Virus record (IMG/VR): IMGVR_UViG_2541047883_000004
Origin: a virus
Lineage: Duplodnaviria > Heunggongvirae > Uroviricota > Caudoviricetes
DNA length: 42,149 nt
Reading direction: 5' to 3' (one strand)
Shown: one piece after another, positions 1 to 42,149 of the stretch
How the letters are laid out: each line of letters starts with the position of its first letter
Position numbering within the stretch: position 1 is the first letter of the stretch
The notes under the pieces: model-generated
What the model was told of the DNA's origin: nothing
Databases searched by the model: none
What the model saw: only the letters and a program-made list of their open reading frames with translations
Translations under genes and position numbers: made by a program

Positions 1-2586
<2,586 letters not shown>

Positions 2587-2589
2587 TCA

Positions 2590-3237
2590 TCAGCGACCAA
2601 TCACCACAACCTGACCACCATCCCCTTCGTCTGCCGTGCTGATCTCCTGAGAGACCACCCGCGACCCCACGCGCATTTCACCGTACAGAACGGGCAGAAC
2701 ATTGCCCTGGGCAACCATGTTATCCAGTGAGGAGAAATAGGTGTTCTGTTTGCCGTTATCTGTACTTGCTGCCGTGGGCGTCCTGGCTTTCGGTGCCAGC
2801 ATCTGCGCCACTCCGCCCAGGATCATACTGGCCCCTGCCGCATACATACCCGATACAGCCGCGGCTCCCAGCCAGCCCACAGGGTTCCACCATGCCACCG
2901 CAATCAGCGCCGCCCCCAGCACCACCTGAAACACACCGCCACTTTTAGCTCCCGCCAGACGCGGCACGATGTGGATCACGGCACCATTTGCCAGCGGCTC
3001 ATTAAGACGGGCAGACAATTCGGTTTCACCGGCATCACGCCCGGCAATGCGTACCTGGTACCAGCCGTCGCTCAGTTTCTGACGAAACGCCGGGATCTGC
3101 ATGGCCAGCGCCCGGATGGCTTCGGACCCCGTTTTCACTCGAAGGTCGATGCGGCGGCCAAATCGTTGTAAATCCCCGTAAAGGCAGATGCGTGCCATGC
3201 CCGGTGACGCCAGAGGGAGTGTGTGCGTCGCTGCCAT
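2590..3237 (-). CDS. I: Tail assembly protein I
   Basis: 215-aa translation (MARICLYGDLQRFGRRIDLRVKTG ... GQVVVIGR) matches lambda gpI as recalled. Its stop overlaps the J start (ATGA). Confidence 0.9.
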   Translation of the reverse strand: MAATHTLPLASPGMARICLYGDLQRFGRRIDLRVKTGSEAIRALAMQIPAFRQKLSDGWYQVRIAGRDAGETELSARLNEPLANGAVIHIVPRLAGAKSGGVFQVVLGAALIAVAWWNPVGWLGAAAVSGMYAAGASMILGGVAQMLAPKARTPTAASTDNGKQNTYFSSLDNMVAQGNVLPVLYGEMRVGSRVVSQEISTADEGDGGQVVVIGR

Positions 3238-3878
3238 TTGTCGGTATACCTCTCTCGTTTGCTCAGTTGTTCAGGAATATGGTGCAGCAGCTCGCTGTCA
3301 CCACAGTAAATGGCGGCATGATTCGGCACCGATGAACCAAAACAGCACAGCAGCACATCGCCCGGCTGCGCCGCTGACAACGGCACCTGATACAGCCCTG
3401 TGGCCTCCAGATTATCCAGATAGAGATTCTGACCGTTACGCCACCAGTCATCCTCGCGATGAAAATCCGGCATCTCAATCCCCGCCAGATGGTAAGCATC
3501 CCGGAACAGCGTGTAACAGTCCGTCACCCCGTGCTCAAAGCGCCGCCCGGAAAGATGTGGCACACAGCGGAACTTGTGAATCGCTCCCCGGCAAACCAGC
3601 CACCACGGCAAATCACTCTGCACCTGCAGCCGCCGGTCGGTCTCACTCAGCCAGGGCATACCACCGGGGTGGCTGTGGACCAGCGCCACAATCTCACCCT
3701 GCATCTCTGCCCGCAGCCAGTCCTCCGGCGACATCCGGAAATACTCCTCCGGCTCACCGGAGATATTCACGCAGGGAAAATATCTTTCCCCCTCCGGTGT
3801 TCTCACCACGAAGCCGCACGACTCCGCTGGCGCACATCGCCGGGCGTGCGCCAGAATCGCTGATTCTGTCTCTGTCAT
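3135..3878 (-). CDS. K: Tail assembly protein K (JAB/MPN plus NlpC/P60-type)
   Basis: 247-aa translation with HSHP metal motif and conserved Cys/His; sits in the lambda K position between L and I and overlaps the I start. Confidence 0.8.
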   Translation of the reverse strand: MTETESAILAHARRCAPAESCGFVVRTPEGERYFPCVNISGEPEEYFRMSPEDWLRAEMQGEIVALVHSHPGGMPWLSETDRRLQVQSDLPWWLVCRGAIHKFRCVPHLSGRRFEHGVTDCYTLFRDAYHLAGIEMPDFHREDDWWRNGQNLYLDNLEATGLYQVPLSAAQPGDVLLCCFGSSVPNHAAIYCGDSELLHHIPEQLSKRERYTDKWQRRTHSLWRHRAWHASAFTGIYNDLAAASTFE

Positions 3879-3883
3879 GGGAT

Positions 3884-4582
3884 TTACTGCGAAAGTTTGT
3901 TAATGGAAAGGAAGCCGCCAAAGTTGCCGACATTATTGCGGAACTTACAACCACTCAGGCATTTGCTGCATTTATCCTTCGTGATATCGGACGTCGGCTG
4001 GTCATATTCATCCGCGACCGCCGGACCGTGATAACCGCACTCATCACCGCGATAGGTCCAGGTGCAGGTATTAGCCAGCATGATGCGCCCCGGAAAAACA
4101 GCACCGTCCGTTTCCGTCGGCGTGGACAGTACAAAAGAGGCACTGACCGCGCTCAGTTCGCTGCACTGCTCGATGCGCCAGCGGCTGATCACCTCCTGCT
4201 CCGGATCGGCGTCACTGTTTCCGTTGACGAAGTTCACCGCATCCAGAAAACGGGCGTAAACCTTACGCCTGACCACCGTTCCGCCGACCAGACTCTGCAG
4301 GTCTTCCGCCATCCCGGTGACCATTCCGTGCAGGTTAGAAACCGTCAGTGTCGGACGGGCAGCACTGCCCTTGCCGTTCAGTTCAAATCCCGTCCCCTGA
4401 ATGGGGTATGCCTGATACTGCCGCCCCTGCCAGGTAACCGGCTCACCTTTTTCGTTCTGCTCATTACAGAAAAAATAACGTTCACCACCGACCTCTGTCA
4501 GATCGATTTCCCAGAGCACCACCTGGGCTGACTGAGTGAGGCGTGTCGTCTCATGATGTGTTTCCTGTGGAATATCCTGCAT
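3884..4582 (-). CDS. L: Minor tail protein L
   Basis: 232 aa, same length and position as lambda gpL; Cys cluster near the C-terminus. Confidence 0.85.
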   Translation of the reverse strand: MQDIPQETHHETTRLTQSAQVVLWEIDLTEVGGERYFFCNEQNEKGEPVTWQGRQYQAYPIQGTGFELNGKGSAARPTLTVSNLHGMVTGMAEDLQSLVGGTVVRRKVYARFLDAVNFVNGNSDADPEQEVISRWRIEQCSELSAVSASFVLSTPTETDGAVFPGRIMLANTCTWTYRGDECGYHGPAVADEYDQPTSDITKDKCSKCLSGCKFRNNVGNFGGFLSINKLSQ

Positions 4583-4591
4583 CAGAGCCTC

Positions 4592-4921
4592 CTATGCCAC
4601 GACCTGTTCAAAATCTGCCGTTATGGTTACCCACAGCGCCCCCACGCTTGCCGACCATTTACGACAAACCACCCTGATCGGTTTCCAGTCATAAGGTGGC
4701 GTCCACTGAAATGCACGGACGCCACCGTGCCGTTCCAGAAAGGCTTTTAAAGATGGGTGTTCACATTTACGAACACGTATCGTCACGCTGTAAGTCGACA
4801 ACTGGTTATTCAGTCCCGCCGCACGACGCTGTTCATAACCATCGTCCAGCTTCACTGTCACCACTTTCGGCTCTGATACCACATTCATATCCGGGCGCAC
4901 TTTCCAGTGAAACGTCTCCAT
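4592..4921 (-). CDS. M: Minor tail protein M
   Basis: 109 aa, lambda gpM length and position; the start overlaps the H stop. Confidence 0.85.
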   Translation of the reverse strand: METFHWKVRPDMNVVSEPKVVTVKLDDGYEQRRAAGLNNQLSTYSVTIRVRKCEHPSLKAFLERHGGVRAFQWTPPYDWKPIRVVCRKWSASVGALWVTITADFEQVVA

Positions 4922-6172
4922 TACCGATATGCTCCACTTAACCGACCACCATCACGGGCCTGCTGTTGCATAAAGTCCGCTGCCGCTTTTTTCCCGAGGT
5001 CATAAACCGCCTTCAGGGCAGCCGGACCTATCTGCCCGTTCGTGCCATCGTTATTGATCTCGATGTTGTACTGCGGGGAAAACATCGCCATACCTGAACC
5101 CCCAATATCCGCCACAACCCCCAGCTTACCGTCAGCACCACGACGCAATGGCAGAATGGCTTCAGGTCCCGCTTCCCCCATCACACCCGCGCCTTTTGCA
5201 AAAGCAAAAAACGTCGGACGGTTAACCACCGTGCCACTGTAACGACTCAAATCAGCAGACTGATAAATCCCCCCATTGGCATTCAGGGAAAGGCTGCTGA
5301 GATCAAATCCCAGTACACTGCCAATCCCTTTTATCGATTTCATCATGGTTGCCTGCGCCAGGATTTTCGCCATATCTGACAGCACAGAAGAGGTGAAGGA
5401 TTTGAAATTGAGTTTGCCGGTAGTGACAAAAGTTGCCAGGCCATTTCCCATGTTGCTGAAGGCTGACGAGAACACCTGTTCTGCTGTTTCTGCCGTATTA
5501 TCTGCATCCACGGTAAAATCCTGAAATGCACGCAGGACTCCGTTTTTCCAGTTACCCTGCACAACTTCAAGCTGTTGCCAGTAACGGCGATTCTCATTCA
5601 GTTGTCGGTTCAGGCTCTCCGTCAGCGCCTGCTCGGCCTTTCTGTAGTCATCCGTGTTATATGTCCCTTTCTGCTCACTATCCCGCCTCAACTGCTCCAG
5701 CTGTTGCTGGTATTTCTGGCGAAGACTCAGTTGTACCTGATATCGCTGTCGCTGCTGATCACCCATACCCACCGTGGCGATATCCAGGTCATGTTGCTGA
5801 CGCTGAGCGCGCTCTTCTTCAGCCAGTTGACTGGTCAGCTGAATTGTTTTTTTCTTCAGCTCGTTGAGTGCCGTCTGTTTCTGAAGCTCCTGCTGTTTTA
5901 CATCCAGCAGCGTCAGTGCCTGAATCAGTTCATCTTTACGGGCCAGCACACTCTTTTCATCTGCCGTCAGTTTTTTCCCGTCCAGGTCGCTGATGCGCTG
6001 CTGCAGAGCCAGGAGCTGTTTATGCGCTTCTGTCATCCTTTCCGTGGCAATGCCTGCTGACTGTCTGGCAGCAGCAATCTGTCCTTCCACCTGTGCCTGT
6101 TGCTGACTGTACTGCAGCAATAACCGGGTGGCCTCATCATTACGGGTTTCGCGTGTTTTTTTCTTACCGGAT
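4921..6172 (-). pseudogene. H: Tape measure protein H, C-terminal fragment (split by IS insertion)
   Basis: The frame stays open upstream of the ORF-finder start up to the IS junction (... GKKKTRETRNDEATRLLLQYSQQQ ...). The C-terminus (NNDGTNGQIGPAALKAVYD ... RDGGRLSGAYR) resembles the lambda gpH C-terminus. Confidence 0.85.
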
Positions 6173-6265
6173 TATGAGACGACAATAACTCAGTCCGCCT
6201 GGCGCCGATTATTCTGGCCGGTTTTGTAACCTGAGTGTCATTTACATGATCCAACAGGAAATGGC

Positions 6266-7765
6266 GTGACGCTCAATACTTCTCAGGTCAGTTACTATAT
6301 GACTCAGCGTAAGAAAGGTATAACTCAGCATATCTCGGCCATGAAGGCTGGTATCTCAGTCCGTTCTGGTCGTCGGATCGAAAAAGGAGAGTGGGCAAAA
6401 AACAGTGTTCGGCACTGGCGCACACGCAAAGATCCTCTGGAAGCTGTGTGGGACAGCATGCTTGTTCCTCTGTTGAAAGAGAGGCCGGCTCTGACACCAA
6501 CAACTCTGCTGGAGATGCTACAGGATAAATATCCCGGCCAGTACCCCAACAGCCTTCGAAGAACAATGCAACGGCGGGTCCGCGAATGGAAGCTACAGTA
6601 TGGTGCAGAGCAGGAGGTCATGTTCCGCCAGCGACATCAGCCCGGTCTGCGAGGTCTGTCGGACTTTACTGAACTGAAAGGTGTAGTTGTCACCATCGCC
6701 GGTAAGTTGTTGGCGCATAAGTTGTATCACTTCCGTCTGGAATGGAGCCACTGGAGCTGGATGCGGGTTGTGCTGGGTGGTGAGAGCTTCTCTGCTCTGG
6801 CTGAAGGTCTGCAGGAAGCCCTCGGACAACTGGGCGGAGTGCCGGTAGAACATAAAACGGACAGCCTGAGGGCAGCATGGAAACAACAGGGCGAAGATGG
6901 ACGCCGCGAGCTGACTGAGCGTTATGCTGCTCTCTGTCAGCACTACGGAATGCAGGGCGTACACAATAATGCCGGTCGGGGCCACGAAAATGGCTCGGTT
7001 GAAAGTGCCCACGGACATCTGAAAAGGCGTATCTGTCAGGCGCTGATACTGCGGGGCAGTAACGACTTCAGCACCATAGAAGAATATCAGGCCTTCATCA
7101 CTCAGCAGGTTATGCGGCACAACCGTAACAATCAGGATCTGGTCAAGGAAGAACGTCTTCATCTGAAACCGCTGCCGCTTCGTCGCAGTGCTGACTATGA
7201 TGAGCTGACTGTGAGGGTTAGCCGCAGCAGTACCATCAATGTGAAGCACGTCGTCTACAGCGTACCTTCCCGGCTTGTAGGTCAACTGTTACGGGTCCGG
7301 TTATGGGACGATCGTCTGAGCTGTTACGTTGGCAGCAGCGAGGTCATGAGCTGCCCACGTGTCAGACCAGAAAAAGGGAAGACGCGGGCCCGTCGTATCG
7401 ACTTCCGACATGTGATCGACAGTCTGGCAAAAAAGCCCGGTGCGTTCTGCCATGCAACGCTGAGAAATGACATCCTGCCAGACGATGAATGGCGGAGGCT
7501 GTGGCGTCGCTTATGTAATCATCTGGAACCCGACATGGCAGGCAGGCTGATGGTACATGCTCTGAAACTGGCTGCAGGATACGACGATATCTCAGTCGTG
7601 GCAAAAGGTATGGAGCAGATGCTGAATACCCCGGGAAACGTGGATCTGCACCGGCTGATGCGCTTCCTGGGTATAAAGGAAAAGGCGTTGCCGGTAGTCA
7701 ATGTGAAACAGCATAACCTGAGCAGTTATGAGCAACTACTGCGTGGCAAGGGAGGTTCGCAGTGA
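6266..7765 (+). CDS. istA: IS21-family transposase IstA (GTG start)
   Basis: 499-aa translation with N-terminal HTH and an integrase-type catalytic core; immediately followed by an overlapping istB, the typical IS21 arrangement. Confidence 0.85.
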   Translation: MTLNTSQVSYYMTQRKKGITQHISAMKAGISVRSGRRIEKGEWAKNSVRHWRTRKDPLEAVWDSMLVPLLKERPALTPTTLLEMLQDKYPGQYPNSLRRTMQRRVREWKLQYGAEQEVMFRQRHQPGLRGLSDFTELKGVVVTIAGKLLAHKLYHFRLEWSHWSWMRVVLGGESFSALAEGLQEALGQLGGVPVEHKTDSLRAAWKQQGEDGRRELTERYAALCQHYGMQGVHNNAGRGHENGSVESAHGHLKRRICQALILRGSNDFSTIEEYQAFITQQVMRHNRNNQDLVKEERLHLKPLPLRRSADYDELTVRVSRSSTINVKHVVYSVPSRLVGQLLRVRLWDDRLSCYVGSSEVMSCPRVRPEKGKTRARRIDFRHVIDSLAKKPGAFCHATLRNDILPDDEWRRLWRRLCNHLEPDMAGRLMVHALKLAAGYDDISVVAKGMEQMLNTPGNVDLHRLMRFLGIKEKALPVVNVKQHNLSSYEQLLRGKGGSQ

Positions 7766-8517
7766 GCAATATCCATCACCTTGAACGCAGCCTGCGTAAA
7801 CTACGCCTGACACGAGTTGGAGCTGAATGGCACGCTCTGGAAAAACGAGCACTGGCAGAAGGCTGGACACCATCGCGCTATCTTCTGACGCTATGCAATG
7901 AAGAACTCCTGTGGCGCGAGAGTGAAAAACTGCGTCGTTATAAAAAGGAGGCCCGGTTGCCAGTTGCCAAAACGCTAAGCGAATACGACTTCAGTCAGGT
8001 GCCGGAACTGAATGGAGCTCAGTTCCGGCAACTCTGTGAAACGACAGACTGGGTTGATGCAGGAGAAAACGTTCTGCTGTTCGGAGCCAGCGGGTTGGGG
8101 AAAAGCCATCTGGCGGCAGCGATCGTGGATGGCGTAGTAGGCCAGGGCTACCGGGCCCGGTTCTACAGCGCAGGAGAGTTGTTGCAGGAACTACGTAAAG
8201 CCAGAGCGCAGTTGAAACTGAATGAGCTGCTACTGAAACTGGATCGCTACCGGGTGATAGTGGTGGATGATCTTGGCTATGTCAAACGCGACAGCGCCGA
8301 AACGGGAGTACTGTTCGAGTTAATAGCGCATCGCTATGAACGTGGGAGCCTGGTGATAACCAGTAACCATCCGTTCAGCATGTGGGGCAGCATCTTCGTG
8401 GATGAGACTATGGCGGTGGCGGCGGCAGACCGGCTGATCCATCACGGATATATGTTCGAACTGAAAGGTGAAAGCTACAGGAAAAAGACAGCGAAGGCAG
8501 TAACAAGCGCGACTTGA
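7762..8517 (+). CDS. istB: IS21-family ATP-binding helper IstB
   Basis: 251 aa with Walker A (GASGLGKSH) and Walker B (VIVVDDLGY); start overlaps the istA stop. Confidence 0.85.
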   Translation: MSNIHHLERSLRKLRLTRVGAEWHALEKRALAEGWTPSRYLLTLCNEELLWRESEKLRRYKKEARLPVAKTLSEYDFSQVPELNGAQFRQLCETTDWVDAGENVLLFGASGLGKSHLAAAIVDGVVGQGYRARFYSAGELLQELRKARAQLKLNELLLKLDRYRVIVVDDLGYVKRDSAETGVLFELIAHRYERGSLVITSNHPFSMWGSIFVDETMAVAAADRLIHHGYMFELKGESYRKKTAKAVTSAT

Positions 8518-8582
8518 TGTCGCACTGAAGGGTGCGGCCAGTATAGTTGGCGCGAGTCGGCAAAACTAGTTGACGTCTAATA

Positions 8583-10402
8583 CCGGATGCCAGGGCTTTC
8601 TCGTAACGTTCATTTTCACGTTGTATCGCCGCATCCCTGACAGCCTGATCGGCGTACTGCATGGCATTAATACGCGCAATTTCACGCTGATGTCGTGCAG
8701 CTTCCGTTTCATTCATCCGGTTCAGTGCAGCATTTTCAGCATTACGGCGTTTCTGTTGCTCCTGATAATTCCGCTCTGCCTGCTCTTTTGCATCCTGCAA
8801 ATCCTTCTGGCGTTTTTTCTCCTGAAGATCGTTAAGACGCTGCTGATCGTATTCAACCTGAGAAGATGATGCCGTCCAGGGGAGTCTTTTCGCCCGCGAC
8901 ACTTTCTCCTGCAAAGTGGCAATCTGCGCATCCAGCGAATCTTCACGACCAATATTCATGGCCGCATCCCAGAACTGCTTCCACCAGTCAGACAAAGTTT
9001 GCAGCGTACTGCCCAGCGCATTGAGGTTATTATCAATATCCGCAGTACGCCGACCGGTTTCCTCTGCCAGTGCAGACATGGCTATCCGTGCCGCATCACT
9101 GGACCGCCCCTGCTCTCCAAGGACGCGTATCTGCTCAAGCTGAGTGGCAGTAAGAAAATGCAGCTCATTGTCCAGAGACTTCGCGGCATTTACAGGATCA
9201 TCCTTCAGCCGCTTAAACTGATTTATGGTATCGCTGACCGACTGGCCAACCGATCGCTCCATCTGTGCGGCAGCTCTCGCCACCATACCGATATCGTTTC
9301 CACGAAATGCACCACTCCCCACCACCTGAGCCAGCGCACCGGCTGCAGCATGTTGCGTGATACCATTCCCGGAAATAGCACGACTGAGCGTCCACAGCTG
9401 CCCGGCAGTGACTCCGGCATAATGCCCCGTCAGCGACAGCTGGCGGTTAAATTCTTCCCCCTCCTTCTGACCGTCATACCAGGCTTTACCCAGACCATAG
9501 ACGGCCGCGGTAATACCGCCAATAACCCCGCCCAGCATCATGCCTTTCGGTGACATCAGTGTGTCTATCCATCCGGCACGGTTAGCCAGCGTTATCCCGG
9601 ATCCCCTCAGCGCCCCTAAATTGCCGCGGGCCAGTTCACCTATCAGAACGCCTATCTCCTGGCGGGCCGCTGCACTTTTCAGACCCAGCGAATGCGTGGC
9701 TTTTCCTGCCCGCTCCATTTTGCGGATATACACTTCTGCAGCACTGCTTACCCCCAGCTGGGCAGCCCTGGCACGAAGCAACTCAGAAGAAGAAAGATTC
9801 TGGCGGGTTGCCTGCTCTTTAAGCTGACGGATAAACGCCACTTTCTGTCGGGTAGCCTCTGCCTCAGCCTGCGTAAGAACACGGGTTTTCGCCGTAACCT
9901 CAGAAATCAGCGCCAGATAATCCTGCTGACCAATCCCGCCACTGTTTCTGGCCTGTCGGATCTGCTGCTGAATACGCTGTAATTCCTGCAGCCCCGCACT
10001 GGCCTGTTTCACACTGTCAATCTGACGATAAAACGCAGCAGCCGCTTTATCCTGAGCCTCCGCCAGAGCGATGGCCTGCGCCTGTTCCTCGCGCATTTTC
10101 TGGCTCAGTGCCTCCATGCGCTGGCGGGTTTTCTCCACCTCGCGGGCCATGCGTTCATGAGCCTGTGCGTTCTTCTCCACCGTCTGCGCATGGACGGATG
10201 CGGCTGTTGCAGCCGAAGAAGCTGCCTGCGTTGTCTGCCGGGCGGCCTGAGTCTGACGCTCCATAAAACGCTGCATACGGGCAGAAGACCGTTCTGCATC
10301 GCTGGCTGCACCATTCAGAAGGTTTTTGATACGGGGAATTTCATTTTTAAACTCTGCCGCATCAATCCCCAAATCAATGACCAGGTTGGCTATCTGGTCC
10401 AT
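8583..10402 (-). pseudogene. H: Tape measure protein H, N-terminal fragment
   Basis: Start MDQIANLVIDLGIDAAEF at 10402 with SD GGAGGTG. The frame reads ... ERYEKALASG up to the IS junction; the ORF-finder tail beyond 8583 is IS sequence read through. Confidence 0.85.
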
Positions 10403-10703
10403 AACGCACACCTCCGGAAATACCTTCCCCAAGATGCATCAGTTCTTCGTCCGTTCGCTCCGGTATCCCGTTCTCTTCCGGTAAAAGGCTGAAATCAGCC
10501 ACCGCAGCATCACTGCTGCCGGACACCATTCTCACGATCAATGCCTTCAGCGAGGCAAACTGCGCATCCATCCACACATCACTGAAGCTCTGCATCCGGA
10601 AATAATCGCCCCACTCACCAAGCTCAGTGGCCGACATTTCCGACAGCATCCGCCGCCAGTCTGCCCGCCGGAACTCCCGGGCAAGCCGCATGACAAACTG
10701 CAT
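10374..10703 (-). CDS. T: Tail assembly chaperone T segment, expected to be made as a G-T fusion by -1 frameshift
   Basis: This ORF is in the -1 frame relative to G and is open across the G 3' end. Position and arrangement match lambda G/GT. Confidence 0.65.
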   Translation of the reverse strand: MQFVMRLAREFRRADWRRMLSEMSATELGEWGDYFRMQSFSDVWMDAQFASLKALIVRMVSGSSDAAVADFSLLPEENGIPERTDEELMHLGEGISGGVRYGPDSQPGH

Positions 10704-10711
10704 TTCCCGCG

Positions 10712-11101
10712 TCAGGACTTTTCCGGCGTCAGCGCCTCATGCTCATCATCCACGGCATTATCAATGGCCCCCATACCGCTCAGCGACAGAACCATCTCCG
10801 CCCCCGCACCCAGGGCATCATACGACCATGTTGTAATAACGGATGCGCAAAGCGTCTCTACATCCTTAGACTGATCCGCATTCCACAGTGAGCGGGAAAC
10901 CAGCCAGGCATTGATATCCATCCCCATCCGCAGAAAAGCAATCTGTCGTTCAGCCTCCGGCAGTTCTCCCTCCACGGCATCAAACTTTGCCGTTCGCTGC
11001 TGAACAAACGTCAGATATTCAATTCTCTGCAGCCCGGACAGCTCACTGAGCACCACGGACTGTTTTTCATAATTAAACGTGTCCTGTTTCAGAAACATCA
11101 T
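10712..11101 (-). CDS. G: Tail assembly chaperone G
   Basis: Start MMFLKQDTFNYEKQ with SD GGTGGAG. Lambda G position between V and T/H. Confidence 0.75.
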   Translation of the reverse strand: MMFLKQDTFNYEKQSVVLSELSGLQRIEYLTFVQQRTAKFDAVEGELPEAERQIAFLRMGMDINAWLVSRSLWNADQSKDVETLCASVITTWSYDALGAGAEMVLSLSGMGAIDNAVDDEHEALTPEKS

Positions 11102-11112
11102 GTTCTCCACCT

Positions 11113-11138
11113 GCAAAAAAGCCCCGCATAACCGGGGC
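11113..11138 (-). terminator. Rho-independent terminator between V and G
   Basis: Minus strand reads CCCCG-GTTATG-CGGGG followed by CTTTTTT. Confidence 0.6.
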
Positions 11139-11158
11139 AAATGATGAGTATCGTCCTG

Positions 11159-11902
11159 TTAACCTGCTGCGCTGACAGTCACCGCAGTCACAGCCACAAA
11201 ATTCCCGTCAGCGGTCATGCCCACAATGCTGACACTGCCCTGCTTCACGCCTTTTACCGTGGCCACAAGTCCGTTCAGGGTAACCGTGGCAGTCTGTGGA
11301 TCTGACGAATGCACACTGATCGCTTTGTCACTGGCTCCGTCAGGTTTTACTGTAAAGGTCAGCGTGGTGGTTGCTCCCACTTTTACATTGGCAGACGCCG
11401 GTGATACTGTCAGCCCGGTAACGCTCACGGTTTCAGTGCCTTCCTCTGCCAGATACGGACGCCCCACACCGCTGATTTTCACAGTGCGGGTCATCACGTC
11501 TTTTGAGGCAATGGTTTTACCCAGTGAGCTCAGCCAGCCACGGAAAACATCAACAGTGCCGTTGGGATATTTGATACGAAACGCGCAGACTTCACCGGAG
11601 TCGAACAACTGAACCAGTTTTTTCTGCCCGCTGTCACCCGGACGCCAGGCCAGCGTCGCCGAAGTATCACCAACGGATTTCTGCCCCTGGGTTGTCGTTT
11701 TCCAGTCTGCATCTTCATCATCGAGATAAGTGTCATCTTCTGCATCAGCGGTCATTTCGCCAGGTTGCAGATCCTTCACCATCGCAAGACGCAGCCAGTC
11801 AGTGTCCGACAAAGGGTTCGCAAACGCATCGCCGTTGCCGGTATACATCCAGAACGTCGTCCCCGCACCTTTCGTCTTTGCCAGTGGATTTGGTGTGGTC
11901 AT
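11159..11902 (-). CDS. V: Major tail protein V with C-terminal Ig-like (Big_2-type) domain
   Basis: Start MTTPNPLAKTKG at 11902 with SD AAGGAGG. C-terminal Thr/Val-rich Ig-like repeat region as in lambda gpV. Confidence 0.85.
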   Translation of the reverse strand: MTTPNPLAKTKGAGTTFWMYTGNGDAFANPLSDTDWLRLAMVKDLQPGEMTADAEDDTYLDDEDADWKTTTQGQKSVGDTSATLAWRPGDSGQKKLVQLFDSGEVCAFRIKYPNGTVDVFRGWLSSLGKTIASKDVMTRTVKISGVGRPYLAEEGTETVSVTGLTVSPASANVKVGATTTLTFTVKPDGASDKAISVHSSDPQTATVTLNGLVATVKGVKQGSVSIVGMTADGNFVAVTAVTVSAAG

Positions 11903-11912
11903 TACCACCTCC

Positions 11913-12326
11913 TTAATTCGTGTACGTGATCTGGTACGTGATTTCCGCCATCGCCCAGGTGGCCATCTCATTATCACGTTGATAGTTAAAACCGAGTGGG
12001 TTCAGGGTGTCGATGAGTCCGGAAAGTGCCGGTACATCATTCAGGGCCGGGAAAATGGTGCTCTCCATCCACATATCCAGCTCTGAATCCGGTGCCTGTG
12101 CCCGGATGAAGACGGCAATATGCAGAACAGCCTGCCAGTCATCTTCATCCGTCATTTTTCCGGTGTACTGAGCATCACTCAGCCACACCGCCACGGCAGG
12201 CAGTTCCTGCGCATCAATAAATGCCGGAAGCCCGTCAAAAAACGTGGCGCTGTCTCCACACTGTTCCCGAAGGCGTGCCAGTACGACCTGGCGGATTTGT
12301 GTATGTCGGTTCATCGGGTCAGCCAT
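11913..12326 (-). CDS. U: Tail terminator protein U
   Basis: 137 aa with motifs ATFFDG, PAVAVWL and DSELD-WMES that match lambda gpU as recalled. Confidence 0.85.
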   Translation of the reverse strand: MADPMNRHTQIRQVVLARLREQCGDSATFFDGLPAFIDAQELPAVAVWLSDAQYTGKMTDEDDWQAVLHIAVFIRAQAPDSELDMWMESTIFPALNDVPALSGLIDTLNPLGFNYQRDNEMATWAMAEITYQITYTN

Positions 12327-12901
12327 AACCTCAGTTGTTGTTTCAGTGCATACCCCAGCTGTTTCGGCATTTCCGCAGCAATGATGTGGTCGCGGGCATC
12401 TTCAAATGCCTGTGTCAGCGGTCCGGACAGCGGGATTTTCACTACCTCCACAGGAAGACGATTTTTTCTTGGCCTGCCCTGATGGTCATGCCCTGTTGCA
12501 AAACGCGCTTCAGGAAGACGCCTCAGAACATGCCAGCGGCCATTCGCCAGTTGCTGAACAAATGCCCCCCGGAAAAAGTATTTTCCCACTCTCAGTCCTT
12601 CACCAGCACGCCGCCGTGTTGTGTTCAGTTTGATGGCGGGCAGATTGCCCCGGTTAACGCGGATCCTGGCCGTCATTTTTCCTGACGGACTGGCTTTAAA
12701 CACCCGGACACGCTGACGTACCAGTTTCAGGGGGATCCCTTTCACCTGGTTATCTCCCGCAACGGTATTCCCGGCAACCTGCCGGGTGGCAACCGAGACC
12801 GCTTTCTGTGCCACACGGTTTATCGCCCATGCGCTGGCCTGTGGCACCATACGGGTATCAAGGCTGTTCAGATTGCGGATGGCATTCTCAAGCCCCTTCA
12901 T
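12311..12901 (-). CDS. Z: Tail completion protein Z
   Basis: 196 aa in the lambda Z position, upstream of and overlapping U. Confidence 0.7.
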   Translation of the reverse strand: MKGLENAIRNLNSLDTRMVPQASAWAINRVAQKAVSVATRQVAGNTVAGDNQVKGIPLKLVRQRVRVFKASPSGKMTARIRVNRGNLPAIKLNTTRRRAGEGLRVGKYFFRGAFVQQLANGRWHVLRRLPEARFATGHDHQGRPRKNRLPVEVVKIPLSGPLTQAFEDARDHIIAAEMPKQLGYALKQQLRLWLTR

Positions 12902-12912
12902 CCCACACCTCT

Positions 12913-13188
12913 TTACTCAATAAAGATCATTGGCTTACCGTTAAAGCGTTCATGCCGTGTGACCGTCCATTGTTGTCCGTCATAAACAACGCGATCCCCG
13001 CGCCGTGGGCGGTATCCCGAAGAAAACACCACCAGAGAGACCGCAGGTCCGGACAGAGCATTCAGCTCTGCCAGTGTTTCTCCCGGGATCACAGTCATAT
13101 CGACATCATTAATCGAGGCTGTCTTTCCCATCTTTCTGACCGTGATCGCATCCATACGCGCTGCCAGCCGGGAAAAGGGATCAGACAT
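12913..13188 (-). CDS. Head-tail connector protein (FII-like)
   Basis: 91 aa in the FII position (between head genes and Z), with an RRGD motif reminiscent of lambda FII. Confidence 0.5.
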   Translation of the reverse strand: MSDPFSRLAARMDAITVRKMGKTASINDVDMTVIPGETLAELNALSGPAVSLVVFSSGYRPRRGDRVVYDGQQWTVTRHERFNGKPMIFIE

Positions 13189-13504
13189 TGAGTTTTACCG
13201 GCACTTCTTCTGCACTGGTTCCGGCATCTGCCCAGACAACCCCGACCAGCGGATCAGAGCCGCTGTTAGTCAGCTGAACTTTTCCGGACTTCAGATAAAC
13301 CTTCTTACCCGTTTTCATGTCATCCGTTTTCAGCTTAGGCAGCATAAACACACCTTCGGTCATGCCGTCGCCTGTTTCACCCTGTGGAATATCGGTCAGC
13401 GCCACCGCAAAAACATCACCCACCTGCACCAGCTCTCCGCTGCTGATGGCTGCACTGGCAACAATCGCCACCGTTTTTCCTTCTTCTACAAAATTCTTTG
13501 CCAT
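13181..13504 (-). CDS. DUF2190-like head protein (possible decoration or head-completion protein)
   Basis: Start MAKNFVEEGK at 13504 with SD GGAGA; Gly/Val-rich small protein directly downstream of the capsid gene. Confidence 0.45.
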   Translation of the reverse strand: MAKNFVEEGKTVAIVASAAISSGELVQVGDVFAVALTDIPQGETGDGMTEGVFMLPKLKTDDMKTGKKVYLKSGKVQLTNSGSDPLVGVVWADAGTSAEEVPVKLNV

Positions 13505-13548
13505 AACTGTCTCCGCACAGCCCCGTTCAGGGGCTGATTTCAGGTACA

Positions 13549-13572
13549 AAAAAAGCCCTTACGGGCCATCAG
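13549..13572 (-). terminator. Rho-independent terminator after the capsid gene
   Basis: Minus strand reads GCCC-GTAA-GGGC followed by TTTTTTT; a second stem-loop (CAGCCCC-TGAA-CGGGGCTG) lies at about 13521-13539. Confidence 0.6.
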
Positions 13573-13590
13573 AGTTGTTGTCTGCGACGT

Positions 13591-15549
13591 TTACGCCGTA
13601 CATTTCACCAGACCGCGGTGATCAACTGGCGCGACACCGGCGTCAATACGCACTTTCGTTGTCACGCCATCCACACTGAAGCCCTCCATCTGATCAATAT
13701 ATGGCGTATCCACACCGTTGAGATAAGCCACTTCAATCGTATCGGAGCCTTTTGACGCAGCCAGGTAGAAGGTGGTCTGGCTGTTATCATCAAGACGAGG
13801 CTCTGCAATAACGGTCGCAAAATCTTTCACCGGGTTAATAATACCGGCGTTAATGTCAGCCCCCTTGACACTTGAGGAGCGAATGACCTGGTTAGCAACA
13901 GACTCCATCGCCGTCGGTACCAGTACGAACGCAGGACGAATATTCAGATGACGCTCCCCCTCTTTCTGAACGCGCATCAACTGGCGGGCTTTATCCAGCG
14001 ATGCCACGTCCATTGCAGCGCTCTCCAGTACGTTTGCATGTTTCGCTTTATCGAACAGACTTACATTATCTGTGGAGATTTTCGGGTTAGACGTCAGAAT
14101 GGCATAAACCAGATCGGCAATAGTGGATTTCGCCGCACGGCCCAGTTTCATCGGGACATCGGTCAGCATATTCAGATCATCATTGATAATGGCCTGACGG
14201 GTGATACTGAACAGCTCGCCATAGGTCGCCAGTGCAATAGTGGCCTGTTTATCTCCGGTGGTGACGTATTTATATTCCGCCCCTTCACGCACCTGACGCA
14301 GAGCACTGAAGCCCCCCATACCCACACGATGGGCAATTTTAAAATCAGACAACTGACCTTTCCGCGTCCATTGTTCATAGGTTTCAGGAGCATCTTCCCA
14401 GCCCTGCAGAATGGCTTTGTTCGCAACATCCAGCAGAATATTACCGAAGTCAGACGTACTGTGGGTGAACGCCGCACCGACCATCTGCATCGGGTTATAA
14501 CCGGAAACCCCAATACCCCGTTCAGTCAGTGACATACGGGCATATTCACGCAGGGTCATCCCGTTGTAGACATTATCACGTTCGGTTTTTTCAAATCCGG
14601 CACGCGCCATCAGCGCCTGGCGGATCCCGTCCCCCACAAAATTACCGTTACCAGCATAAATATGAGCCGGTGTATTTTTATTGGATGGCGTGGACTCGCG
14701 CCCCATCTCGTTCAACAGCTTTTCGCGGGCCTGCTCCAGCGAACACTCAGGATCGGCAAGACACTGAGCCTGCAGCGTCTGATAACGCCCGCCAAACATG
14801 GCAAACAGATCATTAATACCGTTTACACGCGCTTTTTGCTCTGCCAGTACCTGCGCACGGATACTGTTTTCATCCACCACGGGTGCTGCTGCCTGCACTG
14901 GCGTCCGGGAGGCTGCAGGTTCATCATCCTGTACGCGTGGAGCACTGTTGCGTGGCGGAGTAATCATGTTTCGAATGGATTCCGGCATCTTTTTAAATTC
15001 CTCTGTACGTTTTGACTGAATACATGCCATTGCCTTAACGGCTGGCGTCACCTGATCAGCAAATCCATGTGCCAGACATTCGGCACCGGACATCCAGGTC
15101 TCATCCGCCAGCATGGCAGCAATTTCATCGGTGGTTTTCCCGGTTTTCTGTGCATAAGCGGGTAACAGAACCGCCTCAACCTTATCGAGCAGGTCGGCAT
15201 AGGTGCGCATGTCCTCCGCATCACCGCCCGTAAAGCCAAATGGTTTATGAATCATCATGAAGGTGTTTTCCGGCATAATGACCGGGTTTCCCACCATCGC
15301 AATGACCGACGCCATTGACGCCGCCACACCGTCGACATAAACGGTAATGGACGCACCATGTGTTTTCAGCGCATTAAAAATGGCGATGCCTTCAAAGACA
15401 TCGCCACCCGGTGAATTGATATGGAGATTAATGTGGGTGATATCGCCCAGTGCATTCAGATCACTGATAAACTGCTTCGCTGTAACACCCCAGAAACCAA
15501 TCTCGTCATAAATATAAATATCCGCGTCACTCTGGTGACCAGCCTGCAT
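13591..15549 (-). CDS. Prohead protease (ClpP/S14 family) fused to major capsid protein
   Basis: The N-terminal part has ClpP-like active-site context (GVAASMASVIAM with Ser; MIHKPFGF with His). The C-terminal roughly 400 aa is capsid-like. Start MQAGHQSDADIYIYDEIG lies 14 nt after the portal stop. Confidence 0.8.
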   Translation of the reverse strand: MQAGHQSDADIYIYDEIGFWGVTAKQFISDLNALGDITHINLHINSPGGDVFEGIAIFNALKTHGASITVYVDGVAASMASVIAMVGNPVIMPENTFMMIHKPFGFTGGDAEDMRTYADLLDKVEAVLLPAYAQKTGKTTDEIAAMLADETWMSGAECLAHGFADQVTPAVKAMACIQSKRTEEFKKMPESIRNMITPPRNSAPRVQDDEPAASRTPVQAAAPVVDENSIRAQVLAEQKARVNGINDLFAMFGGRYQTLQAQCLADPECSLEQAREKLLNEMGRESTPSNKNTPAHIYAGNGNFVGDGIRQALMARAGFEKTERDNVYNGMTLREYARMSLTERGIGVSGYNPMQMVGAAFTHSTSDFGNILLDVANKAILQGWEDAPETYEQWTRKGQLSDFKIAHRVGMGGFSALRQVREGAEYKYVTTGDKQATIALATYGELFSITRQAIINDDLNMLTDVPMKLGRAAKSTIADLVYAILTSNPKISTDNVSLFDKAKHANVLESAAMDVASLDKARQLMRVQKEGERHLNIRPAFVLVPTAMESVANQVIRSSSVKGADINAGIINPVKDFATVIAEPRLDDNSQTTFYLAASKGSDTIEVAYLNGVDTPYIDQMEGFSVDGVTTKVRIDAGVAPVDHRGLVKCTA

Positions 15550-15562
15550 CCTGAACCAGGAA

Positions 15563-17071
15563 TTATTCTTCGGACTGGTCGTCGGTGTGCTGCGGCTCCT
15601 GTCGTTTCGTTGCGGCACTGCTGCCTCCTTTATCACTGGCCGGATCGGTATCAAATACCAGATCCAGCTTGCGGTTTTCATCAATTTCTGCCTTGCGCCG
15701 ACGTTTGACATCATCCGGATTACGACCACCTGCACGTACCCAGTCTGATTCTGTCGCCGCTCCACCACGAATCTGAATTTTCCAGGCCTCAGCCTCCTTA
15801 ACAGGGTCAATCCACGGCATCACCGGTCCGGAATACACCGCGGTATACAGTGAAGAACGGTCAAGATCGCGGGGTAGCCTGATAACACCGGATGCCACAG
15901 CCTGTTTCAGCCAGGCACGATACATCGGGCGGGTGACGGCACCAATAAACCAGTCCTGCAGGATCAGGTAGCCATCAGTGGATTCAACCAGCTCCTGACG
16001 CTGGGCGCTGTAAGTGCCGTTATAGTTGCGCGCTGTACTGGAAAAACTCAGACGACTGCCCGCCGCCACGGCACGCAACTGACCATTACGAAAAGTTTCA
16101 AGGTTAGGATTGGGGCGATCCGACTTCACCATTCCGATTTCTTCGCCGGGTTTCAGATCGTCGTAAATAATGCCTGGCTGAATGGTAAGCTCGCGTTCAT
16201 TCTCCTTGCTGTCATTACCATCCGTTTCATAGCTCTGTCCGTCGCCTTTGCGGATGTACATCCCCAGAGCAGCAGCGATCCTTGCTGCAGTCAGCTCAGA
16301 ATCTTCATATTCTTTCAGGGCACTGAGGCGGATCAGCACACCGGACAATAAAGACGTCCCGCGCATCTGGTGCAGACGGCGAACAAATTTAAGATGCAGC
16401 ATTCGCTCTGCATCCACTTCTTTGGTTTCCATCTGCCGTCCGGATACAGGACGACTTTTATACACCAGATATTTTTCGGGACGCCCCCAGTCATCAACAA
16501 ACACGCCCTGATTCAGCCTGTTGCTCTCATCACTGGTCATGGGAATAAAGTCTGGCTCGAGTGCCTCCAGCCAGAAATGAACACCGGCAGAAGGCGTCAG
16601 GCTGTTTATGCGCCCGGAAACCATCTGGGCAAACACCTCACCATCGCGCAGCCAGGTACGCAGCATCAGACGTTCCAGCATCGGACGGGTAAACTGCCCG
16701 GTAACTTCCGGACTGACAGACCATTCACTCCATCGGGTGCGTATCTCCGCTGCCAGATCACGGGCAATGGCCCCATTGCGTAATACCGGATGTGGCTCGA
16801 CAATAATCCCGTTTTTCCCCACCACCCGTTCTTCCAGCTTGTCAAATACACCAATGACCAGATCGTGGTTGTTATCAAGGTAACGGGCCTGCTCACGTAA
16901 CGACACGGCCCCGTAGAGGCTTAACTGGTCGGCAGTTCGGTTTTCCCGCCGGGCTTTGTGTGTCCGCGTCGTTTTTACGGCCTCATAAGCCTGGATCACC
17001 GCCCGGGAACGCAGCCTTGCCGCTTTCCATCCTGGTGAAAAAACGCCAATCACATCATCAAGAATTGCCAT
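15563..17071 (-). CDS. Portal protein (lambda gpB family)
   Basis: About 502 aa from MAILDDVIGVFSPGWK. The ATG overlaps the W stop (TGATG). Located between W and the protease-capsid gene. Confidence 0.85.
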   Translation of the reverse strand: MAILDDVIGVFSPGWKAARLRSRAVIQAYEAVKTTRTHKARRENRTADQLSLYGAVSLREQARYLDNNHDLVIGVFDKLEERVVGKNGIIVEPHPVLRNGAIARDLAAEIRTRWSEWSVSPEVTGQFTRPMLERLMLRTWLRDGEVFAQMVSGRINSLTPSAGVHFWLEALEPDFIPMTSDESNRLNQGVFVDDWGRPEKYLVYKSRPVSGRQMETKEVDAERMLHLKFVRRLHQMRGTSLLSGVLIRLSALKEYEDSELTAARIAAALGMYIRKGDGQSYETDGNDSKENERELTIQPGIIYDDLKPGEEIGMVKSDRPNPNLETFRNGQLRAVAAGSRLSFSSTARNYNGTYSAQRQELVESTDGYLILQDWFIGAVTRPMYRAWLKQAVASGVIRLPRDLDRSSLYTAVYSGPVMPWIDPVKEAEAWKIQIRGGAATESDWVRAGGRNPDDVKRRRKAEIDENRKLDLVFDTDPASDKGGSSAATKRQEPQHTDDQSEE

Positions 17072-17283
17072 CAGAACCTCGCCAGCCGGTACCCGGGATG
17101 CCCCCGTCGTCGTGTAATCAGAGCCGCAAGGCGGCGCTCCCACTCCTGCCGTCCCTGCCGGATCTCAGATAAGTTTTCCATGGTCATCTGCTGACCATTA
17201 AAGGTGACGGATTTTCCGTCCAGCACCGCCATTTCAGCTTCCGTATAACGCTGAATCATGGCTTCGATATCATTCTGGTTCAT
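17071..17283 (-). CDS. W: Head-tail joining protein W
   Basis: About 70 aa ending RRRGHPGYRLARF, similar to lambda gpW. Start MNQNDIEAM has SD GGAGG at 6-nt spacing and overlaps the terminase stop (ATGA). Confidence 0.75.
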   Translation of the reverse strand: MNQNDIEAMIQRYTEAEMAVLDGKSVTFNGQQMTMENLSEIRQGRQEWERRLAALITRRRGHPGYRLARF

Positions 17284-19379
17284 AACCATCCTCCGGAAGT
17301 CAGCCAGGGGTTAACATCGTTAGTTACTGTTTTCTTCCGTTTTTGTTTTTTAACAGGCGTGGATACCGGTTCCGGTGAGGGTGACGGTTCGGTACTGTCC
17401 GGGACACACTCCAGCCAGGTTTCCCGGCTCGCCCACTCCGGTGCATCCGGCCAGCGGATCTTTTCGTATCCATGCAGAATGACCAGAGCCTCGGCATACA
17501 CCATCAGGTCAAAAGCTTCGTTGGCACCGCGACCCGGCTTACTCCATTTCCCGTCACTGCTCCGCTCTTCATACGTCAGTTCGTCGTAAAACCAGCTCCC
17601 CAGCCAGTCAGGGAAATGCACATAGCCGGGACCTGGCGAGTCACGCCATAACGCGTTATTCACCCGGTCTTTCAGTGCATCCGTCTGAAGAAGCCAGAGC
17701 GGCACATCACCTGCGGCCTGCGCCCGTCGGCCCGTTCGTCCGGTGTTATCAGGGAATGTACGGGTGATCAGTTTTGCGCGCCGGATGCTGTCGCCCTTAA
17801 ACAGGTAAATACGTTTACCAAGGCCATCACGACGGCAACGACGCCAGAATTTATAGGCATTATCAGTGACCCCGTCTTCACCGCCGGAGTCCACCGCCAT
17901 TGCCATCAGTCGCATTTGTTGAGAAGGATCGGAGGCCAGCGGCCAGCTTTTATGAAAAACATCCGTCAGCAGGACATCCCAGTCTTCCGGATAGCTGGCC
18001 GGATCAATTCGCTGGCTCTCCCCGTCGCAGTCACTGCGCAATGACTGCGTGATATTGTAACGATCAATAATCCAGCGTTCGCCACGACTGCCATAGCCAG
18101 TTACCTGAACCACAAAACGGCGATGACGTCCCGCCTGAACATCCACTGTCGCCACAAGGAAATTAACGCCATCCGGCACACTGCAGGAAGGAACTGGCTC
18201 TGCCCGCTGCTCAAGCAGTTCACTTTTTCGTTGCTCCATGCTGGCACGAGGAAGATAAGGCAATCCCCAGTCGGTGTTGATAACCGCCCTGAGTGTTTCT
18301 TCGCTTCCTGTCGCTTCATACTCCTGTTCTGCAGTCAGTAATTTGTAAACCAGTTGCGCCCAGGTCTGATACGCAGCAGCTGGCCCTTCCATCCAGAAAC
18401 TGGCGATACGGGAGCGGCGCGGTTCACCGGAAACGTTGCCGTTACGATCAATGACCTGACCTTCACGCAACCAGACTCCTGCACTATTGAGCTCACGCTT
18501 TTTCTCCGCAGTGATAATGCCGCTGCAGTGCGGGCAAAGTAGATACGCCGCCTCACTGGCTTTAAAGGGATCCGGTTCATTACGGTAGCCGGTCATGGCA
18601 TCCATAGCTGGCTGAAAATATTCACCGCAGTGCGGACATGGCCAGTACCAGCGGCGGCGGTCACCACGATTGTAAAGGGAAAGAATACCAGTCGTCGGTG
18701 GCGCTTCATGAGGCGACTTACGTCGCCATTTGCTGTCGCAGATGTCACGTCCCGGCGAGCTCTCCACCAGAGTCATCCCGGCGGACATAAATGTGGTGGT
18801 ACGTTTTGAGGCCAGGGAGAAACCATCACCCTCGCTGTCGATATTCTCCGGAAAACGGTCGTAATCGGTTAAGGCGACAAACCGGTAATCCGACGACGAC
18901 ATAATGTTGACCGAGGGCCAACCAATTTTAAGGAACGAGCCATCCCTGAACGTCTTATCATGGACATTATTGTCGTTACGACGTGGACTCATTCTTTTCT
19001 TTACCGCCGCACTGCTTCTGAACGTTCTGTCGAGGCGCTTTTTAGAATGCTCGCGGGCCTTATCTTCGGTCATCTGCACAACGAGCATGTCCGAAGGATC
19101 GCAAACGATGGTATAGACAATCCATCCATCGATCAGACCAATGGTCTTCCCTGTTCGCGCAGGACCAACAAAAATCACCGCATCGTATTCACGCGATGCC
19201 AGGCAGTTCATGGGCTCAATGATGTAGGGTGTCAGTTCAGGATCCCATGGCACCGAGTTACCAGCCCCCTTGGGAACACGCATGAATTTTTTAACAGCCT
19301 CCGAAATCGGCATGCGACGTGGTGGGGAAAATCCTGCCGATATGTCCCTTCCCAAATTTCGGGCTGATGAAAAACCCAT
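17280..19379 (-). CDS. A: Terminase large subunit (lambda gpA family)
   Basis: 699 aa with Walker A-like GPARTGKT, a CPHCG zinc motif and a C-terminal nuclease region; sits between Nu1 and W. Confidence 0.85.
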   Translation of the reverse strand: MGFSSARNLGRDISAGFSPPRRMPISEAVKKFMRVPKGAGNSVPWDPELTPYIIEPMNCLASREYDAVIFVGPARTGKTIGLIDGWIVYTIVCDPSDMLVVQMTEDKAREHSKKRLDRTFRSSAAVKKRMSPRRNDNNVHDKTFRDGSFLKIGWPSVNIMSSSDYRFVALTDYDRFPENIDSEGDGFSLASKRTTTFMSAGMTLVESSPGRDICDSKWRRKSPHEAPPTTGILSLYNRGDRRRWYWPCPHCGEYFQPAMDAMTGYRNEPDPFKASEAAYLLCPHCSGIITAEKKRELNSAGVWLREGQVIDRNGNVSGEPRRSRIASFWMEGPAAAYQTWAQLVYKLLTAEQEYEATGSEETLRAVINTDWGLPYLPRASMEQRKSELLEQRAEPVPSCSVPDGVNFLVATVDVQAGRHRRFVVQVTGYGSRGERWIIDRYNITQSLRSDCDGESQRIDPASYPEDWDVLLTDVFHKSWPLASDPSQQMRLMAMAVDSGGEDGVTDNAYKFWRRCRRDGLGKRIYLFKGDSIRRAKLITRTFPDNTGRTGRRAQAAGDVPLWLLQTDALKDRVNNALWRDSPGPGYVHFPDWLGSWFYDELTYEERSSDGKWSKPGRGANEAFDLMVYAEALVILHGYEKIRWPDAPEWASRETWLECVPDSTEPSPSPEPVSTPVKKQKRKKTVTNDVNPWLTSGGWL

Positions 19380-19387
19380 TATTCCTC

Positions 19388-19915
19388 CTAGAGACTCTCT
19401 CCTTCCTCATCAGGAATTAATTCAGCAGCACAAGCCTCGTAGGATTTTTCCTGAAGAGTGTATCGCAGGTCATCAATGGCCTGCTGTACAACGCCGACGG
19501 CCTGAGGAGTCAGAGCGCAATCGCGTTCAAGAACATCCGGAATTGTCTCCAGAACCTGGACGACAGCCTTTCTCATGGACGAATAGACGATGACTACTTC
19601 ATCAACTGGGATGAGTTTTCGCTGCTCCTTTTCCAGCTTGATCCTTTCATTTTCAGACTGGTACCAGTCCTTTCTCTCTTTCGGCTCCATACGGGATGGA
19701 TCATGAACAGAGTCTGCTCCCTCATGCTTCACACTAAACAGGGCGGGCCCGACATGCTGCAGGGCGTAAACGGGGTTCCCCCTGACAGTCGCAGCCACAG
19801 GAGTGTTGGCCGCGAGGAGCCGTTTTTTTACTGTGTCCCGGTGAAGCCCAAAGGCCTCGGCGATTTTAAAAACACTCCAGTAATAAGCATCACCGATCCC
19901 GCTCACATTTGACAT
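19388..19915 (-). CDS. nu1: Terminase small subunit (Nu1-like, wHTH)
   Basis: Start MSNVSGIGDAYYW with SD GGAG; N-terminal HTH; immediately downstream of the cos site on the minus strand. Confidence 0.75.
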   Translation of the reverse strand: MSNVSGIGDAYYWSVFKIAEAFGLHRDTVKKRLLAANTPVAATVRGNPVYALQHVGPALFSVKHEGADSVHDPSRMEPKERKDWYQSENERIKLEKEQRKLIPVDEVVIVYSSMRKAVVQVLETIPDVLERDCALTPQAVGVVQQAIDDLRYTLQEKSYEACAAELIPDEEGESL

Positions 19916-20089
19916 AAGCAACTCCATCTGGCAGGTGAAAATCAGGTTTATTTATATATTTCAATTAATTGCAAACTGGTCTAATGACAGGAAGAAAAAA
20001 ATATTGTACAGGTGAAAAGGGAAATAACTTTTAATTATCAATAAATTACCAAACATGCTGCCGCCGCCATGGAAATGCAAAAACTAGCC

Positions 20090-20125
20090 TTTTTCCGCGA
20101 CGCTCCCGCCCCGTGGCAGGGCCCC
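20090..20125 (-). other. Cohesive-end site cosN (lambda-like)
   Basis: Minus strand reads CACGGGGCGGGAGCGTCGCGGAAAAAGGC, against lambda cosN TACGGGGCGGCGACCTCGCGGGTTTTCGC as recalled. An A/T-rich cosB-like spacer (19928-20090) separates it from the nu1 start. Confidence 0.6.
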
Positions 20126-20477
20126 CCACTGGGAGGACCCGACAGCCTGACAACCGTGACGAGCATCTTTAACAGAGCTTTACATAATGGCATGGGGATA
20201 ATTCAGAAGGACATCACAGCATGCCCACACAAATTAGTGTGAGTGTCCTGTTTCTTACTACGCGCAGGACTGACGAGCATGAGGGGAAAATACGAGAACC
20301 GAAATGCCTTATCTTCAGAAATGCAGCCGGCATCCGAACTGGACGATATTGTAAATTCACCTAAATACGAGGCATTGCTGTAGTTGAATTGCATTGCTGT
20401 ATTAGCCTGACAGTGACAGAATACGATATTGACTCTGTCACTTGTGAAATGGTCAGAATGGTTAGCAGTTATGGTGA

Positions 20478-20684
20478 TCAGTCAACCACCAGGGAATAAT
20501 CCTTCGTATTCTTATCGTGCTTTACTAACGCGGCCTCAATTGCCCTGAATGCTTCCAGAGACACTTGATGTTCTATACATGCAATTACAACATCCGGGTA
20601 ACCCATCGAAATGGTGCTATTAAGCATAGTTTTTACACGAACCTGCTCCTGGGAGGGGGCATCAGTGTATTGATCTTTATGCAT
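20478..20684 (-). CDS. Hypothetical small protein near cos
   Basis: 68-aa ORF only; no recognised motif. Confidence 0.3.
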
Positions 20685-20977
20685 TTTGTCGCTCCATGCG
20701 TTTGCTCTTCACTTACGGCTAAAAATATAACGTCAAATCACTCAGCATGAAAGAGTTAAAGATTCAGCGCGTTTCCCTTACATAATCTGTCGTTTGTATT
20801 CTCATCAGGCATACCGGAAAGACTAGGTATTGTCACACAACCAATACCATCGACAATCGAGATTTATACCTATTCGGTAATGTTTAAATATAACAAAACC
20901 CCGTAAAAACGAGGTTTATGGGTAATTTGTATTGTTGAATAGCATCTGATGAGAAATTGATGCTAATACTAAACAGA

Positions 20978-21151
20978 CTAGATTAAATCAATCTTGATAT
21001 CATAGCTTTCAAGACCAGTCATTTTTTCCCGTGCAGTAAACTGGATACTGGTAACTTCTTTCCCGGTCTTTTTCTTAAGCTCAATGATTTTTTTTGTTAT
21101 ATATTCAGAAATATCTGCTTCTGTTTTTGTTTTTAACTCTTCAATGTTCAT
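20978..21151 (-). CDS. gnsB: GnsA/GnsB-family protein
   Basis: 57 aa MNIEELKTKTEADISEYITKKIIELKKKTGKEVTSIQFTAREKMTGLESYDIKIDLI, near-colinear with E. coli GnsA/GnsB as recalled; SD GAGG. Confidence 0.7.
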   Translation of the reverse strand: MNIEELKTKTEADISEYITKKIIELKKKTGKEVTSIQFTAREKMTGLESYDIKIDLI

Positions 21152-21323
21152 CATTTCCTCTTTTAGTCTGTTATGACTTTCCTGGTACACAGTAGTGTCA
21201 ATTATATGGAGCAAACGTATAAAAGATAAGATGAAACATCGCAATAATCAACATACGACGGTCTAAATTTCACACAAACAGATAAAGATGATTATCATTT
21301 ATTATCAATGCATTAGAATCAAA

Positions 21324-21554
21324 TCAATTCAAGAGTCTCATTGCTGCTTCCAGAATTTCTTCTGAAGTTACATGTCGATCCGCTGCTACATAAATGATTT
21401 TATGATCTCCGGTCAGAGATGGAAACCCTGCAGCCATTACAGTGAGGTGTGTTGTTTCGCCATTTGGATATTCACGCATGATGGTGTTAACTCCGGTCAT
21501 CACTGGCACTACCATTGCTGGTTCAGAGTTAAAAAAAACTATTATTTTTTTCAT
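21324..21554 (-). CDS. Small conserved prophage protein (YnfN-position)
   Basis: 76-aa ORF in the slot occupied by ynfN in Qin-like gene order (csp - ynfN - gnsB). Identity not verified. Confidence 0.4.
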   Translation of the reverse strand: MKKIIVFFNSEPAMVVPVMTGVNTIMREYPNGETTHLTVMAAGFPSLTGDHKIIYVAADRHVTSEEILEAAMRLLN

Positions 21555-21592
21555 AATGTTACCGTATTATGTGAGTATCCATCGACTAGACA

Positions 21593-21621
21593 CTAAGAAA
21601 AAAAGCTCCCGAAGGAGCCTT
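21593..21621 (-). terminator. Rho-independent terminator after the csp unit
   Basis: Minus strand reads GGCTCC-TTCG-GGAGC followed by TTTTTTTCTT. Confidence 0.6.
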
Positions 21622-21626
21622 CATTT

Positions 21627-21842
21627 TCACTTTCTTAAATCTAACGATAGACGGCTAACATTTAAGTATTGTGAAATATTATCAAATGTAATCATCATTG
21701 ATTTACAAAAGATACATTTTGCCCCGAAAGGATTCCTGTCAGAAACATCAAAAGATGATGTTCTATACTGAGAACCATGGCAACACGGGCATCTAAAGTG
21801 AATATGGTTTGTAATATTATCTACCTCAAAGTGCCACAACAT
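21627..21842 (-). CDS. Possible zinc-ribbon small protein (CPCC ... CIFC)
   Basis: ORF with four Cys in ribbon spacing, ending directly before the terminator. It overlaps the csp 3' end, so the start is uncertain. Confidence 0.3.
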
Positions 21843-22038
21843 GAACAGCCGCGGGGCCTTTAGGTCCGTTCTCAATACCAAATTCGACTTCCTGATTCTC
21901 AGTTAACGTTTTGAAATCGTTGCTCTGAATAGCTGAGAAATGGACAAACACATCTTTGCTACCATCTTTCGGCGTGATGAAACCAAAACCTTTTTCAGGG
22001 TTAAACCATTTCACTAAACCAGTCATTTTGTTAGACAT
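21826..22038 (-). CDS. cspI: Cold-shock protein, CspA family (CspI-like)
   Basis: [38 protein letters not shown] ... with RNP1/RNP2 motifs; long AT-rich 5' leader (22042-22400) typical of csp genes. Confidence 0.8.
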
Positions 22039-22401
22039 CATTATTACCTTTTGAAGAAGTTAGCCCTTGGGCAGAATGGTCCGAAAAAAAATATCAGAGA
22101 GAAAAACCAACAAGGAAATCTCAAGAGGTACAAATAATAAAATTATAACAATGACTGCTTCAGATAATTTTGTAACAAACCAGAACACCATTAACGCATG
22201 ATTAACCAACCATAGCAAGGATTACTTTTGTAAAGAAAAACACACGAATGAAACAATAGCTTTATTTATTAATAAAACGTGTCATTCTGTCTAATGACCT
22301 TTTATCTTACCCTTAAGATTTCAAGGATTTTGACTCATGGAAGAGTCCTTTTTATTTAAATTTCACATTCAGCGCTAAAAATAATCCGATTTAATATTAA
22401 T

Positions 22402-23429
<1,028 letters not shown>

Positions 23430-23542
23430 GGATATTTATCAGGATTTATCGGCTTCAAATCCCCGGATATGTTAAATCTTACCTCACCAGTGATGGGCAC
23501 TGGCGGGAGGAGGATGTCAATCTGATAAACACAGAGGCGACT

Positions 23543-23803
23543 ATGGATTACACAAATCTACCTAAACAAACTTTTGCTGATTTAATCGCACTCAGGCAAG
23601 CAGTCGTAGCTCTAATCAACTTGTTGCCGGAGAAGGAAAAGGAATTAGTTAAAGCGCTTCTTAACAGAACTGCCGCCGATTTTTCATCATATCCACTGAC
23701 AGATGACCTTGCGGACCTTCCTGAATTAATTGCAGCGTCCGCCAATAAGCTTACTGAAGAGATTTACCCTCCTCAAAAATCTTCACAAAATTCCTGCGAG
23801 TAA
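23543..23803 (+). CDS. Hypothetical acidic helical protein, antisense to the late operon
   Basis: 86-aa ORF with SD GAGG; convergent with, and overlapping by about 50 nt, the 190-aa minus-strand ORF. Confidence 0.3.
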   Translation: MDYTNLPKQTFADLIALRQAVVALINLLPEKEKELVKALLNRTAADFSSYPLTDDLADLPELIAASANKLTEEIYPPQKSSQNSCE

Positions 23804-24302
23804 CTTCAATGCAATAATCGTAAAACGCCGCAAACTGCTCATCGCGGCGTTTTTTTTCATCTTCAGAAGGAATCAGCACCGACAATTTTTTATTCAGATC
23901 AGCGACGCTGCCCTCCAGTTTTTCAATGGGCGATTCAATATCATCTTTTTCTGACCGCAATGCCGTCGGTGGCGTCTTCAGAGAACCAGTAATTCTTCCC
24001 GGTAGCTTTCCTTTGTAGGTTATCCACACATTCTGCGCCTCTAAAATTATGGGGCGCTTTTCCGGCGACTGCTCATCCCCTTCACATAACCCGGCAGCAA
24101 CATCCAGGAAGACCTGTCTGATGCTCCTTCTGGCTGCTGCCTCATAAAACTCCAGCGCGGCACCTTCAACACGGTCCAGCGAGATGTCCAGGTCAAAAAT
24201 TTCACCGTCAAAGTGTTTTTTGTCCCGTAAGGCTACAGTTACCGCCACTTTATTCTCAAAATTGCGAACTCCTTTCACAACCAGTTCATAGTCTTGAGTC
24301 AT
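23751..24302 (-). CDS. Hypothetical protein inserted between holin and endolysin
   Basis: About 183 aa from MTQDYELVVKG; the ATG lies 5 nt after the holin stop. Acidic, no TM segment, no motif I recognise. Confidence 0.5.
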   Translation of the reverse strand: MTQDYELVVKGVRNFENKVAVTVALRDKKHFDGEIFDLDISLDRVEGAALEFYEAAARRSIRQVFLDVAAGLCEGDEQSPEKRPIILEAQNVWITYKGKLPGRITGSLKTPPTALRSEKDDIESPIEKLEGSVADLNKKLSVLIPSEDEKKRRDEQFAAFYDYCIEVTRRNFVKIFEEGKSLQ

Positions 24303-24306
24303 TGGA

Positions 24307-24522
24307 TTACTCTCTTCTCGCAACCTTACGCCTGTCTTCTTTAATCTTGAAATAAAGGTTTGTCAGATACGTCAGCATGCCAAATACCAGACTACCCAAT
24401 ACACCTATTGCCGCCCACTGTGAGGGCGTGACTTTATCGAGCAACTGTAAAAACCAGTAGCCAGCACTGCCTGCAGAGGTGCTGTAGGCGATGCCCGTTG
24501 TTAACTTATCCATGGATTTCAT
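24307..24522 (-). CDS. S: Class II holin / pinholin (phage 21 S-like) with dual-start motif MKSM
   Basis: 71 aa [71 protein letters not shown], near-colinear with S21/EssD as recalled; SD GGAGGTG. Confidence 0.85.
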
Positions 24523-24613
24523 AGCCTCACCTCCGCAGATAACGGATGGTGTACACGGTTTGGTTCGAAGAAGGAAAGAAGTTACATTAGCGTAAGGCCC
24601 GAACATCTATTCA

Positions 24614-24646
24614 AAAAGAAAAACGCCAGCAATTATTCTGGCGTAG
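24614..24646 (-). terminator. Rho-independent terminator after the AraC-family gene
   Basis: Minus strand reads CGCCAG-AATAATTG-CTGGCG followed by TTTTTCTTTTT. Confidence 0.55.
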
Positions 24647-24712
24647 CTAAAAATATCGTATAATCTTACACTTCAAAAAATAACTTTATAAAATGCCATC
24701 ACATCATATCTT

Positions 24713-25426
24713 CTAAGAAAATCTTGATAAATATTGGTGCGGAGGCACACCAAAATATCCTCTAAAAACACTTACAAAATATGATGCATTGTCATACCCG
24801 CATATTCCCGCCACCTTGCCGACAGTATGGTTACTGTAGATCAATAATCTTTGCGCCATCATCATTCGTTCTTCAAGAATTAATTTACTAAACGATAATC
24901 CTTCGTCTTTTAATTTTCTTTTTAACAAACTCTCGCTCATATATAATCTTGAAGATATATCACAAAGTCTCCATGACGCTGAGATATCCGAGTGAATAAT
25001 AGCCTTAACTTTACAACCTAAGCTATTAAGACTTCCGAACAAAAAACTTTGCACTATTTTCTCTGAAGATAAGACAGCAAGACATGCAAGTGATATTTGA
25101 TTTCTAACTACATCCACGGTTTTGCTATCACAATTCAAGCATGCAACCAAGTTCCTTAACAATGAAAAATCTTCACATTCTACTATCAAGTATGACGGAT
25201 AAAACCTTCTTACAGAAAAAGGTGAGAGTGTGTAGTTTTTAAAGAAATCATTAACTGTTTTCTCCTCAACATCTACGATCATTAGATGATCTGTATTTGA
25301 CGAAAAAAGATCTTTTAAATTGTATTCGATGAGGACAGCACTTCCTTTTTTAAACAAAATATCTTCTTTACCAATTCGGACACCAAACGAGTTCAACACC
25401 AAAATGACAGAACATATGTATGGCAT
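24713..25426 (-). CDS. AraC-family transcriptional regulator (AppY-like)
   Basis: N-terminus MPYICSVILV resembles AppY (MDYVCSVVF) as recalled; C-terminal AraC HTH (... GICGYDNASYFVSVFRGYFGVPPHQY); SD GGTGG. AT-rich codon usage. Confidence 0.8.
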   Translation of the reverse strand: MPYICSVILVLNSFGVRIGKEDILFKKGSAVLIEYNLKDLFSSNTDHLMIVDVEEKTVNDFFKNYTLSPFSVRRFYPSYLIVECEDFSLLRNLVACLNCDSKTVDVVRNQISLACLAVLSSEKIVQSFLFGSLNSLGCKVKAIIHSDISASWRLCDISSRLYMSESLLKRKLKDEGLSFSKLILEERMMMAQRLLIYSNHTVGKVAGICGYDNASYFVSVFRGYFGVPPHQYLSRFS

Positions 25427-25832
25427 ATTATCCACCTGATATCACTGGGGTTACACCAGGTAAGTATAGGTGGAAAATCAATATTCGCCAGTTCAACAAT
25501 AAGGAAAATCTCATTGCATCACAACTATAAAACCATGTGTTTAACTCACAAAAAACAAATCATTAAACTAATCTGTTATATTATAATAGCTGCGTGCAAT
25601 AATAATATTATATACTCTTAATATTCACTTGAAATATCTTCATATAAAAACAGATTGAATAAAATCTTTTGGGGCTGGTATGTTTACCAACATTAAATTG
25701 CATCTCAATGTTTTCTTCAGCGTGAACAGGATTTTTATACAAACTGACACTATGGGTATCATAGTGTAGTTTTTACGATTGTAAATATCCTGCATACAGG
25801 AACTCATCACTTTCAGATGATATCGCATACAG

Positions 25833-26792
25833 TTAATTCACCATCAGTCTTAGAGCCAGTTCTTCCGGATAGGGATCGAAGTAATTCTGTGTAAGCAAGT
25901 AATCATTAGGATACTCACCCAGATAATGCTTCAGCAGAGTCAACGGCGCAAGAAGAGGCAATGTGCCAAAGCGATAGTTAAGTATAACCTCGGTCAACTC
26001 TTTACGCTGGCGTGTACTTAAGTAATTACTAAAATACCCCTGTATATGCATCAGCACATTCGTGTGATTTTTACGTGATGCAGGTTTTCTGAGAATCGCC
26101 ATCAGCTTATCACGATACACCTCAAAGTATGATTCAAGGTCCGCCCACTCGTGTATTGCAGCCACAAATGGTCCCATATCTTTATAGCCTGCCTGACTAT
26201 GCGCCAACAACTGAAGCTTATAACGACTATGAAAAGCTAATAACTCTCTTCTTGATAATTTCTCCTTGTAAAGGTGATTGAGCTCATGCAAAGCAAAAAC
26301 TCTTTCAACAAAATTCTCACGAAGCACTGGATCATGTAATCGCCCATCCTCTTCAACCGGTAGCCAGGAAAACTTTTCCATCAAAGTGCTCGTAAATAGT
26401 CCCACTCCATCTTTACGACCTCGATTACCATTTTCATCATAGACACGCACGCGCTCCATGCCACAGCTGGGAGATTTAGCACAAACCACAAACCCCGATA
26501 CATCCTTTAATTTGTGCATATAAGAACGACTAAACTCTGTCATTCTCTCTGTCACATCCTCATTCTGGTCGTGGCTGAAACACATCCGTATATTTCCTTG
26601 CTTCGAGCGCACAAGACGTAGAGCAGGACGCGGAACTGGCAGCCCTATAGCCATTTCCGGACATACTGGTCTGAATGTTACCCATTCCACTAATTTGTCC
26701 ATTAAAAAGTCAGCTCTTTTGTGACCACCATCAAAACGAACAGCAGAACCGGCCAAACAACCGCTGATTCCAATCACAGGTTTTTTTATCAT
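25833..26792 (-). CDS. DUF523 (TudS-like Fe-S) plus DUF1722 fusion protein
   Basis: N-terminal GISGCLAG, VCPE and SPSCG Cys pattern as in DUF523/thiouracil desulfidase proteins; the C-terminal half is DUF1722/YbgA-like; SD GGGAGG. Confidence 0.65.
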   Translation of the reverse strand: MIKKPVIGISGCLAGSAVRFDGGHKRADFLMDKLVEWVTFRPVCPEMAIGLPVPRPALRLVRSKQGNIRMCFSHDQNEDVTERMTEFSRSYMHKLKDVSGFVVCAKSPSCGMERVRVYDENGNRGRKDGVGLFTSTLMEKFSWLPVEEDGRLHDPVLRENFVERVFALHELNHLYKEKLSRRELLAFHSRYKLQLLAHSQAGYKDMGPFVAAIHEWADLESYFEVYRDKLMAILRKPASRKNHTNVLMHIQGYFSNYLSTRQRKELTEVILNYRFGTLPLLAPLTLLKHYLGEYPNDYLLTQNYFDPYPEELALRLMVN

Positions 26793-26984
26793 ATCCTCCC
26801 CCTTGACTAATTCATTAACACATAAACTGTGTAGTGCACGGAATAAATTGCCTTTCTGACGTCATCACTGACAATTTTTCTGTTATGGACTATTCCTAAT
26901 ATAGTATGAAAGTTCTTTAAGTGATCGGTCGTAATCATCTATCTTTCATACTTACTCTCAACTATCAAAAGTACAGGATTGATT

Positions 26985-27509
26985 ATGAAGTTATGGCCTG
27001 TGTTGACTGGCATTGCACTCTCTTTCACTCTTATAGCATGTAAGGCCCCGACACCACCTAAAGGTGTGCAGCCGATTACAAATTTTGACGCCAACCGCTA
27101 CCTCGGAAAATGGTATGAAATAGCTCGCCTCGAGAACCGGTTCGAACGTGGTCTGGAGCAGGTCAGCGCTACTTATGGAAAACGGAACGACGGAGGGATT
27201 CGTGTACTTAACCGTGGATACGATCCAACGAAAAATAAATGGAGCGAGAGCGAAGGTAAAGCATACTTTACTGGAGATACTAAAACTGCAGCGTTGAAGG
27301 TTTCGTTTTTTGGCCCCTTCTATGGTGGCTATAATGTAATCAAACTGGATGATGAGTATAAGTATGCTCTTGTTAGTGGTTCGAACAGAGAATACCTATG
27401 GATTCTGGCAAGGACCCCAACTATTCCAGATAAAGTAAAAGCAGACTATGTGCGAACCGCTCAAAAGTTGGGATTCAATGTCAATGAATTATTATGGGTT
27501 AAACAATAA
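26985..27509 (+). CDS. blc: Outer-membrane lipocalin Blc homologue
   Basis: Lipobox LIAC; motifs NFDANRYLGKWYEIARLENRFERG and KVSFFGPFYGGYNVI match E. coli Blc as recalled; SD AGGA. Confidence 0.85.
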   Translation: MKLWPVLTGIALSFTLIACKAPTPPKGVQPITNFDANRYLGKWYEIARLENRFERGLEQVSATYGKRNDGGIRVLNRGYDPTKNKWSESEGKAYFTGDTKTAALKVSFFGPFYGGYNVIKLDDEYKYALVSGSNREYLWILARTPTIPDKVKADYVRTAQKLGFNVNELLWVKQ

Positions 27510-27534
27510 AATCCCTACCCGAAATGATACTTAT

Positions 27535-27565
27535 TAGAAAAAAACCAGCCTTTGGGGAGGCTGGC
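27535..27565 (-). terminator. Rho-independent terminator, candidate tR' of the late operon
   Basis: Minus strand reads CCAGCCT-CCCCAA-AGGCTGG followed by TTTTTTTT, about 100 nt downstream of Q. Confidence 0.6.
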
Positions 27566-27574
27566 TAAATCAGG

Positions 27575-27664
27575 AAACAAGCTGTTATATGATAATAACT
27601 ACGTTGCGATTCCAACATTTAAAATGTTAGACTAATGACAATCAGACAGCAACTTTTCCTTTAA
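27575..27664 (-). promoter_or_regulatory. Candidate late promoter PR' / qut region
   Basis: Position only: AT-rich segment between the Q stop and the tR'-like terminator. No promoter hexamers confidently assigned. Confidence 0.35.
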
Positions 27665-28042
27665 TTATTTCGAACAATCAGCATCCATCTCCAATCGGAG
27701 ATCCAATACCATCAGCATGCCCTCCACTACGCCCTCAGCTTTCTGGAGCATCCTGCCAACCCAACAATCAGATCGCCCATGCTTACGTGCAAGCGCCATA
27801 AAAGTCATGCCGCCGACATAATAGTCCACCAATAAACCATGTAAATCGCTGTTGTTTTTTCTCAGGCGAGCCATACATTCACAAATGATCATCGCGTCAT
27901 CGTCACAGCATTGCGGACGAGATCTTACTTTTGAAGGAATTAATCCCTTAAAACCAGCGGCAATGGACGACCAGGTCACATCTTCATGATTATTAGCCGC
28001 CCATGCCCCCCAACGCTCAAGAACCATCTGAATATCACGCAT
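27665..28042 (-). CDS. Q: Late antiterminator Q (QuuD / phage 21-82 type)
   Basis: [35 protein letters not shown] ... [12 protein letters not shown], near-colinear with E. coli QuuD as recalled; SD GGAG. Confidence 0.85.
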
Positions 28043-28059
28043 CAACTTACTCCACAAAA

Positions 28060-29148
28060 TTAGGCCAGCACACCAATTGCCAGCGCGCGATCGATAAATC
28101 GAAAAATCAGCTCCAGTTGGGAGCCATACTTCTCTTCAAATGCCACGGTATCCGTATGCAACTCGTCGTGATGCTTTCTGCACAAAGGCAACACAAAGAG
28201 ATCATGTGCTTTGGTTCCCATTCCGCCCTGCCCGTGACCAATCAGATGATGCGGATCGTCGGCTGGCATCCCGCAGCAAGCACACGGCTGTGTCTTAACC
28301 CAGCGTGTGTATTTCTCCTTAACCCAACGGTGACGTTTAGGCAGCTTCATGAAAGATTCCGGAGACTCTGGATCAACGGTGATGCTTACCACCGTCTTTT
28401 CCTGTGGTGGTTTTTGTTGCTGGTGGGCGTAAGGCAACGGTGCAAGATTTTTTGTGCGTTGTTTCAATATGCTGGTGGCGGTCTGCTCTCCCGGTACGAT
28501 GTCGCTCTCGCGGTACACCGAGCAGATTTTTTCCGCTGGTAATCCCAGCGAACGACGTAATACCGCTTCCGGTAGCGCGTCCGCCACCTGATTGCGGAGC
28601 GCCCACCAGGATAATTCAGCCAGAGATAATTCACGCTCCTGCGTACCGCTTATTGCGTGACCGATGACGTCAATCATCCATGCTGACAGGTTTTGATGAG
28701 CAAGTTGCTCGAGTGATTCGGATGTCTGGTCACGCAGTTGGTTGTCGCAGTGCCAGCACAACACCATTGCGCCGGTACCATAACGGTGAATGACGGTTTC
28801 GCTGTGATGATAATCGCCGTGCGGCCACTGGCAGGATTTAATATGGCGCAACAGCCAGTCAGACAATGCACCAGCACCACCAGCAGCACGAATCACCCGT
28901 GCGTTACTGAAAAACGGCAGCAATGTTTTGTCTTCCACCAGCGGCTGGCGAACGGCAGGAACGACCCCGGACGGCAGATTACGCATGCTTTTCGGTTCCG
29001 GCTCCACCAGTACCCGGGTATTGTGGAATACCGGCATGGATTCACGGCCTAGTTTAAGGACCACCAGCCCAAGCTCTGGCACCAGAACAGGTCTAAGTAA
29101 TACCCGCACGTTACCTCCAGATCCGTTGCTGGAAAGTGCGGGACGCAC
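28060..29148 (-). CDS. YdfU-like DUF968 protein (Cys/His-rich C-terminus); start uncertain
   Basis: C-terminal CACCG ... [10 protein letters not shown] ... CRKHHDELH motif cluster; sits directly upstream of Q as ydfU does in Qin. An internal start at 29037 is an alternative. Confidence 0.55.
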
Positions 29149-29389
29149 GTGGTGGGCGTTCGGAATAAGGCAGCCTGACAGAGATTATCCAGTGCCGATA
29201 GTCGAGACTGAGAGCTTTCTTAACCTCGAACCCGCGCCTGCGGTAAGAATGAATCAGCCATTCGGCCTGTTCTTCAGTGCATGGGGGATGCTGGTACCAA
29301 TCAGATTTAAATGCGTGAGAGCGCCGCCCGTGCCTGCTGGCAAAGACGGCAGAATCATCAGAATTGTGTAATTTGGTATCGTGCGCCAT
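29111..29389 (-). CDS. Hypothetical nin-region protein
   Basis: 92-aa ORF only. Confidence 0.35.
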   Translation of the reverse strand: MAHDTKLHNSDDSAVFASRHGRRSHAFKSDWYQHPPCTEEQAEWLIHSYRRRGFEVKKALSLDYRHWIISVRLPYSERPPRASRTFQQRIWR

Positions 29390-29462
29390 CGGTTGTCTCT
29401 GCTGGCGCAGCAGGTGCCAGTTGTTCAGGCTGGCCTGTGGATTGTAAACCAGAATACGTAAA

Positions 29463-29487
29463 ACAAAAACCCGCCGAGGCGGGTATG
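29463..29487 (-). terminator. Rho-independent terminator after the HTH-peptidase gene
   Basis: Minus strand reads ACCCGCC-TCG-GCGGGT followed by TTTTGTTTT. Confidence 0.6.
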
Positions 29488-29495
29488 AATGAGAA

Positions 29496-30641
29496 TTATT
29501 TTTGTTTTATGGTAAATGAAATAACATTGTCAGAATGAATCATATCTGATTCTTTAAATCGTGTAATTGCAGATAACTCATTTAAGGGAAGAGCAAAGAT
29601 ATCAGTTAACTCAGTTACCTTTATGATTGAATGCTTATCAAGAAGTAAAAGTAACTTATTAAGTAACTCAGGCTCTTCTTTTGGGATTGCATCATCTAAC
29701 GGCTCCCTACGATGGAATGGCGCTAATTGCTTAAATATATAGCTTTTCTGATTATCGCTGATTAACTTAAGGCTATGACTCCTCATGGCAATACTACCGA
29801 TAGATGTAATCCAACGTAGTTTTAATCGTTCTAACGCTGATAAATTTGGACTATAAAATTCACGCCCGAAAGTGGTGGCTGGCATTAAAAAGCTGGAGGC
29901 AAAATAATCGGCCTGCAACTCCACCAGGTCGAATAATTCTTTATCATTCAGGTAGTCATCCTCCACTGCCCTATGCATAATTAAATGGCCAAGTTCATGA
30001 GCAAGACTAAATCGCATGCGAACAGCCGTCTTCGAGCTATCTAACATAATTAAAGGCCGCCCATTATGCCAGAACGAAAAGGCATCAACTTTCTCACCAG
30101 AAGGTAAATGAGAAACCACGATTCCTTTATTTTCAACAAGTCTAGTTAAATTGAGTATTGGACCATCACCTAACCCCCAAAAACGCCTTAATTGGGTGGA
30201 CATATCCTCAATATCAGATAGAGACAGAACCTCAAAATCAATAATATCGAATTCAGGCAGAACCACATCTGGTAATTGAGCATATTTTAGACATTCATCC
30301 AATATTAATGCCGCCCAACGCCCACGTGTTTTCCCTGTAACTCGAGCCTTTTTGGTCGCAGTTGAACGACTTCTAAAATGAATCGCCCCCTCCAGAGATG
30401 GAGAAGCACTGGAGGCTAAGAAAAATCGTTCTGGAAATCCTAACACCTTGGCTATTGCAGAAAGTGTATCAGCAGAGGGAGACTTCAACCCCTTCTCAAA
30501 TGACGAAATAGCTTGTCTTGAAATATTGAGCACTCTGGCAAGTTCAGCCATCGTCAACCCTTTTGCCTCTCTTGCCTCCTCAAGGCGACGAGGATTAAAC
30601 GATTTATCAGTAAATGGTGTTTGTGCGATATTCATGCTCAT
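29496..30641 (-). CDS. XRE-family HTH fused to ImmA/IrrE (M78) zinc metallopeptidase
   Basis: N-terminal HTH (GLTMAELARVLNISRQAISSFEKG); HExxH motif HELGHLIMH with downstream ELQADYFASSF typical of ImmA/IrrE. The ATG overlaps the stop of the upstream gene (ATGA). Confidence 0.8.
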   Translation of the reverse strand: MSMNIAQTPFTDKSFNPRRLEEAREAKGLTMAELARVLNISRQAISSFEKGLKSPSADTLSAIAKVLGFPERFFLASSASPSLEGAIHFRSRSTATKKARVTGKTRGRWAALILDECLKYAQLPDVVLPEFDIIDFEVLSLSDIEDMSTQLRRFWGLGDGPILNLTRLVENKGIVVSHLPSGEKVDAFSFWHNGRPLIMLDSSKTAVRMRFSLAHELGHLIMHRAVEDDYLNDKELFDLVELQADYFASSFLMPATTFGREFYSPNLSALERLKLRWITSIGSIAMRSHSLKLISDNQKSYIFKQLAPFHRREPLDDAIPKEEPELLNKLLLLLDKHSIIKVTELTDIFALPLNELSAITRFKESDMIHSDNVISFTIKQK

Positions 30642-31252
30642 GATTGCTGTGATTTAATTATTTGTTCGGTAAGAATCTTGATTTTATCTTCAATCTCAGA
30701 ATCCACATTTTCTGCTTCAACTTCTACCATCGTCATAATTGGTAAAGACTCAGTATAAAGAATCCCGTAATTATCCGAAGAAGGAACAGTTAAATTCAGT
30801 TTGGACAAGTGCTGATTACTGCCATCATGTAACATATAAACATGTCCACCAGACGCTCTCCCATCCAGGGAGTCGGCATTTTCATCCCCAAAATTCAATT
30901 CATAATTTTGATTAGCGTAAACAGCTCTATACAATGCCTGCTTAGGAAGTGGCGCATTACCCGATAAATGATGTGCCGTCATTTTCCAGTTGTTCGAGTG
31001 AATCGCAATGTGTTTACAATTTTTAGCAGCATTGCTACCGACTTCAAAATCCAGCCCCACACGCTTAGCCGCATTCTCAAGCAATGCATCGGCATAAAAC
31101 CAGCGCAAATATGACTGTGCTTGAGCCCAAAAAGAACCAAACTCTTTTGCCTTCATATGCGAATGAAGATAAGCCTGTGCTAACGCGATCGAAAGCTCTT
31201 TGCGGCACTCCTTGTCATATGCTTCTAACAACTGTTGAGATAAATTCTGCAT
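30638..31252 (-). CDS. Hypothetical 204-aa protein, first gene of the cassette
   Basis: ORF with SD AAGGA and its own candidate promoter (TTGACA boxes at 31270-31310, minus strand). No TM segment or motif I recognise; AT-rich codon usage. Confidence 0.6.
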   Translation of the reverse strand: MQNLSQQLLEAYDKECRKELSIALAQAYLHSHMKAKEFGSFWAQAQSYLRWFYADALLENAAKRVGLDFEVGSNAAKNCKHIAIHSNNWKMTAHHLSGNAPLPKQALYRAVYANQNYELNFGDENADSLDGRASGGHVYMLHDGSNQHLSKLNLTVPSSDNYGILYTESLPIMTMVEVEAENVDSEIEDKIKILTEQIIKSQQS

Positions 31253-31327
31253 GACCGTAATATCCTTGTTGTTTTGGTGTCAACCATATTTCCATTTAAC
31301 ATCGACTTTGTCAACCAGGTAGATGCT

Positions 31328-31351
31328 AGAAAAACCCGCCGAAGCGGGTTA
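31328..31351 (-). terminator. Rho-independent terminator after hok
   Basis: Minus strand reads AACCCGC-TTCG-GCGGGTT followed by TTTTCT. The core is 19/20 identical to the terminator at 29465-29484. Confidence 0.6.
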
Positions 31352-31418
31352 AGCGCGGGTGCATTGAGGATGCCTGACTCATCAGAGGTGGCGAGGGATT
31401 TCTCCCCCGCCTAGTCTC

Positions 31419-31574
31419 TTACTCCTCAGGTTCGTAAGCTGTGAAGACAGCGACCTCCGTCTGGCCGGTTCGGATTCGTACCTCGCAGAGGTCTTTCCTC
31501 GTTACCAGTGCCGTCACTATGACGGTTAAACAGATGACGATCAGGGCGATTAACATCGCCTTTTGCTGCTTCAT
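31419..31574 (-). CDS. hok: Hok-family type I toxin
   Basis: MKQQKAMLIALIVICLTVIVTALVTRKDLCEVRIRTGQTEVAVFTAYEPEE, colinear with Hok (... [28 protein letters not shown]) as recalled. Confidence 0.85.
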   Translation of the reverse strand: MKQQKAMLIALIVICLTVIVTALVTRKDLCEVRIRTGQTEVAVFTAYEPEE

Positions 31575-31640
31575 AGCCTGCTTCTCCTTGCCTTCCGGCA
31601 CGAAAGAGGCTAACCTACATGTGTCTAGCATGAAATTGGC
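31560..31640 (+). ncRNA. Candidate Sok-like antisense RNA region over the hok leader
   Basis: Position only, from established hok/sok organisation. Promoter and 3' end not identified in the sequence. Confidence 0.25.
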
Positions 31641-32197
31641 CTCAGATTAATGTTAAGCGTCTTGCAGGACGCGTAATGTTAACTGGGGCTTTTCTCTATC
31701 TGCCGTTGGTGTTCATGCCTGAGGCAGATAGCCTCAAGCACCCGCAGCAATTCTACTTAACTCACGTCACCTCGCCAATATAAAATCAATCAGAAAGGCG
31801 ATCCGTAAGAACAACAGCAAGACAATAAATTGCCATTACAGCCGCAATAGCTAGCGCACATTTGAGAACCAGCACGACAACCTCCTGAATTGGAAGTACA
31901 CCAGTCCTGATAAATATGAGGCTGTCTCGTCAGTGATTCAATACAACTATTGGGTATAGTTTCTCAGATTTTTTTCTGTGGAAATTGGACACAACACCCG
32001 CTCACCACCAGCACTTCTTTAAACACACCTAGTCAGGATCCCGCCTGACCTTTTATAACACGTAACTGTTAACTGACAGGCAATAGCCTGTCGGATATTA
32101 CAATGTCAGCTCTTGGTGCGAAGCTGTCGCACTAATTCTGTGAGCGAAGAACGGACATTTTCATTGTTGATACAGGATACATTGAAGTAGTCAACCA

Positions 32198-32446
32198 ATG
32201 GCTTTTCGCATAGTCTATATTCCAGCTGCAACAGTTACTAATGATATTGCTATATTTGCGGATCATCTTGAATCTTTTTTGTCTGAAAACTGGGTAGAAT
32301 GGGGTAAGGCCTGCAACGAAATTGAAGCACTTACAGGAATCAATCTCTCAAAAAATCAACTAGCTTACCGAACAGCAACTATCAATGCTAAAGGCAACGT
32401 ACCAGAAATGCTCGAGACTATTCTTGCTAAATCTGCTGGGCGATAA
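32198..32446 (+). CDS. Hypothetical protein
   Basis: 82-aa ORF in an AT-rich accessory stretch. Confidence 0.3.
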   Translation: MAFRIVYIPAATVTNDIAIFADHLESFLSENWVEWGKACNEIEALTGINLSKNQLAYRTATINAKGNVPEMLETILAKSAGR

Positions 32447-32599
32447 GCACGAGTGAAGATACTGTTCCAAAAGCCTTCTATTCAATAAATTACGAAGTGC
32501 TAACTAACCGACTATGTACAGAGCAAATCACCTTGAATTGCTCTTGATTGAATGGTGAAGAATTATGAGGGTGATAGTCCTTCCCACCCTCAATTAAAA

Positions 32600-32827
32600 T
32601 TAAAGGTATTTACGTGAGAAATTTTTCTTAACCACACTACTAATAAAACTATTTAGCCCATGCCCAGCCTGGGCTAACTCTTTCATCCTAGAGACCGTTG
32701 AAGCCCCTGGTTTTGTAGAATCGTAAACGTATTTCCATCCATCTTTAAACTGTACTGTGATAGCATCTGGAGTAATCTCATAAAACACTATACCCGAATT
32801 ACCGCCTTTATTAGCATAAGCTGGCAT
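32600..32827 (-). CDS. KTSC-domain small protein
   Basis: 75 aa with a Y-x-Y ... F pattern resembling KTSC domains. Confidence 0.4.
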   Translation of the reverse strand: MPAYANKGGNSGIVFYEITPDAITVQFKDGWKYVYDSTKPGASTVSRMKELAQAGHGLNSFISSVVKKNFSRKYL

Positions 32828-33067
32828 TTTTTATCCTTATTAAATTATAGCAGAAAGTTGCTACACTCTAGTCATATGACCCATGCTAAACCTAATTGTT
32901 GAGCTAAGTCATAATTTCGATCATTTGATGAATGTAAGTTATTTGACAGGCAGAATTAACCATACACTGTAATGTCCGTTTTTGGTACAAAGATGCCAAT
33001 CACACTAGTTCTAGTCTTATGCAACCGAAGTGTCAATTAATATCTGAACTAATGCTCTTTAATCTCG

Positions 33068-33493
33068 TCATTTCAATAAATACCAAACATTTCCCTGATA
33101 AAATGCCAGTATGCGCTGCATAACTTCGCTCTTCCGGCACTCGCGACAGATTATGTTTAGACGACTGTCGTAGCGACGTATTTCTCCGTCAGGTAATGAC
33201 CAGATAAGGTCCGGATCAACCACAGATGTTTTTTTCTTCAGCTTTGCCCTTGAGAGTTTTTTGCGGGCATTTTGCCAGTCCTTACGAGCCTGTTCAGACG
33301 GGAATAATCCGTAACCAGAGTTGTATACATCGCCGCTGGCAACCAGCTCTCTGGCGAGAGTGCTTATGTAATACCTTGATGCACCGGTTTTAGCCTCCAG
33401 AGCCCGTAACGTCTCGCGACCACTCAGACGTACAAGTTCAACAACCTGCCCCTTAATTTTTTCTCGCTCTTCTTGTGTAAAAACTTTTGCCAC
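33068..33493 (-). CDS. HTH-containing hypothetical protein downstream of the replication gene
   Basis: 141 aa with a probable HTH (TGASRYYISTLARELVASG) and a basic central region; not P-, DnaC- or DnaB-like. Confidence 0.45.
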   Translation of the reverse strand: MAKVFTQEEREKIKGQVVELVRLSGRETLRALEAKTGASRYYISTLARELVASGDVYNSGYGLFPSEQARKDWQNARKKLSRAKLKKKTSVVDPDLIWSLPDGEIRRYDSRLNIICRECRKSEVMQRILAFYQGNVWYLLK

Positions 33494-33533
33494 AAGTCCT
33501 CCTGAAAATTACCTCATGACCTGAAATACACAC

Positions 33534-34610
33534 TTACCCCCTGAAGCCCGGTGGAATTTCGGTATCCGGTTCAGAAATATGATTCACACAACGCTGGTTG
33601 TTCGTACCGCTTACCGGGAGCAACCAGGGGTTTTCAAAATTCCGGTCCGGTCCAAAAAACGTCGTCGCTCGCTGAACAAATTCCGTTCCCGTTTTCCCGG
33701 TAGCCGCCAGGTATCTTGCGTAACGCCTCACGCCATCCAGCATGGCCTCTGGTGGCACCCCCTCGCGTAATCTGGCCTTCCAGGCACTGAAAGCGGATTT
33801 CTTCGGGTTTGCCCCGGCACGCAACGGGTATTCCCGCCAGACCTGTTCGAACACATCAGGATAATCCACTCGTCCCACAGGCTGCCCGGTGTTTTCCGGG
33901 ACTACCCGATCGGCTTCCCGCTGAATGGCGGAATCGGCTTCAGGCTGCTGAAGTTGGTGTGATTGCTCCTGCCTTGCGGTCATCACCTGCTGCACAGCGC
34001 CCGAATCGGCTTTCAGCGCATACGCTGAATCGGCTTCCGGTGTCGTGCCTGCTGGCTGACCAAGATTGACGGTCTGAACATCCCCTGCCTGGTTCGCGGC
34101 GTTTTTTACGCCATGGACCATAGTGTTTTGATCTTCTTGATCTGTATCTTTATCTGTATCTTTATCTGTCGTGACTCGTCGTGACATGTGCGTGACATTT
34201 CGTGACTCGCCGTGACAATCGCCATTTTGTTCCCGCTTTCTTTCCCTCTCTCGCTGCGCCCTCTTGCGCTCTGCCGGAGATTTTGCGGTTTGCGAAATAT
34301 TACCGTTGTCCTCTTTCAGCACCTGGCGTTTTTCCCATCCAGTGATTAAATCACCATCAAGTACCCGCCCCTGCATCGTCTGCAAAATTGAATCAATTAC
34401 CTCTTCTGTCACGTCGAGCGCACTTGCCAAATCTTCTGTCGTGACATCAATGTGACCTCGCGTGACATTTCGTGACGCGCTCACCAGGAGGTGGATATAC
34501 ACTGCCATCACTGTTGCAATTGGCTGCCCTGACACCCTGGCAATTGTTCGCCACTTAGGGTCATTTGGCATGTCATGCCATAATCTGAGCCAGGCGTTAG
34601 CCATACTCAC
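33534..34610 (-). CDS. Putative replication initiator (O-like) with internal iteron arrays
   Basis: 358 aa in the lambda O position (after the cro and cII-position genes). Periodic GTCACG repeats lie inside the gene, as iterons do inside lambda O. Family assignment by position and architecture only. Confidence 0.5.
   Translation of the reverse strand: MSMANAWLRLWHDMPNDPKWRTIARVSGQPIATVMAVYIHLLVSASRNVTRGHIDVTTEDLASALDVTEEVIDSILQTMQGRVLDGDLITGWEKRQVLKEDNGNISQTAKSPAERKRAQRERERKREQNGDCHGESRNVTHMSRRVTTDKDTDKDTDQEDQNTMVHGVKNAANQAGDVQTVNLGQPAGTTPEADSAYALKADSGAVQQVMTARQEQSHQLQQPEADSAIQREADRVVPENTGQPVGRVDYPDVFEQVWREYPLRAGANPKKSAFSAWKARLREGVPPEAMLDGVRRYARYLAATGKTGTEFVQRATTFFGPDRNFENPWLLPVSGTNNQRCVNHISEPDTEIPPGFRG
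34127..34216 (-). repeat. Iteron-like array: 12-bp tandem repeat ATCTGTATCTTT x2.5, then 5 x CGTGAC at 10-11 bp spacing
   Basis: CGTGAC copies at 34170, 34180, 34191, 34201 and 34211 (plus strand), read directly from the sequence. Confidence 0.6.
34436..34477 (-). repeat. Second iteron-like cluster: 4 x (T/G)CGTGAC or TGTGAC at about 10 bp spacing
   Basis: Copies at 34441, 34452, 34462 and 34472 (plus strand). Confidence 0.5.
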
Positions 34611-34675
34611 CTCTTCTGATACCGAATCTTTTTACTCACGAGTTGCCGGAAGCGATTCGATATGGCTATTGTCAG

Positions 34676-35101
34676 TCAATGTACTGCCACAGCATTTCCA
34701 GCCGGGCCACCACGGTTCATCTGATTGAAACCGGCGATTGCCACTGCGACAAAATCATCAGCGTCTCTCACCAGTCGCTCCCGCGTCTCCACCAGCTCCC
34801 GAAAATAAGCTGAACTGTGGCTGCGCATTCTGGCCACCAGCAAAGGTGGCATTGCCTTTTCGATCGCTGGTAACAACGCCTGAATTTTTTCAACTGCATC
34901 AGGGGTGTCTTTCTCTATCCAGCGGAAAATTTTCTGGGTATTGCGAGCCAGGGCTTCCGGATGGCTGTCGTCGTACAGTTTAGGAAACGTCATACCCAAC
35001 TCAAAATAAGCCTGGGTTATTCCAGCTGCCGGAACTTTTTCGCCATCAGGACGTGCCCAGGCATTCATCGCCATGCGGATGTGTTCATGCTTGATTTTCA
35101 T
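34676..35101 (-). CDS. YdaT-like protein (cII-position gene of Rac-type immunity regions)
   Basis: Start MKIKHEHI, as I recall for Rac YdaT; directly downstream of the cro-like gene. Confidence 0.55.
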   Translation of the reverse strand: MKIKHEHIRMAMNAWARPDGEKVPAAGITQAYFELGMTFPKLYDDSHPEALARNTQKIFRWIEKDTPDAVEKIQALLPAIEKAMPPLLVARMRSHSSAYFRELVETRERLVRDADDFVAVAIAGFNQMNRGGPAGNAVAVH

Positions 35102-35327
35102 GAATCCCCCCTTGGTTAGAAGGCGGATTATGATCAGAACCGGGAATGACAACCGTCGGTATGTGTAACTCATATTTGAGCGCCCCGGCAGTGACTGCCT
35201 GAATTAGCAACGCCCATTTCCACGGAACGTCTTCCCCCCACATGCTGACTGTGGTTTTTGACGTTCCTAGAGCGGCGGCTGTTTTAACAACTCCGCCAAA
35301 ATAGCCTAATACTTCTGATTTTTTCAT
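35085..35327 (-). CDS. cro: Cro-like HTH regulator (YdaS-like)
   Basis: MKKSEVLGYFGGVVKTAAALGTSKTTVSMWGEDVPW; SD-less but divergent from cI across an operator-rich intergenic region. Confidence 0.7.
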   Translation of the reverse strand: MKKSEVLGYFGGVVKTAAALGTSKTTVSMWGEDVPWKWALLIQAVTAGALKYELHIPTVVIPGSDHNPPSNQGGIHENQA

Positions 35328-35420
35328 GATTCGCTCCATAAAACTGAACGCCAAAAGTTTAATAATCAAAACCAAAGAAAGTCAAGAAACAAAACCATCT
35401 GTGTTTTAAAATCAAAACAT
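35328..35420. promoter_or_regulatory. Right operator/promoter region (OR, PR, PRM candidates)
   Basis: Palindromes GTGTTTT-N6-AAAACAT (35401-35420), AAAAC-N7-GTTTT (35390-35406) and AAACT-N11-AGTTT (35339-35360). The cI ATG overlaps the last operator. Confidence 0.55.
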
Positions 35421-36057
35421 GAACAAGCAAACAATATCTGAACGCATAACCCAACGTATGCATGCGCTAAACTTGAAAGGCAAAGACCTTGTCAATGCCA
35501 CTGGCGCATCAAAAGGCTCCGTAAGTCAATGGATGAACGGTGGAGGAGCGCCGTCCTCGCGTTACATAAGCTCACTGGCAAAGATATTGAAAGTAAACGA
35601 AAATTGGCTTCTTAATGGAGGAGAGTTAAATACAGGTGATTCGCTTGATCTATCTTTACCGCCGATAAAAACGGTTCCGCTACTATCACTTCAGCAGGCA
35701 GCAAGCTGGAGTGATTATATGAAAAATTCCTCAATAACCTCTTGTGTGCAGCTTGTCGGAGAAATCCCGGCCAATACCTTTGCTGTTGTTCTAGAGAGTG
35801 ACAGTATGTCGACATCTGGTGGTGGAGTTTCCATCCCAAATGGTTCAACAGTTTTTGTTGATCCCGATCGAATCGTACAACCAGGAAATATTGTCCTTGC
35901 CTTACCCAAAGGGACCACAACGCCTGTCATTCGCAAACTGGAGATAGAAGGGCCGGATATTCTTTTAGTCCCCACGAATCCTCGCTACCCTTCAATTATG
36001 CTGGATGATCTATCTTGCATATTGGGAGTATGCTTTAAAATTCAACAAGATATTTAA
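35419..36057 (+). CDS. cI: CI-type repressor (N-terminal XRE HTH plus C-terminal S24 LexA-like autopeptidase domain)
   Basis: HTH (LKGKDLVNATGASKGSVSQWMNG) and a C-terminal S24-like domain with Ser (DSMS) and Lys (VIRKL) context. Confidence 0.8.
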   Translation: MNKQTISERITQRMHALNLKGKDLVNATGASKGSVSQWMNGGGAPSSRYISSLAKILKVNENWLLNGGELNTGDSLDLSLPPIKTVPLLSLQQAASWSDYMKNSSITSCVQLVGEIPANTFAVVLESDSMSTSGGGVSIPNGSTVFVDPDRIVQPGNIVLALPKGTTTPVIRKLEIEGPDILLVPTNPRYPSIMLDDLSCILGVCFKIQQDI

Positions 36058-36119
36058 CCAACCTCATCTATTTGATTAACTGTATGCCATCGTAGTGATG
36101 GCGTAACAGCTGCCTGCTT

Positions 36120-36172
36120 AAAATGTTTTGATAAAAAAACATTGACCTTAAATGTTCATTTTTCTAAACTTC
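36120..36172 (+). promoter_or_regulatory. Left operator/promoter region (OL, PL candidate)
   Basis: Operator palindromes ATGTTTT-N6-AAAACAT (36123-36142) and AACATT-N7-AATGTT (36139-36157), same half-site as at OR. Candidate -35 TTGACC (36142-36147) and -10 TAAACT (36165-36170) with 17-nt spacing. Confidence 0.5.
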
Positions 36173-36268
36173 ATTCATTCCCTCACCCCGCCCCACAGAA
36201 TGCAGGGCAATACTTCGAGTTACCAGGCAGTGGTCAGGGGTTAAGTAGCCAGCCCGAGGCGTAAGAAC

Positions 36269-36505
36269 ATGACGGCAGGGTTCAACTTTAATAACTATGC
36301 AGCAGGTTTTTGTTCCGCTACCCCGGCGTTAAGGGGAAATGAGGTCAGCATGGATACTATCGATCTTGGCAACAGCGAATCTCTGGTGTACGGCGTGTTT
36401 CCCAACCAGGACGGCACGTTCACCGCGATGACGTATACCAAAAGCAAAACGTTTAAAACCGAAAATGGTGCCCGTCGCTGGCTGGAAAGAAACTCAGGTG
36501 AGTGA
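36269..36505 (+). CDS. Hypothetical early-left protein
   Basis: ORF only; first ORF downstream of the PL candidate; not N-like. Confidence 0.3.
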   Translation: MTAGFNFNNYAAGFCSATPALRGNEVSMDTIDLGNSESLVYGVFPNQDGTFTAMTYTKSKTFKTENGARRWLERNSGE

Positions 36506-36506
36506 T

Positions 36507-37082
36507 ATGGATTTCGACACAATCATGGAAAAGGCTTACGAAGAATACTTCGAAGGCCTTGCCGAAGGCGAAGAAGCTCTCAGCTTCAGTGAGTTTAAAC
36601 AGGCCCTCAGAATAAGAATGTGCTCTCACAATGACGCGGAGCACAAATATGAGAAGCAAAATCAGACCGCAGAAAATTTTGTTCTGGAACCCGGAGAAAC
36701 GCTTTTCAAAATTCCCGTTACGTGCCCCATTTGCGGTTTTACATCAGAAGAACTTGACGACTCCTGTAACAATCAGGAAACAACCAAGTATGTCGAAGAT
36801 GATACCGAGTGCGCACGAAGAACGATTATATCCACGAGTCCAAACTCCAGGACCAATAAATCTCACTTTGAGAGGGTGATTAATCCACTCCCCCAAACCA
36901 ATAAAAAAGATGCCGGAGGACAAAAAACCCAATGGAACAACGGGATATCTGTCAAAAAAAGACGTTCCATTAAAGACAAACAACGCAGCGCCAACAACTG
37001 TAAGCGCTTTATACCAGTAATCAATTTTCATGTTCTTAAGCGGATTTATTGGTGGTTGCGACATTGCTTAATGAATCCTTAA
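36507..37082 (+). CDS. Hypothetical protein with zinc-ribbon-like CPICG motif
   Basis: Start MDFDTIMEKAYEEY with SD GGTGAG, 1 nt after the preceding stop. Confidence 0.4.
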   Translation: MDFDTIMEKAYEEYFEGLAEGEEALSFSEFKQALRIRMCSHNDAEHKYEKQNQTAENFVLEPGETLFKIPVTCPICGFTSEELDDSCNNQETTKYVEDDTECARRTIISTSPNSRTNKSHFERVINPLPQTNKKDAGGQKTQWNNGISVKKRRSIKDKQRSANNCKRFIPVINFHVLKRIYWWLRHCLMNP

Positions 37083-37568
37083 AACTGTGGTGATTTTAAG
37101 GATACCACCTCGCCTGACGTGGTTAAAAGCAGGCACACAACACGAAAGCGCACGGCGAAGTTCGTCTCACTGTACGGTGTCGTTAAATTTAATTCGACCG
37201 TGCGCTTCCGGTTGTGGCAACCCGCGAAATGGCGCGGCGGTAAGTATGGCGGGGTTATTCCTTCCCCGTTGAGGACACCGGGTTGTCAGGTTGACCATAC
37301 GCTTAAGTGACAACCCCGCTGCAACGCCCTCTGTTATCAATTTTCTGGTGACGTTTAGCGGTATCAGTTTTACTCCGTGACTGCTCTGCCGCCGTTTTTA
37401 AAGTGAATTTTGTGATGCGGTGAATGCGGCTGAGCGCACGCGGAACAGTTAAAACCAAAAACAGTGTTATGGGTGGATTCTCTGTATCCGACGTTAATTG
37501 TTAACTGGTTAACGTCACCTGGAGGCACCAGGCACTGCATCACAAAATTCATTGTTGAGGACGCGATA

Positions 37569-37757
37569 ATGAAAACGTTATTACCAAACGTTAATACGTC
37601 TGAAGGTTGTTTTGAAATTGGTGTCACTATCAGTAACCCAGTATTTACTGAAGATGCCATTAACAAGAGAAAACAAGAACGGGAGCTATTAAATAAAGTA
37701 TGCATTCTTTCAATGCTGGCCCGTTTACGTCCGATACAAAAAGGATGCTGGCAATGA
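37569..37757 (+). CDS. Hypothetical small protein
   Basis: Start MKTLLPNVNTSEG with SD GAGGA. Confidence 0.4.
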   Translation: MKTLLPNVNTSEGCFEIGVTISNPVFTEDAINKRKQERELLNKVCILSMLARLRPIQKGCWQ

Positions 37758-37945
37758 ATACAGCATTTGCACTTGTTCTGACAGTTTTTCTTGTTTCCGG
37801 AGAACCAGTTGATATTGCAGTCAGTGTTCACAGGACAATGCAGGAGTGTGTGACTGCAGCAACCGAACAGAAAATTCCCGGTAACTGTTACCCTGTCGAT
37901 AAAGTTATTCACCAGGATAATAACGAAATCCCGGCAGGTCTTTAA
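37754..37945 (+). CDS. Hypothetical small protein with signal-peptide-like N-terminus
   Basis: Start MNTAFALVLTVFLVSGEP overlaps the upstream stop (ATGA). Confidence 0.4.
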   Translation: MNTAFALVLTVFLVSGEPVDIAVSVHRTMQECVTAATEQKIPGNCYPVDKVIHQDNNEIPAGL

Positions 37946-38038
37946 AACAGTTCCGTAATAAACATCCGATTTCATTCTTATATGCCAGCAATGGCAGGGA
38001 TTTGTTCACCCTTAAATCTGTCATGAGGTTAAAACAAA

Positions 38039-40510
38039 ATGAGTAAAGTCTTTATTTGCGCCGCCATTCCGGACGAACAGGCAATAAAGGAAGAAGGTGC
38101 AATCGCTGTAGCCACTGCCATTGAAGCCGGTGATGAACGTCGCGCCCGCGCAAAATTTCACTGGCAATTCCTGGAACATTATCCGGTTGCTCAGGACTGC
38201 GCTTATAAATTTCTTGTTTGCGAGGATAAACCCGGTATACCCCGCCCTGCCCTCGATTCCTGGGATGCTGAATATATGCAGGAAAACCGCTGGGATGAGG
38301 AGTCTGCTTCCTTTGTCCCGGTTGAGACTGAATCAGATCCGATGAACGTCACTTTTGACAAGCTGGCCCCTGAAGTACAGAACGCTGTCATGGTTAAGTT
38401 CGACACATGTGAAAACATCACCGTTGATATGGTGATTAGCGCGCAGGAATTGTTGCAGGAAGACATGGCAACATTCGACGGACATATCGTTGAAGCGTTG
38501 ATGAAAATGCCAGAAGTTAACGCCATGTATCCGGAGCTTAAGCTGCATGCCATCGGGTGGGTTAAACATAAATGTAATCCTGGAGCTAAATGGCCCGAAA
38601 TTCAGGCAGAGATGCGCATCTGGAAAAAACGTCGCGAAAATGAACGCAAGGAAACCGGAAAATACACGTCTGTTGTTGATCTCGCCCGCGCCAGAGCCAA
38701 TCAACAGCACACTGAAAATTCAACAGGAAAAATCAACCCGGTCATTGCTGCCACTCATCGCGAATACAAGCAGACATGGAAAACACTGGATGACGAACTG
38801 GCCTACGCTCTCTGGCCTGGTGATGTGGATGCCGGAAACATTGACGGCAGCATCCATCGCTGGGCAAAAAATGAAGTTATCGACAACGACCGCGAAGACT
38901 GGAAGCGTATCTCGGCATCAATGCGCAAACAGCCTGATGCCCTTCGCTACGACCGCCAGACTATTTTTGGCCTTGTCCGTGAACGTCCGATCGACATTCA
39001 CAAAGACCCTGTGGCACTGAACAAATACATTACTAAATACCTGACTACAAAGGGCGTGTTTGAAGATGAAGGAACAAATCAGAGCGCAACTGATACTCTC
39101 TCGTCGCCAGTACCAGAAACTGATGCAGTGGAAACGGCAATTCCGGGCAACGAAAAAACTGAATGCAAAGTGGAAGTCGAACCATCTGTAGAGCGTGAGG
39201 GGCCGTTCTACTTCCTCTTTACCGACAAGGATGGCGAAAAATACGGTCGCGCAAACAAACTTTCTGGTCTGGATAAGGCGCTGGCTGCCGGGGCTACTGA
39301 AATCACGAAAGAAGAATATTTCGCCCGCAAAAACGGTACATACTCAGGTTCACAACAAAATACTGGTGCATCTGACACGACCGCACAACCAGAGCCGGTA
39401 AAAATTACCGCTGACGAAGTAAACAAAATTATGCAGGCAGCCAATATCAGCCAGCCTGACGCCAATCAGTTGCTTGCTGTATCACGTGGTGAATTTGTTG
39501 CAGGGATTAGCGATCCGAATGATCCGAAATGGGTGAAGGGGATTGAAACCCGCGATTCAGTGAACCAGAACCAGCAAGAAACGGAACAGAACGACCAGAA
39601 AGCGGAACAAAACAGCCCAAATGCGTTACAAAACGAGCCAGAAACGAAACAACCTGAGCCAGTAGCGCAACAGGAAGCGGAAAAAATCTGCACCGCCTAC
39701 GGTCAGACCGGCGGCGGCAACTGCCCTGAATGTGGTGCGGTGATGGGCGACGCAACATACCAGGAAACATTCGATGACAAGAACCAGGTTGAAGTTCAGG
39801 AAGACGATTCGGAGAAAATGGAAGGCGCTGAACATCCACACAAGGAGAATGCTGGCAGCGCTCAGGACCACGCCAGCGATAGTGAAACTGGCGAGACGGC
39901 AGATCCCTTAATTACGGTGAACGGTCATCACGTTATCACATCCACCAGCAGGACGTGTGACCATCTAATGATCGACCTTGAAACCATGGGAAAAAATCCT
40001 GATGCCCCGATTATCTCAATAGGCGCAATATTTTTCGATCCACAAACCGGAGATATGGGACCGGAATTTAGCAAGACCATAGATCTGAATACTGCTGGCG
40101 GAGTCATTGATCGTGACGTCATTAAATGGTGGCTGAAGCAATCACGTGAAGCGCAGTCTGCCATTATGACCGATGAAATCCCGTTAGATGATGCACTGTT
40201 ACAATTGCGGGAATTTATCGACGAAAACTCCGGTGAATTTTTTGTTCAGGTCTGGGGAAATGGAGCCAACTTCGACAACACGATTTTGCGCCGTTCATAC
40301 GAACGGCAGGGGATCCCCTGCCCGTGGCGTTACTACAACGATCGCGATGTACGCACAATCGTTGAGCTGGGGAAAGCCATAGACTTCGATGCCAGAACGG
40401 CTATTCCATTCGAAGGTGAGCGGCATAATGCACTTGATGACGCCCGTTACCAGGCAAAATACGTTTCAGTTATCTGGCAAAAACTGATCCCGAGTCAGGC
40501 TGATTCTTAA
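38039..40510 (+). CDS. RecE-N-like protein fused to a C-terminal DnaQ-like (DEDDh) 3'-5' exonuclease domain
   Basis: Central segment LLAVSRGEFVAGISDPNDPKWVKGIETRD resembles Rac RecE as recalled. The C-terminus has DEDDh motifs (MIDLETMG ... HNALDDARYQ) rather than a PD-(D/E)XK RecE nuclease. Confidence 0.7.
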   Translation: MSKVFICAAIPDEQAIKEEGAIAVATAIEAGDERRARAKFHWQFLEHYPVAQDCAYKFLVCEDKPGIPRPALDSWDAEYMQENRWDEESASFVPVETESDPMNVTFDKLAPEVQNAVMVKFDTCENITVDMVISAQELLQEDMATFDGHIVEALMKMPEVNAMYPELKLHAIGWVKHKCNPGAKWPEIQAEMRIWKKRRENERKETGKYTSVVDLARARANQQHTENSTGKINPVIAATHREYKQTWKTLDDELAYALWPGDVDAGNIDGSIHRWAKNEVIDNDREDWKRISASMRKQPDALRYDRQTIFGLVRERPIDIHKDPVALNKYITKYLTTKGVFEDEGTNQSATDTLSSPVPETDAVETAIPGNEKTECKVEVEPSVEREGPFYFLFTDKDGEKYGRANKLSGLDKALAAGATEITKEEYFARKNGTYSGSQQNTGASDTTAQPEPVKITADEVNKIMQAANISQPDANQLLAVSRGEFVAGISDPNDPKWVKGIETRDSVNQNQQETEQNDQKAEQNSPNALQNEPETKQPEPVAQQEAEKICTAYGQTGGGNCPECGAVMGDATYQETFDDKNQVEVQEDDSEKMEGAEHPHKENAGSAQDHASDSETGETADPLITVNGHHVITSTSRTCDHLMIDLETMGKNPDAPIISIGAIFFDPQTGDMGPEFSKTIDLNTAGGVIDRDVIKWWLKQSREAQSAIMTDEIPLDDALLQLREFIDENSGEFFVQVWGNGANFDNTILRRSYERQGIPCPWRYYNDRDVRTIVELGKAIDFDARTAIPFEGERHNALDDARYQAKYVSVIWQKLIPSQADS

Positions 40511-40582
40511 TGTTCAACTGTCGCCGGTTGTGACTGGTATTCTGCAACCGGCGCTCGTCTGATGTAAGAGATAAAGAAATCG

Positions 40583-40834
40583 ATGAGCGAAGTAATCATG
40601 ATTGTCTCTCCCGGCAAATGGGTATCCGAAGAGCAGTTAATTGCGCTGAAAGGAATAAAAAAAGGTACGTTAAAAAAGGCCCGGGAAAAATCGTTTATGG
40701 AAGGAAGGGAATATAAGCATGTCGCTCATGACGGTATGCCATGGGATAACAGTCCATGCTTTTACAACCTGGAAGAAATTGATCGCTGGATTGAGCGCCA
40801 GGCATCAGCGAGACCAAGACGTCATCTTACTTGA
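40583..40834 (+). CDS. xis: Excisionase-like protein
   Basis: 83 aa directly upstream of int; the motif WMEGREYKHVAHDGMPW resembles prophage excisionases. Confidence 0.6.
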   Translation: MSEVIMIVSPGKWVSEEQLIALKGIKKGTLKKAREKSFMEGREYKHVAHDGMPWDNSPCFYNLEEIDRWIERQASARPRRHLT

Positions 40835-40868
40835 CTAAAAGCCACACTAACTAATGAGAGAGGTTGAA

Positions 40869-42149
40869 ATGAAATATCCGACAGGCGTGGAAAACCATGG
40901 AGGGAAATTACGTATCTGGTTTGTTTATAAAGGCGTAAGAGTCAGGGAAAATCTGGGGGTTCCTGACACAGCAAAAAACAGGCGCGTTGCAGGTGAACTA
41001 CGCGCCTCTGTTTGTTACGCAATAAAAACTGGTGTTTTCGACTATGCAAAACAGTTTCCCTCCTCACGCAATCTGGAAAAATTTGGTGAGGCCCGACAAG
41101 ATTTAACCATAAAAGAACTGGCTGAAAAATTTCTGGCACTGAAAGAAACTGAAGTCGCCAAAACATCACTCAACACATACCGTGCCGTCATCAAAAATAT
41201 CCTGAGCATAATCGGTGAAAAAAATCTTGCCTCATCGATTAATAAAGAAAAATTACTGGAGGTTCGTAAAGAGCTACTGACTGGATACCAGATCCCCAAA
41301 AGTAACTATATTGTTACACAACCAGGGAGATCGGCTGTAACTGTAAATAATTACATGACAAATCTTAACGCCGTGTTCCAGTTTGGTGTTGATAACGGTT
41401 ACCTGCCAGATAATCCGTTTAAGGGGATCTCGCCATTAAAGGAATCAAGAACCATTCCGGATCCTCTTTCGCGGGAGGAATTTATCCGTCTTATCGATGC
41501 GTGCAGAAATCAGCAAGCAAAAAATTTATGGTGTGTTTCTGTTTATACTGGCGTTCGCCCTGGTGAGCTGTGTGCACTTGGATGGGAGGACATAGATCTG
41601 AAAAATGGAACAATGATGATCAGGAGAAATTTAGCAAAAGACCGTTTCACGGTACCAAAAACACAGGCGGGAACCAATCGGGTCATTCATCTTATTAAGC
41701 CAGCAATCGACGCTCTCCGGAGTCAGATGACATTAACGAGACTGAGCAAAGAGCATATCATTGATGTTCACCTCAGAGAGTATGGCAGAACAGAAAAACA
41801 AAAATGCACCTTTGTTTTTCAACCTGAAGTGTCAGCGAGAGTAAAAAATTATGGTGACCATTTTACCGTTGACTCAATAAGGCAGATGTGGGACGCAGCG
41901 ATAAAACGTGCCGGACTCCGCCATCGAAAATCATATCAGTCGAGACATACTTATGCCTGCTGGTCGCTGACAGCTGGTGCTAACCCGGCATTTATAGCAA
42001 ACCAGATGGGCCATGCAGATGCGCAAATGGTATTTCAGGTATACGGAAAATGGATGTCTGAAAACAATAATGCACAGGTAGCTTTGTTAAATACACAGTT
42101 AAGCGAGTTTGCCCCAACCATGCCCCATAACGAAGCAATGAAAAATTAA
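40869..42149 (+). CDS. int: Tyrosine integrase (lambda Int family); the stop coincides with the window end
   Basis: Start MKYPTGVENHGGKLRIWF with SD GAGAGG; C-terminal catalytic signature (R ... HTYACW ... MGHADAQMVFQVYGKW with Tyr). Confidence 0.85.
   Translation: MKYPTGVENHGGKLRIWFVYKGVRVRENLGVPDTAKNRRVAGELRASVCYAIKTGVFDYAKQFPSSRNLEKFGEARQDLTIKELAEKFLALKETEVAKTSLNTYRAVIKNILSIIGEKNLASSINKEKLLEVRKELLTGYQIPKSNYIVTQPGRSAVTVNNYMTNLNAVFQFGVDNGYLPDNPFKGISPLKESRTIPDPLSREEFIRLIDACRNQQAKNLWCVSVYTGVRPGELCALGWEDIDLKNGTMMIRRNLAKDRFTVPKTQAGTNRVIHLIKPAIDALRSQMTLTRLSKEHIIDVHLREYGRTEKQKCTFVFQPEVSARVKNYGDHFTVDSIRQMWDAAIKRAGLRHRKSYQSRHTYACWSLTAGANPAFIANQMGHADAQMVFQVYGKWMSENNNAQVALLNTQLSEFAPTMPHNEAMKN

Follow-up and report, generated by a model that had tools for sequence, protein, structure and literature searches.

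The window analysed here is a stretch of 42,149 nucleotides (IMG/VR record IMGVR_UViG_2541047883_000004, Caudoviricetes), which comes from the scaffold-level draft assembly GCA_000460315.1 of E. coli, with N gaps nearby. It contains a prophage located at the rspB/ynfA (Qin-type) site of the chromosome. Pfam matches of the neighbouring genes and the annotation of the identical prophage of Ecol_316 give the lambda gene order V-G-T-H-M-L-K-I-J, in which gene H, coding for the tape-measure protein, is interrupted by an insertion sequence (IS; Table 1). A brief scan for a slippery heptamer like that of the lambda G/T pair found none of the motifs tried.

Table 1. Features of the interrupted tail region, with positions counted from the first nucleotide of the window
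Feature	Position	Strand	Characteristics
Tail gene M	4592..4921	-	directly downstream of H; PF05939
H, C-terminal fragment	4921..6172	-	residues 606-1021 and stop; TMP_4 (616-693), lambda tape-measure C-terminal domain (811-885)
Target-site duplication CCGGAT, left copy	6167..6172		junction sequence and comparison with other copies
ISEc10 (IS21 family)	6173..8582	+	2410 bp; 100% full-length identity to many E. coli copies, PGAP-annotated as ISEc10
Left terminal inverted repeat of IS	6173..6220		48-nt arm, 71% complementary with 8535-8582
istA, IS21-family transposase, 499 aa	6266..7765	+	NF033546, 227 bits; coordinates correspond to WP_000174402.1 of annotated copies
istB, AAA+ helper ATPase, 251 aa	7762..8517	+	PF01695, 209 bits; NF038214, 266.7 bits
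Truncated H ORF as encoded, 664 aa	8408..10402	-	607 native residues, then 57 IS-derived residues, then stop
Right terminal inverted repeat of IS	8535..8582		48-nt arm, partner of 6173-6220
Target-site duplication CCGGAT, right copy	8583..8588		junction sequence and comparison with other copies
H, N-terminal fragment	8583..10402	-	codons 1-606 and first two bases of codon 607; TMP_2 (residues 228-426)
Tail assembly chaperone gene T	10374-10703	-	directly upstream of H; PF06894 / PF06223 (G/T pair), Ecol_316 prophage annotation
Tail assembly chaperone gene G	10712-11098	-	upstream of T and H; PF06894 / PF06223 (G/T pair), Ecol_316 prophage annotation

The two parts of gene H

Gene H begins with an ATG at 10402 and ends with a stop codon at 4921-4923, as the initial annotation had placed it, and the IS is situated in codon 607 of 1021. 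That annotation had also claimed that deletion of the IS together with one flanking repeat restores the reading frame. Removal of positions 6173-8588 indeed yields a single ORF of 1021 amino acids reading ...ERYEKALASGKKKTRETRNDEATRLLLQYSQQQ... across the junction, exactly as claimed, and every residue of this product agrees with WP_001587081.1, the protein annotated as tape measure in Ecol_316. The reconstructed protein matches the profiles PF06791 (167 bits), PF24622 (61 bits) and PF09718 (78 bits). Both its domains (TMP_2, TMP_4 and Tape_meas_lam_C) and the position of its gene, between the G/T chaperone genes and M-L-K-I-J, are those of lambda-type gpH-like proteins.

The N-terminal fragment shows no difference from the H gene of Ecol_316. 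Its frame continues into the IS, where the antisense strand of the right end encodes the 57 extra residues (IRRQLVLPTR...PPPPP), and exactly this 664-aa product was called as a gene in GCA_000460315.1. The C-terminal fragment is devoid of its own start codon at the junction; the earliest start available in its frame is the TTG at 6120. Since the ATG of M overlaps the stop codon of H (TAATG), M and H may be translationally coupled.

Identity and termini of the inserted element

All 2410 of 2410 bp of the IS match copies annotated as "IS21-like element ISEc10" in CFT073 and in many other genomes and plasmids, and hundreds of copies with 100% identity are found in E. coli chromosomes and plasmids. 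The name ISEc10 rests on the PGAP annotation of these identical copies. ISEc10 of CFT073 and of many ST131-type genomes and plasmids has the same termini, the same istA and istB products (WP_000174402.1 and WP_000065240.1) and the same predominant 6-bp target duplication as the element described here, and the insertion site alone differs; in CFT073, the copy sits in a genomic island near agn43, outside any prophage.

The element had been read as a member of the IS21 family carrying istA and istB, located at 6173-8582 and flanked by CCGGAT on both sides, and each part of this description is borne out. The two genes follow each other on one strand, istA preceding istB, with the GTG start of istB overlapping the TGA stop of istA (GTGA), and both proteins score above the curated NCBIfam cut-offs (160 bits for NF033546, 200 bits for NF038214). 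Imperfect terminal inverted repeats enclose 2410 bp, within the size of about 2-2.7 kb typical of the family, and the duplication CCGGAT falls into the family range of 4-8 bp. Ends of the form 5'-TG...CA-3' are a common, non-universal feature of IS21 elements, a tendency that does not define the family. They are absent in all 11 copies compared, which have the termini 5'-TATGAG... and ...CTAATA-3', with TG only at positions 3-4 of the left end.

The left end starts at 6173 with TATGAGACG and the right end closes at 8582 with ...CGTCTAATA. Identical first and last bases are present in 10 independent, 100%-identical copies from other genomes and plasmids, while the flanking DNA is different each time. 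Direct repeats around these copies are mostly 6 bp long (7/10), the remaining three being 4, 5 and 7 bp. The probability that a 6-bp match occurs by chance at fixed positions is 1/4096. In the window the repeat looks like 8 bp (TACCGGAT) only since the last two bases of the IS are TA; an 8-bp duplication around an IS of 2408 bp was considered and rejected, the terminal TA belonging to the IS according to the other copies.

A "2,530-bp ISEc10 insertion" has been described in the afa promoter (PMC8764528), whereas 2410 bp separate the duplications in every copy measured here. De novo insertions of ISEc10 beside lpp were selected in the laboratory in CFT073 (PMC7482066), in support of ISEc10 being a known and currently active IS and, indirectly, of catalysis by IstA and target capture through IstB.

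Uninterrupted homologues and the age of the insertion

The initial annotation had called for an alignment of the H flanks to intact homologues, and in intact homologues the flanks are contiguous. A reconstructed empty site of 1200 bp is present, ungapped and with 100% identity, in at least 19 complete genomes, and at least 80% of this query is covered in 1826 genomes, always under the annotation "phage tail tape measure protein". Seventeen phage records match the empty site in one piece at 97-99%. Phage PhiR40_1 aligns on both sides of the IS with adjoining coordinates, their overlap being only a single TACCGGAT. The H genes of mEp460-like lambdoid phages (mEp460, cdtI, Ayreon, PhiR40_1) are 97-99% identical to the reconstructed one at the DNA level across the junction, and their gpH proteins share the TMP_2 / TMP_4 / Tape_meas_lam_C architecture and the gene order G-T-H-M. 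WP_001587081.1, encoded in the Ecol_316 / THO-008 prophage, is likewise uninterrupted. Unlike all of these, H in the window is split after codon 607.

The junction between H and the IS is present in none of the 5426 complete E. coli genomes searched, and exact junction searches gave no match in GTDB species-representative genomes or in JGI metagenome contigs. The rest of the window is nearly the same as the Ecol_316 prophage beside rspB, with 0 differences in 33,561 bp on one side and 11 in 6172 bp on the other. Judged from the missing junction and this near-identity, the insertion is recent and strain-specific. Its recency had been proposed before, and the perfect duplication, the reconstructed H free of secondary mutations and the identity of the IS with other copies agree with it. 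The 100% identity of the IS says less about recency than it seems to, because in a draft assembly the IS interior may be a consensus of several copies.

The sister prophage of Ecol_316 harbours its own ISEc10 in lom, a dispensable gene, about 7 kb from the H site and in the opposite orientation. This copy has identical IS sequence, is flanked by a 6-bp duplication CTGCCG and is likewise confined to a single genome (1/5426). At the lom site, the source genome of the window has no insertion; the H and lom insertions are therefore independent events. A local hop from the lom copy within the same prophage was rejected on the same grounds, the lom insertion being found only in Ecol_316.

Probable consequences for the prophage

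We propose, with a probability of about 0.92, that a single simple transposition of ISEc10 into H of a lambda-like prophage accounts for the locus, with a truncated H and failure of tail formation as the probable outcome. In this event, a 2410-bp copy of ISEc10 entered codon 607 of H and duplicated the 6-bp target CCGGAT. From established knowledge of the IS21 family, the DDE transposase IstA would perform the integration, and the AAA+ ATPase IstB would select and prepare the target DNA. The prophage would then yield only the 664-aa truncated H (607 native and 57 IS-encoded residues), without TMP_4 and the lambda C-terminal domain.

In phage lambda, the tail initiator cannot form without gpH, which also sets the tail length. 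Since gpH is needed for the initiator, neither tails nor infectious particles would be expected upon induction, which should lead to DNA-filled heads and cell lysis; by analogy with lambda genetics, the virus is almost certainly unable to build tails. Q-antiterminated late transcription probably reads through the IS into M-L-K-I-J. A terminator scan inside the IS found 8 sites (5.2 +/- 2.4 expected from shuffled sequence) and is evidence neither for nor against polarity, because the sites are no more numerous than in shuffled sequence. With such read-through, the main defect would be the loss of full-length H, possibly together with reduced M, as the start of M may be coupled to the stop of H, rather than transcriptional polarity.

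The remaining modules had been noted as apparently intact with respect to head, lysis and regulation, and this view stands at the level of ORFs and domains. Full-length profile matches were obtained for terminase, portal, protease-capsid fusion, Z, U and V; for holin, lysozyme and an Rz-like protein; for Q, a CI-like repressor (HTH and S24 domains) and a CII-like protein; and for the replication initiator and integrase. The initiator, an early protein of 358 amino acids, is full length by PHROGs and has no Pfam family. Gene J reaches an assembly gap at position 1 of the window. Because only 843 codons of J precede this gap, the prophage may carry additional defects, or may already have been defective when the IS arrived.

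The latter possibility leads to a reading in which the insertion is real but functionally irrelevant: it would reflect neutral decay of a cryptic Qin-site prophage that was already defective, and would not be the event that inactivated it. The gap that hides part of J speaks for this reading, and so does the near-identical prophage of Ecol_316, in which a YdfR-family gene and the side tail fibre gene are annotated as pseudogenes and lom has an ISEc10 of its own. Lom and side tail fibres are, however, dispensable in lambda, all ORFs of the window with an essential lambda-type role in head, tail, lysis, regulation, replication or integration are full length, and the structural module is collinear with deposited phage genomes (PhiR40_1, mEp460, Ayreon, Tritos) at 95-96% identity. 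We regard this reading as unlikely, though it is the one deserving most weight among the alternatives. It is far less probable that the assembler placed the IS into H through a collapsed repeat or scaffolding error and that H is intact in the strain. In the scaffold, GCA_000460315.1, N gaps interrupt J and lom at a distance of only a few kb, and ISEc10 is multi-copy in related strains, occupying up to 22 places per genome; yet both junctions are resolved, with a perfect 6-bp duplication at the exact ends seen in 10 other copies, a chimeric join or mis-join would create no target duplication, and the gene-caller products on the scaffold agree exactly with the window.

Just as improbable is a truncated H that still supports tails, perhaps shorter ones, in an infectious prophage. 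The length of a tail follows that of its tape measure, and lambda H genes with in-frame internal deletions produce tails that are shorter but functional; the tolerated deletions, however, retained both ends of the protein. Here all 414 C-terminal residues are gone, and with them TMP_4 and the conserved C-terminal domain of lambda tape measures (811-885), and 57 unrelated residues are added. Very little weight is likewise given to a selected "locking" of resident prophages, whereby ISEc10 would repeatedly hit their structural genes and make them non-transmissible while cargo (DicF, hok/sok, cold-shock genes) is still expressed, or to a gain of function by the 664-aa H fragment. The prophage targets of ISEc10 cited for locking are H of the window, lom of the Ecol_316 prophage and, in other strains, J as well as portal and baseplate genes.

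The transposition of ISEc10 into H is an ordinary, well-understood case of already known biology, and its importance beyond annotation is small. In annotation, the two H fragments are to be treated as one pseudogene interrupted by ISEc10. Predictions of inducible phages for the source strain should count the prophage as probably defective in tail formation and still competent for lysis. The H::ISEc10 insertion could be used as a strain-specific marker, and it presents a clean, datable case in which an IS now active in extraintestinal E. coli lineages has inactivated a prophage.

Structure and identity of the insertion

The tape-measure gene H of this lambda-like prophage is split by an insert of 2410 bp, whose left boundary (6172/6173) reads ...TTCTTACCGGAT/TATGAGACGACAATAAC... 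and whose right boundary (8582/8583) reads ...GACGTCTAATA/CCGGATGCCAGG.... Its termini are imperfect inverted repeats of 48 nt with 71% complementarity, and the two ORFs which it contains share a GTGA overlap. As the initial annotation had claimed, removal of the insert together with one copy of the flanking CCGGAT (6173-8588) brings H back into frame: the minus strand then carries a single ORF of 1021 codons that opens with ATG at 10402, ends with the stop at 4921-4923 and has the junction ...ERYEKALASGKKKTRETRNDEATRLLLQYSQQQ.... The target duplication covers codons A605-S606-G607 of H.

The reconstructed protein is identical at each residue to WP_001587081.1 from Ecol_316 (NZ_CP018957.1), an E. 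coli strain carrying a near-identical sister prophage with intact H, and H lies among its neighbours as in lambda (V, G, T, H, M, L, K, I, J). When the empty site was rebuilt as a 1200-bp query, at least 19 complete E. coli genomes had it with 100.0% identity and no gaps; at query cover of at least 80% it is found in 1826 genomes, where the annotation is always "phage tail tape measure protein". It is also matched in one piece, at 97-99%, by 17 phage records, PhiR40_1, mEp460, cdtI, Ayreon and Tritos among them. In PhiR40_1 both arms of the window align at adjoining coordinates, the sole overlap being a single TACCGGAT. Flanks of H are thus contiguous in intact homologues, and a non-contiguous arrangement, which was looked for there, was not found.

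Many E. coli chromosomes and plasmids carry copies that are 100% identical to the insert from end to end, and plasmids of Klebsiella and Shigella match it as well. Identical copies are labelled by PGAP as [quoted passage not shown]. Assignment to the IS21 family with istA and istB holds, as both proteins exceed their NCBIfam cut-offs (IstA, 227 bits on NF033546, cut-off 160; IstB, 266.7 bits on NF038214, cut-off 200); IstB also matches Pfam IstB_IS21. The ends were set empirically from ten identical copies at differing sites (a CFT073 island, a Tn3 transposase gene, flhC, a HEPN gene and others). Every one of them starts with TATGAGACG and finishes with CGTCTAATA between unrelated flanks, and the direct repeat measures 6 bp at seven of the ten, the remaining three having 4, 5 and 7 bp; this confirms the proposed boundaries and the duplication of 6 bp. 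An 8-bp repeat (TACCGGAT) is only apparent, because the terminal TA belongs to the IS itself.

ISEc10 is matched in 899 of 5426 complete E. coli genomes, with at least 80% of the element covered in 526. It is demonstrably mobile: new insertions adjoining lpp arose in CFT073 under laboratory selection (PMC7482066), and ST131 strains carry it in the afa promoter region (PMC8764528). The latter paper gives an insertion length of 2,530 bp, whereas every copy measured here has 2410 bp.

Features of the prophage and of the insertion
Feature	Position	Strand	Remarks
ORF, 499 aa	6266-7765	+	inside insert
ORF, 251 aa	7762-8517	+	inside insert
TMP_2 domain	residues 228-426		reconstructed H protein
TMP_4 domain	residues 616-693		reconstructed H protein
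Lambda tape-measure C-terminal domain	residues 811-885		reconstructed H protein
cspA-type thermoregulator 5' UTR	21780-22196	-	upstream of cspI; Rfam, above gathering score
sok antitoxin RNA	31569-31743	-	adjoins hokD; Rfam, above gathering score
DicF sRNA	37343-37394	+	Rfam, above gathering score
Head			full-length profile matches: small terminase (DUF1441), large terminase, portal, ClpP-protease/capsid fusion, decoration protein
Tail			full-length profile matches: FII-like protein, Z, U, V
Lysis			full-length profile matches: holin, lysozyme, Rz-like protein
Regulation			full-length profile matches: Q, 212-aa CI-like repressor (HTH plus S24), CII-like protein
Replication/integration			full-length profile matches: replication initiator, exonuclease, integrase

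Age and origin of the insertion

Looking up the exact sequence of the truncated H product traced the window to scaffold KE701670.1 of the E. coli draft assembly GCA_000460315.1 (NCBI), with which it is identical. The junction of H and IS occurs in none of 5426 complete E. coli genomes, and an exact-sequence search found no match to it in species-representative genomes or metagenome contigs. Once the 2416 inserted bases are taken out, the window aligns collinearly with the prophage that adjoins rspB/ynfA in Ecol_316. From the N-terminal part of H to the integrase there are no differences in 33,561 bp; the other arm has 11 substitutions in 6172 bp, none in H, which change one amino acid in J and one in M. 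All 11 fall in the J-to-M tail-tip arm (window 1330-4845), and this clustering suggests a small recombination patch or a mosaic boundary.

The perfect duplication, the lack of secondary mutations in H and the occurrence in a single genome together point to a recent, strain-specific insertion; a recent date agrees with the initial annotation. The 100% identity of the IS is by itself weak evidence of recency, since a draft assembly may present the interior of a multi-copy IS as a consensus. Both junctions are resolved and carry the duplicated target, which is strong evidence against a mis-join.

The sister prophage of Ecol_316 carries an identical ISEc10, but in lom, in opposite orientation and with the duplication CTGCCG (3767-6176 of the retrieved NZ_CP018957.1 stretch, about 7 kb from the H site). 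This insertion occurs in Ecol_316 only (1 of 5426 genomes). The source genome of the window has no insertion at the lom site, so the two insertions are independent hits on one prophage type. Elsewhere, genes annotated at ISEc10 ends include those for host specificity protein J (strain 06-00048), a baseplate assembly protein (MS 21-1) and a portal protein (HSP60); such placement beside prophage structural genes could reflect target preference or mere tolerance of insertions.

The finding is real and its earlier reading correct, and the event is an ordinary one. ISEc10, the IS21-family mechanism, the H allele and IS-mediated prophage inactivation in general are already known; new is this insertion allele alone, already contained in a public draft assembly.

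Remaining modules and accessory regions

Head, lysis and regulatory modules had been described as apparently intact, and full-length profile matches bear this out at the ORF level. The exception is J, whose integrity is obscured by a gap: only 843 of about 1131 codons are present, since the window begins right beside a run of N that lies within the gene (KE701670.1; gap at 20404-20903 of the retrieved stretch). A second gap breaks lom. The repressor ORF of 212 aa (35419-36057, +) has HTH_3 and Peptidase_S24 domains and seems to be a complete repressor of CI/LexA type; for the identical sequence of Ecol_316, PGAP calls just its C-terminal 112 aa, probably a start-site miscall.

The lambdoid prophage, apparently full-length and located at rspB/ynfA, contains Qin-type cargo RNAs. 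Window 20000-27500, which separates the terminase genes from Q, has a GC content of 34-47%, against 52-59% in structural genes, and resembles a moron or cargo region; it holds cold-shock genes, gnsB and ynfN beside the lysis genes, an AraC-type regulator (24713-25435), a YbgA-family gene and a lipocalin gene. The interval from the Q region to hokD encodes a 381-aa protein (29496-30641, -), with N-terminal HTH and an IrrE/ImmA-type M78 peptidase domain, and after it a functionally uncharacterised protein of 204 aa (30638-31252); the two might form an accessory regulatory or defence pair.

Expected consequences for tail assembly

The N-terminal H ORF reads on through 57 codons of IS antisense sequence before a stop, giving a product of 664 aa in which TMP_2 is retained but both TMP_4 and the lambda C-terminal domain are missing. 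For the C-terminal 414 residues the junction supplies no start codon; an in-frame start first occurs as TTG at 6120. Late transcription passes through the IS from right to left, antisense to istAB, and a scan of the IS showed terminator-like sites not in excess of shuffled sequence. As Q-modified polymerase ignores terminators in lambdoid phages, M-L-K-I-J are probably still transcribed past the IS. Translation of M might be reduced, because its ATG overlaps the H stop (TAATG).

A less likely reading is that the IS landed in a prophage already cryptic. For loss of H itself, lambda provides the precedent: its tail initiator needs gpH together with J, I, K, L, G/GT and M, and H-defective infections yield active heads and no tails. 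By this analogy the insertion would be expected to result in tailless, non-infectious particles with normal lysis, as the initial annotation had anticipated for tail assembly.

Follow-up and report, generated by a model that had tools for sequence, protein, structure and literature searches.

A lambda-type cos site with an already known variant cohesive end in a common Escherichia coli lambda-like prophage

The stretch of DNA analyzed here (IMG/VR record IMGVR_UViG_2541047883_000004; 42,149 nucleotides, hereafter the window) carries a real, ordinary lambda-type cos from a lambda-like E. coli prophage of a common kind, in a variant that is already known. It very probably belongs to a lambdoid E. 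coli prophage of the Tritos/cdtI type. All comparative evidence at hand supports a lambda-type cosN exactly at the position given in the initial annotation (within 20090-20125), and the nick positions, the cleavage itself, and the 12-nt length of the cohesive end are predicted by homology.

The string proposed in that annotation as a lambda-like cosN with a variant cohesive end, CACGGGGCGGGAGCGTCGCGG, was found on the minus strand at 20095-20115, and the lambda sequence set beside it agreed with NC_001416. The window reads CACG/GGGCGGGAGCGT/CGCGG, and its counterpart in the lambda record reads TACG/GGGCGGCGACCT/CGCGG, with slashes marking the nicks; the wider minus-strand context is ...GTCGGGTCCTCCCAGTGGGGGGCCCTGCCACG GGGCGGGAGCGT CGCGGAAAAAGGCTAGTTTTTGCA... 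The lambda record, as fetched, ends with ...CAGGTTACG (in a longer read, ...GGGTCCTTTCCGGTGATCCGACAGGTTACG) and starts with GGGCGGCGACCTCGCGGG (longer read, GGGCGGCGACCTCGCGGGTTTTCGC). When the two were anchored at the nicks, 16 of the 22 bp of the core were identical, including 8 of the 12 bases of the overhang. Positions 1 to 6, 10, and 12 are the same and positions 7, 8, 9, and 11 differ, which bears out the description of an overhang with a conserved 5′ half and a different 3′ half, positions 10 and 12 of the latter being shared as well. The flanks, ACG before the overhang and CGCGG after it, are those of lambda, and CG dinucleotides are present at both predicted nicks, 12 bp apart. Anchored alignment with lambda, LLS, PSTCR8lys, Fels-1, E1V33, and cdtI/Tritos delimited a cosN core, CG/GGGCGGGAGCGT/CG, at 20098..20113 on the minus strand, made up of the 12 bp and of 2 bp next to each predicted nick. 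Comparison with lambda and related cos sites had been named as the way to check the assignment; the match falls on the real cos junction, where ACG/GGGCGG and /CGCGG are invariant in 11 of 11 aligned sequences and variation is found only at positions 7 to 12. When the literature was searched for the overhang 12-mer in both orientations, nothing came up but papers on mammalian promoters, which are unrelated.

The putative 12-nt 5′ cohesive end, GGGCGGGAGCGT (20100..20111, minus strand), is marked by the ends of deposited phage genomes. In a megablast search of 50,697 phage records, cdtI (AB285204 / NC_009514) and Tritos (OV696610) were found to begin at query position 370, corresponding to 20111 in the window. 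Base 1 of both records is thus the first base of the overhang; they open with GGGCGGGAGCGTCGCGGAAAAAGG and close with ...GGGTCCT(T/C)CCGGTGGGG..CCTGCCACG, ending ...CCACG. When the window was aligned locally with Tritos by BLAST, the alignment broke exactly at 20111/20112, and the identity was 98.99% over 11.5 kb (window 8581-20111), a segment that covers cosB, the terminase, the head, and part of the tail genes. The left end of the virion DNA would hence be 20111, running to lower coordinates, and the site defines the packaging ends as had been claimed, with the cuts assigned by homology. Tritos, carried by E. coli LF82 as its prophage 3, has been shown to form virions and plaques (PMC9928086). 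That paper contains no end mapping, the Ahp2 paper contains no end data, and a literature search yielded no paper on a third phage, HannyBb (PP925841). The cosN 12-mer, its flanks, the I2 segment, and the cosB class are all identical between the window and cdtI, Tritos, and HannyBb, and DNA identity from +1 to +72 is 99-100% for Tritos and HannyBb and 95.8% for cdtI. Upstream of cos, the right-end region is about 88% identical to that of Tritos and is unlike that of cdtI beyond cosQ. None of the at least 120 IMG/VR contigs with the site ends there, the site being internal in all of them. The record starts of cdtI and Tritos already sit at the identical end, and the cos variant is not new.

Upstream of cosN lies a cosQ-like heptamer, GGGTCCT (20134..20140, minus strand), which matches the lambda heptamer perfectly over its 7 bp. 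Its first base is 29 nt from the top-strand nick, versus 30 nt in lambda. Among the IMG/VR contigs with the same cosN (at least 120), the spacer and the left flank upstream of cosN vary; GGGTCCT is kept in most of these upstream-flank variants, and a few carry a one-base change.

The genes next to the site are those of a packaging module. Downstream of cos, and on the same strand, the order is a DUF1441 ORF, the large terminase, a 72-amino-acid (aa) ORF in the gpW position, and the portal. The first of these is the small terminase gene (19388..19927, minus strand; Pfam DUF1441, E=4.7e-44), which encodes 179 aa from its first ATG at +185. Its probable start is M5, a residue nearly invariant among the homologues, at 19915 (+197). 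Lambda nu1 starts at +191, and the expected distance upstream of nu1 noted in the initial annotation is indeed observed, but the gene at that distance is a DUF1441 small terminase and not nu1. In a BLASTP comparison with lambda Nu1, the protein gave E=5 and no detectable similarity; there was no sequence match in the PDB, Pfam gave DUF1441 only and not Phage_Nu1, and NCBIfam had no model for either terS or terL. The protein is 99.4% identical to those of cdtI and Tritos. Its family also includes members in the mEp043/213/460 group, LLS, Gifsy-2, Fels-1, VT1-Sakai-type prophages, and PSTCR8lys, as well as in Aeromonas and Vibrio phages and even in the cyanophage Cr-LKS3. An AlphaFold2 model built on a 42-sequence alignment (pLDDT, 82) has at residues 16 to 64 a strand-helix-helix-hairpin-helix arrangement, i.e., a winged helix-turn-helix, followed by long helices. 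The best local Foldseek matches of the model were MerR-type winged helix-turn-helix proteins (RacA, BldC, the MerR family, and Xis), all weak (E, 0.085-0.9), and another weak match was a 54-residue chain in the viral DNA-packaging motor entry 7lwr; TM scores of the matches were 0.56-0.76 relative to the target. These models suggest that the small terminase is a Nu1 analogue with a predicted MerR-like winged-helix N-terminus, for which membership in the Nu1 family is unsupported, and that it probably works like Nu1.

The large terminase (17280..19379, minus strand; 699 aa) belongs to the gpA family and contains both the ATPase and the endonuclease domains of gpA (PF05876 GpA_ATPase, 5e-81; PF20454 GpA_nuclease, 2.3e-86). 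It is 24% identical to lambda gpA (BLASTP E=6e-22). The portal gene (15563..17143, minus strand) is of the lambda family (Pfam Phage_portal_2, 1.1e-81).

Between cosN and terS, the spacer from +18 to +184 has a GC content of 32%, versus 49% for the whole window, and contains a perfect IHF consensus, in keeping with the A/T-rich cosB-like spacer described initially. It is preceded and partly overlapped by an I2-like segment, CGCGGAAAAAGGCTAGTTTTT (20079..20099, +13..+33, minus strand), which is common to all cosB classes, is identical in at least three cosB/TerS classes, and has similar counterparts in LLS, PSTCR8lys, Fels-1, and the cyanophage Cr-LKS3 (CGCGGAAGTCGGCAGTTTTT). At the position of R3, which in lambda occupies bp 50-65, there is a class-specific element, CCATGGCGGCGGCAGCATG (20054..20072, +40..+58, minus strand), that covaries with the TerS class and is a candidate for the primary small-terminase binding site. 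The perfect IHF consensus, TAATTTATTGATA = YAANNNNTTGATW, follows at 20036..20048 (+64..+76, minus strand); it is analogous to lambda I1, and the other cosB classes, as well as PSTCR8lys, have a TTGAT core at a similar distance. Farther on, a direct repeat, TTTTCACCTG, occurs twice on the minus strand, at 20009..20018 (+94..+103), a candidate R-type site, and 77 bp past this copy at 19932..19941 (+171..+180). A second IHF-like site with one mismatch, CAATTAATTGAAA (19959..19971, +141..+153, minus strand), likewise lies 77 bp past the first. Each IHF site is thus followed about 30 bp on by a copy of TTTTCACCTG (at +94 and +171), giving a unit with a 77-bp period. A similar motif, CAGTTTTCACCTGACAG, precedes terS in the Providencia phage PSTCR8lys. 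The repeats were found by a custom 10-mer scan that recovered R3/R2/R1 of lambda as a positive control and yielded a clean R3-I1-R2(inverted)-R1 set in Fels-1 (CATCATCAT); a default repeat finder run on cosB gave nothing useful. An R3/R2/R1 triplet like that of lambda or Fels-1 was not evident in the window cosB, and its repeats are regarded as candidate TerS sites on sequence grounds.

Compared with lambda, the window thus shares the 12 bp between CG nick flanks, the left half GGGCGG, the cosQ heptamer, an IHF site in cosB, a terS about 190 bp from the end, and the gpA and lambda-portal families. It is unlike lambda at the four overhang positions, in a cosQ that is 1 bp closer, in a cosB of unrelated sequence, in a small subunit of DUF1441 rather than Phage_Nu1 type, and in a gpA identity of only 24%.

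Natural variation in lambda-like cosN is reportedly confined to overhang bases 7 to 12. In the relatives aligned here, the junctions are ...GGGTCCTCCCGGCAGGGTGTCCTGCCACG/GGGCGGCGCGCT/CGCGGGAAACGGCTAGTTTTT for LLS, where the feature is annotated as "5' extended single-strand cohesive site"; CCACG/GGGCGGCGTGCT/CGCGGGAAACGGCTCATTTT for PSTCR8lys, with the right half CGTGCT; and CCACG/GGGCGGCAGCGG/CGCGGGATTTGGCGCATTTTT for Fels-1, with the right half CAGCGG. The LLS paper states the LLS/mEp213 ends as inferred, crediting Feiss and Vahanian 2017. The LLS/mEp213 and mEp460 group, whose heads are Gifsy-2-like and whose TerS is of the DUF1441 type, is like the window in its terminase families and in the framework cosQ...CCTGCCACG/GGGCGG....../CGCGG..GGCTAGTTTTT, and the overhang 12-mer of mEp460_ev081 is identical to that of the window; the group is unlike the window in the LLS overhang, GGGCGGCGCGCT, and in its other cosB/TerS specificity classes, with about 41% TerS identity. 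Two deposited members have irregular sequences near the junction. The mEp460_4F5 record (LR595868) opens 5 nt ahead of the nick and lacks 3 bp within cosN (GGGCGGGAGCG-CGG), possibly an end-assembly artefact, and mEp460_ev081 (LR597641) contains a tandem duplication of about 100 bp of the cosB start (GGCTAGTTTTTGAAATTTC...).

Changes at bp 7-12 are common in lambda-like cosN, and cosQ, which is highly conserved in lambda-like phages, is kept along with the CG dinucleotides at the nicks (Feiss 2015, PLoS One). The N15 overhang differs at positions 9 and 12 and that of Gifsy-1 at positions 8, 9, and 11, and cos cleavage is not measurably affected by right-half changes (Feiss 2015). As aligned, the window cosN obeys this published rule, varying only within bp 7-12 and keeping cosQ and the CG flanks. 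The prophage of Escherichia sp. E1V33 (NZ_RHJI01000023, 2702-2748; overhang GGGCGGAAGGCG, right half AAGGCG) encodes Nu1 and gpA proteins 98-99.5% identical to those of lambda, yet five of its six right-half overhang bases differ. By these identities, it is a natural example of right-half freedom with an essentially lambda terminase.

Taken together, the above-described features suggest how the site would work. After induction, the prophage would replicate as concatemers, by analogy with lambda. The DUF1441-type small terminase would bind the AT-rich cosB (+34 to about +184), assisted by an IHF bend at +64..+76, and this binding would place the gpA-type large terminase on cosN. The large terminase is predicted to nick the top strand between 20112 and 20111 (ACG/GGG) and the bottom strand 12 bp away (GCGT/CGCGG); strand separation would leave the 5′ overhang GGGCGGGAGCGT, and the bottom strand would start 5′-ACGCTCCCGCCC. 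Packaging would then run from cosB to lower coordinates through terS, terL, the portal, head, and tail genes, and would end at the next cos with the assistance of its cosQ.

The gene order of the virion chromosome, about 46 kb, was mapped on Tritos. It starts with cosB, terS, terL, the portal, and the head genes (0 to about 8 kb), followed by the tail genes, J, and the side fibres (about 8-22 kb); then come pin, int, xis, exo, the immunity region, the replication genes, and Q, and the right end consists of cspB, the lysis genes, cspI, gnsB, ybcV, and ybcW, and then cosQ. The csp/gns genes and the tail genes had been thought to lie at opposite ends of the virion chromosome. This held for the csp/gns genes, which are at the extreme right, and only loosely for the tail genes, as the left end is made up of cosB, the terminase, the portal, and the head genes, with the tail genes after them. 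In the window, gnsB, the csp genes, and the lysis genes are located upstream of cos, on the side that becomes the right end of the virion DNA. Just upstream of cosQ in the window, at the position of YbcW in Tritos, there is a 68-aa ORF (20478-20684, minus strand) with no Pfam family; we take it to resemble lambda p79, and its flanking DNA (20440-20500) presumably resembles the right-end region of lambda.

The window copy differs from Tritos and cdtI by an IS21-family element of 2,408 bp (6173-8580) inserted in the tape-measure gene. The element encodes istA (6266-7765) and istB (7762-8517) on the plus strand and is bordered by an 8-bp target duplication, TACCGGAT, at 6165-6172 and 8581-8588, and the break corresponds to Tritos 11524-11531. 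The prophage in the window is therefore probably tail defective, and this copy may never yield infectious particles because of the insertion. Could the site, then, be a cos by descent that is functionally silent here, belonging to a prophage in decay whose DNA is not packaged at all or is packaged only with a helper? The broken tape-measure gene would fit such a reading, as would several segments between 20.7 and 37 kb that have diverged from Tritos or are absent there, but we consider it unlikely. A tail defect in lambda blocks neither cos cleavage nor DNA packaging. Furthermore, cosQ, cosN, and cosB are about 99% identical to those of the plaque-forming Tritos, terS and terL have the lengths of cdtI orf1 and orf2, and the portal ORF is full length. 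Even a silent site would still serve a related helper terminase as a substrate.

Less probable still, and by a good distance, is a genuine cos whose nicks are not 12 bp apart, for example, one with the 9-nt overhang GGGCGGGAG. This reading draws on the cyanophage Cr-LKS3 (OM373202), a Cylindrospermopsis phage of 66% GC whose DUF1441-type TerS is 39% identical to that of the window and for which cohesive ends with 5′ extensions and an overhang of 9 nt, GGGCTCGCG, have been reported. In addition, GGGCGGGAG/CG also fits the rule of a CG after the nick, and in S. Typhimurium LT2 the prophage Gifsy-2 (NC_010393, about 690-730), which reads CCACG-GGTGGCTTCGGGCT-CGCGGGAATCGGCTGATTTTT and is without GGGCGG, has its conserved flanks 14 nt apart. 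Gifsy-2 cos is either atypical or degenerate; its 14 nt indicate that overhang length is not immutable in the family. Against a shorter overhang in the window, the Cr-LKS3 record, in which a cosQ-like GGGTCCC lies upstream, begins with GGGC and continues with CGCGGAAGTCGGCAGTTTTT past its 9 nt. With the overhang as reported, the nicks in lambda and Cr-LKS3 have the same landmarks, one just before GGGC and the other just before a CGCGG(A/G)A block. These two landmarks are 12 nt apart in the window, and this spacing gives the strongest available argument for an overhang of 12 nt; the block preceded by the bottom nick is at +13 in the window as in LLS, PSTCR8lys, and Fels-1. The large terminase, moreover, shares 78% identity with its counterpart in an LLS-type prophage, and the deposited records have the 12-mer for their end. 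From E. coli prophages to Cr-LKS3, the framework of cos is kept across phyla.

The site was also compared with chance expectation. The pattern ACGGGGCGGNNNNNTCGCGG, with up to two mismatches allowed, has a single match in the window, with no mismatches, where 0.05 is expected, and at least one match occurred in 5 of 100 shuffles. The composite GGGTCCT-N(20-25)-CGGGGCGG has one match in the window and none in 100 shuffles. On these statistics, the cosN match exceeds chance. A scan of GTDB with a cosQ-plus-cosN pattern returned 32 matches, of which about 20 are due to chance, being in genomes of 55-76% GC with no terminase nearby. The spacer in that pattern was N20-24 before ACG and that of the window type is 19 nt, excluded by one base, so that the lack of window-type cos among the matches is uninformative. 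The scan also brought up assemblies from unrelated phyla that contain the lambda cos exactly or nearly so (Raphidiopsis brookii, Aeromicrobium, Archangium, and an Alicyclobacillus plasmid), most likely through contamination by lambda or a cosmid vector. It can practically be dismissed that GC-rich sequence came to resemble lambda cosN by chance, or that the likeness stems from coding by the overlapping small ORFs of 51 and 57 aa (20038-20193, minus strand; 20069-20242, plus strand). The pattern does arise by chance in GC-rich genomes, and in some records gene callers have placed hypothetical proteins over the site. The GC content of the window, however, is 49%, the composite is absent from the shuffles, terS and terL are at the right distance, and phage records open at the site; conservation, moreover, is limited to cosQ, cosN, and I2, the spacers are variable, and the pattern is not that of a coding sequence.

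The exact 28-mer GGGCGGGAGCGTCGCGGAAAAAGGCTAG was found in no fewer than 120 IMG/VR contigs, most of which are prophages from the genomes of isolates. Downstream of cosN, these contigs are identical to about +33 and diverge from about +34 into at least three cosB classes, each with one TerS sequence class, and terS starts at +184 to +186 in all of them. From about +34, cosB reads GCATTTCCATGGCGGCGGCAGCATG in class A, to which the window belongs, GAAATTTCATTCGTCATCACCAC in the mEp460-like class B, and GCATTTTTATCGGCCACCATCATC in class C, and the helix-turn-helix regions of the corresponding TerS proteins read ...KIAEAFGLHRDTVKKRL, ...LAALSGVHRQTAAARL, and ...LAALSGLHRQTVVARL, respectively. The presence of one cosQ-cosN-I2 block on at least three cosB/TerS classes points to a recombination boundary right after I2. 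The arrangement is that of lambda and phage 21, in which cosQ and cosN are identical and the cosB/TerS specificity is different (Feiss 2015). At the R3 position, units with a 3-bp periodicity are found, GGCGGCGGCAGC in the window and CATCATCATCAT or CATCACCAC in the sister classes. Tentatively, and with somewhat less than even confidence in the two propositions jointly, we suggest that the cosB recognized by DUF1441-type TerS may be an uncharacterized variant of the lambda design, in which units with a 3-bp period occupy the R3 position, the IHF site is fixed at about +64, and repeats follow downstream, and that cosQ-cosN-I2 to about +33 is a cassette recombining among E. coli prophages of at least three classes of packaging specificity. 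In that case, packaging by one of these prophages could terminate on the cos of another but would initiate only on its own.

The site reveals no new principle, since right-half variation has been documented, as has the combination of one cosN with cosB of different specificities. Of 5,426 complete E. coli genomes, 2,188 (about 40%) contain a partial match to the cos region, and 563 (about 10%) contain at least 80% of it; with sequence of this region in about 40% of the genomes, its correct annotation is of practical value. The location of cos fixes the ends and the orientation of the virion chromosome for the prophage family, which aids prophage annotation, and it puts the csp/gns moron block at the far right end. 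It also helps to predict which DNA is packaged first, namely, terS, then the head genes, and then the tail genes.

Follow-up and report, generated by a model that had tools for sequence, protein, structure and literature searches.

A YdfR-family gene and a 510-bp block with a convergent open reading frame between the holin and endolysin genes of an Escherichia coli lambdoid prophage

The lysis region and the gene between holin and endolysin

The DNA analysed here, referred to as the window, is a stretch of 42,149 nt (IMG/VR record IMGVR_UViG_2541047883_000004) that corresponds to a complete lambdoid prophage of E. coli. The prophage occupies the Qin site, adjoining rspB, and is matched at 100% identity by many sequenced strains. 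Its lysis genes include a basic (pI 9.8) S21-type class II holin (S), a SAR-type endolysin (R) that is named rrrQ by PGAP, and the spanin gene Rz (Table 1). The holin and endolysin genes are separated by 877 bp (23430-24306), in agreement with the gap of about 880 bp, and with all other coordinates, given in a preliminary description of the locus. As noted there, the gap holds an acidic (charge -5.4), soluble-looking open reading frame (ORF) on the late strand, with its ATG 5 nt past the holin stop, and an 86-aa ORF on the plus strand that converges on the former and overlaps its 3' end; the overlap measures 53 nt. All homologues of the late-strand protein begin at the ATG-encoded methionine, and hence 183 aa is taken as its real length over 190 aa. 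Judged by their Pfam and PHROG matches, both ORFs lie well beyond chance.

Table 1. Features of the lysis region, with positions in the window
Feature	Position	Strand	Basis
S21-type class II holin (pinholin), S; 71 aa from the MKSMDK dual-start motif	24307-24522	-	PF04971, E 3.3e-34
YdfR/DUF1327 part of the 183-aa ORF, residues 1-112	23967-24302	-	PF07041, E 2.6e-42
Whole 183-aa ORF (ATG start)	23751-24302	-	ORF list; a TTG start at 24323 would give 190 aa
A: in-frame extension of YdfR, last 71 aa of the 183-aa ORF and stop codon; helical hairpin by prediction	23751-23966	-	
B: convergent 86-aa ORF; acidic, predicted three-helix protein	23543-23803	+	phrog_2572, E 4e-53
Hairpin followed by a T8 run; putative intrinsic terminator for B, inside the A coding sequence	23823-23860	+	RNA fold
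Conserved block upstream of B; its minus strand is the Shine-Dalgarno-less leader of R	23425-23480	+	Alignment
SAR-type endolysin, R; RrrQ lineage, 177 aa, SAR-like N-terminus	22896-23429	-	PF00959, E 2.6e-24
Rz (i-spanin, DUF2514)	22402-22899	-	PF10721, E 1.9e-38
Rz1-like ORF embedded in Rz	22452-22748		ORF list

The 183-aa ORF belongs to the YdfR family (DUF1327), both by sequence and by its position on the late strand between an S21-type holin and an endolysin. The Pfam model PF07041 (cut-off 25 bits) matches it at 143.4 bits over model positions 1-92 of 93, and phrog_2091 matches the ORF at full length, over all 183 positions (E 8e-112). Over residues 1-74 the protein shares 84% identity with YdfR of the K-12 Qin prophage, in which the genes are ordered essQ-ydfR-rrrQ-rzpQ. 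The succession of holin, YdfR-like protein, and lysozyme is annotated in 166 phage records, including inducible ECOR phages and many Stx1 and Stx2 phages, and the same order is present in PhiR63_1, PhiR12_1, 689R5, and Stx2a_WGPS2. The junction of holin and ydfR, defined by a 251-nt probe spanning it and a coverage of at least 80%, was found in 3578 of the 5426 complete E. coli genomes searched. The family is common in prophages, catalogued, and uncharacterised; a literature search for DUF1327 yielded a single incidental mention. For the 183-aa protein AF2 yields a poor model (mean pLDDT 57), with a predicted beta3-alpha N-domain at approximately residues 1-73 (pLDDT 60-84 for residues 1-70) followed by a linker with values below 50 (residues 69-123).

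The window and K-12 Qin proteins share their family, their place between an S21-type holin (essQ in K-12) and an RrrQ-type lysozyme, and the strand of the lysis genes. They differ in length and in surroundings. K-12 YdfR has 103 aa and its gene overlaps the start of rrrQ, whereas the window protein has 183 aa with another linker and a 71-aa tail, and 320 nt containing the convergent gene lie between the ydfR stop and the start of R. In the preliminary description the 183-aa gene was presented as unknown. Because related prophages carry a known, annotated gene in this slot, in K-12 Qin as in many Stx and other lambdoid phages, the claim of novelty fails for the gene; the exact 880-bp spacing, in contrast, is confined to the approximately 6% of genomes that have the long form. 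The gene adds a member to a known family and no new kind of element. Its assignment removes an apparent anomaly and ties the ORF to the sole experimental lead for the family, the binding of RNase E. The textbook cassette of S21 pinholin and SAR endolysin contains, in most E. coli genomes and many Stx phages, a conserved gene in its middle that is annotated without a function.

The annotation of this gene is inconsistent between records. PGAP reports positions 23967-24302 (20968-21303 of the RefSeq locus L004) as a YdfR pseudogene 'missing C-terminus', whereas 183-aa proteins of identical length in other NCBI records are named as an intact 'YdfR family protein'. The convergent ORF, B, is annotated by PGAP as the hypothetical protein WP_001557934.1. 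A 'DUF1823' label attached to B in some phage records is sub-threshold: the PhiR12_1 allele reaches 15.3 bits where 25 are required, and the window ORF has no match to this model.

The abutting arrangement of S and R that was attributed to phage 21-type cassettes does exist in the K-12 prophage DLP12, where essD shares 1 nt with rrrD. The phage 21/DLP12 cassette (essD-rrrD-rzpD) shares with the window the logic of pinholin, SAR endolysin, and spanin, and the window holin is 92% identical to EssD. However, DLP12 has no ydfR and its endolysin is of another lineage, with 34% identity between RrrD (165 aa) and the window endolysin (177 aa). The window thus carries the S21-family class II pinholin of the phage 21 type but neither an endolysin abutting the holin, given the 877-bp gap, nor one of the R21/RrrD lineage. 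On these identities, the abutting arrangement belongs to an endolysin lineage other than that of the window. The absence of ydfR from DLP12 and the difference in endolysin lineage make the window a different cassette type, and the earlier view of an interrupted phage 21 cassette was not borne out. It is the very common type of Qin-like and Stx-type lambdoid prophages, composed of S21 holin, YdfR, RrrQ-type endolysin, and Rz, and ydfR is its standard middle gene.

The 510-bp block and the open reading frames A and B

What sets the window apart from most relatives is the 3' part of ydfR and the sequence that follows it. Block boundaries were defined by comparison with three short forms of ydfR (116, 114, and 103 aa). 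From the holin, homology extends through codon 112 of ydfR, with a breakpoint at codon 112/113, and resumes 10-51 nt before the start of R, at 23439, 23456, or 23480 depending on the comparator. Relative to the 116-aa form, the window has a 510-bp block (23457-23966) in place of ∼51 bp. This block contains the 71-aa in-frame extension of YdfR (A, residues 113-183), B, and the upstream region of B, and the module is slightly AT-richer than its flanks. The long form together with B is present in 311 of the 5426 E. coli genomes and, at 96-97% identity, in phages PhiR63_1 and 2H10. The architecture at this locus is a YdfR-family gene combined with a 510-bp A/B block. As far as could be found, the A/B module is undescribed as a unit. 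In this prophage the mobile block has taken the place of the 3' end of ydfR, fusing A in frame to YdfR and bringing in a convergent, independently terminated B.

The A segment is missing from the short ydfR forms. It is modelled by AF2 as a helical hairpin of two helices, residues 123-143 and 147-182, at pLDDT 50-67. Between lineages, A is 24-34% identical with a pN/pS of 0.6-0.7, and its conservation is lower than that of B. The hairpin that would terminate B encodes the motif in which A is conserved best, and part of the conservation of A may therefore be at the RNA level. A free-standing 73-aa gene is homologous to A (BLASTP E 9e-6) and has in common with it the pattern E-x-K-R-R-D-E ... 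K-S-x-Q. The free-standing gene forms nine protein clusters, all of 73 aa and 66-99% identical, six of which are named Salmonella enterica. The frame of A is kept in YdfR forms of 176, 183, 211, and 243 aa and in more than 60 viral contigs, and A-like segments occur within larger proteins of 214, 263, and 296 aa. Frame preservation, a coupled free-standing gene of constant length, and the A-like segments of larger proteins argue that A is translated. A was also considered as a BRCT domain (23754-23960, residues 115-182), as a family profile matches the human PARP-1 BRCT with an E of 8e-4 among PDB sequences and a plausible-looking alignment. This match is probably due to chance, given the helical hairpin predicted by AF2 and the free-standing A homologues without a BRCT pattern.

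B is matched by phrog_2572 over its full length, and no family was found for it in Pfam or NCBIfam. The predicted protein is acidic (pI 4.6), has no signal or transmembrane segment, and is modelled by AF2 as three helices with a mean pLDDT of 75.7, from a shallow alignment. An AGAGG Shine-Dalgarno sequence lies 5 nt upstream of the ATG. The ORF is intact in three lineages at 37-54% amino acid identity, and alleles differ by in-frame indels of two or four codons. The uncorrected pN/pS of 0.44-0.59 was taken between lineages, where pS is near saturation, as close allele pairs held too few substitutions to decide. The terminator hairpin begins 20 nt past the B stop and is followed by the T8 run (-17 kcal/mol, z -3.0). 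None of its eight stem pairs is lost in the six sequences compared from the three lineages, one pair being maintained by a compensatory change from G-C to A-U, while the loop and flanks diverge. On these features of its sequence, B is considered a real, independently terminated gene.

The distribution of B is narrow. In a collection with one genome per species, B was found in E. coli only, and a word-indexed search recovered close E. coli relatives and one partial Salmonella match. A profile scan of 1.84 billion representative proteins revealed two true distant relatives: the 89-aa P0140 and the 93-aa P0139, the latter at 49% identity in the aligned region. A handful of divergent relatives occur in metagenome and viral contigs.

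The block upstream of B (23425-23480) has invariant columns in a five-sequence alignment and is nearly invariant in all lineages. It contains a tandem TTTATC and a weak promoter-like TTTATC-17 nt-TATGTT, the spacing of which is conserved in three lineages; a generic sigma-70 promoter scan called no promoter for B. The block is 86% identical over 37 nt to the equivalent module end in L009, where R is not adjacent. It is a candidate for the B promoter, for a leader in R translation, or for a recombination joint, and we infer the promoter role from the motif and its spacing. The block is equally conserved in Salmonella-type prophages in which the module adjoins terminase genes and no gene starts there, and short ydfR forms without B still keep part of it.

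A and B recur as a convergent pair, overlapping by 53-59 nt, in three diverged lineages typified by the window, P0140, and P0139. In the P0140 type the pair lies between an S21-type holin and R, and B converges on a 243-aa YdfR with an A-like tail. The P0139 type is found in a Salmonella-type prophage with an unrelated holin and endolysin, in the order Rz/Rz1, free-standing 73-aa A, convergent B (59-nt overlap), and terminase small subunit. The start of the 73-aa A overlaps the Rz stop, an arrangement read as translational coupling. Among 93 viral contigs that carry B, 89 have a convergent partner, with an overlap of 53, 59, or 174 nt, and most of these partners are YdfR fusions of 183, 176, or 243 aa. 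The location of A and B between S and R in some prophages and after Rz in others suggests that the unit has moved between two positions of the lysis region. Physical overlap alone would hold A and B together, and co-inheritance is thus no proof of a functional partnership.

Other Stx phages fill the slot between S and R differently. In Stx1_14744 (L007, 1600-2950) it is occupied by a DUF1327 protein of 263 aa that carries an additional C-terminal domain, together with a convergent 233-aa ORF for which no family match was found. In Stx2_12E129_PPompW (L008, 1650-2690) it holds a 214-aa protein without DUF1327, in which an A-like segment comes first, and a convergent phrog_1853 ORF.

Expression, possible functions, and alternative explanations

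The position of the 183-aa gene on the late strand between S and R implies that it should be co-expressed with the lysis genes. The YdfR-A protein, predicted to be cytoplasmic, would be produced together with S, R, and Rz by transcription from the Q-antiterminated late promoter. Transcription of B would start in a weak promoter region of its own, oppose the late operon, and end at the hairpin and T8 run inside A. Since it opposes the late operon, B may be made when late transcription is off, in the lysogen or early in infection, and shut down once convergent late transcription sets in. This division of expression, as read from the anatomy of the locus, is probable.

The only experimental information on the family comes from K-12. 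YdfR of K-12 interacts with residues 1-598 of RNase E (Rne) in a bacterial two-hybrid assay and by co-purification, residues 1-72 of YdfR are sufficient, and RNA co-purifies with the protein (PMC13232886, 2026). Overexpression of ydfR in K-12 changed few transcripts, was non-toxic, and gave no growth phenotype (PMC13232886), and the interaction with RNase E may therefore have little consequence. As a binder of the RNase E catalytic domain, K-12 YdfR resembles RapZ, and the interacting segment is conserved in the window protein. YdfR has no sequence or fold relationship to RapZ, however, and RNase E binding is reported for the K-12 protein only. Searches of the interval between S and R with PADLOC, NCBIfam, and Rfam returned nothing, and with PADLOC neither ORF and none of the variant cargo proteins matched a family at E ≤ 0.1.

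The explanation preferred here, which we hold to be somewhat better than an even bet, is that of a YdfR-family late gene extended by an A/B accessory module, with the expression pattern outlined above and a role at RNase E. The N-domain would target the host RNA-decay machinery late in infection, and YdfR would serve as an accessory modulator and not as a lysis effector. By homology to K-12 YdfR, engagement of RNase E or RNA by the N-domain late in infection is a tentative reading, rather less likely to be right than wrong. The activity of YdfR may be coupled or held in check through an interaction of the A tail with B, which is speculative and unlikely. Bolder and very unlikely is the extension in which A and B constitute an undescribed mobile two-gene module of enterobacterial lambdoid phages whose interaction gates a late function, for example YdfR acting on RNase E or on lysis, as a safety switch based on convergent transcription.

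The preferred explanation presumes that both A and B are genuine coding sequences, and two alternatives dispute this. One follows PGAP in regarding the long form as a dead fusion, a truncated or decaying YdfR in which residues 113-183 are read-through into the antisense of B. The 'missing C-terminus' call, the low AF2 confidence in linker and tail, and the weak selection on a segment that overlaps the B terminator are compatible with such a fusion. It is nevertheless quite improbable in view of the frame kept across four lengths of YdfR and more than 60 viral contigs, the free-standing coupled A that stays at 73 aa down to 66% identity, the A-like segment inside three larger proteins, and the other NCBI records that name the same 183-aa protein as a family member. 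The other alternative dismisses B as a spurious antisense ORF, with untranslated spacer making up the 320 nt that separate the end of ydfR from R. An intact ORF in three lineages down to 37% identity at a pN/pS of ∼0.5, indels in multiples of three, a Shine-Dalgarno sequence, a conserved downstream hairpin, and a moderately confident three-helix model, albeit from a shallow alignment, make this reading most improbable, even though B has no Pfam or NCBIfam family, no strong promoter, and a narrow distribution (E. coli only at one genome per species), and its 'DUF1823' label is sub-threshold (15 bits against 25).

Two further alternatives accept the genes and assign them another role. YdfR, with or without A, could be a regulator of lysis timing, as was suggested in the preliminary description along with a late-expressed cargo protein, modulating the pinholin or SAR endolysin from the cytoplasm by a logic like that of T4 RIII or P1 LydB; it might, for example, bind the basic C-terminal tail of S21-type holins. 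The gene lies 5 nt past S, two thirds of E. coli genomes have it in tight linkage with an S21-type holin, and an acidic YdfR-A would face a basic holin. On the other hand, DLP12-type cassettes with a 92%-identical holin have no ydfR, the A and B module is also located after Rz in a prophage with unrelated holin and endolysin, overexpression of ydfR has no phenotype in K-12 (PMC13232886), and no similarity was found to any known antiholin or holin regulator. We regard a role in lysis timing, including the holin-tail example, as unlikely. A and B could also be a moron that serves as a toxin-antitoxin system, in superinfection exclusion, or in defence against phages, carried in a part of the lysis region where the cargo varies. 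While the different cargo carried by other Stx phages in the same slot, the orientation and terminator of B, and the slight AT-richness of the module are in keeping with such a role, none of the proteins has a PADLOC match, and a partner on the late strand that is usually fused to YdfR is atypical of a defence operon. The likelihood of a defence function is accordingly small.

The terminator that B has of its own and its orientation independent of the late operon are those of a moron. Lambda bor and DLP12 borD are likewise small opposite-strand genes at the lysis end of the late operon with their own terminator, and borD is convergent after rzpD. In contrast, Bor is a secreted lipoprotein, whereas B is a predicted acidic cytoplasmic three-helix protein with no signal peptide that overlaps, and is co-inherited with, a partner on the late strand.

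The forms described above, short ydfR, long ydfR with B, and free-standing A with B, are natural variants that can be used to probe YdfR during induction. They are relevant to Shiga-toxin phages, in which lysis timing governs toxin release.

Several features adjoin the lysis genes. A terminator-like hairpin (24644-24623, minus strand) is immediately upstream of S. The interval between Q and S (24713-27509), which is occupied by stx in Stx phages, contains non-phage cargo: an AraC-family regulator (24713-25435, GC 0.32-0.36), a YbgA/DUF1722 protein (25833-26792), and a plus-strand lipocalin (∼26985-27509). On the other side of the cassette, directly downstream of Rz, lies a cspI-like cold-shock gene (21826-22041), and the stretch upstream of it, corresponding to its 5' UTR (22000-22185, minus strand), matches the Rfam cspA thermoregulator below threshold, at 39.5 bits and E 6e-8 where the gathering score is 78.

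Follow-up and report, generated by a model that had tools for sequence, protein, structure and literature searches.

A probable composite moron cassette with blc, rudS and araC genes in the Q-S slot of a lambdoid Escherichia coli prophage

The 42,149-nt stretch of viral DNA analyzed here (IMG/VR record IMGVR_UViG_2541047883_000004, referred to as the window) carries, between the late antiterminator gene Q and the holin gene S, what we consider, with a probability of about 75%, to be a composite moron cassette, i.e. lysogenic-conversion cargo, occupying the Q-S slot of a lambdoid E. coli prophage at the Qin site. The island is an ordinary moron cassette of a kind described before: the interpretation given in a preliminary description of this DNA is correct, while its novelty is absent. 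The features on which this reading is based are collected in Table 1.

Table 1. Features of the Q-S interval and its boundaries (positions refer to the window).
Feature	Position	Strand	Evidence
Late antiterminator Q (Q21/PF06530 family), upstream slot boundary	27665-28042	-	PF06530 E=3.4e-50
tR'-like intrinsic terminator, 9-bp stem AGCCAGCC...GGCTGG with T7 run	27535-27566 (hairpin 27566-27543)	-	terminator scan
blc, outer-membrane lipocalin lipoprotein, antisense to late transcript	26979/26985-27509	+	Lipocalin_2 (PF08212) E=2.7e-43
Intergenic region between divergent blc and rudS (GC 0.34), with the presumed promoters of both	26793-26984	.	allele comparison
rudS, TudS(DUF523)-DUF1722 fusion, 319 aa, co-oriented with late operon	25833-26792	-	Pfam, both domains full length
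rudS-araC spacer, AT-rich (GC 0.31)	25427-25832	-	promoter scan
AraC-family regulator, PatE/GadW/AppY/YdeO group (PatE-like), 237 aa with RefSeq start	24713-25426 (ORF to 25435)	-	HTH_18 E=3e-16
Intrinsic terminator after araC, hairpin ACGCCAG...CTGGCGT with T-run	24613-24644 (hairpin 24644-24623)	-	terminator scan
S21-type class II holin essQ, downstream slot boundary	24307-24522	-	PF04971 E=8.9e-34

Read along the minus (late) strand, Q is followed by the tR'-like terminator, blc (on the opposite strand), rudS, an AT-rich spacer, araC, a terminator, and the holin gene. Every feature of the three-gene island previously proposed between Q/tR' and the holin was found at or close to its expected position, and gene and domain calls verified that it is an accessory (moron) island with an AraC regulator, a TudS-like Fe-S desulfidase joined to DUF1722, and a divergent Blc lipoprotein. 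The Q protein matches the Q21 structure in the PDB (6P18, E=4.9e-10) and is labeled "antiterminator Q family protein" in RefSeq. On the other side, the most likely start of the holin gene is 24522 (giving 71 aa, as in RefSeq essQ) rather than 24606, so that the spacer from araC to S is 190 nt long and the island extends from about 24523 to 27664. The island as first delimited is AT-rich, as had been described, with a GC content of 0.383 vs 0.50 in the remaining window; the lowest values are those of the rudS-araC spacer (0.313) and araC (0.34, within the lowest 1.6% of 714-nt windows), while rudS and blc are at 0.43-0.44. Thus the base composition deviates from the phage backbone, as is typical of morons. 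Its placement is also that of a moron, between conserved phage genes, and related phages with similar Q and S genes lack the island and have porins or stx in its place.

The slot is indeed the one used by Stx phages: in Stx1_121427, a Stx1a phage, stx1A and stx1B follow a Q gene that is closely related. The slot of DLP12 holds nmpC, and that of other phages holds porins. In Q, homology to DLP12 and other phages ends at ~27683, near the gene's 3' end, and homology to DLP12 essD restarts ~20 nt upstream of the holin start codon.

A scan of the region found 7 terminator-like sites vs 2.7 +/- 1.7 in shuffled sequences. The tR'-like terminator lies ~100 nt past the Q stop codon, and its hairpin is invariant in five cassette alleles. 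The terminator following araC, which the preliminary description had also noticed, is retained across alleles as a hairpin with a T-run within a spacer that is ~83% identical, and gives the cassette the terminator of its own expected of a moron; both hairpins persist among alleles that diverge by 8-18% or more in the flanking spacers. The late promoter pR', expected within 27567-27664, was not located, and sigma-70 promoter-like sites do not exceed the shuffled expectation (13 vs 11.5 +/- 3.5). The rudS-araC spacer contains the element TTTACA-N16-TATGAT (25785-25758, 10 of 12 matches), which overlaps a 9-bp palindrome (25747-25767) and forms a conserved block, whereas the spacer overall is 66-92% identical with indels of 57-94 nt. 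The blc/rudS intergenic region is 90-98% conserved across cassette alleles and contains one weak promoter-like site directed toward rudS (26961-26934); it shows no DNA similarity to the corresponding region of Citrobacter, with which it cannot be aligned, and a search for an MlrA-type box or a conserved chromosomal promoter found neither. Promoters belonging to the cargo genes themselves are suggested by the conservation of a single element.

The DUF523-DUF1722 protein is RudS, a predicted [4Fe-4S] tRNA 4-thiouridine desulfidase. Its N-terminal TudS/DUF523 domain (PF04463, E=5.5e-40, residues 7-149) covers model positions 1-141 of 141, and its C-terminal, tRNA-binding DUF1722 domain (PF08349, E=9.4e-40, residues 192-309) covers positions 1-117 of 117; in addition, the protein matches phrog_3275 (E=5e-225) and is 49% identical to E. 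coli YbgA across 152 aa. The Cys ligands of the Fe-S cluster, noted earlier as present, are Cys12, Cys44 and Cys110, which align with Cys10, Cys43 and Cys104 of TudS (PDB 6Z92) and occupy the same positions in RudS_vir and RudS_ST (PMC11417400). Glu46, Arg55, Ser107 and Ser109, located in the CPE and SPSCG motifs, correspond to the catalytic residues Glu51, Arg60, Ser111 and Ser113 of RudS_KT by their offset from the Cys residues, not by direct alignment, and Ser239-Arg240 represent the Ser-Arg pair implicated in tRNA binding. The protein is 98.1% identical to its counterpart in phage IdasGreatGrand and 92.5% identical to RudS_vir (gp66 of phage 1H12), the overexpression of which in E. coli lowered the s4U content of tRNA (Jamontas et al., NAR 2024, PMC11417400). 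The suggestion that the enzyme could relate to tRNA thiolation is borne out by this orthologue, and on the basis of the 92.5% identity the allele in the window probably also removes s4U from tRNA.

The same study provides a basis for a different reading, according to which RudS would act mainly like the stand-alone TudS in thionucleobase or thionucleotide salvage and detoxification, recycling free 4-thiouracil, 4-thio-UMP or s4U from tRNA turnover to uracil or UMP rather than acting on intact tRNA. RudS_vir gave the shortest lag on 4-thiouracil among all RudS proteins tested and was the least active of them on tRNA despite good protein levels (PMC11417400), and the TudS domain of the phage protein is complete, with all ligands present. 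However, none of the RudS proteins supported the growth of a uracil auxotroph as TudS did, and every one of them, RudS_vir included, reduced tRNA s4U (PMC11417400); moreover, the DUF1722 domain is full-length, evolves under purifying selection and still has the Ser-Arg pair. We regard salvage as a highly improbable main function.

The divergent gene on the plus strand encodes a lipocalin lipoprotein, as had been proposed. The protein has a lipobox (LIAC, Cys19, with Lys at +2), scores 312 bits against a cut-off of 267 in the NCBIfam Blc subfamily NF007786, and matches Blc structures in the PDB with E-values of ~1e-66 to 5e-68 (the latter for 3MBT). It is 59% identical to Blc of E. coli K-12 and 79-81% identical to the products of rudS-adjacent blc genes of Citrobacter sedlakii and Enterobacter cloacae. 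The nearest RudS proteins outside E. coli, namely those of Citrobacter, Enterobacter, Kluyvera, Klebsiella and Pectobacterium, are 66-76% identical to the phage protein. In ~40 of 62 species loci, blc is located upstream of rudS and divergent from it; in 36 of the ~40, genes for a MerR regulator and a transthyretin-like protein lie between the two, while in C. sedlakii blc and rudS are directly adjacent, with a gap of 187 bp vs 192 bp in the window. The cassette is probably composed of two modules. The first would be a divergent blc-rudS pair captured from an enterobacterial chromosome, the donor being a conserved locus of blc, genes for a MerR/MlrA-like regulator and a transthyretin-like protein, and rudS; the phage copy would have lost the MerR gene. 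The second would be the AT-rich, E. coli-specific and fast-evolving PatE-like araC gene with its own conserved promoter-like element and terminator; allele identities, GC content and the species labels of the araC homologues indicate that this part is a separate module, faster-evolving than blc-rudS and confined to E. coli.

The AraC protein contains the double-HTH DNA-binding domain of its family (HTH_AraC E=6e-11, in addition to HTH_18). It had been called AppY-like; the family assignment stands, but the AppY label is loose, as end-to-end BLASTP identity is 48% to a PatE-like AraC protein (E=1.5e-76), encoded in the CP-933H-like remnant of O157:H7 ATCC 43894, compared with 34% to GadW, 31% to AppY and 29% to YdeO. 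Identity to the PatE-like protein is 65% in the DNA-binding domain and 35% in the N-terminal domain. Scores fall below the NCBIfam equivalog cut-offs for YdeO (112.5 bits vs 348) and GadX (89.9 vs 500), and by sequence the protein is a distinct member of the group, not AppY, YdeO or GadX. Its homologues carry E. coli labels only. PatE and PsrB activate the acid-resistance genes gadE/hdeAB (review PMC10877973); a similar role of the AraC protein may be extrapolated from the 48%-identical protein, itself called PatE by position only.

Across complete E. coli genomes the island (at least 80% of its length) is present in 883-980 of 5426, and among 50,697 phage records in 12; its overall frequency in complete E. 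coli genomes is 16-21%, about one in five. Among the carriers, 1H12, the Lambda_ev series and IdasGreatGrand are phages recovered as free virions. A desulfidase in this slot, regarded earlier as unusual, is so among sequenced phage isolates only and not among E. coli genomes. Likewise, the occurrence of the same genes at the same position in many prophages with known function, named in the preliminary description as an argument against it, is largely what we observed, RudS_vir having been assayed; consequently the novelty is gone and the interpretation stands.

The alleles are 92-99% identical in blc-rudS and 82-89% in araC. The dN/dS ratios are 0.07-0.19 for blc, 0.13-0.33 for rudS and 0.20-0.22 for araC, with dS of up to 0.3-0.6: purifying selection acts on all three genes. 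This bears on the proposal that the cassette is a neutral hitch-hiker, passive DNA in a recombination-permissive slot that benefits neither phage nor host and owes its prevalence to the success of the carrier prophages and to clonal sampling. Loss is evidently tolerated, because insertion sequences are found inside the cassette in 11 of 60 sampled genomes, two inspected contexts (K71-77 and PK8261) have a frameshifted araC, and rudS is disrupted by IS3 in E. coli B and affected by a deletion in BL21; the genome collection is also clonally biased. Nonetheless, the low dN/dS ratios, the conservation of the terminators and of one promoter-like element, and an architecture that stays constant from one prophage backbone and integration site to another, be it the Qin site, a DLP12-like remnant or a lambda/iss-type prophage, make neutrality quite improbable.

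A moron cassette of this kind would act as follows. RudS would turn the near-UV sensor of tRNA, 4-thiouridine (s4U8), back into uridine. Because rudS and araC are co-oriented with the late operon and located downstream of tR', they would be transcribed by Q-modified RNA polymerase at induction, like stx, while blc, being antisense to the late transcript, would be expressed only from its own promoter, i.e. in the lysogen. The terminator after araC would keep moron transcription out of the holin gene. The net effect on the lysogen would be stress tolerance, with contributions from lower s4U and a shorter UVA-induced growth delay, from PatE-like activation of acid-resistance genes, and from envelope lipid handling by Blc. 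Overexpression of RudS_KT shortened the UVA growth delay from ~105 to ~60 min (PMC11417400).

Alternatively, RudS could serve mainly the lytic cycle, as a takeover tool that the phage produces from its Q-dependent late transcript. It would strip the host's tRNA of s4U8 during induction, for which UV is often the trigger. By preventing s4U8-C13 cross-linking, the build-up of uncharged tRNA and ppGpp-mediated growth arrest, it would preserve late protein synthesis and burst size; it might also alter tRNA recognized by host defences. The orientation of rudS and araC, the same as that of Q and S and downstream of the tR'-like terminator, as for stx, agrees with this, as do the loss of the native MerR regulator at capture, which fits a move to phage late control, the described connection between s4U, UVA and the stringent response (PMC11417400), and the presence of the cassette in free-virion phages. 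Against it, blc is antisense and araC is equipped with a promoter-like element and a terminator of its own, a design typical of morons expressed in the lysogen; disruption of rudS by insertion sequences is frequent and tolerated; relatives that share the Q and S families manage without rudS; tRNA that is already cross-linked cannot be repaired by s4U erasure; and AraC, RudS and Blc match no PADLOC defence-system model at E<=1e-3. We find a predominantly lytic function unlikely. More doubtful still is the specific proposition that lambdoid RudS is an epitranscriptomic takeover enzyme expressed from the Q-antiterminated late transcript at induction, which in nature is often caused by sunlight or UV; if true, a prophage would set about one-fifth of E. 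coli strains apart from K-12 and B in their s4U content and response to UVA.

For genome annotation there is little gain in the moron cassette, which hundreds of RefSeq genomes already contain: work of 2020 counted blc among the lambda morons, finding it in over half of the lambda phages of the infant gut, and a phage RudS was assayed in 2024. The literature on RudS describes E. coli as lacking it; this is true for K-12 and, via IS3 disruption or deletion, for B/BL21, but 16-21% of complete E. coli genomes have an apparently intact prophage rudS. It is therefore directly testable whether strains differ in tRNA s4U, in UVA growth delay and in sensitivity to solar disinfection. The phage blc-rudS pair can be seen as a stripped-down version of the conserved chromosomal blc-merR-ttr-rudS locus, in which native MerR control was lost upon capture, and it ties Blc to a RudS stress module. 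The AraC protein appears to be a further member of the PatE/Psr class of prophage AraC regulators, which rewires E. coli acid resistance and virulence.

Comparison with known systems places the island among the cargoes of lambdoid Q-S slots (stx1/stx2, nmpC/ompD-type porins in DLP12 and its relatives, cspB/cspF in Qin), which occupy the same position between Q/tR' and S and are flanked by a related Q21-family Q and an S21-type holin; in DLP12 the first cargo gene, nmpC, is antisense, as is blc here. The cargo itself differs, and the pR'/tR' segment 27510-27682 is specific to phages with the blc-rudS-araC cassette. The closest characterized relative of the enzyme is RudS_vir (H3V29_gp66), also of 319 aa, whose gene is this one, found in an identically placed copy of the cassette (Q - blc - rudS - araC - S); it differs from RudS in the window by 24 amino-acid changes, and, unlike RudS_vir, the allele in the window belongs to a 98-99% identity group common to IdasGreatGrand and many RefSeq genomes. 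Chromosomal counterparts, such as Salmonella ORF319/RudS_ST (in SPI-2, with the MerR regulator MlrB/orf242) and E. cloacae rudS beside a MerR gene, are the same two-domain enzyme, with 319 aa, the same Cys positions and 66-76% identity, and most rudS loci of Enterobacter, Leclercia and Lelliottia have a divergent upstream blc, which in C. sedlakii is directly adjacent. The phage copy differs in lacking the MerR/MlrA-like regulator and the transthyretin-like gene, and in having a downstream araC gene, a late-operon location and a lower GC content (0.43). With E. coli Blc (b4149), a stationary-phase outer-membrane lipoprotein, the phage protein shares the Lipocalin_2 fold, the lipobox, a similar length and a score above the Blc cut-off, but at 59% identity phage blc is orthologous to the blc genes linked to rudS in other genera rather than a copy of the E. 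coli gene linked to ampC. Finally, the AraC protein shares family architecture, length and the N-terminal "CSVI" motif with PatE, PsrA and PsrB (the GAD/hde activators of O157:H7 EHEC), GadW, GadX, AppY and YdeO, and, like the PatE-like proteins, it is prophage-borne, AT-rich and restricted to E. coli. PatE/Psr genes are, however, found at prophage ends or effector loci, whereas araC in the window occupies the Q-S slot; its product, scoring below the YdeO and GadX cut-offs, is not an orthologue, and its N-terminal domain is just 35% identical to that of the PatE-like protein.

The region between the late antiterminator gene Q and the holin gene S indeed carries an accessory island of three genes, as the preliminary description had read it: ORF, Pfam and terminator scans recovered blc, the DUF523-DUF1722 fusion gene rudS and an AraC-family gene, together with their terminators and flanks (see the table). 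The late genes of the prophage occupy the minus strand. The sole correction of a coordinate concerns the start of the holin, which is probably 24522 and not 24606, the start of the longest ORF. The reported AT-richness is borne out by a GC content of 0.383 in the island vs 0.50 in the remaining window, and araC (GC 0.34) belongs to the lowest 1.6% among windows of the same size. Another AT-rich low of the window (GC 0.31-0.38) lies at ~20600-22600, around a cspA-type element. Terminator-like sites are enriched in the region (7 vs 2.7 +/- 1.7 in shuffles), promoter-like sites are not (13 vs 11.5 +/- 3.5), and a consensus search for the late promoter pR' from the stop codon of Q to the tR' hairpin revealed no convincing -35/-10 pair.

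Features of the island between Q and the holin gene, in window coordinates
Feature	Position	Size	Strand	Basis or remark
Q	27665-28042		-	Pfam PF06530 (E=3e-50); related to Q21 (PDB 6P18, E=5e-10)
Strong hairpin with T-run (tR'-like)	27566-27535		-	Terminator scan
blc	26985-27509		+	Opposite to the late strand
Divergent blc/rudS spacer		192 nt
rudS (DUF523+DUF1722)	25833-26792	319 aa	-
rudS-araC spacer		406 nt		31% GC
araC (AraC family)	24713-25426	237 aa	-
Second hairpin with T-run, after araC	24644-24613		-
S21-type holin gene	24522 (probable start)	71 aa	-	RefSeq annotation

Within the island, the Rfam scan detected no RNA family and PADLOC found no defense-system match for AraC, RudS or Blc. 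Elsewhere in the window, three Rfam matches exceed the gathering score: a cspA thermoregulator (21780-22196, minus strand) in the 5'UTR of a cold-shock moron of the cspI type, which follows the lysis genes, a sok antitoxin RNA adjoining hokD (31569-31743, minus strand), and the DicF sRNA (37343-37394, plus strand). A 381-aa protein with HTH and peptidase domains (29496-30641, minus strand) matches the PADLOC "RmrA" models (E=5.5e-102) and, with weaker scores, capP/capH. Its neighbor on that strand is a gene for a 204-aa hypothetical protein (26332-26946 in the RefSeq-annotated locus L001), and the two may constitute a pair of the defense or toxin-antitoxin type within the early-right region. 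Between the holin and lysozyme genes there is a 190-aa ORF of the DUF1327/YdfR family (23751-24323, minus strand), which RefSeq considers a truncated pseudogene, and on the opposite strand an 86-aa ORF (23543-23803, plus strand) without a Pfam match.

Both Pfam domains of RudS, DUF523 and DUF1722, are matched over the full length of the models. The Fe-S cysteine ligands noticed earlier are retained, as Cys12, Cys44 and Cys110 fall on the three cluster ligands of TudS in an alignment with PDB 6Z92; Glu46 lies in a CPE motif, and Ser107 and Ser109 in an SPSCG motif. TudS-DUF1722 fusions have been described as RudS, tRNA 4-thiouridine (s4U) desulfidases (Jamontas et al., NAR 2024, PMC11417400), and the enzymes assayed in that study, which lists the same three cysteines, include RudS_vir, i.e. 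gp66 of Escherichia phage 1H12. The 1H12 cassette occupies the identical position (Q, blc, gp66, gp67, holin), and its gp66 is 92.5% identical to RudS of the window. Every RudS variant tested reduced s4U in E. coli tRNA (PMC11417400); given this identity to RudS_vir, the suggested relation of the enzyme to tRNA thiolation is correct and was already published. RudS_vir was well expressed, was less active than the other RudS proteins, and gave the shortest lag on 4-thiouracil; when another member, RudS_KT, was overexpressed, the growth delay after UVA fell from ~105 to ~60 min (PMC11417400). Salvage of free thiouracil by RudS is a less likely function than the role in stress tolerance of the lysogen that we favor. 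The 90% cluster of RudS within E. coli comprises 2556 member sequences, the next relatives fall to 76% identity, and a full RudS was found in no other sequenced phage beyond 12 cassette-bearing records.

Blc scores above the cut-off of the NCBIfam Blc model, carries a lipobox (LIAC, with Cys19) and matches Blc crystal structures, but it is only 59% identical to the ampC-linked Blc of E. coli itself. A survey in which each species was represented by a single genome yielded 64 rudS loci. Of these, 62 do not belong to the E. coli type (RudS 66-76% identical) and come from Citrobacter, Enterobacter, Kluyvera, Leclercia, Klebsiella, Pectobacterium and Dickeya. About 40 of the 62 have a divergently oriented blc (72-82% identity to the phage Blc) upstream of rudS, and in 36 loci the two genes are separated by a regulator resembling MerR/MlrA and a transthyretin-like gene. 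The order blc <- -> merR (MlrA-like) - transthyretin-like - rudS extends across Enterobacter, Leclercia and Lelliottia (e.g. 4021-6957 in locus L029 from Enterobacter cloacae, and 35 similar loci); in Citrobacter sedlakii blc directly adjoins rudS, with a gap of 187 bp vs 192 bp in the window. None of these chromosomal loci contains an AraC gene or a photolyase. This synteny shows that the phage acquired its blc-rudS pair by capture of a conserved chromosomal locus, in a reduced form from which the MerR control has been lost. The conserved order also suggests a functional link of Blc to the RudS stress module; the paper on RudS (PMC11417400) does not use the word "lipocalin" in its main text.

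A search for shared regulatory DNA gave no alignment of the phage blc-rudS spacer with the Citrobacter loci. The intergenic region of the window has no MlrA/MerR-type box (AAAATTGTACA-N12-TGTACAATTTT, at most 3 mismatches per arm), and the same search in Enterobacter gave a single match with 6 mismatches. The only inverted repeat in the region (6 bp, with a 21-nt spacer) is not kept in 1H12. Since the box is absent and the repeat is not conserved, we dropped the idea that the host MlrA controls the phage rudS.

The regulator had been called AppY-like. Membership in the GadW/AppY/YdeO group holds, as the protein aligns with its members end to end, but AppY is not its nearest relative: identity is 34% to GadW, 31% to AppY and 29% to YdeO, and 48% (E=1.5e-76) to an AraC protein from a CP-933H-like prophage remnant at ~309 kb in O157:H7 ATCC 43894, with 65% for the DNA-binding and 35% for the N-terminal domain. 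Judged by its position only, the gene of this O157 protein should be patE (z0321, OI-8). PatE activates gadB, gadC, gadE and hdeAB and represses the LEE genes (review PMC10877973). The window protein does not reach the cut-off of either NCBIfam equivalog model, YdeO or GadX, and so is, at the level of sequence, a group member in its own right. In a set of 5.8 billion proteins its homologs carry E. coli labels only, with alleles at 97, 85, 76, 60, 51 and 48% identity, and the 47% type is found in other temperate coliphages (mEp332, PhiR70_1, ev099). No AraC homolog is present at 1.625-1.675 Mb of O157:H7 ATCC 43894, where PsrA (z1789) was sought.

Comparison of five cassette alleles (window, 1H12, IdasGreatGrand, PK8261 and K71-77) reveals a composite structure. 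Identity is 90-99% for Q, for blc and rudS and for the spacer between them, 82-89% for araC, and 66-92%, with indels of 57-94 nt, for the spacer upstream of araC; araC is a separate module from the captured pair. Both terminator hairpins are conserved, including the one earlier assigned to araC as its own. Inside the divergent spacer a TTTACA-N16-TATGAT block (25785-25758) is conserved, and the -10 of this promoter-like element is overlapped by a perfect 9-bp palindrome, ACACTATG.....CATAGTGT (25747-25767; together with the element 25747-25785, minus strand). The palindrome is only partly conserved in the 1H12-type allele and may serve as an operator or as a weak terminator of rudS. The dN/dS values are low (rudS 0.13-0.33, blc 0.07-0.19, araC 0.20-0.22, with dS up to 0.3-0.6), thus all three genes are under purifying selection and are maintained; neutral hitch-hiking of the cassette is a less likely explanation of its presence. 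IS1, IS2, IS3 or IS5 is inserted in the cassette in 11 of 60 evenly sampled genomes, and araC is annotated as frameshifted in two of the genomes inspected (K71-77, 6188-6918 in locus L075; PK8261, 5067-5799 in L074). IS elements seem to target the AT-rich island, which is sometimes inactivated. In E. coli B ATCC 11303 (L077, 3811-6031) rudS is split by IS3 at approximately codon 49, and in C41(DE3) (L076, 3808-5147) a deletion begins at this IS3 and takes in araC as well as the lysis genes; BL21 derivatives, which give the same truncated match, apparently share it. The loss in these strains fits the published statement that RudS is missing from laboratory E. coli, which is not valid for the whole species.

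By analogy with lambdoid biology and the stx precedent, Q-modified polymerase would pass the hairpin at 27566 at induction and transcribe rudS, araC and the antisense of blc. The layout implies that blc would be made solely from its own promoter, in the lysogen, and that araC probably has a promoter of its own, transcription from which would be halted before the holin by the hairpin at 24644. The most probable net role of the cassette is lysogenic conversion towards stress tolerance, in which a lower s4U content would shorten the near-UV growth arrest, the regulator would activate acid resistance in the manner of PatE, and Blc would contribute to envelope lipid handling. A role of RudS in the lytic phase, in which it would protect late translation after UV induction, is a less probable alternative, though a likelier one than thiouracil salvage or neutral hitch-hiking.

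The cassette is an ordinary, common moron of E. coli prophages, whose main parts have been described and whose key enzyme was characterized in 2024; Mathieu et al. (2020) had already listed blc among the morons, with over half of their infant-gut lambda phages carrying it. In the literature searched, nothing beyond these authors and Jamontas et al. deals with the trio as a unit or follows up the viral RudS. Four points appear to be new there: the descent from a chromosomal blc-merR-ttr-rudS locus, the prevalence of 16-21% in E. coli (a species published as having no RudS), the fact that E. coli B and BL21 are null through IS3, and the assignment of the regulator as PatE-like. Among 5426 complete E. 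coli genomes, at least 80% of the Q-to-S segment is covered in 980, of the island alone in 883 (1154 if any part is counted), and of araC in 996. Many chromosomes match the window at 100%, e.g. NZ_CP018957, where a complete lambdoid prophage occupies the attachment site of Qin, adjoining rspB; other backbones and sites include a DLP12-like remnant and a lambda/iss-type prophage. Two short contigs (JARKOR010000151, JARKOR010000135) of a MAG labeled "Candidatus Nanosynbacter sp." (Saccharibacteria) encode Q, Blc, RudS, AraC and holin with 85-99% aa identity, almost certainly a binning contamination.

Comparison with other phages supports the earlier view that the slot is the one used for stx. 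In DLP12 homology stops near the 3' end of Q (~27683) and restarts ~20 nt before the holin start, the cargo being nmpC, antisense like blc; in phages whose Q is 84% identical, porins occupy the slot, and in the Stx1a phage Stx1_121427 a closely related Q is followed by stx1A and stx1B.

Follow-up and report, generated by a model that had tools for sequence, protein, structure and literature searches.

The window analysed here, a stretch of 42,149 nucleotides, comes from a lambdoid prophage of E. coli that is essentially Tritos, the phage of strain LF82, and that encodes its own CI/Cro/Q set. Between its hok and rem genes lies a cassette of two minus-strand genes with a terminator copy on each side: rmrT (30638..31252), for a predicted toxin of 204 aa, and rmrA (29496..30641), for a predicted antitoxin of 381 aa. 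Both open reading frames are exactly as described in the original prediction, including their coupling by an ATGA overlap on the coding strand (TCAT on the plus strand, 30638-30641). The cassette directly adjoins hok/sok; an Rfam scan of the window returned sok as its sole match and none inside the cassette. The AT-richer composition that had been noticed was confirmed (GC content of 39.9% vs 49.2% for the 42-kb window), though this value corresponds to the 8th percentile, other regions being lower.

The flanking terminators, previously described as near-identical, share a 20-nt repeat in which 19 of 20 positions agree (95%). The left copy (ACCCGCCTCGGCGGGTTTTTG, 29465..29484, minus strand) is the rho-independent terminator of the cassette and its downstream boundary, located 11 nt past the rmrA stop codon and running on into rem-side sequence common to the empty site; the terminator scan found it terminator-like, with 6 pairs. 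The right copy (ACCCGCTTCGGCGGGTTTTT on the coding strand, 31330..31349, minus strand) is that of hok and represents the upstream boundary, running on into hok-side sequence that is also common to the empty site. The scan did not report this copy, but when read from the sequence it presents the same stem as the left copy followed by a TTTTT tail. The empty site was found in phage vB_EcoS-640R1, where hok and rem are contiguous and a single terminator copy is present, confirming that the cassette is an insertion between these genes and supporting the proposal that the terminators are the footprint of its acquisition. The hok-rem slot was also found with different cargo.

The 381-aa protein matched HTH_3 (2.4e-16, aa 20-73) and Peptidase_M78 (9.7e-19, aa 170-287), in accordance with the XRE HTH and the intact HExxH motif reported for it; HELGH occupies residues 215-219 and ELQADYFA is found at 241. 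Its alignment with the PADLOC RmrA model PDLC03947 covered nearly the whole protein (aa 11-380 on model positions 7-381 of 383, E = 5.5e-102), and further matches were obtained with PADLOC capP (1.5e-21) and capH (1.7e-10), as well as with NCBIfam spr1629 (4.8e-55, with a score under the cut-off). Residues H215, E216, H219, H223 and E241 were invariant across 25 diverse homologues, RipB included, and the C-terminal region was also conserved. As judged from these residues, the metalloprotease centre of RmrA (HExxH plus the downstream Glu ligand) is intact.

For the 204-aa protein no recognisable motif had been reported, and this held for Pfam and NCBIfam, neither of which gave a match, but not for the PADLOC RmrT models. 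The direct matches to PDLC03933 (7.5e-10) and PDLC03934 (6e-8) were weak and partial (aa 47-161), which places the Enterobacterales toxin subfamily at the edge of the RmrT model. A search with a toxin profile found 78 representative clusters, and all 57 full-length relatives found in this way matched RmrT PDLC03933 (best 1.8e-53); a profile of the close relatives, compared with the Bacillus subtilis RmrT (PDLC03933, 4.2e-75), gave an hhalign value of 97.2% (E = 4e-11). Over its full length the protein corresponds to PHROG 35814. On the evidence of these profiles it is a divergent RmrT, of a family already covered by PADLOC PDLC03933/34/37/38/40. The protein is acidic (pI 5.7), and it has no hydrophobic segment (maximum KD19 of 0.7), for which reason a membrane toxin was ruled out. 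A literature search found no reports of toxicity or defence for the PDLC03933-cluster toxin family.

Co-occurrence of the two genes, which had been proposed as a check, was evaluated in a set of related loci obtained by a search with closer toxin sequences. An rmrA gene was directly 3' of the toxin gene in all the loci with room for it (n = 23/23), either overlapping it by 4 bp or following after a short gap; the toxin/antitoxin identities covaried (100/100, 93/88, 72/80, 65/70, 55/66 and 51/63%). The contexts of the pair included positions next to cI, between ea22 and nin, behind a primase and near Q, as well as a Bacillus prophage; in one prophage, from Yersinia, the cassette lies immediately downstream of cI, in the slot where lambda carries its rexAB exclusion genes. 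Among 11 contigs the cassette was 99.6-99.9% identical, with flanks just 91-96% identical in nine of them. These comparisons show that the pair is always inherited together in the loci analysed and, by the pattern of identities and contexts, is transferred whole from one phage backbone to another, a clean illustration of how diverged lambdoid prophages exchange moron cassettes at a slot bounded by terminators.

The promoter/operator region (31278..31317, minus strand) contains a -35 TTGACA (31314-31309), separated by 17 nt from a weak -10 AAATAT (31291-31286), together with two boxes of the 9-nt direct repeat TGGTTGACA (31309-31317 and 31278-31286), 31 bp apart, a repeat that occurs nowhere else in the window. 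One box overlaps the -35 (31317-31309) and the other the sequence immediately 3' of the -10 (31286-31278). The pair of boxes was kept on the promoter in all the proteobacterial loci but L044, which has one box, and in homologous loci of different contexts the boxes stand at about -64/-33 from the ATG. No minus-strand promoter upstream of rmrT was called by a consensus promoter scan, because the -10 AAATAT matches the consensus at just 3/6 positions. In published RNA-seq data of the LF82 lysogen, LF82_281 and LF82_280 were 30x and 14x above the prophage background, respectively (PMC9928086 Table 1). The cassette promoter was accepted by relying on the conserved layout and these expression data, and not on the consensus scan; the candidate promoter suggested at this position stands on that basis, whereas its supposed TTGACA boxes are the 9-nt repeat TGGTTGACA, presumably the operator of the RmrA HTH. 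The rmrT-rmrA operon was thereby shown to have its own conserved promoter region, in addition to its own terminator.

We interpret the region, with a probability of about 0.8, as a RosmerTA (RmrT-RmrA) toxin-antitoxin cassette, an autonomously expressed moron residing in the hok-rem slot of a lambdoid prophage. The original prediction of a RosmerTA-type architecture with an uncharacterised effector was correct as to the functional kind, but not as to novelty, since models for both RmrA and RmrT match: the scan of defence models returned a characterised system, RosmerTA, an outcome named beforehand as refuting the claim. As far as these model matches go, the system type is already catalogued and the pair brings no new component to it, and a standard defence-system scan would probably flag the pair. 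The cassette does not change the current understanding of RosmerTA, a widespread and mechanistically obscure defence/TA family. It represents a natural, expressed E. coli example, carried by the pathogen AIEC LF82 and by the isolated phage Tritos, and it has a defined promoter/operator, offers clear mutational targets and comes with a toxin whose structure is confidently modelled.

The RosmerTA systems (Millman et al. 2022; PADLOC/DefenseFinder models) have in common with the cassette a toxin-first two-gene operon, a ~380-aa XRE-HTH + M78 antitoxin and a prophage location. For the E. coli OLC-716 system, which defended against phage, attempts to transform an rmrA deletion failed (Millman 2022); within the family rmrA or ripB is essential, and ClpX/ClpP conditionally essential. 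The verified OLC-716 toxin (239 aa, PDLC03935), however, is unrelated in sequence to the 204-aa toxin, and identity of the two was rejected (hhalign probability 0.1; OLC-716 belongs to PDLC03935/03932, outside the PDLC03933 cluster). The antitoxin architecture and the toxin-first operon are also those of RipA/RipB (Spr1630/Spr1629) of Streptococcus pneumoniae (PMC12795458), and the RipB homologue of S. mitis (mitis-group locus L025) matches the RmrA models. RipA (243 aa, PDLC03931) was compared by means of a homologue recovered from genomes with the published cloning primer, and presented no detectable similarity to the 204-aa toxin family (hhalign probability 0.1). The target of RipA, the DnaN sliding clamp (PLoS Genet 2025, PMC12795458), is therefore not transferable, and a DnaN-targeting mechanism was ruled out for transfer to a toxin that falls under another PADLOC model.

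Two further pairs resemble the cassette. RmrT-D5/RmrA of Gordonia phage Kita (Ernits et al. 2023, PMC10440598) is likewise phage-encoded and has an M78 antitoxin, and its anti-phage range is narrow; its toxin is membrane-anchored and depolarises the membrane, whereas the 204-aa toxin is soluble, and these properties set the two apart. E101_02645/02644 of E. coli E101 (Rousset et al. 2021 preprint) consists of a prophage-borne hypothetical toxin with a downstream antidote; it was cited by Millman as a Rosmer-type configuration and makes clpP essential. The E101 accessions are WP_001179380/WP_000481765, in contrast to WP_001180546/WP_000062344 for LF82, and the E101 suppressor T46S fits T46 of the OLC-716-type toxin and not the 204-aa toxin (Q46), which would argue against identity with the E101 pair.

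Following what is known of the family, RmrA would bind both TGGTTGACA boxes through its N-terminal XRE HTH, autorepressing the operon, and would keep the 204-aa RmrT, a soluble protein, in an inactive state. RmrT would then be released when a sensitive phage infects the cell or when the RmrA supply is lost, and the cell would be arrested or killed; such a release may provide narrow-range protection of the abortive-infection type, with stabilisation of the prophage as an incidental effect. Since ImmA, IrrE and CapP respond to a stress signal by cleaving their HTH partner, the conserved Zn-peptidase centre probably acts as the switch in RmrA too. The pairs ImmA/ImmR, IrrE/DdrO and CapP/CapH combine an M78 Zn-peptidase with an XRE HTH and are a plausible model of a stress-triggered proteolytic switch, but RmrA fuses both domains and has a toxin as its partner, and the cassette presents no CBASS genes, ICE context or evidence of a DNA-damage signal. 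Since the HTH is fused in RmrA, the options would be self-cleavage or processing of the toxin. Host ClpXP is probably involved in the control of the toxin, as in other Rosmer systems. The comparable RmrTs that have been tested (OLC-716 and RipA) are unrelated to this one, so toxicity, defence and ClpXP dependence are transferred solely via the common RmrA partner; toxicity of the 204-aa RmrT, its neutralisation by RmrA and protection against phages are predictions drawn from other RmrT families.

It is possible, if doubtful, that the cassette is mainly an addiction (post-segregational killing) module, which would stabilise the prophage or the cassette itself with no meaningful anti-phage protection. 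Its position next to hok/sok agrees with this, as does the essentiality of Rosmer antitoxins in several species; the Rosmer systems tested so far act on very few phages, or are described as 'inefficient against most tested phages' (in S. thermophilus the protection was weak or narrow), and the role of the pneumococcal member is competence induction, a physiological function and not defence. On the other hand, phage protection was measurable for at least two Rosmer systems (OLC-716 and Kita), the cassette of the Yersinia prophage is in the rexAB position, and the LF82 cassette shares its expression in the lysogen with other exclusion morons; moreover, addiction and defence are not mutually exclusive roles.

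The Xre-peptidase of the related PD-lambda-2 system was toxic when overexpressed alone and its upstream partner rescued the cells, so the roles within the RmrT/RmrA pair could be reversed or shared, with the HTH-peptidase as the harmful effector (cf. PD-lambda-2B) and the 204-aa protein as an inhibitor, sensor or substrate. An acidic, soluble protein without a canonical catalytic motif would suit such a part, and gene order in Rosmer-type systems varies (58% toxin first). We consider this unlikely, given that three independent Rosmer systems have the small protein as their toxin, with the HTH-peptidase as the essential antidote, and that the strongly conserved polar residues of the 204-aa family would fit an active site. 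A switch of the ImmR/ImmA or DdrO/IrrE kind that regulates the phage, acting on prophage induction or late genes and not in TA/defence, would share the M78 and XRE HTH domains seen in ImmA/ImmR and CapP/CapH and would fit a location just upstream of the nin/Q region, but is very improbable for a cassette that encodes HTH and protease as a single fusion and not as a separate repressor and a stand-alone protease, that has terminators on both sides, lysogen expression and an operator motif present nowhere else in the window, and that belongs to a phage with its own CI/Cro/Q, is entirely missing from closely related phages and occurs at unrelated positions in others.

Returning to the toxin of the proposed RosmerTA cassette, its fold was predicted with AF2. 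The model built from close homologues alone was unusable (pLDDT 40.5), and the 57-member alignment was used instead, yielding a model with a pLDDT of 88.4 and a pTM of 0.78. Among the named Foldseek matches of this model in PDB and BFVD, PD-(D/E)xK proteins were dominant, and the predicted alpha-beta-beta-beta-alpha-beta core superposed on Hjc, RecU and MvaI at 3.1-3.4 A over ~95 residues, with weak scores. The likeness to PD-(D/E)xK proteins (NaeI, Hjc, RecU, MvaI, Cas4) would be one of fold class, weakly scored; RmrT differs from them in having neither the D...(D/E)xK residues nor a relation at the sequence level, the toxin profile having given no sequence matches in PDB, Pfam or NCBIfam. 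In strands 80-86 and 89-95 none of the conserved positions is an Asp, Glu or Lys, and the catalytic D...(D/E)xK is absent; N78, H81 and T92 are the residues conserved in this area, as part of a larger set of N74, N78, H81, T92, R/K104, R109, N116, H142 and E181. The best lead on RmrT is therefore a predicted divergent restriction-endonuclease-like (PD-(D/E)xK-type) core with non-canonical conserved Asn/His/Thr/Arg, which suggests nucleic-acid binding or cleavage by an unusual chemistry. More tentatively, the PDLC03933 toxins may have an undescribed activity on a degenerate restriction-endonuclease-like fold, in which the acidic metal ligands would have been replaced by Asn/His/Thr/Arg, under the control of a fused repressor-protease that autoregulates via the TGGTTGACA boxes; if so, LF82/Tritos would provide a tractable model in E. 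coli for the release of a toxin by the Rosmer protease switch and ClpXP.

The cassette consists of the two minus-strand ORFs originally predicted, rmrT (31252..30638, 204 aa) and rmrA (30641..29496, 381 aa), joined by an ATGA overlap. The 381-aa protein carries the expected XRE HTH (HTH_3, 2.4e-16; residues 20-73) and a Peptidase_M78 domain (9.7e-19; residues 170-287) with an intact HExxH motif; HELGH occupies residues 215-219, ELQADYFA begins at 241, and H215, E216, H219, H223 and E241 did not vary among 25 homologues with identities down to 27%. The 204-aa protein, in which no motif had been recognised, had no match in Pfam or NCBIfam, and was matched over its full length by one PHROG of unknown function.

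Screening with the PADLOC models yielded an end-to-end RmrA match for the 381-aa protein (E 5.5e-102), which 13 further RmrA models also matched. The 204-aa protein matched the RmrT models PDLC03933 (7.5e-10, aa 47-161) and PDLC03934 (6e-8) weakly. A profile of its nine close homologues, searched against 1.84 billion representative proteins, retrieved 78 clusters, mostly 200-220 aa in length; all of the full-length relatives (57/57) matched PDLC03933 (best 1.8e-53), and many also matched PDLC03940, 03938, 03934 and 03937. A profile of closer relatives (33% identity or more) aligned by hhalign with a Bacillus subtilis prophage protein (probability 97.2%, E 4e-11), itself a strong PDLC03933 member (4.2e-75) encoded directly upstream of an RmrA homologue. 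Since both the profile relatives and the B. subtilis match point to PDLC03933, the 204-aa protein is assigned by profile similarity to a divergent branch of an RmrT family already among the PADLOC models, and the pair is predicted to be a RosmerTA system in which no component is new. The RosmerTA-type reading of the original prediction was therefore sustained, the idea of an uncharacterised new component was set aside, and the outcome it had weighed against itself, a pair matching a known system with nothing new, was the one found. The cassette adds a member to a known system type rather than founding a new one, and what interest remains is modest.

Rosmer toxins described elsewhere differ in their effects. 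In the verified E. coli OLC-716 system rmrA was not deletable and phage protection was given (Millman 2022), the Gordonia phage Kita system depolarises the membrane and protects narrowly (PMC10440598), and the DnaN sliding clamp is the target of pneumococcal RipA, which ClpX is required to restrain (PMC12795458). A prophage pair of E. coli E101 renders clpP essential, and in three Pectobacteriaceae rmrA and clpX are both essential together. Kinship with the OLC-716 toxin (PDLC03935; sequence from the Millman 2022 supplement) and with RipA (PDLC03931; a homologue found in a Streptococcus mitis genome by the published primer sequence) was not detected, with an hhalign probability of 0.1 in each case; the Kita toxin, membrane-bound unlike the soluble, acidic 204-aa protein, was set apart on these properties alone. 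The target of the OLC-716, Kita or RipA toxins cannot be transferred to the 204-aa toxin; only the antitoxin-side logic would carry over by analogy, namely that the HTH-peptidase is essential, that ClpXP is probably involved and that defence is narrow in range.

AlphaFold models of the 204-aa protein reached a pLDDT of 40 with close homologues only and of 88.4 (pTM 0.78) with a 57-member alignment, the model comprising a long N-terminal helix (14-64), a beta-beta-beta-alpha-beta-beta-beta arrangement and a C-terminal helix. Of the profile and structure searches proposed originally, the profiles placed the protein in the RmrT family, but Foldseek gave no significant match against PDB or BFVD (best E 0.07 and 0.02). 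The named, non-significant matches were mostly PD-(D/E)xK proteins (Cas4, Hjc, EcoRV and McrC, as well as R2 endonuclease, RecB-like proteins and UL24). A conserved D...(D/E)xK is absent from the toxin family, whose conserved polar residues are Y28, N74, N78, H81, T92, R/K104, R109, N116, H142 and E181. With low to moderate confidence, the model suggests an endonuclease-like fold that has diverged and whose active or binding site is non-canonical; its interest is that a confident model, with candidate residues for catalysis, now exists for the RmrT family.

In all the loci examined with room downstream (23/23), an RmrA homologue immediately followed the toxin homologue, either overlapping it by 4 bp or separated from it by ~12 nt, and toxin/antitoxin identities dropped in step (100/100, 93/88, 72/80, 65/70, 55/66 and 51/63%). 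In a Yersinia prophage the homologous pair has cI on one side and a gene for an N-like antiterminator on the other; elsewhere such pairs separate ea22 from the nin region, follow a primase, lie close to Q in a different E. coli prophage, or occur in a B. subtilis prophage. Given this adjacency, the parallel identities and the differing neighbour genes, the rmrT-rmrA pair is the unit of inheritance, and the separate inheritance that the original prediction had allowed for was not seen. The window comes from an E. coli lambdoid prophage, and its cassette region was 99.9% identical to phage Tritos, a prophage of AIEC strain LF82, and 100% identical to several clinical isolates. Of 5,426 complete E. 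coli genomes, only 41 contained the whole cassette, although 3,686 matched the query in part, with 80-99% identity; Tritos alone among 50,697 phage records encoded the 204-aa protein, and no plasmid in PLSDB did. Another prophage (locus L009) carries a further RosmerTA variant from E. coli, whose toxin and antitoxin share 56% and 66% identity with those of the window; PemK-family toxin, N6/N4 DNA methyltransferase and TerB-domain genes are nearby, surroundings (L009 207-608 and 5402-5833) that resemble a small cluster of defence/moron genes close to Q.

The cassette is neighboured on one side by hok (PF01848, 2.9e-23) and sok RNA (Rfam, 114.7 bits), and on the other by a rem-like ORF and ydfU/DUF968. 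The 20-nt repeat AAAAACCCGCCGA[G/A]GCGGGT flanks it at 29465-29484 and 31330-31349. Of the two near-identical terminators predicted, the left copy was terminator-like by consensus scan, but the right copy was not reported, although its stem (6 bp) and loop (4 nt) match those of the left copy and TTTTTCT follows (T5 tail). In phage vB_EcoS-640R1 hok and rem are contiguous, in line with the proposed insertion, and the terminator copy is single; in the alignment, rem-side homology stops just past the left copy and hok-side homology resumes at the right copy. Because this empty site has one copy and homology breaks there, the cassette is seen to be bracketed by a terminator duplication. The hok-rem slot of phage vB_EcoM-606R7 holds different cargo (L003 2070-2690), again between two hok-terminator copies: a minus-strand 130-aa ORF (2218-2610) whose N-terminus resembles a signal peptide/lipobox and which has no Pfam match. 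The two bases next to the left copy are identical for both cargos (AT after GCGGGT), and cassettes in other contexts each close with their own, different terminator. Cassette DNA was 99.6-99.9% identical to the window in eleven IMG/VR contigs, whereas the adjacent rem/ydfU and hok flanks were just 91-96% identical in nine of them (compared with window 28485-32030), which indicates a recent spread between diverged lambdoid backbones, in the same slot. The empty site, the alternative cargo and the near-identical cassettes in diverged flanks thus support the suggested terminator footprint, a clear example of cassette exchange in a terminator-bounded moron slot; the route of entry could be homology-facilitated exchange via terminator and flank sequences, or another insertion event. 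The cassette is AT-richer, as predicted (GC 39.9% vs 49.2% for the window), yet other window regions are lower still.

The coding-strand sequence ahead of rmrT is TGGTTGACA-N22-TGGTTGACA, and its first box includes a perfect -35 (TTGACA); a weak -10 (AAATAT) lies 17 nt past it, and the second box begins at the last -10 base. Only two copies of this 9-mer occur in the whole 42-kb window. In homologous proteobacterial loci the boxes are spaced 31 bp, with the start codon ~64 and ~33 nt away, a layout kept in all bar one (L044, with one box) although the neighbouring sequence is unrelated, and the B. subtilis locus has a degenerate version (GGTTGCC/GGTTGCA). RNA-seq of the LF82 lysogen placed LF82_281 (hypothetical), the rmrT counterpart, 30-fold and LF82_280 (ImmA/IrrE peptidase) 14-fold above prophage background (PMC9928086, Table 1). 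The cassette's own promoter is favoured by the conserved layout and LF82 expression, although the consensus scan called none upstream of rmrT. The RmrA HTH would use the boxes as its operator, and the operon is predicted to be autoregulated; this conserved putative operator is of interest, as is a natural, expressed RosmerTA instance in a well-studied strain (LF82).

Other parts of the window were also of note. Just past hok/sok, a second variable slot (32035-32970) holds a 936-bp segment with two small ORFs lacking Pfam matches (82 aa, 32198-32446, plus; 75 aa, 32600-32827, minus); its Tritos/LF82 counterpart is a 1.8-kb segment with an FRG-domain gene, and both sides are collinear with Tritos/LF82 at 95-99% identity. 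In the holin-Q interval, an AraC-family regulator (24713-25435; HTH_18, 3e-16), in one of the lowest-GC stretches (about 36%), and an adjoining 2-thiouracil desulfurase/DUF1722 gene (25833-26792), both minus, resemble additional moron cargo. Minus-strand GnsA/GnsB-family (20978-21244, 7.9e-33) and cold-shock-domain (21826-22041, 1.7e-31) genes lie downstream of the lysis genes, where the GC of the window is lowest (about 35%).

Follow-up and report, generated by a model that had tools for sequence, protein, structure and literature searches.

Several described systems resemble the small open reading frame (sORF) analysed here. Hok/Gef toxins (PF01848), which are encoded together with mok and the Sok RNA, are small peptides with a single transmembrane (TM) segment. 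The type I toxins of the ZorO/OrzO, TisB/IstR-1, ShoB/OhsC, DinQ/AgrB and Ibs/Sib systems have a length similar to that of the sORF product (ZorO and TisB are 29 amino acids each), consist of one hydrophobic helix and are likewise found in horizontally acquired DNA. Short type I toxin loci contain a conserved sRNA gene, at least 18 nt of complementarity and long, structured toxin 5' UTRs. AcrZ, KdpF, CydX, MgtS, PmrR and MgrB are also shorter than 50 amino acids and essentially one TM helix; they are products of chromosomal core or regulon genes, are present at tolerated levels and bind larger membrane proteins that are known.

The sORF is the immediate neighbour of a hok gene on the same strand of a 42,149-nt stretch of viral DNA (Caudoviricetes; IMG/VR record IMGVR_UViG_2541047883_000004), here referred to as the window. 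Its product has no sequence similarity to Hok and no periplasmic Cys-containing domain, and the locus is without an overlapping mok-like frame, a fold-back mRNA architecture or a Sok-like antisense RNA. In contrast to the short type I toxins, which have basic or amphipathic tails, the peptide has an acidic tail, and no conserved partner, complementarity of at least 9 nt or mRNA structure was found for it. It has no homology to AcrZ-type regulators and differs from them in being prophage and plasmid cargo with no consistent neighbour; by analogy, an AcrZ-like action through binding of larger membrane proteins nevertheless appears the most likely.

The existence of the sORF is already catalogued: its BL21 ortholog is listed as Entero67K cluster Escherichia_98807, with a cluster size of 389 (Fesenko et al., 'The Cryptic Bacterial Microproteome', bioRxiv 2024, PMC11188072, Table S4), and WP_000960667.1, ACT39199.1 (REL606) and ACT43394.1 (BL21(DE3)) are further entries of this family. 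Aligned without gaps over its full 29 amino acids, the window peptide is 79-86% identical to catalogued members, and members of WP_000960667.1/Escherichia_98807 are located upstream of hokD, as is the window sORF. In these sources the ORF is no more than an entry, either among 67,297 clusters or under the bare labels 'hypothetical' or 'membrane protein', and they do not describe a promoter-plus-ORF cassette, independence of hok, a copy on the virulence plasmid pINV or a function. A literature search for the peptide strings and WP_000960667 in main texts found no paper, and a general search on hokD and prophage small proteins found nothing specific to the sORF. Here, we develop the bare catalogue entry into a unit with defined parts, namely a candidate promoter, a leader, an ORF, boundaries and independence of hok, as a concrete and well-delimited addition to the largely unexplored hydrophobic microproteins of enterobacterial mobile DNA.

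The sORF and its product

The original prediction, made from the window alone, described a minus-strand ORF of 29 codons opened by GGAGG-N5-GTG and ended by TGA, and its positions are exact (Table 1). The product has one predicted TM helix followed by an acidic C-terminal tail, a GRAVY of 1.72 and a mean Kyte-Doolittle value of 2.56 in its best 19-residue window (residues 6-24). Among the 225 ORFs of 25-40 amino acids in the window, it alone contains a TM-grade hydrophobic 19-mer, and also alone combines such a 19-mer with a Shine-Dalgarno sequence (SD), in agreement with its description as essentially one TM helix. The peptide has no paralog within the window. The position upstream of hok, and hence of a type I toxin locus, is equally borne out by an Rfam match to the sok/hok leader (RF01794, 114.7 bits) and by a hok promoter whose -35 lies 8 nt past the sORF stop. 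The surrounding intergenic stretch had been called AT-rich; its GC content is indeed lower than that of the whole window (43% versus 49%), to a degree that makes the term a mild overstatement. The label 'unannotated' holds for the identical RefSeq record and for nearly all carrier genomes, and fails elsewhere, as the NCBI pipeline PGAP annotates the ORF as WP_000960667.1 in some.

Table 1. Coordinates of the sORF, its flanking elements and the adjacent hok locus in the window.
Feature	Position	Strand	Remarks
sORF	31786..31875	-	GTG start, 29 codons, TGA stop; product M/VLVLKCALAIAAVMAIYCLAVVLTDRLSD
sORF start codon	31875..31873	-	GTG
sORF stop codon	31788..31786	-	TGA
SD	31886..31881	-	AGGAGG, then 5 nt, then GTG
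-35-like hexamer	31936..31941	-	TTGAAT, inside near-invariant ATTGAA; sORF's own promoter-like element
Near-invariant block	31907..31918	-	CATATTTATCAG; -10-like CATATT (31918..31913) and predicted start-site region
Predicted 5' UTR	31876..31906	-	short, ~31 nt, includes the SD
Conserved 3' flank of the cassette	31769..31785	-	contains TTGGCG (31778..31773)
Majority-type ('group 1') upstream block	31943..32034	-	outside the minimal core
Antisense promoter-like site	31757..31786	+	TTAACT-18-TAAAAT; possible origin of a transcript antisense to the sORF; not conserved
Divergent promoter-like site	31933..31938 and 31955..31960	+	GTGATT-16-TATAGT; in the majority upstream type
hok/sok (hokD-type) locus	31329..31743	-	hok mRNA from 31743; RefSeq hokD
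hok promoter	31778..31750	-	TTGGCG-17-TAGAAT
RF01794 match	31743..31569	-	sok/hok leader
mok	31631..31419	-	
hok CDS	31574..31419	-	
hok terminator	about 31360..31329	-	

Viewed alone the sORF is unremarkable, with 20 matches to the SD-start motif in the window against 21.8 expected, that is, no enrichment; what sets it apart from chance is the comparison across its copies.

Coding conservation and translation

The sORF is open in all 95 loci selected by the peptide and in all 113 selected by a promoter pattern, for which the CATATTTATCAG block served as an ORF-independent search pattern. Conservation in related prophages had been named as a check on the original prediction, and frame, SD and start codon are all kept. 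Purifying selection acts on the sORF at the protein level, as shown by sequence comparison: in a tree-based count there are 50 synonymous and 44 non-synonymous substitutions and no stops, compared with 28.2 synonymous substitutions under the null (P<0.0005), corresponding to an omega of ~0.38. Changes at codon positions 1, 2 and 3 number 27, 18 and 49, respectively, so that third positions account for 49 of 94, and the amino-acid replacements are conservative. The synonymous bias is strong only in the sORF frame, apart from the antisense frame that shares its wobble positions. Pairwise pS/pN values relative to the window are 0.35/0.08 for MS14384 and 0.46/0.13 for pWR100; in the sub-clade of the HannyBb/Z1323/BL21 type, pairwise dN/dS relative to the window is ~1, based on very few changes. 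The total divergence available is small because the family is confined to Escherichia, Shigella and E. albertii. The published dN/dS of 0.46 for the BL21 ortholog, which was classed as under purifying selection, agrees with the value of about 0.4 estimated here (PMC11188072, Table S4).

Ribosome profiling was another proposed check, and published data provide a weak signal for the same ortholog, with a retapamulin start-site (TIS) count of 13 and 38 ribosome footprints (RPF) covering 0.897 of the ORF (PMC11188072, Table S4). The 13 start-site reads are weak compared with the hundreds to thousands seen for established small proteins (PMC11188072). The native sORF promoter is deleted in BL21, so that expression there comes from upstream transcription.

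It could be argued that the sORF is a chance open frame in DNA that hitch-hikes with hok or is kept as a promoter, an UP-element or a recombination anchor. The frame is very short and missing from most current annotations, it belongs to a young, narrow family, the SD-start motif occurs at chance frequency and the absence of stops is by itself non-significant, with a probability of 0.55 under the null. We consider this reading very unlikely: against it stand the significant, frame-specific synonymous excess, with which the published analysis independently concurs, the ribosome start-site signal in BL21 (PMC11188072), a GTG to ATG switch that preserves initiation on pINV, an SD conserved amid variable flanks and the retention of the sORF where hok is missing. 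The comparative evidence instead supports a genuine small gene with a predicted single-TM-helix product and a functional-looking SD.

A cassette with exchangeable flanks

Conservation at the locus is highest in the two promoter-like blocks (-35-like and -10-like), the SD and the start codon. Of 84 unique haplotype blocks, 74 have TTGAAT-17-CATATT in an identical position; this arrangement scores 8/12 against the consensus, which is under the promoter-scan threshold, and promoter activity with a transcription start at about 31906 is inferred from its sequence and conservation. Both in the alignment of relatives and in a profile of 58 haplotypes, the CATATTTATCAG block is invariant and ATTGAA near-invariant, with a variable promoter spacer between them. 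Conservation of promoter and UTR was read from this profile; the per-site change counts for these parts in the tree-based analysis are inflated by indel misregistration and were left unused. At the SD, GGAG(G/A) is kept although neighbouring bases vary, with GGGGG or GAAGA as rare variants.

The core of ~175 nt comprises the promoter-like ATTGAAT/CATATTTATCAG, the short leader, the SD and the sORF. It remains unchanged whatever surrounds it, with at least six types of context distinguished upstream and three downstream. In the most divergent upstream types, homology starts exactly at the -35-like hexamer. The group 1 upstream block is ~90-93% conserved within the majority type, and at least four other upstream types have an unrelated sequence in its place. 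On the other side, ~14-17 nt 3' of the sORF stop are still homologous in contexts without hok (TTACATACTGGCTA versus TTTCATATTGGCGA). Both flanks of the cassette are therefore exchangeable, as these sequence comparisons show.

Relation to hok

In sORF-bearing loci, the TTGGCG of the cassette 3' flank is the hok -35, and hok loci that have no sORF diverge upstream of the hok -10 while keeping a -35 of their own. The distance from the sORF stop to the start of the hok mRNA is fixed at 42 nt in 91 of 95 loci, and no terminator, attenuator or significant structure was found between the sORF and hok +1. As no terminator intervenes, transcription may read through from the sORF into hok. Such an arrangement could be taken to mean that the sORF serves hok as a leader or upstream ORF, co-transcribed with it and tuning, by its translation, hok/mok expression or the folding of the hok mRNA, and the original prediction had offered a regulatory leader peptide as one option. 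The fixed spacing, the lack of a terminator and the supply of the hok -35 by the cassette would all fit. However, the two genes are separable both ways, by which this reading is largely refuted. When hokD-type loci are sampled by the hok leader alone, only ~24 of ~115 carry the sORF and 91 (~79%) have unrelated upstream sequence; conversely, 16 of 183 sORF loci are without an intact hok, and pINV keeps the sORF next to a hok remnant only. The hok gene has its own promoter and a complete fold-back and Sok control, which is well understood and requires no upstream ORF, and selection on the sORF extends to the amino-acid sequence, beyond translation alone. A leader function has, in our view, hardly any probability left, and judged from the sequence comparisons the sORF is genetically independent of hok.

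A truncated duplicate of Hok was also considered and rejected: the sORF peptide has no match to the Hok_Gef profile (PF01848), with nothing beyond noise at E<=10 in Pfam/NCBIfam, and BLASTP against the adjacent HokD gives no alignment at E<=100.

Search for an antitoxin and the toxin reading

The profile of the sORF had also been likened to that of small membrane toxins, and a search for an antisense RNA partner had been named as a check. A toxin of this kind, type I or orphan, would depolarise or permeabilise the inner membrane, its RNA antitoxin being strain-specific or encoded elsewhere. The sORF product has the size and hydrophobicity expected of a type I toxin, the gene adjoins hok inside a defence and cargo hotspot with the Rosmer genes rmrT/rmrA, and the GTG start and weak promoter would keep expression low. 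Two promoter-like sites on the opposite strand (Table 1) could also be cited in its favour.

Neither of these sites lies in the conserved core. The antisense site, present in the window, is shared by only 34 of the 84 unique haplotype blocks. In most relatives its -10-like hexamer reads TGAAAT or TGTAAT, in which the key A2 is missing, and its -35 falls in sequence specific to hok, which hok-less loci do not have. The divergent site occurs in 66 of the 84 blocks. Both are missing while the sORF is intact in hok-less loci, on pINV and in the group-2, L049, L152 and L004 upstream types. Across these blocks no conserved cis-antisense or divergent RNA partner was detected in the core, and between the flanking upstream block and the sORF mRNA there is no complementarity of 9 nt or more within 31770..32070. 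A divergent sRNA antitoxin as an obligatory partner is hence rejected, being absent from several upstream types and without complementarity. An 8-nt GTGCTGGT repeat shared by the sORF start and the upstream block was noticed by eye and discarded; ~0.2 chance matches are expected by a rough estimate, and neither s789 nor the group-2 type conserves the repeat.

Folding and consensus folding likewise revealed no stable or covarying structure that hides the SD. The sORF mRNA has an MFE z-score of -1.15, a stability reached by 27 of 200 shuffles, and none of the 39 pairs of the consensus fold is compensatory (covariation term -0.11). A hairpin that would sequester the SD (ACUUCC/GGAGGU) is present in the window and was dismissed, as a G-G mismatch breaks the pairing in most relatives. 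The short sORF leader, with an SD free of significant or covarying structure, is in this respect unlike the leaders of the hok, tisB, zorO, shoB and dinQ mRNAs, which are structured and hide the SD. Two further points hint indirectly against strong toxicity: on pINV the start codon is upgraded to ATG behind a perfect SD with no partner, and in BL21 the peptide is translated in ordinary growth (PMC11188072). With no match in Pfam, NCBIfam, PADLOC or Rfam, the toxin proposal of the original prediction finds no backing from a conserved antisense or divergent promoter, complementarity, SD-occluding structure or toxin-family similarity. We do not favour the toxin reading, type I or orphan, and rate it as unlikely. 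Annotators and those searching for type I toxins should not assume that a hydrophobic sORF beside hok is either a part of hok or a toxin.

Proposed model

Our best explanation, which we hold with a probability of about 0.6, is that 31942..31769 (minus strand) is an autonomous prophage cassette of ~175 nt that encodes a single-pass inner-membrane microprotein acting via helix contacts in the membrane. In this model, a weak sigma-70-type promoter (TTGAAT-17-CATATT) would produce a transcript with an unstructured leader of ~31 nt, in which a canonical AGGAGG directs translation of the GTG-initiated 29-codon ORF. The predicted product has a lysine near its N-terminus (K5), a hydrophobic helix of ~18-22 residues and an acidic tail of the form D/E-R/H-L/F-S/T-D, and would probably insert into the membrane with its N-terminus in and its C-terminus out. 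There it may form helix-helix contacts, either by self-association or by binding a host or phage membrane protein. Helical periodicity of its variability is only a trend (P ~ 0.10), which makes the argument for an interaction face weak. The peptide is more plausibly a low-level, tolerated protein than a regulated killer. The cassette appears to travel with Rac/Qin-like lambdoid prophages of Escherichia, within their variable cargo region, and usually to land immediately upstream of hokD, whose -35 would then be supplied by the cassette 3' flank.

Distribution and possible roles

The core is present in 1,924 of 5,426 complete E. coli genomes (~35%), in 229 viral contigs and 4 sequenced phages, and on ~124 pINV plasmids of Shigella and enteroinvasive E. 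coli (EIEC); a gene this common is almost always omitted by annotation pipelines. The exact window peptide occurs on 62 contigs in the protein collection. K-12 does not carry the sORF, which is why it was never studied. A search for a wider protein family, with the window's in-frame 44-aa extension as the query, found relatives in E. coli and E. albertii only. Searches of Pfam, NCBIfam, PHROGs and PADLOC gave nothing but noise (e.g. ATP synthase subunit c, E 0.02-0.1), a PDB profile search with the sORF peptide gave no match and no Rfam match overlaps the cassette.

The sORF lies at the edge of a cargo slot whose contents vary strongly and include DUF4145, AAA-ATPase+RloB, QueH, methyltransferase and Rosmer genes, with Rosmer RmrT/RmrA just downstream. 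This position, together with a promoter-like element of its own, as in morons expressed in the lysogen, and its retention on Shigella pINV, would suit an accessory of the phage lifestyle that either modifies an envelope protein, in superinfection exclusion or receptor masking, or serves as a helper or immunity factor for Hok or the defence cargo. Against such a role, the sORF does not co-vary with any particular neighbour, its cargo surroundings change freely on either side and there is no PADLOC or PHROG match. None of the tests singles it out, and it refines the membrane-microprotein model rather than being a true alternative; as a separate reading we think it rather improbable.

On pINV, the sORF is located upstream of the outer-membrane protease gene icsP. 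ATG replaces GTG in this copy, the perfect SD and the promoter are kept and the adjacent hok has decayed. Literature searches on icsP/ospZ found only papers on VirB and H-NS. As a more speculative extension, the cassette could represent a new family of prophage membrane microproteins with a specific envelope role, as an immunity factor or modulator of Hok-type or other membrane-acting cargo or by masking against superinfection, which would for this reason have been kept on the Shigella virulence plasmid, in an H-NS/VirB-controlled region upstream of icsP, and is perhaps co-regulated with virulence; we consider this a long shot. Should the peptide prove to modulate phage susceptibility or a protein of the envelope, it would count as a widespread lysogenic-conversion factor; if it has no measurable effect, it would be one more low-expression microprotein. 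Older GenBank records already label the sORF product 'membrane protein'.

Sequence setting of the sORF

The original prediction described an unannotated 29-codon ORF for a hydrophobic peptide (the sORF), opened by a GTG behind a strong Shine-Dalgarno (SD) sequence, closed by a TGA and lying upstream of hok, and each of these elements was reproduced in the window, where the product reads VLVLKCALAIAAVMAIYCLAVVLTDRLSD. The surrounding intergenic stretch had been called AT-rich, which is mildly overstated, as its GC content is indeed lower than that of the window, but only 43% versus 49%. Judged from this single sequence, the sORF is only mildly notable: GGAGG-N4-9-DTG arrangements number 20 in the window against 21.8 expected, and among 225 window ORFs of 25-40 aa the sORF is the sole one with a hydrophobic stretch of transmembrane grade, as well as the sole one that adds an SD. 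The Rac/Qin-like lambdoid prophage of Escherichia coli Ecol_316 is identical to the window over the sORF stretch and its record has no feature annotated from the 82-aa gene to hokD, which bears out 'unannotated'. Locus tags BE963_RS22655 and BE963_RS22645 are present in that record and RS22650 is missing exactly at the sORF, suggesting that a gene call was dropped during re-annotation.

Features at and around the sORF (window coordinates; 'blocks' are unique aligned versions of the cassette region from retrieved relatives)
Feature	Position	Strand	Remarks
Constant unit	31942 (ATTGAA) to ~31769	minus	alignment; ends ~17 nt past the stop
-35-like TTGAAT	31941..31936	minus	part of element in 74/84 unique blocks
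-10-like CATATT	31918..31913	minus	17-nt spacer from TTGAAT; same element
Predicted transcription start	near 31906	minus	prediction; leader ~31 nt, then SD and sORF
SD AGGAGG	31886..31881	minus	followed by TTGTC and the start codon
sORF start GTG	31875..31873	minus	opens 29 codons
sORF stop TGA	31788..31786	minus	end of 29-codon frame
hok promoter TTGGCG-17-TAGAAT	31778..31750	minus	promoter scan
sok/hok leader	31743..31569	minus	Rfam model match, 114.7 bits
hok CDS	31574..31419	minus	hokD-type; directly downstream of sORF
Antisense promoter-like TTAACT-18-TAAAAT	31757..31786	plus	could yield a cis-antisense RNA
Divergent promoter-like GTGATT-16-TATAGT	31933..31960	plus	
82-aa orphan ORF	32198..32446	plus	no Pfam or PADLOC match
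75-aa orphan ORF	32600..32827	minus	no Pfam or PADLOC match
RmrT match	30638..31252	minus	204-aa product; PADLOC E 7.5e-10
RmrA match	29496..30641	minus	381-aa product, HTH_3 + Peptidase_M78/IrrE; PADLOC E 5.5e-102

Evidence for a protein-coding gene

We are highly confident that the sORF is a genuine protein-coding gene. Its frame is intact in 95/95 loci found by peptide similarity; this sample is biased, and loci were therefore re-sampled with a DNA pattern taken from the conserved promoter-like block only, which returned 113 blocks, all with an open frame. The regular expression parsed one hundred of these, at 29 aa (31 aa in one), and the 13 that it missed are intact on reading, with an SD of GGGGG or GAAGA, one CTT codon, or, in three copies, an 11-nt deletion that takes out the stop and gives 35 aa. 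When substitutions were placed by parsimony on a neighbour-joining tree of 47 unique haplotypes, the frame had accumulated 50 synonymous, 44 non-synonymous and 0 stop changes (omega ~0.38; 27/18/49 by codon position), and a mutation-matched null gave a mean of 28.2 synonymous changes, with 50 reached in 0/2,000 simulations. Replacements are conservative (A/V/T, V/I, M/V/L/I, D/E, L/F), and among the other five frames a synonymous excess appears only in the antisense frame that shares the wobble positions. Synonymous differences also outnumber non-synonymous ones between the window and the hok-less MS14384 copy (8 and 5) and between the window and the copy on pWR100, the virulence plasmid of Shigella flexneri M90T (10 and 8).

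A profile over 58 haplotypes is most conserved at ATTGAA, CATATTTATCAG, GGAGG and the start codon, and the spacer separating ATTGAA from CATATTTATCAG varies; this reads as a promoter followed by a translation start. RNA structure does not explain the conservation of the cassette (minimum free energy z-score -1.15; compensatory change in 0/39 consensus pairs). Published data lend independent support: Fesenko et al. (bioRxiv 2024, Table S4; PMC11188072) include the BL21 ortholog VLVLKCTLAIVAVMAIYCLVIVLMDHLSD (NC_012971.2, 1591437-1591524, minus strand), with 13 retapamulin start-site counts and 38 footprint counts (0.897 of the ORF covered), although the signal is weak beside the hundreds to thousands of start-site reads of established small proteins in the same table. 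It carries the prediction 'Entero67K', that is, it passed a purifying-selection classifier, and its cluster, Escherichia_98807, has 389 members; the values listed are dN 0.074, dS 0.161 and dN/dS 0.46 (PMC11188072). The predicted small membrane peptide is thus encoded by a conserved, selected and weakly translated gene for a hydrophobic 29-aa product, with both frame and SD maintained in related prophages.

A self-contained cassette with exchangeable flanks

Upstream of the core (promoter-like element, leader, SD, sORF and short 3' flank) at least six unrelated sequence types are found, some abutting exactly at the -35. The genes beyond them vary as well: a cargo slot flanked by the DUF977 gene and the sORF (window 31943..33067; equivalents in comparison loci L002-L007, L009 and L010) holds, in different prophages, DUF5677, DUF4145, an AAA-ATPase with RloB, QueH or a methyltransferase fragment, and in the window the 82- and 75-aa orphans. 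The conserved upstream block is marked at its left end by a bidirectional terminator-like hairpin, GGTCAGGCGGGATCCTGACT (window 32031..32050), which is particular to the cargo of the window prophage and is not conserved among relatives. Downstream there are three types, namely hok (166/183), a hok-less context leading into the convergent terminator of a DUF1971 gene (16/183), and the decayed hok of pINV, the Shigella/enteroinvasive E. coli (EIEC) virulence plasmid. An unchanged promoter and ORF amid exchangeable flanks is the behaviour of an autonomous cassette in mosaic phage genomes, and the sORF is encoded independently of its neighbours.

In BL21, the sORF promoter has been lost to a deletion that joins the DUF977 gene directly to the sORF leader (L216, 1440..1560); the ribosome signal there must therefore stem from upstream transcription. 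The fused DUF977 gene is shortened to 119 aa from 141, and its frame ends inside the sORF. On pWR100, ATG replaces GTG, AGGAGG and the promoter-like block are retained, and hok has decayed to a leader remnant of ~70 nt. Homolog and remnant (L008, 2930..3200) lie ~290 nt upstream of the icsP start codon, within the long, H-NS- and VirB-regulated icsP-ospZ intergenic region, which suggests that the icsP upstream region derives from a prophage fragment.

Relation to hok

The hok mRNA start is fixed 42 nt past the sORF stop in 91/95 sORF-bearing loci, where the hok -35 (TTGGCG) comes from the 3' flank of the cassette. When sORF-bearing and sORF-less hokD-type loci are compared, their sequences part between the hok -35 and -10 (window 31750..31785; L217 and above); upstream, the sORF-less loci have unrelated sequence, with a -35 of their own, TTGCGG or TTGCTG. 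When hokD-type loci were re-sampled by the hok leader alone, those not fetched earlier comprised 91 without the sORF, seven with it and five too near a contig end to judge; with ~17 re-listed sORF loci added, ~24 of ~115 (21%) carry it. As sORF-less hok loci occur alongside hok-less sORF loci and pINV, the two are separable in both directions, and the idea of the sORF as a leader peptide or regulator of hok is rejected. Terminator scan and folding found no terminator between sORF and hok, so that transcription from the sORF promoter probably runs on into hok wherever the two adjoin; nothing indicates that such read-through matters for hok control. A sub-threshold Rfam isrK match over the hok 3' end and terminator region (window 31329..31410, minus strand; 26.1 bits, gathering score 50) most likely reflects merely the terminator hairpin.

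The type I toxin possibility

The size and hydrophobicity of the sORF product would suit a type I toxin, as had been proposed, but the defining accessories of such loci were not found and we consider this reading unlikely. The antisense promoter-like site occurs in only 34/84 blocks; in most relatives the critical A2 is absent (TGAAAT or TGTAAT), and the -35 of the site falls in hok-specific DNA that is missing from hok-less loci. The divergent site (66/84 blocks) is limited to the majority upstream type and missing from four others in which the ORF is retained. The search for an antisense partner found no complementary repeat of at least 9 nt between upstream block and sORF mRNA, whose leader is short and unstructured. 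The peptide has no similarity to Hok and no match in Pfam, NCBIfam, PHROGs, PADLOC, Rfam or PDB. Tolerance of the product is suggested both by the pINV copy, which combines an ATG and a perfect SD with no partner, and by translation of the BL21 copy in ordinary culture. The original interpretation is thus supported in part: the sORF is a genuine gene for a small membrane protein, but it is not a leader of hok, nor is it demonstrably a type I toxin.

Distribution and existing annotation

A 291-nt query (sORF plus upstream flank) found matches in 1,979 of the 5,426 complete E. coli genomes, and in 1,587 the match spanned 80% or more of the query; the 160-nt core alone matched 1,924, with at most three copies per genome and annotation almost never present. 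The sORF is also carried by four sequenced phages (Tritos, Evi, mEp460_ev081 and HannyBb), 229 IMG/VR contigs, and the large virulence plasmids of ~124 Shigella and several EIEC. Beyond Escherichia/Shigella/E. albertii, only three short metagenome-assembled contigs were found, probably contamination. One RefSeq variant, WP_000960667.1 ('hypothetical protein'), is on 650 contigs, and another is 'conserved hypothetical' or 'membrane protein' in the REL606 and BL21(DE3) GenBank records; some gene callers extend the sORF to upstream ATGs (34-68 aa), but the conserved SD precedes the GTG. K-12 lacks the sORF because relBE occupies the position ahead of its hokD, which accounts for the absence of studies on the gene. 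Its existence is already catalogued, in one large catalogue and scattered annotations, and it has never been characterised.

Possible mode of action

In lysogens, the sORF would be transcribed from the cassette's own weak sigma-70-type promoter, and during lytic growth probably by read-through. The peptide may span the membrane once as a helix, its K5 on the inner side and its acidic tail (D/E-R/H-L/F-S/T-D) on the outer, and could act through helix-helix contacts with itself or a larger membrane protein, by analogy with the single-pass E. coli regulators AcrZ, KdpF, CydX, MgtS and PmrR. L2, K5, L8, A9, I10, A12, I16, Y17 and L19 are invariant and positions 7, 11, 14, 15 and 20-22 variable, which hints at one conserved helical face, the helical periodicity of variability being a trend only (P ~ 0.10, best angle 105 degrees). 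This reading could plausibly be refined to a role in phage lifestyle, such as exclusion or assistance to membrane-acting cargo, because the sORF sits at the edge of a cargo/defence hotspot; none of the analyses run singled it out. The sORF thus encodes an uncharacterised hydrophobic bacterial microprotein on mobile DNA, one among tens of thousands of comparable candidates already catalogued, and is widespread, cleanly delimited and easy to test now.

Directly after hok, two overlapping genes (window 29496..31252, minus strand) match the Rosmer anti-phage defence pair in PADLOC; RefSeq labels them only 'hypothetical' and 'helix-turn-helix domain-containing', and related prophages have rem in their place.

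Follow-up and report, generated by a model that had tools for sequence, protein, structure and literature searches.

Two phased GTCACG arrays inside the initiator gene of a lambdoid prophage are probably its origin of replication

The window, i.e. the whole 42,149-nucleotide stretch of DNA analysed here, starts within istA of the element ISEc10 and contains the replication region of a lambdoid prophage of E. coli. The replication initiator gene (33534–34604, minus strand) encodes 356 aa from the ATG annotated by PGAP at 34604, or 358 aa from an alternative GTG start at 34610. Its product is named 'hypothetical protein' by PGAP, 'phage replisome organizer' in NCBI nr, and 'replication initiation protein' in PHROG 3729. 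Upstream of cro lies a pR-like promoter (35356–35385, minus strand; consensus match only), and the predicted transcript would cross cro, a ydaT-like gene, and the initiator gene with the two repeat arrays described below. The next gene (33068–33493, minus strand) starts 40 nt after the initiator stop. The sequence-only reading took it for a 141-aa HTH protein; its length is indeed 141 aa, and we identified it as a DUF977 gene, annotated in PHROG as 'Ren-like exclusion protein'.

The N-terminal domain of the initiator (module A; 34218–34604, minus strand) is predicted to be a winged helix. The AlphaFold2 model (mean pLDDT 79.8) has predicted helices at residues 4-14, 16-25, 29-45, 56-63, and 67-77, a beta hairpin at 78-87, and a basic helix at 110-127, and the fold search gave weak matches to winged-helix proteins alone (E > 0.2). 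Further on come a disordered acidic linker (33908–34040, minus strand), with four GAAGCCGAT(TC) repeats encoding the peptide PEADSA and with 32-aa deletions in natural variants, and a C-terminal helical domain X (33657–33857, minus strand). Domain X is common to initiators with other N-terminal modules, and its relatives in PHROG are called 'DnaD-like helicase loader' or 'primosomal protein'. The protein closes with the tail NQRCVNHISEPDTEIPPGFRG (33537–33599, minus strand), which corresponds to the 21 C-terminal residues of DnaT, the restart protein of E. coli.

This protein had been called O-like, which holds in the sense of an analogue of lambda O, but not of a homologue: Phage_rep_O (PF04492) gave no Pfam match for the whole protein at E ≤ 0.01 and was unlisted for the N-terminal domain at E ≤ 10. 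Two PHROG families labelled 'replisome organizer' matched the initiator at E 5e-6 and 1e-4. The match to PF09681 was sub-threshold, despite covering 119 of the 121 profile positions (16.6 bits vs. a 23.3-bit cut-off, E 0.008), and this profile was matched in one of the 20 family members tested. Since PF09681 stayed below threshold and the hhalign comparison with SPP1 gp38 was non-significant (probability 0.2%), we saw no significant relationship to gp38 at the sequence level and did not assign the initiator to that family. No PDB relatives were found with the family profile, and a homologue search with the C-terminal 124 aa retrieved 38 near-identical fragments and nothing new.

Two arrays of the hexamer GTCACG, which reads CGTGAC on the plus strand, are located within the initiator coding sequence, as had been claimed. 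Array B (34170–34216, minus strand) consists of five iterons spaced 10, 10, 11, and 10 bp in gene orientation; on the plus strand, CGTGAC starts at 34170, 34180, 34191, 34201, and 34211 (steps of 10, 11, 10, and 10), so the span and spacing first reported are correct. Array A (34440–34476, minus strand) consists of GTCACG three times and GTCACA once, spaced 10, 10, and 11 bp in gene orientation. Its exact copies start at 34440, 34461, and 34471 on the plus strand, with the one-mismatch TGTGAC at 34451; the cluster had been noticed before, but as four copies and with coordinates one base off (34441-34477). Both arrays share the 17-mer GTCACGAAATGTCACGC. A single inverted copy (34408–34413, plus strand), which encodes D-V-T, lies 27 nt downstream of array A in gene orientation. 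At the protein level, array A codes for the end of helix 29-45 and loop residues 46-55 of the DNA-binding domain (SRNVTRGHIDVT), and array B for the start of the interdomain linker (CHGESRNVTHMSRRVT).

The clustering of the hexamer is far above chance. Nine of the 25 exact copies in the 42-kb window fall within 310 bp, and the rest of the window has no further cluster. The phased-hexamer statistic, defined by copies 9-12 bp apart, was 7 for the initiator gene, vs. a maximum of 3 in 1000 dinucleotide shuffles and of 4 in 1000 protein-preserving synonymous-codon permutations. In these permutations the GTCACG count, which is 8 in the gene, had a mean of 1.6 and a maximum of 6. Thus, with five and four copies at 10-11 bp, both arrays hold more than three phased short repeats, above chance. 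The iterons had been described as read through into VT/TD-rich peptide. That is true of VT in one frame only: over frames 0, 1, and 2 the hexamer is translated as VT, CH/GH, and SR, and the peptide DKDT derives from a neighbouring 12-nt repeat. Because the hexamer is read in three frames, the arrays are not mere codon repetition, a concern raised together with the original claim, and, judging from the sequence, the repeats are real sites acting at the DNA level.

Directly after array B in gene orientation comes an AT-rich stretch (34120–34169, minus strand) with a purine-rich coding strand, which by composition is a candidate DNA-unwinding element. The part abutting the array (34120–34159) has a GC content of 27.5% and is the most AT-rich of the gene. 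The stretch encodes TDKDTDKDTDQEDQN and carries GATC sites at 34130 and 34139, as well as the 12-nt AT-rich tandem repeat mentioned above, previously counted as 2.5 copies and amounting to three (34135–34170). Residues ~130-160, which follow the predicted N-terminal domain and precede the linker, are encoded by array B plus the AT-rich stretch, and so both elements sit inside the initiator gene at a domain boundary. Homologous genes show the same arrangement: in 35 of 43, the 40 bp with the lowest GC content are found between -12 and +18 nt from where array B ends. No DnaA box occurs closer than about 900 bp to the arrays; lambda ori needs none either, so their absence is neutral for reading the locus as an origin. 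A GGCG-N7-CGCC palindrome after the AT-rich stretch, found at seven loci, was considered as an origin part and not counted, since it moves with the C-terminal module and is explained by the conserved peptide HG(E/V)KxA.

Comparison with homologues, which the sequence-only reading had recommended, revealed that the repeats are present and conserved in position and phase. Among 43 complete homologous genes from Gamma-, Beta-, and Alphaproteobacteria and Acidobacteria, about 38 carry two phased arrays at the same two gene positions (nt ~129-186 and ~345-500 of the gene). The cores vary by lineage (GTCACG, GTAACG, (C)GAACG(C), TAACGC, and others), but both arrays of one gene always share one core, even though the encoded peptides differ, and between lineages the core switches in both together. 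This shows that the repeats are conserved as DNA sites and co-evolve with the initiator, with co-inheritance being partly unavoidable because the arrays sit inside the initiator gene. Moreover, since array A overlaps the loop-coding part of the DNA-binding domain, the protein loop and its own candidate binding sites must co-evolve. The two indel hot-spots of the protein alignment coincide with the two array positions: at array A, a 7-aa insertion equals 21 nt, that is, two iterons, and array B is lost in some alleles (e.g., P0019). The start-to-start distance between the arrays ranges from 168 to 350 nt (mostly 220-280 nt) in homologues. These distances leave no common remainder, so we rejected a fixed helical phase between the arrays, and a rigid loop is not favoured.

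The arrays are inherited along with the N-terminal module, independently of the C-terminal half and of the genes nearby. Module A has them in fusions with domain X and with a DnaT-like domain alike, and whether the downstream gene is P-like, DnaC-like, DnaB-like, or Toprim-DnaB, or there is no loader. Module B, an unrelated N-terminus fused to a 95%-identical C-terminal half, lacks GTCACG and has two arrays of its own, made of AAGGGGCTT (nt 172-196 and 441-463 of the gene). This two-array layout with unrelated iterons recurs in other initiator types (the module B family, L096, and L128), suggesting that both arrays form one functional unit.

We consider it probable that the two GTCACG arrays and the AT-rich stretch constitute the vegetative origin of this lambdoid prophage, inside the gene of its own binder. 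With no other hexamer cluster, the 42-kb window offers no alternative iteron-type origin. The best reading, by analogy with lambda ori in O and SPP1 oriL in gene 38, would be a bipartite origin of the iteron type. Transcription from pR would lead to synthesis of the initiator, whose winged-helix N-terminal domain may bind the iterons head-to-tail on one helix face, with one site per turn. The initiator at array A and at array B, 260 bp apart, could then join in one higher-order complex, and strain in this complex would open the AT-rich stretch beside array B. Finally, the C-terminal helical domain and the DnaT-like tail, at the end of the long acidic disordered linker, might recruit host DnaB-DnaC. 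The host proteins are proposed here because the phage lacks a loader of its own, and helicase recruitment by the C-terminal half is something we purely infer.

As the sequence-only reading had stated, no P-, DnaC-, or DnaB-like gene follows the initiator, and none that belongs to the prophage was found. The DUF977 gene occupies the slot where relatives carry the loader gene. An IstB ATPase lies just outside the window and is part of the IS21-like element ISEc10, which is inserted in lom. For lack of a P-, DnaC-, or DnaB-like gene, the replication module had been suspected of being incomplete or non-canonical. Incomplete seems unlikely in view of related genomes: the isolated coliphage Evi has the same gene order and identical arrays, also without a loader or helicase gene (PMC10910852), and the same gene order, with intact ORFs, is found in at least 1561 complete E. 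coli genomes. Furthermore, lambdoid modules with an initiator alone form an established class, with a mode of replication that is not yet understood, comprising phage LLS and 34 of 314 Enterobacterales lambdoid phages (PMC12315714).

Among viral contigs whose initiators bear the DnaT-like tail, 72 had enough downstream sequence. In these, either a DnaC-like gene comes after the initiator or no loader or helicase could be recognised there; a P-like gene or a DnaB-like helicase follows in none of the 72. A DnaC-like gene comes directly after the tail-bearing initiator in 35 viral contigs, and 27 of 75 tail-bearing contigs show the loader-less arrangement. Identical initiators occur in viral contigs with and without a DnaC-like gene, and distant homologues carry such a gene directly downstream. 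A clean deletion of the loader gene was rejected, since the 40-nt spacer of the loader-less forms is unlike the flanks of the loader-containing ones; by sequence, the loader-less form looks like a module replacement.

Other explanations of the arrays have to be weighed against a bipartite origin. The arrays could be bound by the initiator or by some other protein of the phage for control and not for initiation. The origin would then be located elsewhere, or it would be limited to array B and its AT-rich neighbour, in which case array A would have a purely regulatory part. Roles of this kind include autoregulation, exclusion of related phages, a roadblock to transcription, and titration or handcuffing as with P1 incA. 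Array A is separated from the AT-rich stretch by 260 bp and is not itself flanked by AT-rich DNA, and the inter-array distance keeps no helical phase across homologues, both in agreement with control. There are also precedents, as the SPP1 organizer binds a second site, oriR, with a proposed role that includes fork stalling (PMC6316719), and lambda ori iterons, when cloned, give a replication-inhibition phenotype (PMC3349717). Despite these points, we regard control as an unlikely explanation: the window has no hexamer cluster besides these arrays, an AT-rich stretch next to array B is a conserved feature of the family, and unrelated iterons recur in the same two-array layout.

Considerably less probable is a decayed relic, in which the DnaC-like loader was lost, the origin is silent, and the repeats persist for want of decay time. 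Several observations would fit it: the DnaC-like gene next to distant homologues, the identical initiators found with and without one, the insertion in lom, and the alleles that have lost array B. Against it, the loader-less form is present in the isolated phage Evi, in the tail-bearing contigs, and in the complete E. coli genomes counted above, phage LLS, which also has an initiator-only module, is viable (PMC12315714), host DnaC, 50% identical to the phage-type loader, is available, and the prophage otherwise looks complete. As for a protein-level need (a repetitive linker or loop peptide) or replication slippage, without any role as DNA sites, the array regions do encode low-complexity peptide of a length that varies between alleles. 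Yet one hexamer yields three different peptides, codon permutations that preserve the protein never attain the observed count, and the core is constant within a gene despite differing peptides and switches in both arrays at once, so this last explanation is effectively refuted.

The bipartite origin that we favour had been said to mirror lambda, whose ori lies in gene O. The location and the AT-rich neighbour bear this out: in both cases the origin would lie in the initiator gene between the DNA-binding N-terminal and the C-terminal recruitment domains, after an iteron array comes AT-rich DNA with strand asymmetry, and the gene follows cro and a cII-like gene in a pR operon. In both, the N-terminal module together with its iterons is swapped independently of the C-terminal module and its partner. 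The type of iteron is different, since lambda ori has four ~19-bp palindromic sites, whereas the window has 6-8-bp cores as direct repeats every 10-11 bp. Sampled initiators with lambda-O-like N-termini have a single array with ~22-24 bp spacing. The window also differs in its second array inside the coding region of the DNA-binding domain, in the lack of a P gene, and in an initiator that is not homologous to the N-terminal domain of O (domains of lambda O are described in PMC5509034).

Phages of Gram-positive bacteria with origins within organizer genes, SPP1 among them, are the other closest systems. SPP1 oriL combines direct repeats with an AT-rich unwinding element inside the replisome-organizer gene 38 (PMC6316719), the position proposed here for the window, and the name 'phage replisome organizer' is shared too. 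The SPP1 organizer binds two separate repeat sets, as the window has two arrays, but oriR is ~13 kb away and the second array of the window only 260 bp away, in the same gene. SPP1 also encodes the loader gp39 and the helicase gp40, and the window prophage neither. Phage LLS resembles the window in its single-gene replication module without helicase or loader (PMC12315714), although its N-terminal domain is lambda-O-like, its C-terminal domain is of the canonical Phg_2220_C type, and its linker repeats are of another type.

Origins inside initiator genes are already known from lambda and SPP1, but two phased arrays of short direct repeats are unlike lambda. A bipartite origin of 10-11-bp iterons with one array in a loop-coding region would be an undescribed architecture for a large proteobacterial phage family. 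The literature search found no papers on the origin of this initiator family, and those on the 'Eru' replication units of Stx phages describe gene content and not origins. The origin of this very common enterobacterial initiator family, present in at least 1561 complete E. coli genomes, has apparently never been mapped, and exact coordinates are now at hand for a minimal-origin test.

Regarding the tail, the initiator and E. coli DnaT end in the same peptide (..EPDTEIPPGFRG), with 15 of 25 residues identical (pairwise E 9e-8). The similarity goes no further: the match to the DnaT model NF002770 is limited to the last 24 residues (18 bits vs. a 201-bit cut-off), the DnaT N-terminal domain is lacking, and PF17948, the DnaT DNA-binding domain, is absent from the window protein, though present in relatives that share its N-terminal module. 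We therefore rejected full DnaT identity, and the RAST-type name 'Primosomal protein I' overstates the relationship. The two proteins also differ in where they act, DnaT at abandoned forks and the window initiator at a putative sequence-specific origin. The LLS O protein ends in the same DnaT-like tail (..DTKIPEGFRG), and the peptide ..(S/T)xPDxxIPxGFRG is common to E. coli DnaT and many otherwise unrelated enterobacterial phage initiators. In the host, dnaC follows dnaT after 2 nt, and one of the phage DnaC-like proteins, L004, is 50% identical to host DnaC.

We tentatively suggest that this peptide might be a short docking motif for a DnaC-type loader or for the DnaB-DnaC complex, an idea we hold as possible, with the balance somewhat against it. 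If true, an initiator sitting at the origin could engage the host loader without an intermediary, which would explain the replication of initiator-only lambdoid phages, among them LLS, Evi, and the prophage described here. The motif would also point to the DnaT contact that hands DnaB-DnaC to a restart site, and suggest a common origin of the host dnaT-dnaC operon and the phage pair of initiator C-terminus and DnaC-like gene. As a link to a DnaC-type loader, the tail offers a falsifiable idea for the open question of initiator-only modules (PMC12315714), and it bears on the unresolved recruitment of DnaB-DnaC by DnaT in replication restart (PMC13377028). The examined part of a 2026 preprimosome paper contains no explicit statement on a role of the DnaT tail. 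According to an older study, DnaT without residues 154-179 has lower affinity and cooperativity for ssDNA.

The initiator gene (356 aa; 33534-34604, minus strand) carries two arrays of the iteron GTCACG, which reads CGTGAC on the plus strand. In array B, five CGTGAC copies lie 10-11 bp apart at 34170-34216 (starts at 34170, 34180, 34191, 34201, and 34211), just as the sequence-only reading had described. That reading also counted four copies in array A (34440-34476): three are exact (starts at 34440, 34461, and 34471), but the fourth, at 34451, is a one-mismatch variant. An inverted hexamer copy starts at 34408, and a 12-nt unit is present in three tandem copies at 34135-34170. A span of 310 bp holds 9 of the 25 copies of the hexamer in the window, the rest of which contained no further cluster; no DnaA boxes were found near the arrays. 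Arrays A and B share an identical 17-mer, a sequence pattern that points to concerted evolution.

Codon repetition was excluded as the cause of the arrays by codon permutation and by translation in three frames. The phased-hexamer statistic of the gene (copies of any hexamer spaced 9-12 bp) was 7; it peaked at 3 across 1000 dinucleotide shuffles and at 4 across 1000 protein-preserving codon permutations. GTCACG occurs eight times in the gene vs. a mean of 1.6 in the permutations. The iterons had been described as read through into VT/TD-rich peptide; this holds for one frame (GTC ACG, VT), but the others give CH/GH (T GTC ACG and G GTC ACA) and SR (G TCA CG).

Absence of the repeats from homologues had been raised as an argument against their function. 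We compared the DNA of five homologues and 51 further loci (one genome per species), which include Enterobacterales, Pseudomonas, Bordetella, Janthinobacterium, Acidovorax, and Acidobacteria MAGs, and two arrays with 10-11-bp phase were present at gene positions ~129-186 and 345-500 in about 38 of the 43 complete genes. The core is identical between both arrays within a gene and differs among lineages: GTCACG (26 loci), GTAACG, (C)GAACG(C), TAACGC/AACGCA, ACTACG, and CGCCAG, all sharing the sub-core ACG except the single CGCCAG locus. In the protein alignment (homologues down to 46% identity), two indel hot-spots fall exactly at arrays A and B. The GC minimum of the gene (40 bp, 27.5% GC) is located at 34120-34159, directly after array B, and 35 of the 43 homologues also have their most AT-rich 40 bp there, which accounts for the conserved D/K/T/E-rich peptide following the iteron-coded residues.

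We regard 34120-34476 as the likely phage replication origin. Iterons precede an AT-rich stretch with strand asymmetry, where the coding regions of the initiator domains meet and inside the predicted pR operon; lambda, with its ori in O, and SPP1, with oriL in gene 38 (PMC6316719), share this anatomy. Comparative anatomy therefore supports the initial suggestion of a candidate origin inside the initiator gene, as in lambda. The N-terminal domain would bind the iterons in a row on a single helix face, and the complexes on arrays A and B would act together to melt the AT-rich stretch. The part played by array A is the least secure: since the A-to-B distances across homologues have no common helical phase, array A may instead have a regulatory role. 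Origins within initiator genes are already known as a kind; in the open-access literature, we found no origin assignment for this widespread initiator family and no description of a bipartite architecture of 10-11-bp repeats in which one array overlaps the DNA-binding-domain loop.

Two GATC (Dam) sites, 9 bp apart, lie within the AT-rich candidate unwinding element (34130-34142), and at least one is kept at the equivalent place in each of the four homologue sequences inspected (L002-L005). Origin control by methylation or SeqA is possible.

The initiator family is mosaic. Its N-terminal module A, a predicted winged helix, has one of two C-terminal partners, the helical domain X or a DnaT-like domain (PF17948), and is followed by lambda-P-like, DnaC-like, DnaB-like, Toprim-DnaB, or replication-unrelated genes; whichever the C-terminal domain or downstream gene, module A always keeps the arrays. 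Module B (MRDYAKVSPRFWLG...), found in E. coli contig JARHMY010000002.1 (L059:3501-4610), is an unrelated N-terminus on a 95%-identical C-terminal half. It lacks GTCACG; its own array pair consists of AAGGGGCTT copies spaced 11 bp apart and lies at gene nt 172-196 and 441-463. Judged by sequence comparison, the arrays are part of the N-terminal module. Other initiator types have array pairs of AAGGGTT, TAACGT, or GTCCGCA; thus, the two-array architecture is recurrent and not an accident of the window gene. Initiators with a lambda-O-like N-terminus present one array with ~22-24-bp spacing. After its arrays, where the window gene has the DKDT-coding repeats, the module B gene has a purine-rich stretch that encodes QEQEQEKEQEQ.

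The initiator is named hypothetical by PGAP, 'phage replisome organizer' in NCBI nr, and 'replication initiation protein' in PHROG 3729. Its Pfam search gave no match, so we consider it an analogue rather than a homologue of lambda O. A lambda-like E. coli prophage, nearly complete and inserted beside rspB, makes up the window; strain Ecol_316 and other complete genomes contain a stretch 100% identical to the window. On the minus strand, the reading direction of the immunity/replication region, a P22-type cro is followed by a YdaT/cII-like gene, the initiator gene, and a DUF977 gene (33068-33493; PHROG 'Ren-like exclusion protein'), with a HokD-type toxin gene (31419-31574, minus strand) also downstream.

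As first noted, a P-, DnaC-, or DnaB-like gene is missing downstream of the initiator. The sole DnaC-family ATPase nearby, IstB, lies just beyond the window and belongs to the IS21-like ISEc10 that interrupts lom (istA already open at the window start, 1-1482, minus strand), not to prophage replication. The module had been suspected of being incomplete or non-canonical; non-canonical stands, but incomplete is unlikely, since the loader-less order recurs in the isolated coliphage Evi, with identical arrays (PMC10910852), and across no fewer than 1561 complete E. coli genomes. Initiator-only modules occur in 34 of 314 enterobacterial lambdoid phages, the viable LLS among them, and their replication 'is not yet understood' (2025, PMC12315714). 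Given Evi, these genomes, and LLS, the module is probably functional. More distant homologues have a DnaC-like gene immediately downstream. Every loader-less contig has DUF977 at a constant +40 nt after the initiator; where a loader is present, DUF977 comes after the DnaC-like gene, mostly at ~1.5 kb and in some contigs at ~0.77 kb, the longer forms having one extra gene before it.

The last 21 residues of the initiator (NQRCVNHISEPDTEIPPGFRG; 33537-33599, minus strand) align with the very end of E. coli DnaT (L184:491-1030; pairwise E 9e-8), both ending in ..EPDTEIPPGFRG. Differences at third codon positions indicate selection on the tail as peptide. The otherwise unrelated LLS initiator (gene 44, L063:6214-7068) ends in ..DTKIPEGFRG. 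A C-terminal motif scan of viral contigs retrieved 75 initiator-like ORFs, whose N-termini are of at least eight kinds. In this phylogenetically non-independent sample, 35 were followed by a DnaC-like gene, 27 by DUF977 without a loader, and 10 by a gene without replication reference match (downstream sequence too short in three); none had a P-like, DnaB-like, or Toprim-DnaB gene next. In the genome sample, P-like, DnaB-like, or primase-helicase partners go with tail-less module A initiators, mostly from non-enteric hosts. The host dnaT-dnaC operon, where dnaC starts 2 nt after dnaT, has the same layout as a phage tail initiator plus DnaC-like gene, and the DnaC-like phage protein at locus L004 shares 50% identity with host DnaC.

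From the DnaT match, the LLS ending, the next-gene pattern, and the operon layout, we tentatively propose that the tail might serve as a docking site for a DnaC-type loader, or for DnaB-DnaC as a complex, and that initiators with no loader gene would in this way use the host loader. The same next-gene pattern could arise if tail and DnaC-like gene were simply co-inherited, and PriA or PriB may be what the tail binds instead; the published DnaT work consulted names no partner for the tail. Our search of the open-access literature found no description that connects loader-less modules with the DnaT-like tail.

Just past the AT-rich stretch, the peptide NT[ML]VHG(E/V)KxA (34086-34118, minus strand) is kept down to 47% identity with synonymous codon variation, so selection acts at the protein level. 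It goes with the C-terminal module and adjoins the swap point of N-terminal modules; a small inverted repeat, GGCG-N7-CGCC, overlaps its coding stretch. In the disordered linker, GAAGCCGAT(TC) x4 (33908-34040, minus strand) encodes PEADSA; 32-aa deletions between copies distinguish natural initiator alleles, and EADS-like peptides recur in distant homologues. Finally, the cI-like repressor ORF (35419-36057, plus strand) encodes 212 aa with HTH_3 at residues 17-64 and Peptidase_S24 at 113-197. Its RefSeq entry, 'LexA family protein', covers the final 112 aa only (35719-36057) and appears N-terminally truncated.
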